A stretch of DNA of 64,000 nucleotides. It comes from Marsupella aquatica (taxonomy: Eukaryota > Plantae > Marchantiophyta). Below, in pieces: positions 1-64,000 of the stretch. Location of the stretch: positions 11,820,828 through 11,884,827 of the forward strand of contig OZ316894.1 of NCBI GenBank assembly GCA_973895155.1, given 5' to 3'. How positions within the stretch are numbered: position 1 is the stretch's first letter; every line of letters starts with the position of its first letter. A model generated the notes under the pieces. The model was given only the letters and a program-made list of their open reading frames with translations. It did no database searches and was not told where the DNA came from. The position numbers were made by a program, and so were the translations under genes.

Positions 1-129
1 ACCATTTGAACTGCTGGGCAAGTCTACGTGTTGCCCGACACGTAAACTTGTCACATTACGGCTCCAAAAGGGGCCAAATGATGCATATTCCTCTTTATAT
101 ATTCCCGGCCGGTCCCAAATTCTCCCAAA

Positions 130-330
130 CCCCTTCCCAGCCTGGTCCCGGGCTCCCCTGGTTTAGCGAGCCGGTCCCCTGGTTCGGGGTCAGGTCGGGT
201 CAGGCTCAGAGGTCGGGCTCGGGGCCAGGTTTGGACGGGGTTGGGGCGGAGTTTGGACCGGGTGGTCGGGATGACCGGGTGTCCGGAGTGACGGGTAACG
301 GGGTCCCCTGATTTGCCGGTCAAGGCCAAA
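130..330. repeat. GC-rich short-motif array (ccggt/cggg/ggtc pentamers), possibly a subterminal region of a non-autonomous DNA transposon
   Basis: Dense repeats such as ggttcggggtcaggtcgggtcaggctcagaggtcgggctcgggg. No TIR/TSD pair could be fixed. Confidence 0.35.
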
Positions 331-554
331 CTGGGATTTTTAATCTACAGCTATAATAAGTGATCCTGCCTTTTCATTCTTCGTCTCGTTATGAAATCCA
401 AAATCGGCAAGAATCAAAACTGGCCGTTAGATATTTTGATGGATTATTGTATCCGTTTGATTAGCACTTGCCTTCTCTGGCAAGGCCTCCCATGCCCGTG
501 CCTTCATTATGGACCCCCCTCACAATATACATATAGGGCATCAATGCTCGCAAT

Positions 555-702
555 GCCTCGCCGGCCCTCATGGTGCCTCGCCCTGACGCCCTACCTCGCC
601 CTCCCCTCGGTCCACGCCCTGCCTCGCCCTGACATGCTGCCTCGCCCTCCCCTTGGTCCCGATGCGCTCGCCCTGCCTCTTGCCCCCCAGCCCGACTCCC
701 TA
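555..702. repeat. Degenerate GCCTCGCCC(T) motif array, MITE-like remnant
   Basis: About 6 copies of (g)cctcgccc. The array lies between taggg (~535) and cccta (~698-702). No TSD seen. Confidence 0.4.
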
Positions 703-865
703 TGGGCCGGCCCTCATTGTGTCGTGCAACGCACAGGCAAAGGGCTCGTCAATTATAATTTTGCTGGGCGTCGAATTTATTTGTCTCTAATTACTTTATT
801 GTGCGACCATAATTTCAAGTACGGTACTACTGCAGCACCACGGCACCACGGCTACGCTACAACGC

Positions 866-950
866 CGGTCTACTACTACGACTGCAGCAGCGGTAGCTGT
901 GGCAGTAGCAGTAGCAGTCGCAGTCGCTGGAGTAGCGTAGCGTAGCGTAG
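866..950. repeat. Compound microsatellite (TAC)n/(CAGTAG)n/(CGTAG)n upstream of SYD
   Basis: tactactac, gcagtagcagtagcagtcgcagtcg and gtagcgtagcgtagcgtag are read directly. Confidence 0.8.
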
Positions 951-1079
951 CCCACTCTCATCAATGACCCGACTCGACTGATGGAATGACTCGAAACGCA
1001 TTGTACTGAGGAGTACAGTACAATGTCGATGATGATTTGCAGCGGAAGAAAGTGCGCCGGACCGAAGTGATTCCCCGTT

Positions 1080-1800
1080 CCCGACGGAGCGAGGAAGAAG
1101 CGAGCTGGAGCAAGCGAGCGAGCGAGAGTGATGAGAGAGAGCATGCGAGCAAGAAGAGCGAGACGAGAGAGAGTTTCATAGAGTTTCCGAGAGATGGGAC
1201 CGGTTATCAGGCCTTCCAATAATGCCTCTGCAAAGGTGCGGGCTCACGATTGGTGCAAGATGGAGGATGAGGCAGCTTGATGGAGGAGATCGATGAGGAA
1301 GCTTGGTGGTGGGACTGGCGGTGTCGTTCGTTGCAGATGCGAAGTGAGCAGGAGAGTCTGTTGTGTGGTTGATTTCTCCGGTGGTTGATTTCTGCAGAAG
1401 ACGAGGCCGGCTCTGTGCGTGTTTCGTCACCGGCTCCTGCTTCTAGGGTGTATGTGTGGTCGCATGACTTTAGCCGAGAATCAAGCAAGTGAAAGGAATC
1501 GGCGAAAGGAATCTATCGACGGGCAGGAGAAGGGAATTGTAAGTGAGGGGATTGACGGGAAAGTTCCGTTGTTGGGATCGAGTCGAGGAGGTATTGAGGA
1601 CGAGCTGTGAGGAATGGATGATGGATTACGGGCGGGAGGTGGTCTGGATGCTGGTGTGAATCGCAGTCGTCTGCCATTGCGTCGAGGCATTTCAGAGCGG
1701 TGATGGTCGCTTCCACAGCATTCCTGTGCGAGGCGTTGTGGTGGGGCTGCTGTTGCTCCGCAGCAGTTCAACACTTCTGAGCAGCCGCAACCGGCAATAG
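1080..1800 (+). other. Probable non-coding 5' UTR exon of SYD
   Basis: GA/GC-rich stretch ending in the donor ag|gtacgt at 1800/1801. T-rich intron-like sequence follows, up to acceptor-like CAG just before the ATG at 2951. The start position is a guess. Confidence 0.4.
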
Positions 1801-2950
1801 GTACGTATGTGCTTTGAGCTTACGAAATCCTCTGTAGGATCCTAGTTTTTGACGAGGTAAAGTGAGAGAGATTTGGGTTTAGGGCAATGGTCACTTTGGC
1901 TGCAGCGAAGTGGTACGTAGACTGGCCATTTTATGAATATCACTAACTCCCTAAGAATCGGACGGGGCCCTTCTCGAGACTCAGGCTCGCCATCTGTGAC
2001 CAACAGCAGTCCAGTTCGAGACAGCCGGTCCCAACTAGTTTCTTCTGGTCAAGCTATGATACAGCTCTGTCTGGAGTGAGTTTGTACGCTTGGACAGGCT
2101 GTTCTGTCTCCTCCACGCCTTGAAGGAACGGTTCTGTCCTTCTGGTCAGGTTTAGTTTTTGCCAATCTGATGAGGGGAACGATTATTGCTAAGACAGACC
2201 CATGTTGTGAGTGGCTTAGATCCGCAGCGCACTTCCTTTTAAAGAGGGCTAGCTATGGGCACAGGTGGAAGAGCTCTTCGTGTCAGTGGATCCCCTCCGC
2301 AATCACAAGGGTCTTGGCGCCTGCTTCGCAGTTACACTTTCGCTTGGAGTTGTTTCGCTCCATTGAAGTGGAGCATTTGATAGTTTCCGGTTGAATTATG
2401 GAAGAATTGGGATGTTTGGACCAGAAGTCGCCATTCTGGAACGCATCTGTTTGCGTAGGGTTTGTCAAATTGAAATTATTTTCTTAGATTTCCGTGAATA
2501 AGGGAATTTATCTTGAACATCACGCACGTTCAGCATTGTACCGTGTCCAGAAGCTCAGTGGGAATGGGTCCATCTAAGGCAGCCTAATTAAATGATTCTA
2601 CCCCTTGAAACCCGCAAGCAGCGTGGGGATAAATTAAAACCAGGGCCTTCGAGCTGTACCTGGGCAAGTGTGTACTCGAGTCTGCCTTATCGCTGGCGAG
2701 CTCTTTACCCTTTCTGTAATACGTTTGTAATCGAAATGAGCCTATGGAAGTATCCTAACGTCAGCTGTAGCTGAAGCAGAGTTAAAGATCTTTAGGAATT
2801 GAGGCATCATCAGGAATTCTAAAATTACTTCCCGGCAATTATCCTTTAAGCTGCATTGCCTGTACCACTCGAACTATTCAGTTTGTGTGCGGTAGGAGCT
2901 TGGGTGTTTTGTATTGATGATCAACGAAAGATCCTGTTGCCAGCAGAGAA

Positions 2951-30999
<28,049 letters not shown>

Positions 31000-32392
31000 G
31001 GTAAATGTTATGGAGTTGACTTTAACTCGGGCAGTCCTAAGGACGATGATTAAAATTCTTTGGCAGGTACGTCTTAGACACCATGTCCAGAAACTCCTAG
31101 AATTTATTTGTGCACCTTCAAGTTGCAAAAACATTTGGAACCTAATTGCCAATGTTCTATGCTTCAGGTTCGCCAAAACTAGATTTGACGTCTGTCATCA
31201 TTTCATCAACACCCGAGGGCGGCCATGATGCAGAGCAGTAAGTTAAATGATATGAAATTGACTCCTCGCGCAGTCCATTTGATAAACGGTTCATTCATTC
31301 TAATGAGGTGTTGCTCTCTCTCTCTCTCTACTTTCCCCCATTTTAGTGGTCTTGAAACCAAATCTACATAATTCTTTGTAGGCAGTATCCTTTCCCTTGT
31401 ACAGTAGGCCTCTCCCAATCTATCAGGTTCCATAAATGGTTGGTATTGAAGGCGCAATCCAGCTTTGAATTATTATTGTGAAGGTTATATATTCATGGAA
31501 TCAATTGAGATGCCGCCCCTTGTCACTGCAACCTGAGTTATATATTACTACCAACGATACTACGCCATCTGAGTTCTGAATTGTCGCGTCTTTTCCAGCT
31601 GAAAAATTGAGACCTCGTTTTACTTAGTAACTGGACACAAAGGAAGCATAGCAGGAATGTGGATATAGGACTCGTGCAGTCCATGTTTAACCAATGATTG
31701 ATGTGAAGTTTTAGGACCATTTCTGAATTACTGAAACTGAGGGAACTTATGCAGCCGATGCTTCTTGTTCTCGATGGGCATCCAGATCACAACACCCAAA
31801 TCTGGAGACCATCTTCAACTTAGTTTAGAAGTCATAAATTTTGGTGTGACTGTTTTGAACAATTTCTTAATTAAGCTGGAACGAAGAAACTTATCCAGCC
31901 AATGTTTCTCGTTCTCAATGGGCGTTTAGAGCACAACGTGCAAGTCTAGATCATCTTACAACGTAGTTTAGAGCTGTTAAACTAGGTGGGAACTTCTGCG
32001 AAATTGCCCTATCTTATCCTGTTCGCAGTTTGTCCCAAGGTTTGCACTTAATAGATGGTAGACTGTAGTTGAAATTTGTATGTTACTAGGTGTAGTCAAC
32101 AAAGGTGTTACCTAGGTGAACCAAAGCAATCGCAAGCTACATGGTGGCCAAGTGAGCCATTGGAACATGTAGGATGGGTGCGTTGACATAGCAGGCAGTA
32201 TGAGCTTGGAGCTAGTCTATCTGTATAAGGTTATGCATAAGGGCCTGTTTCTTCTTGTAGAGCACCCGCCCCCCCCCCACCCACCCAAAGAAAGAAAAAA
32301 GAGGAAAAAACTCGGATCCCCAGAAGTTGCATTCCGGGGTGTATCATTGAGCAAACCTAAATTACTCTTTTACATGGGTTATGGAAAGTTTT

Positions 32393-32662
32393 GCATGTAG
32401 ATGGGCTTTAAAAAAGTCTTAATTTGGTGTTGCATGTAAATGGACCTCAAAAGAATGGTCTGAATTTGGTCTTGCATGTAGATGGGCCTTAAAGAATGAT
32501 CTTAATTCGGCCTTGCATGGGCCTTGAAAGAACGATCTAAATTCGGCCTTGCATGGGCCTTGAAAGAAAGATCTTAATCTGGCCTTGCATGTAGATGGCC
32601 TTAAAATAATGAACTTAATATGGTCCTGCATGTAGATGGGCCTTAAAGAATGATCTTAATTT
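32393..32662. repeat. Minisatellite with ~37-44-bp unit (GCATGTAGATGGGCCTTAAAGAATGATCTTAATT...), 6-7 copies
   Basis: Recurrent gcatg(tagat)gggcctt..aagaa.gatcttaatt. Confidence 0.85.
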
Positions 32663-32715
32663 GTTACCTGGTCAATTGATGTACTTTTTTTTATCTTTCT
32701 TGTAGCTTGAATACT

Positions 32716-32787
32716 AGGAGTTTAATAAGGTTTGAAGGAGGTGAGTGCTCAGTTTACATCCCTTGTCTCAAACCTTATTAAGCTCCT
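32716..32787. repeat. Small foldback with 20-bp arms and 1 mismatch
   Basis: aggagtttaataaggtttga ... tcaaaccttattaagctcct. Confidence 0.8.
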
Positions 32788-32907
32788 CTATGTCTTATTG
32801 TGACCTTTCAAGCCAAACATTTCCAACAACCTGCAAAATGAGCTCACAGTGGAGCTCATGAATTGGCTTGAGAAATTAAAATATTGGTTTACAAATAATG
32901 GAGTTAT

Positions 32908-33014
32908 TGTTTGATGGTGATAATAATGGTATCAGTATAGTCTTGGTAATGGTACATATGGTGGTGCCGGGATGACCGGCTGATCCGGTCCTCCGGTCAA
33001 GGTAGAGTCTAACA
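32908..33014 (-). repeat. 3' LTR (107 bp)
   Basis: tgtttgatggtgataataatgg...ggtagagtctaaca, a direct repeat of 39602-39708. Confidence 0.97.
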
Positions 33015-33023
33015 CTCCCCTTT
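33015..33023 (-). other. Polypurine tract
   Basis: Minus strand AAAGGGGAG directly abuts the 3' LTR. Confidence 0.85.
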
Positions 33024-33367
33024 GGATATATAGTGCAACTATATAGACAACATAGACTATACCTAAATTATATCATGTTCATAGGGGTACATGATATAAG
33101 TACAATCGAGGTAGACTGCCTCGTTAAAAAACCTTTATCAACTCTAGCTTAGTAAAAACTCTACCAGTGTAGCAGAGAAAAATATGAGTGCTAAAGGAAA
33201 AAGAGTGCAGCCTAACAGTCCTCGTCGTAATAAATGTCAATAGTAAATAAAGTTAGATGTTATAGTAAATCTAGCTTGAATATTTGTTTCATCAGTCGGT
33301 CGTCATCAGCATGTCGTCAGCATCATCAAGTGTCATGTGGAGTAGCAGCCTCCACGGTCATCATGCG

Positions 33368-36300
33368 TCACACGCTCCGTAGTCCAATCGCCTGGCAGTG
33401 TCGGTGGTGAACTGATGGCGATAGTGATTTGGTGAAGAGATCCGCACAGTTGTCTGCACTTGAAATCTGCAAAATGTTGATCTCTTTTCCATGTAACTCG
33501 TGGGTGTAGAAAAACTTTGGAGCTATATGCTTCACGCGATCGCCTTTGATGAATCCTTTCGTGATCTGCTGTATACATGCTGCGTTATCCTCAAAAATGT
33601 TAGTAGGCTTCGTTAGTGGTGGTAGGCCGCATTTGGTGTTGATGTGGTTTATAAAGGATCGTAACCAAACGGCTTCACGACTAGCCTCATGTAGAGCTAA
33701 GATTTCTGAGTGATTTGATGAGGTTGCTGTTAGGGTCTGTTTCACACTTTTCCAAGAAAAAGCGGTACCCCCTATAGTAAAAACGTATCCGGTTTGGGAT
33801 TTTGCGGTATCAGTGTCAGAAAGATATCCGGCATCCGCATATCCTATGAGCTCGTGGTTTGCACCGAATGGGTAAAATAACCCTGTATCGGTGGTGCCAC
33901 GCAGATATCTAAATACGTGCTTAACTCCGTTCCAGTGTTTGGCTGTGGGAGTTGCACTATGTCTGGCTAGTAAGTTAACTGCAAATGCAATGTCTGGTCT
34001 GGTCTGATTCGCTAGGTACATTAATGCTCCTATTGCAGAAAGATACGGAGTTTCTGGTCCTAATAGTGGTTCATGTTCTTCGCGTTTGCGAAAAACATCA
34101 GTATTGTTTTCTAATGAACGTACAACCATTGGTGACGTCAATGGGTGTGCTAGGTTCATATTGAATTGTTTTAGGATCTTTTCGGTTTGTGTGGTCTGAT
34201 GGAGCATCATGCCAGTGGGTAGTATTTCTAGTTGTAAACCTAAGCAAAAATTTGTATGTCCAAGGTCTTTCATCTCAAATGTGGATTTAAGACTGGTAAT
34301 TGTATCTTCTGTAAGTTGGGGTGTCCCAAATATATTTAAGTCATCAACATAGATAGAAACGATGACATATTCATCATCCACATGTTTAATAAATAAACAT
34401 GGTGTAATGGCATCATGGGAAAAACCCATGGCAATCATTTTATCAGTAAATCTTTGATACCATACTCTGCCACTTTGTTTCAGGCCATATAATGCCTTCA
34501 ACACACGGATAGCTAGTCCGCGGCGAGTATTCTGTACGGTTGACACAGCGGTGTCGTTGTTATGAGTTACATGTGTAGATGACACATTAGGTGTAACTTG
34601 AGATAATTGTGTGATAATCTTATGTAAATATGGGATGTGCGATTTAGCGCCTTGAGCTAAAGCTCGACGACGTTGCTCCAACTCAGGAGGTGATCGCATA
34701 TATAGACAGGTGTCTAATGTGCCATATAAATATGCAGTTGCAACATCTAATTGTCGCATTTGTAGTTGGTGGAAAATGGCAAATCCGATTAAATATCGGA
34801 ATGTTGTGCTATCCATAACCGGTGAGTAAGTTTCATCGTAATGAATTCCCGGTTGTTGGGTAAATCCTTTCCCTACCAGACGTGCTTTGTAGCGTACAAC
34901 TTGGCCTTTATCATTTCTTTTGCGGACAAATGTCCATTTGTAGCCAATTAGGTGTACGTCTTGTGGTGTTGGCTCGACTGGGCCAAAAGTGTGTCTGCTG
35001 AGTAGGGAATCTAATTCTCCATTTATAGCTTTTTGCCATTCAGGCCAATTTGGTCTGTTTTGGCATTCTAAGATAGATATTGGTTCAGGTGTATCGTCAG
35101 TGATATGTGTTGCCACCATTAATGCAAAAGCATCATCTATTGAAGTAGTATTTCTATTCCACATTGCACCTGTGTGTGCGTAGTGGATAGAGATCTCTTC
35201 ATGAGATGTAGGTTCGGTATGATCGACATCAGGTGAAGGTGGTATAGATGAACCACGCCTTCTTGGTTGTTTATCTTTTGATCCCAAAGGTCTGCCTCGT
35301 TTTGCACGAGGTTGGGATGTACTAGCTGGCTCACTTGATAATTCGATGCGAGTAGATGCTCTCGCAGCTGGAATATGTGAGCGGCTAACTTGGGATGTAT
35401 CGACGAAAGCGTCGGGAAGTTCTTCCACAATCTTGTGGAGTTGTAAAATTCTTTGAACTTCTTTCTCCCCTTGATTCGTTCTAAGGTCTTGCCAAAATGG
35501 CGAGTGTCTTTCCCACTCCAGAGGTGGTTGTGGGTGTTCAGGGGTTATTAATGGTGGATAAATGTGTTCATCAAAATGACAATCTAGAAATCTGGCTTTA
35601 AAAACATCGCCAGTTGTGGGCTCCATATATCGGATTATGGATGGTGAGTCGAATCCGATGTATATCCCCAACTGTCGTTGGGGTCCCATCTTGGTTCGTT
35701 TAGGTGGAGTAATGGGGACCATTACCTGACATCCAAATGAACGAAGATGTGATAGGTTAGGTTTAATACCGTTAGCTATTTGGTATGGGCTATAGGTATT
35801 AAAAGCTGATGGGCGATATTGGATTAATTCATTCGCCTGTAATATGGCGTGTCCCCATGCTGAGACGGGGAGTTTTGACTGCATTAGTAATGGGCGTGCA
35901 ATTAACTGAAGACGTTTAATTACCGCTTCAGCTAATCCATTCTGGAAATGCACATGAGGTACAAGATATTGTACGTCTATGCCAAGTGATGTGCAAAAGT
36001 CATCAAACGTTTCGGATGTGAATTCCCCTGCATTGTCTACCCTTAGTGTCTTAATGGGGTGATCTGGGAATTGTGCTTTCACGCGCAAGATTTGCGCCAA
36101 AATACGAGGTATAACCATGTTCCTCGTTGAAAGCAGTGTCACATTTGACCATTTGGTTGATGCGTCAATTAAAACCATAAAGTAGCGGAAAGGTCCGCTT
36201 GGTGGGTTAATTGGCCCGCAGACATCAGCATGGATTATTTCCAAGAATTGGGGTATTTTAGTTGGCAATTTTGATGTCATGGGCCTTGTTATTAACTTGC

Positions 36301-38002
36301 CGCGTGAGCATGCAGTGCATGGAGTGCTCACTGGGATGTGGCGTGTATTGATTGGAATGCCACTTGAATTCTTAATGATTTTTGTTAGCATTGATTGGCC
36401 GGGGTGGCCGAGGCGTGCATGCCATAGCGCATGCAATTCGCTTGTATTGGCGTTGTTATGCAGGCATTCAATTTGTGTTATGTAAAACCCGCAGGGATAC
36501 GAGAAAAGTGTCTCTTTAATTATTTTCCCCTTAAGGGTGTTTTCAACCAAGTGAATGACCTCTTGGTCTCTGGTATCGCCCGTTTGGACATGTAGCCCAT
36601 TTGCTCGTATATCTCTAAAGCTAAGGAGATTACGAGTTGCGTTTGGGGCGAAAATGGCAGATTCTATGTGTATTTCAGTACCATGCGGGAGTCTAATAGA
36701 GGCTGGGCCGAAGCCCTCTTCTATTTGACTAGGACCATTTATAGTGGTCAGGGATCTACGTGAGGGTGTAATCTTGTGGAAAAGGTGCCTATCCCTGAGG
36801 ATAGTGTGCGTGGTCGCACTGTCGATAATACATGTGCTTGGGCTATTTAAATCTGGTGTAGTGGAGCTACTTGCCACTAAGTGTGCCTCTGGTTGGGCGG
36901 GTAGGTCTGAAAAGTCTTGGAATGGGTCGCTAGATTCCATAAACGCCCCGTGGGTTTCACGGGGTGGTGGTCTTGAGGTTTGTCTATCCTGGATGGACCG
37001 TTGATATAAATCTCTGAGGTGTTGTGGGATTCTACAGTTTCGCGCGAAGTGGTTTGTCATGCCACATTCATGGCATTTCGGTCGTTCCCGTTGTTGTCGG
37101 GGTTGTGACCGATCATTCCTACGGTTGTTGTTGTATGGTCTACCACCACCGCGTCCGCCGCGTTCACCTCGTCCTCCACGTCCGCCGCGTCCATCGCGTC
37201 CTCCACGTCCTCCGCGTCCTCCACGTCCACTAAAGGACCGTCTGAAATTGTGTTGTGGGCGTTGGTTAAAGAAACTCCCCTTGTTGGGGTTGTTTCTATG
37301 GTTGCCATTCCTACTGCGCTTAATGCCCTGCCTTGATGTGGAGGGTTCAGCGGTGTCGGTAAGATGTGTTTCACTCTGTGATCCTGAGGGCAGTGTGCCC
37401 GCAGGACGTTTTCTGGAATTAACTAAAAGGAGTTCTTGGTTTCTCTCTGTGACTAGGAGGTGGGCTATGAGCTCGGAGTATTGCCCGAACTTTATGTTTC
37501 GATACTGTGTTGATAGCCACACATTCGATGAGTGAAATGTCGACAAGGTCTTCTCTAGCAGATCCTTGTCCGTGACCGGCTCGCCACATAGTGCGAGGGT
37601 TGAGGATATTCTAAAGAGTTCGCTATTGTAGGCTGAAATTGAGGTGAAGTCCTGGACCCGCAAGTTGAGCCAGTCTTGTCTGGCTCTAGGTAATTCGACC
37701 AGTTTCTGGTGGTCGAATCGGGTCTGTAGGGCTGTCCATAGTTCCCGAGGGGTCGAAAGGTGCATGTATTGTCTCTGGAGGAATCTATGGATGTGGCGTC
37801 TCAGGAATACTAGGGCTTTCGATTCGTTGGCTTTAGTTAATGGGTCTGGTTGGGGTTCGCCAGCTAGTATAGGTTGAGCCATCCCTATAGCTGGGAGTAG
37901 GGTTAGCAAGGTTAGGTTTTCTTTTAGGTTCATGGACCATTCTAGGTAGTTGCCGCCATCTATTTCTAGGGCGGGGAAGTTGAGTTTCTCAAGGTTGGTC
38001 AT
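33368..38002 (-). CDS. Copia Gag-Pol polyprotein (Gag, Zn knuckle, protease, integrase, RT, RNase H), 1544 aa, uninterrupted
   Basis: Zn knuckle CHECGMTNHFARNC; protease CIIDSATTHT; WHARLGHP; integrase IHADVCGP, RVDNAGEF, QNGLAE; Bianca-type KRTKMGPQRQLGIYIGFDSPSIIRYMEP; RT RYKARLV, ALYGLKQSGRVW, IYVDDL; RNase H GYADAGYLSD, FEDNAACI, ADLFTKSL. Confidence 0.97.
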   Translation of the reverse strand: MTNLEKLNFPALEIDGGNYLEWSMNLKENLTLLTLLPAIGMAQPILAGEPQPDPLTKANESKALVFLRRHIHRFLQRQYMHLSTPRELWTALQTRFDHQKLVELPRARQDWLNLRVQDFTSISAYNSELFRISSTLALCGEPVTDKDLLEKTLSTFHSSNVWLSTQYRNIKFGQYSELIAHLLVTERNQELLLVNSRKRPAGTLPSGSQSETHLTDTAEPSTSRQGIKRSRNGNHRNNPNKGSFFNQRPQHNFRRSFSGRGGRGGRGGRDGRGGRGGRGERGGRGGGRPYNNNRRNDRSQPRQQRERPKCHECGMTNHFARNCRIPQHLRDLYQRSIQDRQTSRPPPRETHGAFMESSDPFQDFSDLPAQPEAHLVASSSTTPDLNSPSTCIIDSATTHTILRDRHLFHKITPSRRSLTTINGPSQIEEGFGPASIRLPHGTEIHIESAIFAPNATRNLLSFRDIRANGLHVQTGDTRDQEVIHLVENTLKGKIIKETLFSYPCGFYITQIECLHNNANTSELHALWHARLGHPGQSMLTKIIKNSSGIPINTRHIPVSTPCTACSRGKLITRPMTSKLPTKIPQFLEIIHADVCGPINPPSGPFRYFMVLIDASTKWSNVTLLSTRNMVIPRILAQILRVKAQFPDHPIKTLRVDNAGEFTSETFDDFCTSLGIDVQYLVPHVHFQNGLAEAVIKRLQLIARPLLMQSKLPVSAWGHAILQANELIQYRPSAFNTYSPYQIANGIKPNLSHLRSFGCQVMVPITPPKRTKMGPQRQLGIYIGFDSPSIIRYMEPTTGDVFKARFLDCHFDEHIYPPLITPEHPQPPLEWERHSPFWQDLRTNQGEKEVQRILQLHKIVEELPDAFVDTSQVSRSHIPAARASTRIELSSEPASTSQPRAKRGRPLGSKDKQPRRRGSSIPPSPDVDHTEPTSHEEISIHYAHTGAMWNRNTTSIDDAFALMVATHITDDTPEPISILECQNRPNWPEWQKAINGELDSLLSRHTFGPVEPTPQDVHLIGYKWTFVRKRNDKGQVVRYKARLVGKGFTQQPGIHYDETYSPVMDSTTFRYLIGFAIFHQLQMRQLDVATAYLYGTLDTCLYMRSPPELEQRRRALAQGAKSHIPYLHKIITQLSQVTPNVSSTHVTHNNDTAVSTVQNTRRGLAIRVLKALYGLKQSGRVWYQRFTDKMIAMGFSHDAITPCLFIKHVDDEYVIVSIYVDDLNIFGTPQLTEDTITSLKSTFEMKDLGHTNFCLGLQLEILPTGMMLHQTTQTEKILKQFNMNLAHPLTSPMVVRSLENNTDVFRKREEHEPLLGPETPYLSAIGALMYLANQTRPDIAFAVNLLARHSATPTAKHWNGVKHVFRYLRGTTDTGLFYPFGANHELIGYADAGYLSDTDTAKSQTGYVFTIGGTAFSWKSVKQTLTATSSNHSEILALHEASREAVWLRSFINHINTKCGLPPLTKPTNIFEDNAACIQQITKGFIKGDRVKHIAPKFFYTHELHGKEINILQISSADNCADLFTKSLSPSVHHRHCQAIGLRSV

Positions 38003-39587
38003 CTCTAAGGTCCTGGCGTGCAGCGGTGGTGTGCGTGTTTATATATAATATATATAGTCAAAAGACAATGCACATTTGCCGCATGCAATGGTGGAGAAAG
38101 GGTTGAGGATATCAATCTAGGTCACTGGCGAGTAAAGCAGGAATGTTTGGGTTTTTGCAGAATTTAGGGTTTGCACTTATTAAGTTGGTTTTCTTTGTGA
38201 ATGTGTAACTGCAAGGTTTCCTTTGTATTATCTTTTTTCTGTGTTAAGCTGTGCAGTAATGAGGTTTTGCAGTTTGTGCAGTTATTGGTGGTAATTTACT
38301 CGTGACTTGGTTAAGTGCACTTTCTGCTTTGTAAATGAAGTCTCTTTGATGAACGTTGCAATTAAAGAGGGTTTTGCGGTTATGTGCGGTTATGGAGCGT
38401 GCACTTAGCGGATTTCGATCGGGCTCGACGTTTTGTCGATGAAATGTGGCGCAATTGTCCCCTCTTGGTGGCCCCCTTTTCACTTCTCTGGTTCATTTCC
38501 TCCTTCAATGTCGTTCTCGGGCACTCTTCTCTGGTGCGCCATCATTTTTCGAAATCTCTCAGGTCGTTTTGCCGCTACTGCTTGCGAGTGTCTGTATGGG
38601 CAACGTTCGGAATGGTTCGCTTCACGTAACCTCAGCAAAAACTTACGGCCTTACCATGCGTCCATGTTTGCTTCCGTTTTTGAAAGTTGCTGTGGCCTTA
38701 TGATTTCTCTTCCGGGCTGATCCACACGTTTTCACTTCCTGTGTCCTTACGAGTTTATTTTCTTCCTTCTCCTTTCCGCTTCGTCTCGGAGTGGCAGTCT
38801 CTTCGCCGTAGTCCTGTGAAAGTTTCTTAGCTTGCTTCTGTATGCTTCGATCCTTCCTTCGGTCGATCTCACCTAATCTCTATTTCTTGCCTTAATTTTT
38901 CGATCCTGTGCGCTGGCCAAGATCGATTGTCTGCTGCGCCTTTGCTTATCCGATTACACTCGCCTCTCTGCTTTTCTTGTGGATTTTGATCTTCCGCTGC
39001 TAGCGGCCCTCCGTTCGGGTGCCTCCTTAATTTTTCTGTCCCTTCTCTTGGTTCTCATCGATTCTCCTCGATGTCTCTATCCTCGATGCCTCGGTTCTTC
39101 AATCTTCGATCCTCCGATCCTCGGTATCATTTCGCTTTTTAGTCTGGTGTCCTTATCATTCTCTTTCTGCTTTGGCTTCATTGATCCTTGGTGGTTGGGG
39201 TAATCGGACCCGTGCTGCGTCTTCCTCTCTCGATTGCTGCCAGCGTTCGGTCCGACGTCTCTTTTGGCCCTCTCTATTCTCTTTCGAGAATTGAATATGC
39301 GTGACTTTGGGCCTGGCTCTGTGTTCTACCGATGCCCTTACGAATCTCCTTGCGTTCTCTCTCGCTCACTCATTCTCTCATCTCCTTCCTGCATACGGCC
39401 TTCTGCCTTGTGATGTCCTTATGAATTGACGATTTTTCCTAAGGGAAAAGAATGAGACCCATGGTCCATTGCTGTCGAAAGCTGCACGCTTCCTTCCGAT
39501 CTCTTATTTGTCTTACTCAATCATTACTCAATTCGCCATGGCTCTTCGAAAAAAAATCTTAGCCTCCTTGCTCAGCCTCGGTGAGTC

Positions 39588-39601
39588 TCGTGCTGATAAC
39601 G
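39588..39601 (-). other. Primer-binding site complementary to the anticodon half of tRNA-Ile (half-tRNA priming)
   Basis: Minus strand CGTTATCAGCACGA follows the 5' LTR. Its complement TCGTGCTGATAACG resembles the tRNA-Ile anticodon stem-loop rather than a TGG...CCA 3'-end PBS. This is the type I recall for Bianca elements. Confidence 0.75.
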
Positions 39602-39708
39602 TGTTTGATGGTGATAATAATGGTATCAGTATAGTCTCGGTAATGGTACATATGGTGGTGCCGGGATGACCGGCTGATCCGGTCCTCCGGTCAAGGTAGA
39701 GTCTAACA
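39602..39708 (-). repeat. 5' LTR (107 bp)
   Basis: Direct repeat of 32908-33014, followed by TSD gttat. Confidence 0.97.
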
Positions 39709-41438
39709 GTTATCACGTTTTAGTATTGGGCCAGTGGTGGTGATTAAATGAGAGAATTTTATACATAATGATTTTTAGGCCTAAACTTGCAACCCAACTT
39801 TTGTTTTCTCTTTCACCTGATTGGCTTGATGATGGTCAATGGGAAGTTTGGGGGAATCCATTTTTTCTCATATTCATTTGGTAAGTGGGTCCCAACACTA
39901 CGTGATTAACACAATAATTTCAGCCAAATCTGCTTGAGACAACAAAATGATGGCTAAAAAGACTTTTTTGATGCATCTTAGGACGCTGATATGCCTTGTA
40001 GCACAAACACAACATCATAAAACCCCAAAAGAACAACTGGCGAACTTAAAGTAAGTTGTTTTAAAGTGTACACTTTTACGTTGATTATCAATCTTTGATC
40101 TCATTTGTCAATCTAAACAATCAGATGACACACATCATCCATCATCCTCTTTGTTAGCAAGTGATAGATTGAATGCATCAGTCTATCAGATTGAACAGCT
40201 AGTGTTAATCATTGTTTTTTGTTAAGTAGATGAATTAAATATAACAAAATATTTACGGACCCCACTAGAGGTCCCTTCCAAAATTCCTGGCACCACAGTG
40301 TGCCATGTCAACAACAACCGCAACAAACAAGACTCGTCGGTTTTGTGAATCAAACTTATAGTTTTCATTCGTGTTTGTGTCAATTTGGGTGTAAATTTTG
40401 GGATGCCGTGCCATAAAAAGAAAAGTAAAAACATTGGAAATGCAAAGAGCAAGACGGTTAAAACTGTCACTATGTAACCATTTTAGTTACATTTTCAATT
40501 TTAAAACTTAAATTCAAAGATTTATAAAAAGTATTTTTCATATAATAAATAATGACTAATAACTAACTTGATAACTTCCTTGTTAAACCGCAACTCCCGG
40601 TATGTAAGGACCTCTCGTATTGTACGGCCATTAATGCTGGGAAGAGCACATAGAAACCCAGGATCGGGGAGGAGGAATGGCTGGAATCTTGAAAGTTCAT
40701 CGAATTTTATACTCAAAAATATTTACTCATTCTCAAAACAAAAAAACACCCAGTCGTAGATCTCATTGAGATCTTTGTTTTGCACCCTAGATCGCCTTCT
40801 AGCATGGATGAATAAGATTTCCAAAGGCATTACAAAATGGATGGCAAAGATTGTAAAATCAACAAAATCGACGGCTAGGAAGGCTTGGATTTGTTTAATT
40901 TTTCATTTGAAAAATATTAACCCATTTGCTAAACGGACAGAACCCATCCATAGATCTATTTGAGATCTTTCTTTTGAGCCATAGATTGGCCGTTATGATG
41001 GACGGACGAGATTTCCGGAGATAAGAAATGGAGACGGCTCAGATCGACTCTTCCCCCTGATTTTATTAGCCAAGGGGTCCACGAACTAATTATTATAACC
41101 ATTTTATTTTACTTTGCAAAGAGACATGTCCATGGGGGGTCTGTAATTAAAGATTGAAGTCTCTCATCCTTTGTAAAAGTACTAGGGACACTAAAAATAC
41201 CTACTAATGCAACTGGGAATGCTGGTCACTAGGAAAACATTTTCAAATATTCTGCCAGCCAAGGGGAACAATATGAGTAAGGGAAGGAATCAATTTAAGT
41301 ACCACACGCAAGATAGCTATAACCTCAAGGTTTTCAAAGGCTACAATCTTATCCAAAAATCTGGGGAGTTGGCTAGGGGTTGAGTATTGCACACTGTCCT
41401 CTTCCCTTCCCAAGGGTACGTTTTGCCTTTATAACCCT

Positions 41439-41602
41439 GAGAGGTGTACGTGACAGACCCCCAAAATTGAAAGTATCACTTTATGGACCTCATGAGTGAT
41501 CCAGATAGTTTGATAGAATTGACTTCAATATATGTACCCAAAATCTCATGGGGTCCATCAAGTGACACTTTTCAATTTAGGGGTCCATCAATTACATCTC
41601 TC
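41439..41602. mobile_element. MITE-like foldback element with ~60-bp imperfect inverted arms
   Basis: Left arm gagaggtgtacgtgacagacccccaaaattgaaagtatcactttatggacctcatgag. Reverse complement of right arm gagagatgtaattgatggacccctaaattgaaaagtgtcacttgatggaccccatgag. Confidence 0.65.
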
Positions 41603-42502
41603 TTATAACTCTACTATGAACTCAGTTTTGCAATGTGTGCTTATGCGAGATCACCCACAGGGTCTGTGACAAAAAATCAGGTGCAAGCAAGTCCAAGGGC
41701 AGTCAGTACCACTCTGGCAGTATTGCTAGTCCAGGCACGATTCTGGCAAGTACTCAGGAGTTACTATAGTCCAGGCATTCAGTTGCCTATAAGGTCCTCA
41801 ACTTCAAAGTGTACTAACATAAGATCCCAATGTGCATTAAGGGCATGCTTCAAAGCGTTACAACCAAGTCTATGTCATGCTCATCACTAGGGTATGGGCG
41901 TTCCTTATATATTGACATGGTGACTCCCGAAACTGTGATTTCCAATGCCTTGCTTCTTCGACTACGGAGTCATTGTGGAACAGTGCTACTGGGCTGGGTG
42001 TAAGGGATTGATCAAGGGGTCTAAAGGATCAAGAGAGAGGGCTACCATCTTAGAGGGTTAAATCTAAAATGAGTGTATTAAGGAATATAAAGGGGTCTAC
42101 AGGATATAACAAGAGAGAGGGCCCCCCCTCCTTCTCTTCTCAGCCAAGGTATGGTATATGGGTGTGCAAGTGTTTGATGAAAGCCATGAGTCTGTACAGA
42201 ACTTGTATGAGAGGTTTCTTTACTTTCTTACTGTTCTCCCTCTAATCCCTACCCTAATAGGAGGTCTCAAATATGGATCTCTTCCTCTCTTCCGCGAGAT
42301 AGTGTTAGGTATTTATTCTTACGTCTAGGGTTACTATATGTAACCATAGACTTTAGGTTAACCATGGTCAAAGATATGTTAAGTTAACTAAATTACACAC
42401 CATATCCTAAGGTGTGTTTAATGTGCCCTCTGACTAGTGCCCAGGAAATGGGCAACTGCAAAAAATAACACAACAGAAGTGTGTGGGCTAGGCTCCGAGG
42501 GC

Positions 42503-43140
42503 ACATTTTTCAGCCGTGTCCATCTGAACCTCAACTCGGACTGCCGTGAGAGTGCCTGCGGATCATATTTGAGACCCACGTAAATCCTGTCAGGAGAAGA
42601 GGTTACCGGTGTGTAACCATTTCTACAGGGGCCTGCTATAATCATAATTTGGTGTCCTGAAAAGTTGAGCCGGTAGCCTCTTTTCGGGCAGGAGTTACGT
42701 ACGCTAATGCAGGGCAGGGCTGGGGTTATAGGCTGTAACCTGCTCCCGGAATATTCAAAGAAGCTTCCCGGCTGTCGTCGGTCAGTTTCTTTTCATATTC
42801 CGGAAGCAGGGTTACAGCCTAGTAACCTTGCGCCCAGACCTGCATTACCCTATACAGTTACAGCCTAGTAACCCTGCGCCCAGACCTGCATTACCCTATA
42901 CATTTTTGCCTGCATTACCCTATACATTTTTCAGCCGTGTCCGTCTAAACCTCAACTCGGACCGTCTGAACCTCAACTCGGGCGTCCGTGAGAGTGGCTG
43001 CCGATCATATTTGAGACCCCGTTCCGTATTTAAGTGCCCTCGGATCATATTTGACACCCCCTTCCCTATTTGAGGCATCTTTTGACAGCCCGTAATCCCA
43101 TCCAAGCCAAGCCAAGCCAAGTCAAGCCAAGCCAAGCCAC
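42503..43140. repeat. Local repeat cluster: ~75-bp dispersed duplication, short duplications and (CAAGC)n
   Basis: acatttttcagccgtgtcc.tct.aacctcaactcggac at ~42503 and ~42924. gttacagcctagtaacc.tgcgcccagacctgcattaccctataca twice (42811-42902). caagc repeats at ~43103-43138. Confidence 0.75.
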
Positions 43141-43277
43141 TCCATAGTTACTCATGGCTTCCAATTACTCGGACTGATTACTTTCACAGAAGCAGGACTT
43201 AAGTACTTAGAATCAGGTTGCCGAGTTTTGGTAGCTCGATGATAATCTAGACAACGCTATGATTATGTACAAAGCTG

Positions 43278-43358
43278 ACAGACTATGGAACGGCAAGAGA
43301 CGCTCACAGACTATGGAACAGCAAGATACGCTCACAGACTATGGAACAGCAAGAGACG
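43278..43358. repeat. 28-bp tandem repeat, ~3 copies
   Basis: acagactatggaac(g/a)gcaaga(g/t)acgctc three times. Confidence 0.88.
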
Positions 43359-44578
43359 GGCCTGCCTCTGCACGTTGTTTCAATTGAGTGAATAACGAAT
43401 CGCTGGTGTCTGGTCAGCGCGGGGGTCAGCGTGTTCATGAGCTCCAGCTCTCCAGACATTAGAGTGTCGTTCGTCCTGCTTCCCTCACAGCGCCTGCATT
43501 AACTCCCTTCTGGCCTAGCTTGCACCCACTCAGTCACTCACTATCCATCCTACTACAGTAGCTCCATCCGCCTCTTGATCGATCTCATCGAGCCAGCGAG
43601 CACGCAATGCGCTAGCTAGCTGGAGAGCGAGAGCGAGAGCTAGCTACGTCAACCTCGGAGACTACGGGAGACTACGACTGCGACCAGACTCCGAGTCAAG
43701 GCCGTTCAAACTGAAAGCAGGTAAAAAGGACCGAGATTGCATTCGAAAATGTGGATCGCGTATGGCGACGATCAGGAGCAATGCGAGAGTCACGAATTGC
43801 CCAGAGGTTTAGAGGTGCGCAGCGAGAGATTTCGGGGCCAGATCCAAGAGGAGGAGGATACTGTGAGCGTATTAGCAGCATCGGCTCCAAATGTCGCACT
43901 GTTCCGGCAGTCTGCGGGGAGGAGCAGCGGCGAGAGATATGGTACGCGGGAGCGCTCGTCCGGAAGAATGTTGTGCACAGCAAAGTCAACAACAACATTA
44001 ACAATACCGAGACAAAGACCAATCCGAGGGGGTGCAATACGACGTTCTTTGACTCGATCACCAAGCTTTTCGCGTCTAAAAGGCTTTCGCGGTTAAACTT
44101 ACTGTAGCATTCGACACTGGCGACAGAGTGCAGATTGCGGGACGTGCTGTTGTGTTGTAAGAAATTGGATTCGGACACTCTCATCGGTCTGAAGATTTGG
44201 GTGCACCTCTCACATAATCAGGCATGCACAGGCGCCGAACCCAATACTGCTGCGCCAACCGACTGACTGTAGCTAGCTAGCGTAATACTAGGAAACCAAG
44301 CTCCAATCAAATCTATCATGGTATTGTGTTGAAATTTGTTCAATTAAAGGACCATGAGACATTTTATTGAAGCTCCCCTAACCACGGACCCCAGAATTCG
44401 TAGTCTTGGCGGGAGTCTGCGTCCCCGGCAGATTAATTACCTGCACTCCCCAAATGTAGCTCCGTAGTGAACCAAACAATTGCAAACCCTTCGATCATAA
44501 TCTACGACGGGGCAGTGTTTACACTGAGCATATGCCTCTCTGATCAGTCAAGATCGGGGGCCCGAGCTTGGAGATAGA

Positions 44579-45919
44579 ATGTGCTATTCAAATGTGCTCC
44601 CTGGGCGCGGAGACAGCTTCCAGCAGAGCTATGACTTGAACTCGAAAAACGATTACAGACACATCAAGCACGAGGTAATGGACTGTCTGGTGACTACTCG
44701 ATCGTCCTATGAGATCACCACGGAGGGAGTGGAATTCGTCCTCAAGCAAAATAACTACGAGATGGACACGAGCCGCTTAGATCTTCTGTTCCGGACCAAG
44801 CAGTCGTCGATTGCCTCCGTGCGAGAGAAGCAGGTGTTCGTGATGGCACGTAGCAGCGCGGGGTATATCGTGGTGGCTTGTCGAGGGACGTTCTCGCTTT
44901 CGGATATCATTGCCGACGTCAAGCTGGCCAAGCTACCCGTGCCATTCGCCCAAGGGAGAGCTCAGATTGGGTTCGTGGAGCGAGCTATGGATATGCCTCT
45001 GGAGCTCTTTGTTTTGCTTCTCAGAGCACGTGAGAAGCTTATCTTCACAGGCCATTCCTTGGGAGGAGCTGTCACGGCTCTGACAGCCCTGAGGGTGCTC
45101 GAGGCCCTGGGGTCTGTGCCAGGACATTCCTTCATGCAAGAGCAAGTTCAGTGCATCACATTTGCCACAGCTCCGTTTGCGAATTTGGAGCTCGCAACAT
45201 ATGTGAACTCCAAGTACAAGAGTATATTCCATAACATCGTGTCCAAGCACGACGTGGTACCTCGGGCTCACAGTCTTGTCCCTCAATTCTTCTTCCCTGC
45301 GGCGAAGTGGGTGGTAGACAGGATGCACGCTAGGTGGGAGATACGGATGTGCAAGACTATGCTCGAGACCATGACTCAGATGTCCGTGGACAAGGCCGTG
45401 ACAAAGCTAGAGCAGAGGTTGCCATCGCTCTGGCCAGTGACATGGCTTTACAAATTCATTAAGGAATGCGCTGCGCATGATGAAGAGGCTCTCTTCTACA
45501 ACCATGTCGGCTATGTGCTCATGCTCGACCCTGACACCAAGGATCCGGAGTCCACTATAAGTATGGAGGATGACACCGAAAATTTGGGTTTGAACTTTTG
45601 CTTGGAAGACAAGAGCGTTTTGGAGATCTGCTACGAGCATGGATTGGGGAACTACTATTCGTGTCTTGTAAGAGGCTTGAGCGCCACCAAGGAAACCTCT
45701 GTAGCTTTTACCAGTCCATTTCAAAGACTAAATCCTGAGAATCTTCTCATGAATTATTACGCAGAGCTCATCAATGTCAAAGCCCGAGCAGCAGAAGCTA
45801 AGCGTATCTCTGTTAGAGACGGCCTTTCCACACAGCAGATTCTGAGGAATCCATCTCGGGCATGCCTCACTTATTTCAACCAATTTCTTATCAGAATTAC
45901 CGGCAACGACTTCCCGTGA
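44579..45919 (+). CDS. Class-3 lipase (alpha/beta hydrolase), 446 aa, uninterrupted ORF
   Basis: IVVACRGTFSLSDIIAD; nucleophile elbow IFTGHSLGGA; CITF; catalytic Asp in NIVSKHDVVP; candidate His in EHGLGNY. The start codon is uncertain and upstream exons are possible. Confidence 0.85.
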   Translation: MCYSNVLPGRGDSFQQSYDLNSKNDYRHIKHEVMDCLVTTRSSYEITTEGVEFVLKQNNYEMDTSRLDLLFRTKQSSIASVREKQVFVMARSSAGYIVVACRGTFSLSDIIADVKLAKLPVPFAQGRAQIGFVERAMDMPLELFVLLLRAREKLIFTGHSLGGAVTALTALRVLEALGSVPGHSFMQEQVQCITFATAPFANLELATYVNSKYKSIFHNIVSKHDVVPRAHSLVPQFFFPAAKWVVDRMHARWEIRMCKTMLETMTQMSVDKAVTKLEQRLPSLWPVTWLYKFIKECAAHDEEALFYNHVGYVLMLDPDTKDPESTISMEDDTENLGLNFCLEDKSVLEICYEHGLGNYYSCLVRGLSATKETSVAFTSPFQRLNPENLLMNYYAELINVKARAAEAKRISVRDGLSTQQILRNPSRACLTYFNQFLIRITGNDFP

Positions 45920-48882
45920 TTGTCAACGAATCCGCAATTTTCAATTTCATCAACTGGTGGCTGTATAATTAACTCTGTTCACATTGCCAGTTGAGTGAGC
46001 CTGTGCTGGGGGGGCCACTGCCTTTCCCAAGCCAATTCGATAAGGCAGCAATGCAATCACGTGCAAGCTATCTGTATTCAACTGCACGTAGGTAGCAAGC
46101 TTTCTGCAATTGCATTAAGGTCTTCTCCTGAAACCATAACTTTTCACGTAGCAAATGGGCTCCGGTATATATTCCCACAATCGGAGTTCCATTTTGCAGG
46201 CTTGCCAAGAATTGTGTCCTTTTGTGGACCCGTACGATAATTATGGACGGGTTTCAAACAAATCACAGCTGGATCAGCAGAATTTCAAGTTTGTTCCTAC
46301 AGTTCAGTAGCTTGCTAATGACCGGAACGGAACGCGTGAAAGTTTCAAACTCGAGTCCATAGGCCAGCATTGTACCAGCTATAGAGCATCATCGTTGTTT
46401 ATAATTAGTTTCCATGCACACTATCCGTGCTTATCTATCGCCACAATTCAGGAATCCAAGGTCTCGAGGGGACGACCGGAGTACAGGCTCGCTGAGCTTC
46501 CAGAGTGAATCCCGAAGACTTTTAGAAGTACAGTAGTCCCTGTTGGAGTTCATTGATGGCGGTCACCTTGCCGTCGTCTTAGTGTACTCTCTCTAGATCA
46601 ATATATCTAGAGAGTGCAGAATCAGCCACAGAATTGCTCATGCAAATTCTAACATGCTATAGAGCGGTTCTGATTGGGATCGTGTTAAGTGTAATATGGA
46701 AGCATCAAGATCGATCTGAACCAAATTGAGCAACAGCGGCTACATCACTATATTGTGCCAATTCTGGTTTTAAGATACCGCATACTTGTTTCATGGCTTT
46801 CAACGTAGCCGCAAAACCATGGAGATCGTGTTGTAATCTTTCTGGTGGAGCGCTTTGAATAGTCACTGAGAACAGTAGCAGCTGCATGTGTCTGCATGTG
46901 TCTGCATGTAGAAAAGTGGCTACCAGCACATATTGCAAAGTCTAACACATTCAAACGGCAAACAGGTACCTACTAGTTTTTCCAACAAGTTTACATTGCA
47001 CCGTAGCAGTTTGGTTCACCTTCAGGTCGTTCTTGTGTACTCTACATTGATCTAGAGATCGCAAACGCCACACAGGTACTAGATTTTTCATCGAGTTTAC
47101 GTAGTGCCGTAGCATTCATTTTCACTTGCACTAGTATAGTGACTGATCCCAGATTGGCTTATGCTTTGGAGAAAGTTGGGGACTCTAGTCCCACTTACAT
47201 AAGGACTCGAAGAAGATTGAGACACAACGAAACAGCGATGGAGAACTCACTCGGCTGAAGCGGAACTCCGGGAATGGAGCAATTATCTCGTGATCCCCTC
47301 GCATTTATTGCTCCCCAATGTGCCATGCTGGATTCTGAGTGTGAACAGCTGGGTGAGTCAGTGGGAAATCCTACTGTAGTGCACAGCTAGATTAACATTG
47401 CCCATTGCCGAGTTGCTAGCACAATACGTCAGCGTACAGGAAATAGCCTGGGAGGCGCCTATACAAATAACTAGTCGCACATGGTCAATGGTAGCCAGCC
47501 AATCTGTTGTAAATCTCTTCCGAGGCGTCGACGTACGGCATGCGTACGTGCATTTTCCATTTGCGTATTGAGTTTCGAAAATATTAAAGCTGCACACATC
47601 ATTATGGTCACCTCACAAGGACGAACGTCGGAGTCTGCTGGAACAGGTAGGTAGTTTATGAGCACTGGACACTGGCCACTGCTCACTTGCATGGACAGGG
47701 TCTGCATCATTCTGAACTTCTGAAGGAACCAGGCACAATCATGTTCAATAGCCATTGCCCACTTCATCAATACGTTTGGCAGTCCTCACTCCTCGCCGTT
47801 AATTTTCCAATTGAGCAAAATCGGGATTAGAAAAATTCGAATCACTCACAAGTAAGCCGGCCATGATGATTCTCCAGGGCTTGCATGCCTCACGAGTAGT
47901 GTCAATGTAAACTATCTAGCTAGACAAACTAATAACCAGGTCGGAGGGCTTTGGTCACAAGAAGAGTGGAAATCAGAAATATTCAATATGTAAAATCAAC
48001 CTTCGGATAATTGTTTTACATTACAATAAAATAAATTGTACGTGCCAAACAAAAAACTCCAATCGTAAAATGGCCAAATATGTTGCAGTGTCTCCCTCGT
48101 CCTCAACTACCATGGCTGTCAATTCCCTCACCGGCCGTTGCGTGTATTATTTGTACTGTGTACCATCCCGTCTCAGGAATCTCGCTGCAACGTTTTGAGC
48201 TACCTAAGGCTTACTTTGGGATACATATATACAAGTTTTGAAATCCCACCACTAATACTAGCTGATTTCACTTCACTTCTAGTCCGGTAAAAACAAGGTA
48301 AAAATGCAAATCCCTCGTCGATCATGGATTGACCACCGTCCAAGCTAGATCGACGTAACGGACGCTCAATGAAATCTCTGTGTGAATGAACCAGAAATCG
48401 TCTGCAATTTTCATCACGTTTGTTTATCTATTATTGCAAGGAAGAGCACATTCTCATTGTCTGCTCGCAACGAGTTCGTGACTAATAATAAGTCACAGTG
48501 TAATAGTAGTGGTAGTGACAGGCTAGCTCGCTCGGCGAGTGTGCTCTCGCCGATTACTTTATAGTCTGACGCGTACAAGCTCCTCGTTGCTCATTACTGT
48601 TGCTCATGACAACCAGTTTAATGTCAGTCAGGCAGGCACAATAACATAACTACATAAGGTCCCGTACTGTCGGCCTGCCACCAGACCAGCCAACTATCTT
48701 ACTGCCTGCAGGCCACAGGACGATAGAGGCATTTCGTAAATCAATCTGCTCTGCTCTACTCTGCTCTCACATCGACAGAATGATAGCTACTTTAGAGAGG
48801 CACGGTGCCGAAGCAGTCATGTCTATCTCTCGCTCCAAGTCCCGATTTCAGAGCTCGCAGCCGATAAAATGGCGTGTTGTGA

Positions 48883-49093
48883 ATGAGATTGAGAGACATA
48901 TATGAGGATGGAGTTTACTCTTCCCACAGTTCTACTGAAAAGATGGGATTGAAAAAATTGGAAGTCCATGTGACAGTGGATGAGATTGAGAGACATTTAT
49001 ACGAGGATGTAGTTTCCACTTCCCACATTTATACCCGGCATTTATACTGAAAAGATGGGATTGAGAAGGTTGGAAGTCCATGTGACAGTGGAG
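48883..49093. repeat. ~100-bp tandem duplication
   Basis: atgagattgagagacat...tactgaaaagatgggattga...ttggaagtccatgtgacagtgga twice. Confidence 0.85.
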
Positions 49094-49187
49094 GACAGGG
49101 AAGAGCTGAAGTGAACTTATTAGTCTATTTGTTCTGTGCTGGCTTGTCTCTTAATGGCCTTCGTGATTTCCCTCTGTAATTTTCAGG

Positions 49188-49498
49188 GCATTTATGGAGA
49201 AGAATGCTCGTTCAATATTTTGAACATTATTTAAAATCTCTTAAAAATTGCTTAGCCCTCTCACTTTATTATCCTATTATCACAACGTTATGGGCAACAA
49301 TAGCCCCTCAACGCATTTATGGAGAAGAATGCTCGTTCAATATTTTGAACATTATTTTTTCTTTATTTTTACTATATTAGTAAAAGTAAAAATTGGTTAG
49401 GCTTTTAACTTTGTCAACACAACATTATGGGCAACAATAACCACTCAAAACTCTAGCACACAACATTATCGGCAACAATAGCCCCTCAAAACTCTAGC
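49188..49498. repeat. Interleaved direct-repeat cluster, candidate transposon subterminal repeats
   Basis: gcatttatggagaagaatgctcgttcaatattttgaacattattt twice (~49188, ~49313). cacaac.ttat.ggcaacaata.cc.ctcaa three times. actatattagtaaaagtaaaaattggttag at ~49371 is repeated at ~50172. Confidence 0.75.
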
Positions 49499-50489
49499 CG
49501 AAGCTCTTTTTTTTTTGTTTTTTTTTGGGGGGGGCATCATGGCACACAATACCCTGTTTACTTTACTACATATATTAAGGTAGTCTGGGTGATTTCTAGT
49601 TTCTGGGTGCTTTAGACTGCCTCAGGCAAGCACTGCCATGATTATAACACATTAATTTAGACCATACAATTGACTGAACTATGTTCAGCTATGTGATCGG
49701 GGGCACAAAAAAGCCCCAATATACTTTTGTCAAAAATACATACGGATTGCAATATTGAACTTCAATACTGGACTTCTATACAGTTTCCTTGTTTTAAAGA
49801 GACCAACAAAATCCAATGTATTGCATACAGTATTTGTATTTCAAGGGCAAGATCATAATAGCTTAGAGATATATACTTCGTGGATCTCCAAATGCAACTT
49901 TTTCTCTTAATGGACCAAAAGTTGCACACGCCCTCCCAGTGGACCCCAACGTTTAGATTCTCTCCCAATGGACCTCCGGGCCCACTCCGTACAAGCATGT
50001 TCTTCTGAAATACCTTACCACACAGTTCAGGTCCACTACGTACCATGTGGACACCGTGGTTGGTCATGTGTAGTAGGCCATCGATAACGTCGCAGTCCAC
50101 AAGCGTCGTAGCCCTGGCCACAATCAAGTGCCGCAGCACCATGGCTTCCTAGTTTTTGTGAATACAATATGACTATATTAGTAAAAGTAAAAATTGGTTA
50201 GCCGCAATCTAGAACAATCAGAAGAATACAACATGGTCAATGTATTCACTCCACACATGCAATGACAGGTCGCGATTCTAGGTTGTGTATGCTTTGCTAG
50301 TTCATTGTTAGGGATGAGGGCACAATCATTTGCCCGTGTATGCCTTCTCTTTGGCGAGGGTTTAGGATTTTAGGGTGGCGGCCGATAGGAATGGTGATCA
50401 AGAGAGGAGGATTGTTTTAGGGATTTGACTATAATTGGAGACCAGGCAGCTCATAGACGGATCGAAGGCCTGTCGGGCTGGTGAAGGGA

Positions 50490-52450
50490 GACTGCAAAAT
50501 GAATGGGGACTGCCTGTCGGGAAATTTGGAGTGAGTGCAGAGTGATTCAGGGAGATCAACAAGTGCTTGCCTTGGTTGAGTTCAAAACTCACCATCTCTC
50601 GTCCCATAAAGAAACCACAAAAATTGAGCAGCACCAGTGGGAAGAAGACGGAAGGTGCATCATGGATTCGTTTGAGGTCTATTGCAAAGTTGAGATGGCA
50701 GATGACCAAGCAACGAAAGAAGAATCAGCTCAAGGAAGACTATTGTGTTTCAACTTTGGGGAAGAGTGAGCCATCTATCCCATCCAAATCAATCCTTGTT
50801 TGTCTGATTAAGGTGTTCGACATTCGAATCTAGGAGAAGAAGGGTTGGGGCTGCTTGGTAGACAAAAATTTCTTTGAGATGTTGGAGGAGCATGTGAGCT
50901 CTGCTCCTATCAACAATGTTGTCTATCACTAAGCCGAGCATGTGCAGCAGTTGCCTGTGGATCAAAAATTGCATGCTCTGCAAGTCGATTGTCAAGTATC
51001 ATAAGTACTTTTTCCAAAGAGAAATGTTGTTGCCCAGTCTGGCCAACCTTCAACAGGTGAAGAGAGTAGAGAAGTCGTTGTTGCAGACACCTCATGGGGT
51101 TTTTGAGGAAGAAGAGGGAAAGTTTGTTGTGGAAAGACTTGGGACCAAAAGAAATTGATTTTGACAATGCTTATCTAGACTATGTGAAGTGGAAGAAGGA
51201 GTAGAAGCATTTGTCAATTGCTATAGCTAGTAAAAATTGTGTGCAAGATTACAAAGTTGATGGCATGTCACAAGAAGAAGCATAGAACGTGGTACTACCA
51301 CATTCATTTTGCTTGCCTTTGCATTTTTGTGTATACTTCAAGCATAATGTTTACACTAGTTTTTATATTGCAGGCTGGAGTTCACAAAGTGTGGGTTGAT
51401 ACCTCAGATGAGGAGGGGTACGAGCCCACCCCTGACAAGTGGGGATTAGAGTATCATGAGTCCTCTGACAAAGAAGACGCAATGTTCAGAGGTATAGTTC
51501 CTCTTCCCCTTTTGCCAATCATTTTTTCTGAATCTGCAGAGTTTGAAAACATTGACCAGAATGTCTACCAAACTTCAGGTTCCTTTGAATGACAGAGCTC
51601 AAGCCAAAGAATCAGGGAAGAAAGGAAAGAAACCCAGGAAGCCAAAAGAACCCAAGAAGTAGCCTCCACAGACTGTTACGCCTCTTGTTGACACTCAGCA
51701 AGCCGATGAGGTAAAATTTGCACTTCCAATGTAAGTACCCTATTTGTATACCATGATATCAATGTATGCACGATGGTTTAGTGCTCTTAGCCCGAGTATT
51801 GCATTTTAGGTTCCTCCCAATAAAGGAGCAAAAGCCGACCAATCAAAGCGGAAAACAACAAAGAACCAAGAAATCTGCAGAGCCACATTTGCCCACGCCA
51901 AACGACAGCACCACCCTTCCTGCAGATTCTCAGCAAGCTGACCAGGTAACATTTAATGATCGAAGATCTTCTCAACATTTGTAAACATTGTGGGGAATGT
52001 TTTCTCTTTTATCAACACTACGAGTTCAAGAGTATGACATTATGTTGGGGTTGCATACCATGATTTTCATGTATACTTAATGTTTGAATGTGCTTGTACC
52101 CGAGTACTGCATTTTAGGTTCCTGAATCCAATGAAGGACCTAAACTCAACTAATCTAAGAGGAAATCAACAAGAACCAAGAAATTGGTACAACCAAAGAA
52201 GCCCGCGCCTGAGGTAACCATCTTTTCAGTAGGCCCGAGAGGAACATTCCACAGCAGACATAGTGATAAATGTATTCTATATGCAACAATACTTATTTGA
52301 TTTAAACATCCAATAACCTTTGCAATTACAGGTTCCAAAAGAAGGAGAGCAGGCAACGGCAACTGCAGAGACAGAAACAAGTCTTGTTAAACAAGTCCCC
52401 AACAGTTGCAGTTGGAGTCACATTGTCAACATGGTGTACCCAGCAACCGG
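50490..52450 (+). pseudogene. Decayed multi-exon gene of unknown function with a Lys/Pro/Glu-rich 3' part
   Basis: One frame reads WGLPVGKFGVSAE*FREINKCLPWLSS...VFDIRI*EKKGWGCLVDKNFFEMLEEHVSSAPINNVVYH*AEHVQQLP, broken by isolated stops. Later GT-AG exons at ~51374-51710, ~51810-51944 and ~52118-52213, with a duplicated intron-exon unit. Confidence 0.5.
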
Positions 52451-53059
52451 GTGAATTGTAAGTGTAATTTGTCACACCATTCTGAGTAGTGTAGTAGTAT
52501 ATCGTGCTATTAGAGTATGTACATTTGGTATGAGTGCTATTGGAGCCGATAAGGTTCCATCAGGTTTGTGTGAGAGGGTACTTCTCACTTGTGAGGCATT
52601 GAAAGGTCATCTTTCAATGTTGAGCCTTGGAGAGAGAGGAGCTTGAGTGTGGCTATGGTGGCTGTGAGCTCCGCTTGTGTAACGTGGATTCCTTGAGTAG
52701 TGCAAGGTGTGTTGGCTTGACATACGTGTGTGATCGGATCGGTGCGGGATCGATGGGGTATTGTTGACCGGGATCGTTGTGCCGATTGTATGGAGATTAT
52801 TGTGGGTTTTGGACATGTGTGGACATTAGTTCCACTTGTATTCTATTCTCTTGTGTTTGTGATGTGGCAGTGTGACTATGTTTGGATGTATGTGACAAGC
52901 GATGTATGTTGTGTAGCGATATGTATGCGCACGACAAATTTCTGATCCCTATATATAAGTTACTTCCAGTGCAATAAAACTATCTAAGCAAACTGCCATT
53001 AGTTATTAGTAGGCATCAAATATTTACTAATGGTATTATTGTTTTTTTGCTAGTAACAG

Positions 53060-53432
53060 ATGTCTACCCCACGAAATATGAAGATTGGCAGGACCCAAAT
53101 TCTATATTAGATTTGGTTGTGGTGGTACATGGAGTTATTGGTGAAGCAACGCGAGGAACCCGAACCCATAAGGAGTTGCTAGAATCAGGCATTATATTGT
53201 ATGATGCTTCTTATGTACCACCTTTGGGAAAAGGAAAGTTTGGGAAACTCATACCAATACCACTTCCTTCATTTGATGACCCATCATGGCCAATTCCCGA
53301 CATGAGTACTACTGAGTCCTTTCGTGCTAGACTCTTTTCTGACTTCCATATGGCAATGAAACCCAGCACATGTGGTCGTGTTTGTAGAATTAACTGGTTC
53401 ATGCCATTCCACATCATGATAGATCTATTTCA
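53060..53432 (+). pseudogene. Protein-like exon of unknown function, apparently truncated at its 3' end
   Basis: Acceptor-like aacag|ATGTC, then DVYPTKYEDWQDPNSILDLVVVVHGVIGEATRGTRTH...PIPLPSFDDPSWPIPDM...CRINWFMPFHIMIDLF. Composition suggests a globular domain. No family recognised. Confidence 0.5.
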
Positions 53433-56162
53433 TGTCCAAGTGGACATTGGAATGCGACAAACCATGAAAATCTTGGGATATTTTCAACATCATTTTCACA
53501 ATTACCAAAAACAACAAATCTATACTTAATTACAAACATAAAATTTACGGTCTTTGATCTGAGTTTGTGCAAACTCAAAATCTTAAGTAGAATGCCACTA
53601 TCCATTGTAGGTGTGCATCTAAGTCCACTAAATCTCTAACTACAATGCAACTCAACTAATCTAAGGCTTCTCTAACCTCCTCTCCACTTCTAGAAGATCC
53701 CCTTCCTATCCCCTTCCAATCCCCTTCCAATCCTTATCAATCCCATTCCAATCTCCCTTGCTCCCTCTCCCATCCTCCACTCGCTCCCCCTTCAATCCTT
53801 AGGTCTGCTCGATTGAGATCTAGCTCTCAAGCTCAATTTTTCACAAATTATCCCTGATCCTTTGTGGCTATCTCCCCTAATTGGAATCTGTCTCATTTAA
53901 TCAGAGTCTACCACAGCTAATTCAAGCAGCAGTCAATCACAGTAGAAGCTCATTCAATAACCAAATCTGAGAAATCAAAGTCCAACACTCAGGTGAAATC
54001 CAGCAATCAAAGCATCAACATCAAACCAGGAATTCAAAATTTCAGCTTCAGGATTTTGAAGGCGACAGCAGAGATTAGCAGTCGTTCCCAGACCATAAAT
54101 TAGGCCTGACCTCAATCAGCAGCTGATGACAGCACCTTGATGCGACTTGAGCTTAAGTGAGGGCCAATAGCCCTCTCCAGGCCGCAGCCTCCTTTGCCAT
54201 AGCCAATTGGCTACCCTCGCCCTTTGTAGGTCATTGAGCTTGCAACACAGTCTTTGCCCTTTGTATTTTGTCACAACCAGTTTTGGACTTCATGAATTCA
54301 TGAAGCTTTTGGTTTCTCAGTTTCCCAGGTGGTAGCCCCTTCATGAATTCATGAAAGAGAATAAGGTATCTTAGGGAGAGAATCTCCAGAATAGCCAAAA
54401 GAAAGACTTCAAAAGTGAAAGAAAAGGGGATAAAGACAAACCACTCAATCTCAAGAAATGCAAAAAAATGGTGAAATAAAAGCAAAAAGTGCTCCAAATG
54501 CCAATATTCCAAAAAGCATATGGAAACAGTAGGTCAACAAGACAAACTCTCCAATCATGAGTCATGGAAGTACATATCTTGGTGGGCAAAAACATATGGG
54601 TTTTTACTGGTGGGCAAAAACATATGGGTTTTTAATGCCAATGTTTATCCTCATGAAACGTGGGAATGCAAACCTAAAAATGATTTATTTCTCCAAGTAA
54701 ACTGGATTGCGTAGTCCAAACAATATTGTGAGATTAATAATTGAGCAATCTAGTAAAGGGAGGTATGGGGAAGGGAAAAGGCCCAAAGAAGCCCTAAGTT
54801 GCCCAACAAGCCAAAAAGTCGAAGGACTAAGATACCACCTAGTAGCCAAGAAGACTAATTAATAAAGTGTTGTGTCATAAAAAACTTTTGGAAATATAAT
54901 TTTTTCAACTTTTTCCTTGACTTGTTCATCTATGTCATGAAAGGATTGGCTTAATTATTGAAAAATGATTTAAGCATTTCTTATTCATTTAAATTAGAGA
55001 AAGGACCAATTAAGTACAAATAAGCGTCCTCTATTCATGAAAACATGTTATTTCATTTGTTTCAAGTTAAAGGATTTTTGCTCTTTTGTGTGTTTTGTCT
55101 ACATTAAGTTCTTCTCACTCATTTGAGAGCACTAGCCTCCCCGGGCGTTAAGTTCTATCCCATGTGGTTGAGACTAGTGTTAATTTGGGTGTCCGACTCA
55201 AGGGTCTTCAAGATAGTGGACAGTTGAGAAAGCGGACTCATGAATTCATGAAGACAGATTGTAACAAGTTTCTAAAAACACTAAGTCCTGTCTCAAAACC
55301 AGATTTTTGTGCATTTTGGAAAGGTCAAGCGTTGCAACAAGCACCAAGGGGAGAGAGTGAATATGGTCGTCTGACATCTCTCAAATTCCAGGAAGGTGTA
55401 AGAGCACTGACACAAGCGGGGACACAAGAAGACCTACTGAGGCTGCAAATAATTCCAGCAAGGAAAGGATCATCACAAGAAGGTCACCCGGGCACACTTG
55501 CATCATTTGGCTGAGATTGGAAGCCAATCAATATCAAGAAATTAACTTGAAGGGGAAGAATAAGAATTTGGAAGAGGTCCCCAAGAAGAGGTTGGGGGAG
55601 CCCAGTTGGGTCAATATGTTTGTGAAATTCAGATGTTGCCTAACAAATCAAACTCAGGCACGTTGAGAGCCAGGTTGAGAGTAAAAGAGGAGCCATTGAG
55701 TGATTTGATTTGGATCAAAATGGGTACATCTGGAAGCGTAGGTGCTGAATTTGTGGAGATATCATCTTCCATTGAAAAGTCTCCCTCAAGGAGTGAAGGG
55801 GCGCATGTTGGAGAGTCAAAAAGAGATCATAATTTATGAATTTGAATTTTTCCCAAGTCTAATGAATTATGGAGGTAATTTGATTGTTTGTTAAAAATAC
55901 AAATCATGTTTTGGTAAAAATTGCTAAAATGGCATAGTAAAATTATAGGTAGTAATTTTATCAAAAGTAAGTTGAGATCATTTTGTAATTAGGAGATGGT
56001 GAAAAAAGTGTCATTTTAATACTTTCAGTTTGTTTTATAATTTTGTCAAAAAACAGGTAGTATTTTTGGCCACTTTTTTGCCATTTTCTTTGTTTCTGCA
56101 ATTTTTTTACGAGAGTGCTTAGATTTTGGGCTTGTTACTCACCCTTTAAGGCTTCTTGTTCA
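53433..56162. mobile_element. ~2.7-kb non-coding block with TG...CA ends, possible solo or chimeric LTR
   Basis: Starts TGTCCAAG and ends CTTGTTCA (6/8 inverted match). The flanking coding sequences on both sides stop making sense at these points. No matching 5-bp TSD for these ends. Confidence 0.35.
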
Positions 56163-58484
56163 TGTAGTGGGTGATGTGGTGTTCACCAAAGGCTTCAATA
56201 TAAAGTCTACCCCAATTCTCAAATTTTCCTTTGAATGCCAACCTTTGTGAATCAGTCAAAGTCAGCCCAGTCAGGTAAGGTTGCAACTCCTCATAAGCTC
56301 TCCACATGCGCATTCGAGAAAGCTTTCCTTCTGGCCCGTTATGATGATCAGCTGTACATAAGTCCATCCAAAAAATTTCGTTTTGGGAATATGTACTCTT
56401 TTGGAATAATCTTGTGACATGAGCTCCATTCATGCTTGGTCTATTGGGGACACTACCAGTTGCTCCAGAAAGGTTTGGATCCTTGAATATTCTCACATTA
56501 CCTCCATGAACCCCAGCTGAGGACAAAGATTCTTCCATTTTCTCTATAGCTTTTGCTTGAGAAGGTTTGTTTTGCATGTTCCAAACATACATGAAATGCA
56601 GATGCAAAAATGTTTCCACAATTCGAACATTAGCATGCAAGGTGCAAATATGTACACGCTCCAATGGTATTGGGAGTATTGGGTCAAAATGTGTGTCTCC
56701 TGATGTTCCATGACTTGGTTCTGCTGGAAAAGATGTGGAGAACAATCCACCCTTCCATGAAGGTTGTTGACGTTCCTTACCGGCTCTTCTTGCAGCCATA
56801 TCACTCCCTAGTGCTTTTTTGCTTGACTTTTCTTGGAGACAATAGATGCAAGAGTGTTTAGCATTTGCACCATGTTGCAACCCATACATGCATTTTATTG
56901 TTTTCATATCTGCTGTCAAATGCCACTCCACTTTGTATTCTCCCATTCCTGGAACCTGTAATAATTTCCCTGCTTCCTGTGCTTGAATCACACTTGGAAA
57001 TGATGTTGTTCAAAATATGAATTTCAATTGCGCATGTGACTCCTTTGCCACCTCAAAGCATGCCACTGGCCAAATGTCACGATCTGATTGCACTGATCGA
57101 GAAGTATCGAGGGTCATCTTTCTGGATTGTCATATCCAAAGCCCTGTTCATAAGAGTAATTGAGACCCTTTCTAACTTTTGGTCTTTGACAATCTGTGCC
57201 TCATCCAATTTGAGGACAAATACTAGGGGACTTTCACCAATCTCCTCTTCAGTGACATTGTAAAAGCGAACCATGTTTTGTTGTACCACTTCAAGTTCAA
57301 CAAATAGTGAATTCTTGTCACTCAACATAATTCTCTTGGGCTTTGTTCCATCAGTGGTTTTGGACTTCTTTGCCTTTGGGGCATCTGGAAGCTCCATATG
57401 CAAGCTTTTGTACTCACCAATGAAGTGAACAAGGTTTGCATTATATTCAACCCGCAACTTAGACACTTGAGAGGAATTAGGAATAGCAGCAAGTTTCAAC
57501 CGTGGATGCACAAACTTGAAGCCATTTTTCAAAGTTTTACGGATAGCAGAAAAACCTTTCTGAGAAACACCAGTTTTATCACACACTGCCAACATACTAG
57601 TTGGCTGGATATGATCTCCAACTTCAGTCAAGATACTGTTTGTGGCCTCCACAATTGTTGTGGTCATGCTAGGTTGTTGCACCATGTACTCCTTCTCCTC
57701 TTTTGTCAACATCATTCTTTGCAAGTAACATAGCATTCTGTCTTTGTGCTTCAACATCTCCACAAACACAATGTTTCCCCCCACATATTGCATTATCCAT
57801 TTGAACCTCCTTTGAAGTCTTTGCTTGTAGTAGAGTTCGGACTTGACGTCTTAATCTTTTTGCATGCCCACCTGTTTGACTCAGATCTGACAAGTCTTTT
57901 CTTTTGCGAACATGCCCTTCTCGCAACAATTTATCATATTTTGTTCTCAAAGAAACAAGCTCTTTCTCTTTGTTTTGCAATGATGTTGTACATGCCAAAA
58001 CTGATTGCTGTAGGCTTGCTATTTGATCATGGTCAGATTGCAATGACTGTATTTTTTGTAGCAACTGAAGGTTCTCCACCCTCAGCTCAAGACTCACTTG
58101 CATAAAAAAAGCCCTGCCACTTTCTATGTTTTTGATGTTTGCCTCGTATTGCTTAGTAATAGTCATATTTGTTTTTGATAGGCTATGGGCATATCTATAG
58201 AATCCATTTTCTCCTTCACAAATATAAACTACAAGCTCCTTCCCCTCCTTCAAGGTTGTAAAGGGTGGTGGTGCATTTGTTCTTGGATCTTTAGGGTATA
58301 TAGCCCCATTTATCCACAGGTCTATGTTAGTAGCCCCCTCAACCCTTTTTTGGGGGAAATCAAATTTCTGTGTTTGCAAGTCAACATTGACCCCTCTTTT
58401 GATGAGGGGCGCATATTTTGGATCCACTGCAAACCGTATCTCATACGACTTGCCCCATTTGTTTGTAATGTCTTGCAAGGCCAT
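56146..58484 (-). pseudogene. RAG1/Transib-like DDE transposase, frameshifted and C-terminally truncated
   Basis: Joining ORFs 58484-57669, 57793-57077 and 56991-56146 (frameshifts at ~57720-57780 and ~57097, stop at 57010-57012) gives, in RAG1 order: RKRKDLSDLSQTGGHAKRLRR; IQPTSMLAVCDKTGVSQKGFSAIRKTLK; FVLKLDEAQ; SVQSDRDIWPVACFEVAKESHAQL; LTADMKTIKCMYGLQHGANAKHSCIYC; ICTLHANVRI; FGEHHITHYM. Confidence 0.8.
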
Positions 58485-59571
58485 GACTCTGCATTTTAAG
58501 AGATGGTCATAATGGGAAAAAAATCAATCTCATTTATTGATACAACTTAGAGTTCACGCTTTATGCTTAGAGCCTTTATTTAATTTACTAATTTGAAAGG
58601 AATTCTATCCAACGTTGCTAAAACCACATATCCCCGTGGCACAGCCTACTTACATATATGTACTAATGAGGGACATATATTCCTAGTTACACACTTTACT
58701 TCCATTTACTAATCAGGGCACTCACTGATTGAATGGACTCCACTTGTGAAAATAACACTTGAATTCCTTGGCACTCCTCTTGTATGTTCGCCATCACCGT
58801 CTGTCACCAACCCATATTGTCTCTCAATCCACGTACTTGGAGACGCATACATATCAGGTATAAACATCCAAGTCAAGAATGTGTATCTAAAGTATATAAC
58901 TATTGTTTCCAGAAACAAATAGCAGAATTGATTCCTTCAGCGTTACCGCCCTCATTCTCAATGAGGTTTGTGTCCATCATGATTGCTCGCTGTTACCCGA
59001 TTGTTCTTCTTCTTCTCACCTTTGGGTTTACCAAGATTGGCCTCAAAGCTGAATCTTAGCCATAAGGTTCAAACCTGAATTCTTAGACATAATTTTAAGC
59101 TGAAATCTTAGCAATAAGAAGCACACAACGTACAAGATAGCTTTCCGTTAGCGTCTCTCACAGGGAGCTCTCGTTGGATGTCCTCGTCAAAAGGAGTTTT
59201 GCTATGAATTTTGTATGTACATATATAGAGTACAAGAGTTTTGGTTTGAATCCGCATACCAAGGAGTTCTTCTCATGGAAAAGCTCGAGAAATCCTAGTC
59301 CTTGCTTGTAGTAAGGAGGTTGAGAATTGCACAGAGGGAAGAGTCGATATAAAGAGTGACATTGTGCACAAAGAGTTTGCTTGGCCTGTGACAGATGAGG
59401 TATTCTATTGTGCGAGCAAACAGGAGTTTTGCTAGCGAGGACAGCAGGCTAGCGAGGCAAGTTTGCGCGTAATTTGAGGGTAGTTAAGGCGCATTCCCAA
59501 GTAAGATTGTCAATATATACTGTGAAACAGTTAAGGAAAACGAAAATGCAGATACTTAAATATTCACAAAC

Positions 59572-62500
59572 TCAAAAATCGAGATCTTCACTACACTGAA
59601 TTGAATGAAAAGGCATCATCACTGTCAACAAAACCAGGTCAAAAAACCTTTCACAATCCATCTTTAATAAAACTTTGGTATGACAAATATCTTCTGGAAT
59701 GAGATTGCATCTGAAATTGACCATGAGTCCTTGAGAATCCTCTGATTCCAAATCATCTGAGGAATTACTAGGATCGCTACTGGACTCCCTATCAGTCTCC
59801 TCAGCCGAACCGTCAACATACTGTGCTACAGTCCCAGCCTCATCATCTATGAACTGAGGGCAGTAAAGGGCTTTCCGAACACCCCTCACTGACCGCAGAC
59901 CTTTCCCCTCCCAAGTCAAAACGACGGGCGCTTCATCAACCTCCTTTGCAGTCTTTTCAGCATAGCATGGAAGCGCAAATCCCTTGTCAGGGGTCACAAG
60001 AAAATGATCCTCGATTTCTTTCCGAAGACGGAATCTCTCCTCCGAAAACCAATCCGAACGCCTATCACTGAAGAAATCACCAGAATCGGATCAATACTAA
60101 ACATCCGAAAATTCTACAAACAAAAGAAAAACACCAAATAGGGAGTTCTACATCAAAGGCCAAGTGCTTTACTCCAGGTCGAATTCATCCTTCTCGTCTG
60201 AAGGTCCTCCTTGATCATCTCCTGGGATGGTGAACTCATCATCAGACCCTTCATCTTTGGGATCATCGTTCTTCGGGTCTGCGGCCCCTTTCAACTTCTG
60301 GGCATGTCTATCCAACACATTTGCCAAAGTTCTTTGTGCACACAGATGAAGAATGTCTTGATCTTCAACACCCACAACAAATCTCCCAGCGTATTCCCCA
60401 GCGGCAAAAGCACTTCCATCTCCAACAGTCCAGTCAATGACAATGTCCTTTGGCAAAGTAAGGATCTCCATTACGGCTTGCATGAACCCAACTGACAATC
60501 TATTGGAACCTGCGAAAGCCGCCCTGGGACTGGGATCAGTTTTTGGGTAGCAAACACTCAACATCGATTTATGGCGGGCATCCTCCGAGGAAGTCATTGG
60601 AACATATCCTGTATGTTTCGGGACTTTTGCCGAGAATTCCACCTTGCAGAAGACATCCATAATGAGAGTAACCACCTGAATTGAAAACGATAATACGTAA
60701 GAAATGGGAACTTTTGGTTAGCGAGCTCGCTAGCAAAAATTGCACAAAAAATATGGAGGATATCTTACCTCGATGTCCATATCTGCCTGATACAAAGGAG
60801 ATGAAAGCAAAACCGAATACTGCCGGACATGTTTAAATTTGTTCTTCTGTTCGACTGCAGAAAAAATTTGCCTCATATGGTTATAGTCAGAGCTGTGAAG
60901 AACTGCGACATAACCATCGTCGGCAAGCATCGGACGCATGACTCCAAAGAAATAATATGGTAATTTCTCACTCCAAACATTCCACTTCGGGACCTCCCGG
61001 TCTGTGACGCTTGTTCGATGACCCGTGGGAAGGAATATGAAACCCAAGTGAGCACCAATTCCAGCGTAATTTTTTCCGTTGATCATCACGGCGTTTGGGT
61101 GTTCGCTCGATTTGCTCATTCCAGACAACCACTGATCCGCATCGCCCATCCAGGGAGGTCTTACTTTCCTCTGGCTAATTGAGTTTGCAGTTTCCGTGAG
61201 ATTGCTCTTTGCCAAGAAATGCCTCTCACCATCCTTCTTAAGACCACACATTCGTGCTACTCCTTGCGCGACGCATGCTTCCTCCTCATCCGAGTCGGAG
61301 AGAATTTGGACATTGCGCTTCCTCTTTAAACGCTTGATTGAACCCAGGTCCACAGCAGATTTTGTTGTGACCTCAACATCAGGAGACTTGGGTTCTTCTC
61401 CATCATCCGCCCCACTCTTCAAACTGCCAGAGGCTGCAGCCTTTCTCTTCTCTGAAAAACATGTTAATGTCAGACAGGTGACTGAGACAAAATTACTCCG
61501 AATGAGGTATGAAAAAAAGAGGAGAAAAAGACTTACTTTGCTTCCCAGACAAGACTGATCCATCTTTGGACGTGTCCTTCACCGGCACTTTCCGAGGTCT
61601 CCTCGATCTACTCCGGTCCACAATGGTAGCTACACCAAGAACAGCTTTCTCCATTGCATCACATCCGCCAGCCTCGGCTTCTGCAGGAGCTAATTTGGAC
61701 TCTGTAATGTACGACTCTGGTATCAAGCCTCGATTTATCATATGAAATGCTGCCTTCTCTGCTGTGTCAAATGTCATTGCCCATTTGTCTGATTCTAAAT
61801 ACCATGGACAGTGAAGGACTTCCCACTCACTCATCTTCCTTGGAGCCTCCACTCCCTCACATGGGTACATCGAGTACTCTCCATATTTAACAAAGGTTGG
61901 ATCCTCTTTCACTCCTGCTATCCAAGGCGAGAAGCAAGCAGGATAGGACCACCAATATGTTTTGTCAGCAACTTCTCTATCCACAAAAAAATGATACGTA
62001 TATCTCTTCGCCCTCCTCCAAAAAAGTGAGATGTCAATCTTCTCACCCAACTTTGGTGGCCAAATCTGTTTGAAAAAACGAGATTTCACTCTCGTTTGGA
62101 AATCTTCAAAGTCCTCCTCTATGTCAAGGATCAGCGATGGCTTTGTCTTCTCAGACGAAGTAAGGATCCTTGCATCTGGAACAGTTGGGATCAACTCTGA
62201 AATAATCTCAGACATGAGCGAAGAACAAATTGACTCAACCTGCTCCCAAACAGCCCATCAGTGAAGCCAAAGTTTTGTTTCGCTGTCCGAGAATTGACCA
62301 GGGTGGAAGTACTTCTTGCGAAGCTCAGGTCTGCATTGTGCCTCGAGGAGTACACATCTGAGCTGGGGAGTCAACGATGAGACACCCGTAAATAGCCTCG
62401 CACGATCGAGACCACATGACACATTACCCCTTCCTTTATCGTCTGTTCGTTGGGCCTCCTTCCTCTCATGTTCGCAGTAGTTGTGCATCTCAACACACTT

Positions 62501-63693
62501 CTGGAAAAAGTCACCAAACTCAGGATTTAGGAGAGGTCCAATCTTTGGCACCTTCACATTCCAATCTGCCAGTTGCTCCTTCATCATGTCTTTGACTGCC
62601 ATGTCTTGCGCAGCTTTTGAAAGAGGTTCTCCTTGCGCTTCTTTCAACTGAAACTTCTTCTTCAAATCTTCCGTCTGCGCTGCAATATTAGCAGTAGACA
62701 GAATGTACGTGCAGGCATCGAGTGTCATGTTCTTCGAATACCAAGCCGGTTTCCTGATATTTGCCATCTTCTGCTGGAAAAGTTTGTAGTTGTCTGCATC
62801 GATGATATCTTTGTATACAGAAAGGTCATTACTGAGAACCTTGTGGACTCTCTCTGCTTCAAGGACCCAAGAATTCTCAACGTGACATTGAGTCAACCTG
62901 AGCAAAAGAAACAGGTCAGCGAGATCGCTAACAAGAGGAAATGAAAGAATTTTATATACAATTCACAGCTTGAAGGAAAAGAAACAAACCTATTCAGTGC
63001 ATGCATTGCCGACTCAATCTGCACGAATGAGTTCTTGTCACCCTTGAAAATTCGACAAACAACTCGAGGATGATATTTGACATCATGGGGATTCTCGTCC
63101 GCAAGCTGCATCCATGAGTACAGACGATGATTTCCATCGAAAACACAGAACATTTTGTCTTTCAAAATTTTGAAAGCTTCGTGAGAATCACATTCCCTCT
63201 CGAATTCTTCATTCTGAAGAATCCACATGTCATCCCACGACTCCCGAATCACATCCTCGCACATCTGGACAAGGCCATCTTCGCCGGTCATTTGGACATA
63301 AAATCGAGGCGCATCTTCGATGTATCCCTGCGTCCGGAATTCATTCTTGAGTGTCTCGATCGCAGTCGAGTTAGTTTGTAAGGACCGAACGATCTGCATG
63401 TTTCGCATTCTACAAAGGGGAATCCTCGGAGGAGCGAGCGGGAATCCAAATTTGTCATTTCCAAAAGGGAAAAGATGGCGATTGATGACAACAGAATAGG
63501 GTTCTGAAGCTCCAAGTTGAAACGTAGGATTCACAACATCTACTTGGTTCACCATCTTGGGCCTCCTCGGTGTTTTCAATCCCGCCTGGAGCGCCTTCTT
63601 GTTCACTGTAGACCTGGTCTCCCTTCGGCTTGACTCGACTGACTTGAACGATCCTATTGATGACAAGCTCTCGGGTGAAGACAATGGCTCCAT
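59572..63693 (-). pseudogene. Spliced gene for a ParB/Srx-like domain fused to a beta-class N4C/N6A DNA methyltransferase-like domain, with one premature stop
   Basis: Exons 63693-62990, 62897-61537, 61451-60769 and 60675-60169 (or 60675-60173 plus 60067-59572) join in frame through GT-AG introns of 92, 85, 93 and 105 nt. In-frame TGA at 62258-62260. ParB-like IPLCRM...IETLKNEFRTQGY...CVFDGNHRLYSW. MTase-like MRPMLADDGYVAVLH and ILTLPKDIVIDWTVGDGSAFAAGEYAGRFVVGVE. Confidence 0.78.
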
Positions 63694-64000
63694 CAGGGGG
63701 TCCGTGAAGTGATAAGGGTATCAACAGGTCAAGGTCGAGGGCAACACGCTTTGCGAACATAAAAACACCCGAGAATCGATCTTCCAATCAAAGACATAAT
63801 CGTACCCTCGTCTGTTGCTTTCACCTGAATGCTGCGCCCGGTCGTGAAAAGAGATACAAATATTCTGTACGACTCTTCTCGCAATCATTTTTCAGACAAC
63901 GTCAGGTATACATGTACTTCCGGAAATACGAACCACCGAACTCACGACTGAAAGAAAAGTATCTAATGACAATGAGATAGGTGTCCAGTACTATACCGTA

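Follow-up and report, generated by a model that had tools for sequence, protein, structure and literature searches.

DNA transposons that carry a protein with ParB-like and DNA methyltransferase (MTase) domains have already been described, in Ectocarpus (Sola1-1, PMC12477816) and in red and green algae. The authors of the work on the Ectocarpus element Sola1-1_Ec32 propose that the cargo protein binds and marks the element itself (PMC12477816). In red algae, CMCT transposons of the Plavaka type carry the accessory genes PAG2 and PAG3, which encode MTase and ParB domains; tandem inverted repeats adjoin the ParB gene, and this cargo moves between transposon superfamilies (bioRxiv 10.1101/2025.02.11.637652). 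The CMCT clade, as set out in the accessible text of PMC12730594, comprises EnSpm/CACTA, Mirage, Chapaev, Transib, Plavaka, ESTA, Lanisha and RAG1. The TSD and TIR features of Transib are given in PMC1131882 (in part), plant assemblies have already yielded 39 Transib-like proteins (PMC9435367), and a moss lineage, Lanisha, belongs to the CMCT clade (PMC8245031, in part). ParB-HTH MTase fusions are known from chlorophytes and chytrids, and inactive MTase domains from DIRS1 elements (PMC4738411, in part). In the literature outside Repbase and subscription journals, descriptions of ParB-MTase cargo were found in algal papers only, and none from a land plant.

The DNA analysed here (the window, which means the whole stretch of 64,000 nucleotides) contains a ParB-MTase gene which, by description, is like that of Sola1-1_Ec32: a protein of ~1100 amino acids with ParB-like and N4C/N6A-type MTase domains, in the window within a probable DNA transposon. 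The Ectocarpus element differs: its host is a brown alga, its Sola1 transposase lies on the other strand and its termini are AACCG (PMC12477816), whereas the edge sequence in the window is different and the host is a probable land plant. In PAG2 and PAG3 the ParB domain is joined to a 2OG oxygenase, and the MTase, encoded by a different gene, to SET, whereas the window has one ParB-MTase protein. Marchantia, where 4mC has been shown, likewise offers a prokaryote-type amino-MTase in a liverwort, DN4MT1, but there the enzymes are encoded by host genes, carry the canonical TSPPY motif and have demonstrated activity, and the accessible text of the preprint makes no mention of ParB (bioRxiv 10.1101/2021.02.12.428880). 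A further likeness is to the Starships, giant mobile elements of fungi that have DUF3723 as conserved cargo: by language-model features, DUF3723 clusters are the nearest named ones to the ParB-like domain. Starships are, however, fungal and driven by a tyrosine recombinase, and no MTase fusion is reported in the accessible part of PMC9156397.

Results

Setting of the two genes

The features discussed below are as follows.

53778 to 56162, no strand: separate, moderately repeated sequence, adjoining the transposase gene where its final intron should start
56161 to 58484, minus strand: low-copy, broken, 3'-truncated transposase gene of predicted CMCT-clade (RAG1-fold) type, from homologs, motifs and the fold of a homolog core
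59394 to 59467, no strand: conserved edge of the high-copy ParB-MTase element, whose plus strand begins (G)AGGTATTC, from bin depth
59575 to 60090, minus strand: acidic stop-free stretch of 172 codons within the high-depth block, with no Pfam match
60169 to 63693, minus strand: ParB-MTase gene, four exons, 1084 codons, one premature TGA, from the gene model, homology to Riccia P0273 and P0032, and depth
60334 to 61104, minus strand: MTase-like domain in exons 3 and 4, from PF01555 matches, all under Pfam's curated cut-off
60719 to 60732, no strand: perfect 14-bp palindrome TAGCGAGCTCGCTA in intron 3
62990 to 63693, minus strand: exon 1, encoding a ParB/Srx-like domain in which PLCR and DGNHR are conserved, from relatives and motifs

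Both genes lie on the minus strand in the same orientation, as an earlier note on this DNA had claimed, and ~1.7 kb separates the ParB-MTase stop (60169) from the transposase ATG (58484). The window further contains a spliced SNF2-family host gene, a lipase gene and a Copia element, and a repeat tract begins at ~49.5 kb. The SNF2-family gene has a very long exon (25900-30834) made up of tandem repeats of ~52-55 residues. The Copia element (32908-39708) is young, with one intact frame of 1556 codons and LTR copies (at 32908 and 39602) that are 99% identical, and tandem repeats of 36-41 bp lie immediately outside its LTR (32388-32673). In the repeat tract, a very high-depth repeat at 52471-52937, bounded by TGT...ACA and flanked by a duplicated AATT, resembles a solo LTR, and many divergent loose ends fall at 52936; a stop-free frame of 183 codons on the plus strand (52978-53529) had no Pfam match.

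The ParB-MTase gene and its relatives

The gene was modelled with minus-strand exons at 63693-62990, 62897-61537, 61451-60769 and 60675-60169, separated by three GT-AG introns of 92, 85 and 93 nt, and its sole in-frame TGA is codon 448 (62260-62258). Seven splice combinations left a single stop, with introns 1 and 3 common to all, and the model with the longest frame was chosen. Exon 1 retrieved 224 related clusters (E<=0.001), and its PLCR and DGNHR motifs are kept across 32 sequences. In the ESM Atlas, which compares language-model features, the homolog P0032 scored 0.95-0.96 with DUF3723 and 0.91 with ParB_N; sequence searches of Pfam and the PDB with the ParB-like domain gave weak DndB and DUF1015 matches or none, and no ParB chain was found in the PDB searches. 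The plant ParB-like domain (P0032 residues 140-330) is closest to fungal DUF3723, the conserved Starship cargo, and we found no paper naming DUF3723 together with ParB.

The MTase-like domain matched PF01555 at E 0.032 in the window exon, 0.0023 and 0.0077 in the metagenome loci L012 and L034, and 9e-6 to 5e-5 in three Riccia homologs (5e-5 in the full-length P0273), all of these under the curated cut-off. The ESM Atlas scores for this part (0.79-0.83) are a lead only; the PDB sequence searches gave only a weak match to a putative modification methylase (2zie, E 2.2), and no homologs were found when the region of exon 3 was the query. Within the domain, FLPTG (motif IV-like, ~61035) stands before DWTVGDG (motif I-like), an order that we take to be that of the beta-class. 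The acidic stretch at 59575-60090 is possibly an extra 3' exon or the remnant of a second gene. The spliced fusion of a ParB-like and an amino-MTase-like part, as first proposed from the letters of the window, is thus supported by the four-exon minus-strand model, by the ParB_N score of P0032 and by the PF01555 match of P0273.

Relatives of the gene are full-length in the liverwort Riccia sorocarpa and partial in Adiantum ferns, so the host is probably a seed-free land plant. The window protein aligned with Riccia P0273 over residues 38-1036 (E 1e-68 and 3e-18, identity 26-28%), and in the Riccia annotation the family is multi-copy and often fragmentary. A ParB exon followed by MTase exons was found in 11 of 80 metagenome ParB-family loci (7 distinct sites), and the related ParB-MTase loci are decayed. 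Exact-pattern scans of viral and prokaryotic contigs found neither this family nor that of the transposase, a result still compatible with a prokaryotic origin. Four of the ParB-MTase sites (L063; L065/L070; L066-L069; L075) share a degenerate gene of ~2.8 kb, usually convergent with the cargo gene (the L075 copy lies at 6900-9700 on the minus strand), which had no informative Pfam match and could be the transposase of those elements. At L052 and L053 an 85-bp tandem repeat lies on either side of the ParB gene.

The predicted RAG1-fold transposase gene

The transposase gene has its ATG at 58484, frame breaks near 57,800 and 57,090, and a stop at 57,010-57,012, and its homology ends abruptly at 56161, where the moderately repeated sequence adjoins (56161/56162). 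In the two full-length homologs, P0180 and P0187, a final exon carries H-x4-H and a QGMERSH segment with the probable third catalytic residue; nothing in the window matches this exon. The earlier note described both genes as having a few disabling mutations; the transposase is in addition truncated.

We found 169 proteins homologous to the transposase, and the 13 that were scanned had no informative Pfam match. An alignment of 80 rows has the second catalytic D in every row and CxxC in 78-79; CTLH is nearly invariant, and KLDE and DxK are conserved as well. The modelled core of a homolog (pLDDT 80.5) matched RAG1 with Z 12.9 and rmsd 3.8 over 300 aligned residues, ahead of BbRAGL (Z 12.0), HzTransib (9.1), the P element (6.5) and Hermes (6.2), and Foldseek gave E 1.4e-6 for the same model; a single-sequence fold of P0001 had a pLDDT of 34. 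The family is like the CMCT transposases in its D..D..E core, its RAG1-like fold and its motifs C(2)C and H(3-4)H (PMC12730594, in part), but has no sequence-level match to the RAG1 or HzTransib chains of the PDB or to any Pfam transposase family; profiles of 58 and of 80 sequences found no RAG1 or Transib chain in the PDB at E<=10. From the motifs and the modelled fold, we place the predicted transposase in the CMCT clade and not specifically in Transib; the placement is no finer than CMCT-type because the motifs define the whole clade. Of the label RAG1/Transib-like given to it in the earlier note, the RAG1-fold core stands, while Transib is too narrow, since the support extends only to membership of the CMCT clade.

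With Transib and RAGL elements (PMC1131882, in part; PMC9435367) the transposase shares the catalytic-core fold, but no RAG2-like partner, TIR pair or 5-bp TSD was found around the truncated window copy. The TIR search gave chance-level matches only. For a CACAATG at 59366 on the minus strand, 40001-56300 offers no convincing partner, though this copy has lost its 3' end, and no Pfam match to a RAG2-like gene was found in the six frames of 49500-56200 or in the scanned window ORFs around this truncated copy. By description, the moss lineage Lanisha is the obvious candidate for the lineage of the transposase.

Repeat level, CpG content and co-occurrence

Four of six public sequencing runs (X1 to X6) contain ~70% of the sampled words, and X1 holds long, near-identical transposase contigs (708, 619 and 508 nt, each differing at 0-1 positions), which shows that the source organism is present in that run. 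Summed contig depth, which is not a copy number and of which only the ratio and the step were used, was 29,000-119,000 over 59749-64000 in X1 against 113-366 over 56545-59214 (~350-fold on bin means), and 5,600-15,900 against 19-185 in X2 (~100-fold on bin means), transposase copies of <80% nucleotide identity falling outside the count. X5 and X6 cover the ParB-MTase gene and barely the transposase, and uncovered parts were not counted as evidence. The adjoining sequence at 53778-56162, which had no Pfam match, has an X1 depth of ~1,100-2,400 and is matched by one X6 contig that then runs on into different letters.

The step in depth separates the bin that ends at 59393 from the one that starts at 59394 in 4/4 runs (X1/X3/X4/X6), with depths of 93/96/49/0.04 to the left, 57413/21337/2557/974 in the edge bin and 4714/2027/766/63 in the next. 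Because this first bin is deeper than the next, by 3- to 15-fold, we read the edge as a conserved terminus of the ParB-MTase element, which is likely to lie at ~59398 and starts without CA. Flank-carrying contigs end at 59397 in X1 and X3, a weak hint. Speaking against a terminus here, no cluster of loose ends stood at 59398 among the 24 of 321 that were listed. The element runs past the end of the window, and its other terminus lies outside it. The high repeat level and the conserved edge favour the idea that the ParB-MTase gene is transposon cargo.

The two genes also differ in CpG content, with C followed by G at 24/530 positions in the transposase and 132/900 in the ParB-MTase gene (Fisher p=4e-10). 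When 120 transposase homologs and their profile were compared with the 80 ParB-family loci (339 kb), there were matches in none, while 78 of 80 control copies degraded at random were recovered by the profile; the loci are distant relatives (27-44% identity), and just 13 of them, at 7-8 distinct sites, are at least 9 kb long. The single element with both genes that the earlier note had proposed does not agree with these results: the repeat level is unequal, the high-repeat block ends between the genes, and the transposase is near none of the ParB-family loci. The results fit the independent occurrence of the genes that the note had itself named as refuting its proposal.

Catalytic motif and palindromes

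Active amino-MTases have a motif IV of the type (D/N/S)PP(Y/F/W). This canonical form is absent from the window copy, the Riccia homologs, L012 and L034: the window copy has FLPTG, with F for D, and its relatives have DLPTG, DMPSG or DYPEN (DLPT and DMPS in Riccia, DYPE in L012, DIPE in L034). Catalysis by the family is doubtful, because motif IV is non-canonical throughout and F replaces D in the window copy. That the predicted SAM-binding domain adds 4mC or 6mA is a possibility that we lean against rather than for, since the canonical PP-aromatic residues are missing family-wide; the domain may instead be a non-catalytic DNA-binding module.

At L066 (12468-12813) and L074 (2906-3378), tandem arrays of 51-bp units with the palindrome TTCAACTTT-N7-AAAGTTGAA lie between the ParB and MTase exons; by analogy these arrays could be parS-like, and in Bostrychia inverted-repeat arrays adjoin ParB genes. 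In the window element no such array occurs. Its 14-bp palindrome TAGCGAGCTCGCTA recurs as a variant in intron 1 (62917-62930) and as half-sites within the conserved end (59432-59456), and is a weak candidate for a self-binding site of the cargo protein; the motif was picked post hoc and overlaps likely branch points.

Discussion

The window holds two decayed genes, with a step in repeat level between them and a marked difference in CpG content. We consider it quite likely that they are the remnants of two independent DNA transposons lying side by side, a high-copy ParB-MTase element and an older, low-copy, truncated RAG1-fold transposase gene, and the pairing is probably a chance adjacency. 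The ParB-MTase element would move by cut-and-paste, relying on a transposase that is either encoded past position 64000 or provided in trans, and would have inserted just upstream of a dead transposase gene. For the cargo protein we favour self-recognition, in line with what has been suggested for the algal elements: its ParB-like domain probably binds palindromes in the element's own DNA and would help the element to remain active or evade silencing.

The two genes share an orientation and are separated by just 1.7 kb, the red algal Plavaka elements, also CMCT, carry ParB and MTase cargo, and non-autonomous families are common among giant algal transposons. All of this would suit one RAG1-fold transposon family carrying the ParB-MTase gene, with the window copy as a rare autonomous or ancestral member and the others as deletion derivatives or served by a diverged transposase paralog. 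Such a family is nevertheless improbable: a conserved, deeper edge stands between the genes, the CpG contrast is strong, the transposase is in 0/80 ParB loci, and the edge lacks the CA typical of CMCT termini (PMC12730594, in part). Still less credible, to the point of being very improbable, is that the ParB-MTase gene belongs to a host gene family or is an amplified pseudogene. Its introns and the lack of a transposase in the high-copy block within the window would fit a host gene, but not the very high repeat level, the sharp conserved end and the many diverged variants, nor the multiple, often fragmentary Riccia copies and the decay of related loci.

There is also some chance, which we regard as minor but real, that the pair or either gene is a family already described from mosses or liverworts, such as the CMCT-clade Lanisha of Ceratodon. 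Lanisha shares the motifs C(2)C and H(3-4)H (PMC12730594, in part) and is an abundant moss repeat (PMC8245031, in part). Against it, the main texts of the Ceratodon papers give no gene description, and the preprint makes no mention of ParB, RAG1 or methyltransferase; moreover, even with a Lanisha-like transposase, the depth step between the genes stands. ParB-MTase cargo in transposons is already in print (PMC12477816), but we found no land-plant description. On our preferred reading of two separate remnants, the new part is modest, a high-copy land-plant version of a ParB-MTase cargo element whose own transposase is outside the window or absent.

ParB-MTase cargo, known from algae, also forms a mobile gene family in seed-free land plants, among them Riccia and Adiantum, where it is abundant and contains introns. 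A wider proposal, which we put forward tentatively and think unlikely as a whole, is that seed-free plants (liverworts, ferns and relatives) host abundant DNA transposons whose spliced ParB-MTase protein clamps palindromes within the element and marks these with 4mC or 6mA, shielding the element from 5mC silencing. In its boldest version, which is improbable, the carrier would be an undescribed RAG1-fold lineage. The ParB-MTase element keeps its CpGs, and the neighbouring transposase has lost them. The family of 169 proteins with a predicted RAG1 fold may add a branch to the CMCT clade, unless it is Lanisha. With 4mC already known in Marchantia, the idea that these elements mark themselves against silencing becomes testable in tractable plants.

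Follow-up and report, generated by a model that had tools for sequence, protein, structure and literature searches.

The window analyzed here, a 64-kb stretch of the Marsupella aquatica genome, contains a DDE transposase gene on its minus strand; the part present is exon 1 (56161-58484), with some 774 codons. We consider it probable that this is a broken copy of a gene for a RAG1-fold transposase, and that the element behind it, likely a cut-and-paste one of low copy number, belongs to an unnamed lineage with introns that falls, within the CMCT clan, on the side of RAG1, Transib, and Chapaev. RAG1 is the enzyme that cuts antibody genes, and it was domesticated in vertebrates from a transposon family. 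A first-pass annotation had proposed that the transposase is collinear with the RAG1 core. This proposal is supported, since the top structural, profile, and language-model matches were RAG1, RAG1L, and HzTransib, and the best matches did not fall in another superfamily.

Gene model, lesions, and surroundings

Between 58445 and 56161, the window aligns in order along the homolog P0233 (789 aa), across three frames and with a combined E-value of 2e-103. Hence, the pieces are those of one gene, far above what is expected by chance. The first piece (57716-58484) encodes a conserved N-terminal region and a likely coiled coil, and aligns at 27% to residues 14-242 of P0233. It includes a basic stretch from 57908 (RKRKDL) with a resemblance to the NBD of RAG1, which is common to the window copy, P0233, and P0221. 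We found no CxxC in P0001, nor in P0233 and P0221 up to residue 260. The second piece (57098-57712; 40% to P0004) corresponds to the DDBD and pre-RNase H regions of RAG1, and it carries the motif IQPTSML (from 57610) and the first predicted catalytic Asp (57205-57203). The third piece (56161-57093; 51% to P0004 and 80% to P0006) spans the Glu of the KESH motif (57042-57040), the second predicted Asp (56910-56908), the predicted zinc ligands in CIYC (from 56850) and the His of CTLH (56637-56635), the helical zinc-domain region, and the motif HITHYM, which ends at 56161. All the peptides quoted in the first-pass annotation lie on the minus strand in the order it gave.

This copy of the gene looks dead. 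Exon 1 has four lesions: two 4-bp insertions at approximately 57712-57715 and 57094-57097, an in-frame TGA (57012-57010) within the third piece, and a truncation by a repeat at the end of the exon. The copy had been described as frameshifted, which holds for two places (near 57712 and 57095), and the stop comes in addition. The first insertion is absent from the contigs of runs X2 and X4, and the second from the X4 allele contig, one X2 contig, and the paralogue contigs. An X1 contig equals the window over 56404-59129 and carries the first frameshift. The X4 contig, which comes from a second organism, has neither insertion, and the allele without the insertions is 1% diverged from the window copy. 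The X4 contigs part from the window at 56161, the end of the last codon of exon 1 (Met, 56161-56163), where they continue with GTAAGT on the gene strand; the splice donor is thus kept in an organism other than that of the window. The gene had been placed at 56146-58484. The exon ends at 56161, and the last 15 bases (NKKP and a stop) belong to the adjoining repeat.

The 3' part of the gene is replaced by this multi-copy repeat (53463-56162), which has TG...CA ends, as judged by eye, and no TIR. Its flanks form no duplication. The summed contig depth of the repeat is around 8-10 times the depth over the gene, and its further copies diverge from the window near 53464 and at 56161-56164. It is possibly a solo LTR. 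Searches of the whole window by tblastn with the C-termini of six homologs gave a best E-value of 0.35, in agreement with the earlier observation that the region of H937/H942/E962 is missing in this copy. What is lost with exon 2 is the HxxxxH, the catalytic Glu, and the C-terminal domain, and neither the intron letters nor exon 2 turned up anywhere in the window.

Around the gene we found short and imperfect inverted repeats, with no convincing TIR pair. The heptamer CACAATG, the type found in the RSS-like TIRs of Transib (which go with a 5-bp TSD), occurs upstream of the gene (59366-59360) without a partner end, and its count in the window is at chance level (11 vs 13.0 expected). No second, TnpA-like gene was seen. 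As for a RAG2-like kelch gene, ten flanking ORFs had no Pfam match, the ORFs at 46-53 kb were inspected by eye only, and the 3' flank is replaced by the repeat. The neighborhood bears on the idea that the gene is an animal or fungal Transib brought in by contamination or very recent transfer. Such cases may exist, as the supplement of PMC9435367 includes a Transib listed as plant, of canonical type and on a short, 2.8-kb contig. Yet here the 64-kb window holds a plant-type SNF2 gene, a copia element, and a lipase, its GC content is similar to that of the gene, and the gene was detected in four runs from two organisms. Together with motifs unlike those of canonical Transib and a diverse family with spliceosomal introns, this makes such an origin highly improbable.

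The family and the question of a host gene

Searches for relatives yielded 562 representatives at E<=0.001. They form an unnamed and diverse family with spliceosomal introns, and many of the retrieved sequences are fragments or damaged. Among the 73 proteins that reach the THY[MI] motif, 70 continue with Val and three with His, and the intron that follows the motif is widely kept. The predicted catalytic columns are well conserved in the alignment (first Asp, 38 of the 41 rows that have a residue there; second Asp, 37 of 41), and so are those of the KESH Glu (41 of 41) and of the zinc ligands (Cys in 37 of 40 and 35 of 39 rows, His in 40 of 41). The HxxxxH and Glu that the window copy lacks are present in intron-less relatives, as had been predicted, and they align without gaps to H937, H942, and E962 of RAG1 (E=0.002). 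The distance from the second Asp to the Glu is about 275 aa, i.e., 250 codons to the end of the exon plus 25 in relatives, and the Cys-to-His spacing has a median of 66. The family thus has the elements by which CMCT is defined in PMC12730594, namely a D-D-E whose second Asp and Glu are separated by a stretch with C(2)C and H(3-4)H, while the window copy carries this signature without the HxxxxH and the Glu. The clan is further marked by CA..TG termini and a TSD of 2-5 bp; in the window copy, the repeat takes the place of the 3' end. The tree that we built contains family members only.

Outside the relatives above, a metagenome scan returned one of 32 stretches, with a 2-kb partial locus. An insensitive pattern scan found relatives in none of six stretches of prokaryote genomes and in none of three viral contigs, and a viral structure library gave no match at E<=0.001. 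A word-based search that used a distant alignment retained three of 7992 candidates and provided no useful new member. The literature we covered, which excludes Repbase and paywalled journals, holds no paper on this family.

One might ask whether the gene is instead a host gene that was domesticated from such a transposase, like RAG1, and recently pseudogenized in this lineage. Within the stretch, contig depth is at its minimum over the gene, and a single paralogue was seen, with about 82% identity. The listed differences with this paralogue are at third codon positions in 18 of 21 cases, a bias that reflects selection for the protein and suits the transposase reading as well. The widely kept intron after THY[MI], the allele free of both insertions at 1% divergence, and a subclade (P0134, P0139, and P0143) that keeps D, D, and E while having lost most zinc ligands also point to a host gene. 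However, transposon lineages also show purifying selection and conserved introns, as is known for the introns of CACTA. Furthermore, this copy has four lesions and is surrounded by repeats, many relatives are fragmentary or damaged, and at least seven long contigs carry near-identical members, as expected of a mobile element. We therefore regard a domesticated gene as unlikely. The family is probably mobile, although a single paralogue and no convincing TIR pair were seen.

Structure, sequence, and language-model comparisons

The relatives P0004 and P0098 are predicted to have a RAG1-like core fold. The best Foldseek matches of the P0004 model (pLDDT 68) were RAG1 (E 1.9e-9), BbRAGL (7.6e-9), HzTransib (1.2e-5), and Hermes (1.2e-2). 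A comparison of this model with 48,161 chains by VIA put RAG1 at Z 13.6 (rmsd 6.1, 395 aligned; residues 60-549 of the model against RAG1 459-949), BbRAG1L at 12.0, and HzTransib at 10.7 (rmsd 6.5, 329 aligned), with the P element (6.5) and Hermes (5.7) ranked lower. For the P0098 model, BbRAG1L (Z 11.4, rmsd 3.6, 159 aligned) was followed by RAG1 (9.7) and HzTransib (9.5), and the next match was at 7.2. We know of no solved structure of a CACTA, Mirage, or Chapaev transposase, and none was among the solved-structure matches; hence, structural rankings cannot exclude these groups. ESTA, a separate CMCT lineage, has RAG1 as its HHpred match according to PMC12730594.

Sequence similarity to RAG1 is faint (identity 12-17%). 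Searches of PDB sequences with P0098 and P0142 returned 15 matches each, all of them RAG1 chains (best E 0.0024 and 0.0041), with no gap across H937-H942-E962, and the Pfam RAG1 profile matches them at E 0.004 and 0.003, respectively. This sole RAG1 sequence signal comes from exon 2, the part missing from the window copy. Family profiles gave nothing against RAG1 chains at E<=10, and neither they nor the window pieces had a significant match in Pfam and PDB sequences. Of the RAG1 motifs, only H937-E962 can be followed residue by residue; support for the others comes from the structural match and from spacing. Since Pfam gives sub-threshold matches only, domain-based annotation of transposable elements would miss the family.

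In the language-model features of the Atlas, a single source whose scores are uncalibrated for protein parts and whose families we named after PMC3985635, RAG1 came first (0.97, 200 of 256 features), followed by unnamed cnidarian clusters (0.96), Chapaev DUF1280 (0.94, 177 of 256), CACTA/EnSpm (0.89), Mirage (about 0.88-0.89), and Plavaka (0.86), these last three with 118-143 shared features. The first-pass annotation had cautioned that CMC and Chapaev transposases share some of the motifs; the caution is apt for Chapaev and the cnidarian clusters, which score almost as high as RAG1, and less so for CACTA and Mirage, which score clearly lower. By the fold matches and the Atlas ranking, the family is a CMCT member that likely sits with RAG1, Transib, and Chapaev, and it is not canonical insect Transib.

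These scores leave some room for descent from Chapaev with loss of the Chapa domain, or for a CMCT lineage of its own, akin to ESTA or Plavaka, and in either case not particularly close to RAG1 or Transib. The window protein matches DUF1258 (Mirage) weakly around the second Asp (E 0.004), as do two of 50 members (E 0.004, under the profile's cut-off), and CxxC and H(3-4)H are, in the account of PMC12730594, common to all CMCT lineages. But RAG1 clusters top the Atlas with the most shared features, DUF1280 matched neither the window protein nor any of the 50 + 14 members scanned, the exon-2 match in Pfam is to RAG1 only, and the Chapa domain is absent. We find this alternative distinctly unlikely.

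If the RAG1-fold reading is right, intact members would, by analogy with RAG1, BbRAGL, and HzTransib, act as dimers. The NBD-like and DDBD regions would bind the element ends, and an RNase H fold that carries the D-D-E residues and a C2H2 zinc insertion domain would nick the DNA, leaving hairpins on the flanks before excision and reinsertion.

Significance and relation to known systems

Plant genomes seem free of recognizable Transib in the account of PMC1131882, while PMC9435367 counts 39 plant Transib-like proteins, the plant species it lists being all angiosperms. The family extends the RAG1/Transib/Chapaev branch to further hosts and, while still within a known clan, offers an outgroup for timing when RAG2, the Chapa domain, and the long insert in the zinc domain were gained. 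A bolder version, which we hold to be rather unlikely, is a native plant lineage of RAG1-clan enzymes nearer to RAG1L than insect Transib is. Such a lineage would lack RAG2 and the Chapa domain, would have persisted in few copies while keeping its introns, and would still be intact in sister individuals, perhaps as a host gene, giving a living model of the pre-RAG2 ancestor outside animals.

The family has D-D-E, CxxC, and H(3-4)H in common with CACTA/EnSpm, Mirage, Plavaka, and ESTA. It differs from the first three by their low Atlas scores, and there is neither a match to Transposase_21 nor a visible TnpA-like gene. Chapaev and Chapaev3 (DUF1280), which PMC4411706 and PMC3985635 group with Transib and RAG1, share the clan motifs and a high Atlas score with it, but the family has no DUF1280 match and lacks the N-terminal Chapa/NZD zinc finger of Chapaev and RAG1L (pattern after PMC4411706, supplement 5 part 1).

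HzTransib and subgroups I and II of PMC9435367 resemble the family in having a single transposase gene with an NBD-like basic stretch; the predicted fold is the same, and neither has a Chapa domain. Comparison with the canonical type (subgroup I proteins are outside it) reveals differences: an Asp-to-Glu distance of 206-214 in insect Transib (PMC1131882) vs about 275, a Cys-to-His spacing of 31 in a copy from the PMC9435367 supplement vs 66-68, and a first Asp in GFDG vs LKLDE. HzTransib was also not among the PDB sequence matches of P0098 and P0142.

RAG1 and RAG1L differ from the family in several respects. Instead of a Chapa/NZD or RING region, the family has another N-terminal domain and a coiled coil; no RAG2-like gene is visible, an intron precedes the H937 equivalent, and the eye-aligned column of R848/M848 is Ser in 39 of 41 rows. 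The distance from the second Asp to the Glu is long in both (253 in RAG1 vs about 275), and the Cys-to-His spacing is 65 in RAG1, between what we take to be C730 and H795, vs a median of 66. The HxxxxH-(19)-E stretch of relatives aligns to that of RAG1 without gaps, and the RAG1 core and RAG1L (BbRAG1L, AanRAG1L; RAGL/ProtoRAG) are the family's top match in predicted fold, from the DDBD to the zinc domain.

The transposase gene and its surroundings

The evidence supports reading the gene under study, which lies in a plant genome, as a RAG1-clan transposase whose copy here is dead; the lineage it comes from contains introns and is apparently undescribed. The peptides that the first-pass annotation had compared with RAG1 are all present, in the order it gave, between 58484 and 56161 on the minus strand, distributed over three reading frames. 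P0233, the protein of a relative (789 residues), is collinear with this whole stretch (combined E 2e-103), and because the collinearity crosses the three frames we regard 58484-56161 as one exon. This exon 1 (56161-58484, minus strand) runs to about 774 codons and is interrupted by two frameshifts and by an in-frame stop at 57012-57010 (minus strand).

The window is plant-like, containing a multi-exon SNF2 gene (about 2900-31000, plus strand), which we take to be SPLAYED-like, a copia polyprotein of 1556 codons and no stop (33371-38038, minus strand), and a class 3 lipase (44528-45916, plus strand). The SNF2 gene has very long exons (2087 and 1644 codons), rich in Ser/Pro and in repeats. A high-copy repeat with broken ORFs lies at 59200-64000 (minus strand), where the summed contig depth of the sequencing run X1 is around 100-200 times that of the gene. 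One of its ORFs (62896-63720) includes a VFDGNHR stretch that is presumably ParB-like, and another (60172-60717) weakly matches N6_N4_Mtase (E 0.11); the repeat could be a mobile element with a DNA methyltransferase-like gene. A very high-copy short repeat occupies 52272-53339 (X1 summed depth 24,000-34,000), and a search of Pfam with a 183-codon ORF overlapping it gave no match.

The missing C-terminus and the adjoining repeat

The region of H937, H942 and E962, which had been noted as absent from this copy, is indeed missing: exon 2 was found nowhere in the window. Among the 73 fetched proteins reaching the THY[MI] motif, near-identical cluster members included, the next residue is Val in 70 and His in 3. 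This Val is what results when a gene caller made for prokaryotes reads on into an intron that starts with GT. Contigs of the run X4 (coded organism B) depart from the window at 56161, where they read GTAAGT on the gene strand, and their intron letters do not occur elsewhere in the window. One of them spans 56161-59129; it differs from the window by 30 substitutions and 19 gap letters, and neither of the 4-bp insertions is present in it.

A repeat of around 2.7 kb adjoins the last codon of exon 1, with a summed contig depth about 8-10 times that of the gene, depth being a rough guide only. A contig of X1 that matches the window exactly begins at 56162, as expected for a repeat boundary, X1 being perhaps the source sample and so not independent; none of the listed contigs bridges the junction. 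This repeat (53463-56162) has TG...CA ends and three occurrences of the palindrome TCATGAATTCATGA; a coding match was looked for and none was found. Another copy has 528 additional letters near 53700.

Relatives, and transposon or host gene

Searches for relatives retained 2 out of 1323 candidates in one case and 47 out of 496 in another, their identities lying between 34 and 80%, and the family has 562 representatives at E<=0.001. The names of the relatives listed go no further than "hypothetical protein". The locus of one relative, as read by eye, has an additional GT-AG intron. In a 51-row alignment, counting rows with a residue at the site, the predicted first Asp is kept in 38/41, the KESH Glu in 41/41, the predicted second Asp in 37/41, the CxxC cysteines in 37/40 and 35/39, and the predicted zinc-site His in 40/41. 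A tree of 52 members, comprising the family only, pairs the window protein with P0006 (98/98) inside a large clade; further clades, more distant, branch outside it. Between the gene and a paralogue of about 82% identity, third codon positions account for 18 of the 21 best-supported differences listed (p 1e-6). A distant intron-less subclade (P0134, P0139, P0143) still has D, D and E but no longer CxxC or HxxxxH, and retains just the TLH-type His; these are apparently RAG1-fold enzymes without the zinc site.

By analogy with RAG, BbRAGL and HzTransib (available part of PMC10462144), an intact member would cut DNA by a nick and then a hairpin, and would insert with a short target duplication. 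Around the gene we looked for a TIR pair or TSD and found none, CACAATG occurs upstream at chance level, and no RAG2-like gene was seen near the transposase gene. Low copy number and conserved introns would suit a domesticated host gene. We nevertheless favour a low-copy transposon, since the window copy is damaged, many relatives are broken, and near-identical members sit on several long contigs. One near-identical cluster (P0025, P0203, P0205, P0207, P0209, P0211, P0214), on contigs of 133-657 kb, is the best place to seek intact elements with ends.

Placement, and comparison with RAG1 and Transib

The first-pass annotation had cautioned that CMC/Chapaev transposases share some of these motifs, a caution that holds in part. 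The fold alone cannot separate the lineages of the CMCT clan, which includes CACTA, Mirage, Chapaev and Transib: CxxC and H(3-4)H are common to all of them, and in HHpred RAG1 is a match for ESTA too (both from the available part of PMC12730594). We consider it very probable that the family belongs on the RAG1/Transib/Chapaev side. Atlas, a language-model feature search of protein clusters (query P0233 240-760, CMC clusters included; a single source, not calibrated for protein parts), ranked RAG1 first (0.97, 200/256 features), followed by unnamed clusters from cnidarians (0.96), DUF1280 (0.94), an arthropod cluster (0.92) 38% of whose members carry RAG1_RNase_H, Transposase_21/DUF1258 (0.89) and Plavaka (0.86). 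DUF1280 corresponds to Chapaev and is grouped with RAG1, and DUF1258 to Mirage (PMC3985635, in the part available); Transib, TransibSU, Chapaev and Chapaev3 are treated as a single superfamily in the accessible text of PMC4411706. The family has no Chapa domain. Two results count against this placement: the sole match of the window protein itself is a weak one to DUF1258, and four family profiles found no RAG1 chains.

According to PMC1131882, plants seem free of Transib; PMC9435367 counts 39 Transib-like proteins from plants and names six angiosperm species. A screen of 1007 plant genomes used domain profiles (PMC12973397, in part) that would probably miss the family. A plant lineage of this kind is not described in the available parts of 10.64898/2026.08.26.747230, 10.64898/2026.01.24.700457 and 10.1101/2021.09.26.461848. 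Our literature search found no paper on the family; an entry for it may exist in Repbase, labelled EnSpm or Transib.

The structural comparison suggested at first pass, here made with models of relatives, agrees with a likeness to RAG1. With the model of the relative P0004 (549 aa, pLDDT 68), Foldseek matched RAG1 (E 1.9e-9), BbRAGL (7.6e-9) and HzTransib (1.2e-5), and Hermes at 1.2e-2; a wide structural alignment gave RAG1 Z 13.6 (rmsd 6.1 over 395 residues, RAG1 459-949), HzTransib 10.7 and P element 6.5. The HxxxxH and catalytic Glu anticipated in intact paralogues are supplied by relatives without the last intron, P0098 and P0142. Their sequence searches matched RAG1 chains only (15/15 each; E 0.0024 and 0.0041), the alignments have no gaps over H937, H942 and E962 (full-length mouse numbering), and both match Pfam RAG1 under its cut-off. 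The P0098 model gave BbRAG1L Z 11.4, with RAG1 (9.7) and HzTransib (9.5) tied behind it and the following hit at 7.2, a match that we count as modest because the model is mostly helical.

In the family the median spacing is 97 for Asp-Asp, 20 for Asp-Cys, 66 for Cys-His and 161 for His-His; the values we take for RAG1 are 108, 19, 65 and 142. From the second Asp to the Glu, the family has about 275 residues and RAG1 253. For comparison, this distance is 206-214 in Transib (available part of PMC1131882), and canonical Transib differs from the family in both motifs and spacing.

Follow-up and report, generated by a model that had tools for sequence, protein, structure and literature searches.

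A predicted ParB/Srx-methyltransferase fusion gene with a degenerate catalytic motif, carried by a high-copy, transposon-like repeat in the liverwort Marsupella aquatica

Here we report the analysis of a predicted intron-containing gene on the minus strand of a 64,000-nt stretch of Marsupella aquatica DNA (contig OZ316894.1, positions 11,820,828-11,884,827), hereafter the window, the features of which are collected in Table 1. A previous sequence-only reading had proposed that open reading frames in this region are joined in frame by three canonical introns, and that reading through a single TGA gives a product of 1084 codons. The four exons are indeed separated by GT..AG introns at the proposed coordinates, the codon count was reproduced with one internal TGA, and the N- and C-terminal motifs that had been quoted are present in the spliced product. 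When the reading frames were scanned separately with Pfam, the only match was N6_N4_Mtase at E 0.11 in exon 4, and routine annotation would therefore not reveal the gene.

Table 1. Features of the predicted gene and of the repeat that carries it, in window coordinates.
Feature	Coordinates	Strand	Remarks
High-copy repeat, likely DNA transposon	59397..64000	.	carries the gene; other end beyond the window
Candidate element terminus	59397..59440	+	begins GAGG on the plus strand
Predicted exon 5	59728..60067	-	LPxYAE and F[IV]DDEA motifs, acidic tail; joined in frame
Predicted intron 4	60068..60172	-	105 nt, GT..AG; donor overlaps TAA
Exon 4	60173..60675	-	SAM-binding half of the methyltransferase fold, acidic tail
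VVGVED	60361-60378	-	in exon 4
Motif I, DWTVGDG	60415-60435	-	in exon 4
Intron 3	60676..60768	-	93 nt, GT..AG; conserved position
Candidate palindrome TAGCGAnnTCGCT	60719..60732	.	in intron 3
Exon 3	60769..61451	-	basic linker, presumably NLS-like KRLKRKR, catalytic half of the methyltransferase fold
Degenerate motif IV, FLPT	61024..61035	-	at the position of DPPY/SPPY/DLPF
Intron 2	61452..61536	-	85 nt, GT..AG
Exon 2	61537..62897	-	central region, no Pfam match, conserved
Premature TGA, codon 448	62258..62260	-	private to the window copy; Arg codon in other copies
Intron 1	62898..62989	-	92 nt, GT..AG, phase 2; position kept across the family
Candidate palindrome TAGCGAnnTCGCT	62917..62930	.	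in intron 1, overlaps branch-point-like sequence
Exon 1	62990..63693	-	start codon, disordered N-terminus, ParB/Srx-fold domain at about aa 70-234
DGNHR nucleotide-binding motif	63124..63138	-	identical in all 20 sequences aligned

The exon-intron structure of the predicted gene is backed by homology. At junction 1, 22 of the 24 distinct loci that are homologous show the same Asn codon followed by a phase-2 GT; the related locus L002 resumes after an AG at the start of exon 2. Ten of the 13 homologues that span junction 3 fall within -21 to +8 residues of the spliced length, three unspliced homologue ORFs are longer by 24 to 33 residues, and the spliced gene models of Calypogeia fissa and Riccia sorocarpa cross this junction without the 31 intron codons. 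Junction 2 lies in a low-complexity region crossed only by the Calypogeia models P0003 and P0010, and it is the least tested of the three predicted junctions. A Pfam scan of the central part of the protein, about 400 residues, gave no match; this region of exon 2 aligns with locus L002 at 39% over 266 columns.

To compare copies of the gene at the internal stop, contigs of four public sequencing runs were aligned to positions 62100-62420. In all four runs, essentially all of the covering depth at position 62260 has the base of an Arg codon, and locus L002 is likewise open across this site. Since the other copies read Arg at this position, the TGA is a lesion of the window copy. Stop read-through and RNA editing were considered and set aside as unnecessary, since the other copies have a sense codon. 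The TGA would most simply have arisen by a C-to-T change at a CpG, in which case the window copy would have been methylated, and any shielding would be incomplete.

The 3' end of the gene had been placed at a TAA at position 60169, and this is probably wrong, as a GT donor overlapping that TAA can join a fifth exon in frame. The indels of other copies in this region either preserve the frame or lie inside the predicted intron 4, where two of them were located at 60154 and 60156. In the other copies from all four runs, positions 59728-59730 form a stop codon just past the acidic tail, and the window copy has Gly there. The two motifs of the predicted fifth exon recur in the C-terminal tails of three of 132 proteins, all of them Riccia models (pairwise E 9e-4 and 0.015 for the exon 5 tail against Riccia models), and a tail of this kind is absent from the Calypogeia models. 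A fifth exon, giving a family protein of about 1196 aa, is likely.

The predicted gene lies within a repeat. Between 153 and 4216 contigs per run align to this repeat, at identities from under 90 to over 99%, and the contig depth summed over it is about 30-, 90- and 700-fold that of the flank in three runs, a ratio that is not a copy number. The depth is still at flank level at 59230, rises at about 59250-59400, and stays high to the end of the window. Three contigs of run X5 with mutually unlike flanks (agreement 0.51) all stop at 59397, which is the signature expected of an element end; in addition, one contig of run X1 and one of run X3 show a 44-nt side ending at 59440. Neither a partner for a terminal inverted repeat nor a target-site duplication was found within the window, and Pfam scans of 18, 6 and 78 segments from related loci (the last set being part of 175 ORFs listed from these loci) detected no transposase. 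The far end lies beyond the window, and we only infer, as likely, that the repeat is a DNA transposon.

Among 33 exonic differences compared between copies, 23 are synonymous, against 21-27% expected (P about 4e-7), and the family is therefore under purifying selection in the predicted frames. Thirteen of these differences were taken from the 40 best-supported of 635 rows; the other 20 come from the 21 rows at 62100-62420, from which the row of the stop codon was set aside. Taken with the repeat, the gene is likely to be transposon cargo, unlike Marchantia DN4MT1 and rotifer N4CMT, which are host enzymes.

A transposase-like remnant at 56146-58523 was examined as the possible transposase of the element and rejected: its depth is that of a single copy, it is located outside the candidate end, and a tblastn comparison with 72 related loci yielded no match. 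The remnant probably belongs to a separate element of greater age. Depletion of CpG was uninformative, with values of 0.72 in the gene, 0.82 in the copia and 0.25 in the remnant. The palindrome TAGCGAnnTCGCT, about 13 nt long, occurs at two sites in the window, both within introns, where 0.44 matches would be expected and one shuffle in 100 reached as many, for a pattern that was picked post hoc. Half of it is a branch point, and all 72 related loci lack it. We regard it as a candidate binding site.

The predicted product of exon 1 had been proposed to contain an N-terminal ParB/Srx domain, and structure prediction and profile searches had been suggested as checks. The model of this part of the window protein has a pLDDT of 85.9. 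Among the 34 Foldseek matches listed, all are ParB/Srx-type or unannotated (ParB, sulfiredoxin, KorB, Noc, PadC, SbnI, SerK and two unannotated proteins), and none has an E under 0.001. In a wide structure search (VIA), 14 chains reached a Z of at least 2; the best was KorB, with Z 7.1 and an rmsd of 2.8 A over 94 residues, followed by PadC and Srx. The domain contains a helical insert of about 40 residues, and its invariant DGNHR is paralleled by the nucleotide motif DGQQR/GxxRxxA of ParB-fold proteins (PMC10164549). No Pfam ParB match was obtained in 20 family members, and a search of PDB sequences with a profile of the domain returned no ParB chain. Single-sequence PDB searches gave chance matches only, plus DpnA at E 0.15. 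In the ESM Atlas, ParB_N occurs in 11% of one cluster, and a comparison of exon 1 with viral contigs gave no match. The ranked structural matches, nearly all of them ParB/Srx, together with the invariant motif, indicate that exon 1 encodes a ParB/Srx fold, an assignment of middling strength that draws on a predicted model and on individually weak matches with Z under 8.

The C-terminal half is better resolved. A search of 1.84 billion representatives with the methyltransferase region produced 91 matches, of which three (P0059, P0078 and P0081) were dropped as false because they consist of PKD/Calx repeats. The family profile matched nine PDB sequences, all beta-class amino-methyltransferases, at a best E of 2e-7, and PF01555 was detected at E 1.6e-3 or better in eight of 16 homologues scanned, one of them above the Pfam cut-off. 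An AlphaFold model of the Calypogeia homologue P0004, which is 37% identical to the window protein, has a pLDDT of 84.6 and matches CcrM with E 2e-12 and Z 18.6, 210 residues superposing at an rmsd of 3.4 A, as well as bdelloid N4CMT (Z 16.6). Thus the beta-class motif order noticed earlier, with motif IV before motif I, is recovered by both profile and homologue model, and the C-terminal half has, as modelled on P0004, a permuted beta-class amino-methyltransferase fold. A phage search with homologue P0066 gave only weak methyltransferase matches (E 0.002-0.007), which do not point to a particular donor lineage.

In the beta class, a clade defined by [DNSH]PP[YFW], the first residue of motif IV binds the target amine and the last stacks the base (PMC4738411, PMC10406627). 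In a profile alignment, the FLPT of the window protein coincides with motif IV of a phage methyltransferase, which reads DLPF; the FIFLPTG quoted earlier as a catalytic-side motif is motif IV, in which both the D/N/S and the aromatic residue have been replaced. Among 49 homologues covering the site, position 4 is Y/F/W in none, and position 1 is D in nine and S in five. The motif IV Pro is nearly invariant and is followed by a conserved Trp-containing loop, and the SAM-binding motif I (DWTVGDG ... GVE in the window) has retained its Asp in 42 of 45 homologues. An unrooted tree was built from 40 rows and 100 columns, with no outgroup and with the long-branch row P0084 left out; it places the window in a branch of 30 rows lacking D (support 96/91), with F/A/Y/C at position 1. 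On the other side of the split are ten rows, nine of which keep D, and related Asp-keeping lineages read DLPS, DMPT, DIPT, DPPT, DYPE or DIPE. The fold is that of a methyltransferase, and by sequence the protein is not a canonical enzyme of the class, as it lacks (D/N/S/H)PP(Y/F/W). The implied rare, active 4mC/6mA enzyme of the kind known from rotifers and Marchantia is thus not borne out, as motif IV is degenerate and the gene is multi-copy, repeat-borne cargo.

Named homologues were found in the liverworts Calypogeia and Riccia, with at least ten dispersed models in Riccia sorocarpa and five in Calypogeia fissa. The related loci form dispersed families sharing 4-8 kb, many of them decayed, and on metagenome contigs they adjoin plant genes. 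Of the distinct loci, 19 extend for 3 kb downstream of the ParB part, and eight of these have a methyltransferase match there, always on the same strand and never on the opposite one. Both domains occur in one gene in the window, in locus L002, and in P0010 and P0086; word-based searches, which are weak evidence in this respect, returned no single full-length homologue containing exon 1 with exon 2 or both domains. In the literature covered, which includes few subscription journals, there is no report of a ParB-methyltransferase family in bryophytes or of the blunted motif. The land-plant branch with its blunted active site thus appears to be new, and the combination of ParB and methyltransferase as transposon cargo is known.

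We tentatively favour, at somewhat less than an even chance, the view that the gene encodes a self-recognising, element-borne accessory protein, composed of a ParB domain and a pseudo-methyltransferase, that is not a methylase and serves to shield the element or to aid its assembly. The ParB domain would bind a nucleoside triphosphate through DGNHR, dimerise and load on the element's own DNA, and the pseudo-methyltransferase domain would take up SAM and keep target bases in its grip, or flip them, with no methyl transfer. The element coated in this way would be shielded from host methylation-based silencing or helped to assemble for transposition, and the protein would be supplied in trans by intact copies elsewhere. 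We infer all of these functional steps, the shielding role by analogy. In favour of an accessory role we counted the multi-copy state, the element-like end, purifying selection, both folds, the loss of motif IV with motif I retained, the precedent of Ectocarpus Sola1-1_Ec32, and the dispersed Riccia and Calypogeia models. Against it stand the lack of a transposase tied to the element, the weak ParB match, the linkage in only eight of 19 loci, a methyltransferase fold modelled on a 37%-identical homologue, and a stop codon that implies a methylated copy. A more far-reaching version seems to us unlikely: land-plant transposons would use a bacterial-derived, nucleotide-gated ParB sliding clamp joined to a dead methyltransferase, which would load at its own palindromes, spread, and read or occlude methylatable bases, as a parS/ParB-like anti-silencing system in which one branch has turned from writer to reader.

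Another possibility, which we consider doubtful, is an active non-canonical amino-methyltransferase that the ParB domain targets to the element and that writes 6mA or 4mC as a private mark. The complete beta-class fold, the retained motif I, the near-invariant Pro, the Trp loop that might replace the stacking aromatic, and the Asp of related lineages are consistent with such a writer, and a role of this kind is proposed for the Ectocarpus protein in PMC12477816; however, the window's branch has F/A/Y/C where a side chain hydrogen-bonds the target amine (PMC10406627 and PMC4738411), and no member has the stacking aromatic. Quite unlikely is a role in the mechanics of transposition, such as end pairing or looping or the holding of excised DNA, without a link to silencing and with the methyltransferase fold used only to bind DNA or to dimerise. 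In several DNA-modification systems, ParB-fold NTPases work on DNA as clamps or translocases gated by a nucleotide (PMC10164549), beta-class methyltransferases are dimers (PMC10406627), and an ESM Atlas lead points to DUF3723 (31% of one cluster), which recurs in fungal Starship elements; yet no transposase partner was found, and the SAM-site residues, needless for a pure scaffold, are conserved. More improbable still is a gene that does nothing for the element, whether carried along passively or belonging to a domesticated host family that duplication has amplified: the decay of many related loci and the absence from the window of a terminal inverted repeat pair or target-site duplication would fit, whereas the purifying selection seen across dispersed copies, the junction of several unlike flanks at a single base, the dispersed families with long shared segments, and an algal transposon with this pair of domains (PMC12477816) argue against it.

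These results extend to liverwort-type land plants the ParB and methyltransferase cargo previously noted on algal transposons, and selection is seen maintaining the ParB-methyltransferase gene across dispersed copies. For the green algae, Iyer 2011 is the work cited. The split of the family into Asp-retaining and Asp-lacking branches makes possible a direct test of whether the protein is a writer or a pseudo-enzyme, and PF01555-like matches in bryophytes should not automatically be taken as host 4mC enzymes. If the protein does clamp and shield its element, plant transposons would have, in addition to VANC, a second and independent means of self-protection, and eukaryotic chromatin would be a substrate for a ParB-type clamp.

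Like CcrM, M1.HpyAVI, M.MboIIA and M.PvuII (PF01555), the window protein has a permuted fold with motif IV before motif I; unlike them, it lacks (D/N/S)PP(Y/F/W), shares only 10-18% identity, is fused to ParB, and is encoded with introns. With ParB, KorB, Noc, PadC, sulfiredoxin, SspE and DpdB it shares the fold and a DGxxR-type motif, and it differs from these domains in its helical insert. Marchantia MpDN4MT1a/b and bdelloid N4CMT are SPPY-bearing, low-copy host enzymes (10.1101/2021.02.12.428880 and PMC8885841), with no extra domain or with a chromodomain, that likewise represent a bacterial-type beta-class fold in a eukaryote; in contrast, the window family is multi-copy, ParB-fused and without SPPY. 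VANC proteins of VANDAL transposons, mentioned as anti-silencing proteins in 10.1101/2025.02.11.637652, are a functional analogy only, in that an element-encoded protein acts on its own element. In the red-algal Plavaka genes described in the same source, PAG2 combines PF01555 with SET and PAG3 combines ParB with a 2OG oxygenase, and in Bostrychia the ParB-like and amino-methyltransferase domains lie on separate accessory genes. As in the window, such domains are transposon cargo there, moving between superfamilies, and inverted repeats occur near the ParB gene in both; unlike in Plavaka, where they are separate and have other partners, the two domains are fused in the window gene. The closest system is Ectocarpus Sola1-1_Ec32, a transposon with a 1104-aa accessory gene product of ParB-like and N4C/N6A methyltransferase domains, similar proteins being known by citation from transposons of green and red algae (PMC12477816). 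The window family differs from it in its land-plant origin, in its blunted motif IV, and in a candidate end beginning GAGG where the Ectocarpus element has AACCG-CGGTT (same source), and resembles it, by description, in the same domain pair, in size (1084-1196 compared with 1104 aa), and in being multi-copy and repeat-borne.

Residues 1-105 of the window protein are fused to residues 960-999 in P0086, a Logan protein representing a cluster of three, and this protein is a derivative of the ParB-methyltransferase gene with an internal deletion. The UniRef entries of four Riccia sorocarpa members of the ParB-methyltransferase family (P0072, P0075, P0089 and P0114) carry the automatic name 'Trimethylguanosine synthase', which is likely a mis-annotation.

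At a distance of several kb downstream from the ParB gene, five distinct related loci from metagenome contigs (L018, L023, L040, L045 and L056) have a region in common. The read-through of this shared region in L023 gave no match to Pfam; it contains a WTTMAYHIYDPVYCKVM stretch that may be MULE-transposase-like.

Other genes in the window are listed in the table. The four ORFs of the large host gene that were scanned had no match in Pfam; the gene may resemble the tail of a SPLAYED/BRM-type remodeller. The copia-type retrotransposon is apparently recent. Short repeats and an inverted repeat (42739-42810, arms of 32 nt) lie upstream of the lipase gene.

Other genes in the window
Feature	Position	Strand	Description
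Large host gene	3453-30834	+	low-complexity exons of 2087 aa and 1644 aa, internal repeats
Copia-type LTR retrotransposon polyprotein	33368-38038	-	1556 aa, uninterrupted; gag, integrase, RT
Class 3 lipase gene	44528-45919	+	one ORF
Decayed transposase-like gene	56146-58523	-	three ORFs, frame-shifted

For the transposase-like remnant, the Atlas leads were RAG1/Transposase_21/Plavaka-type clusters, with recognition just below the threshold. Its contig depth is approximately single-copy, its CpG o/e is 0.25, and 4-base indels occur at 57094 and 57712 in other runs. Another segment of moderate repetition, at 55500-56350, reaches about 10x the flank depth in three runs.

The second-ranked Atlas match of window exon 1 was a feature similarity to a fungal cluster in which 31% of members carry DUF3723, a recurrent gene of Starship elements. 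This similarity suggests that DUF3723 may contain a putative ParB-like domain.
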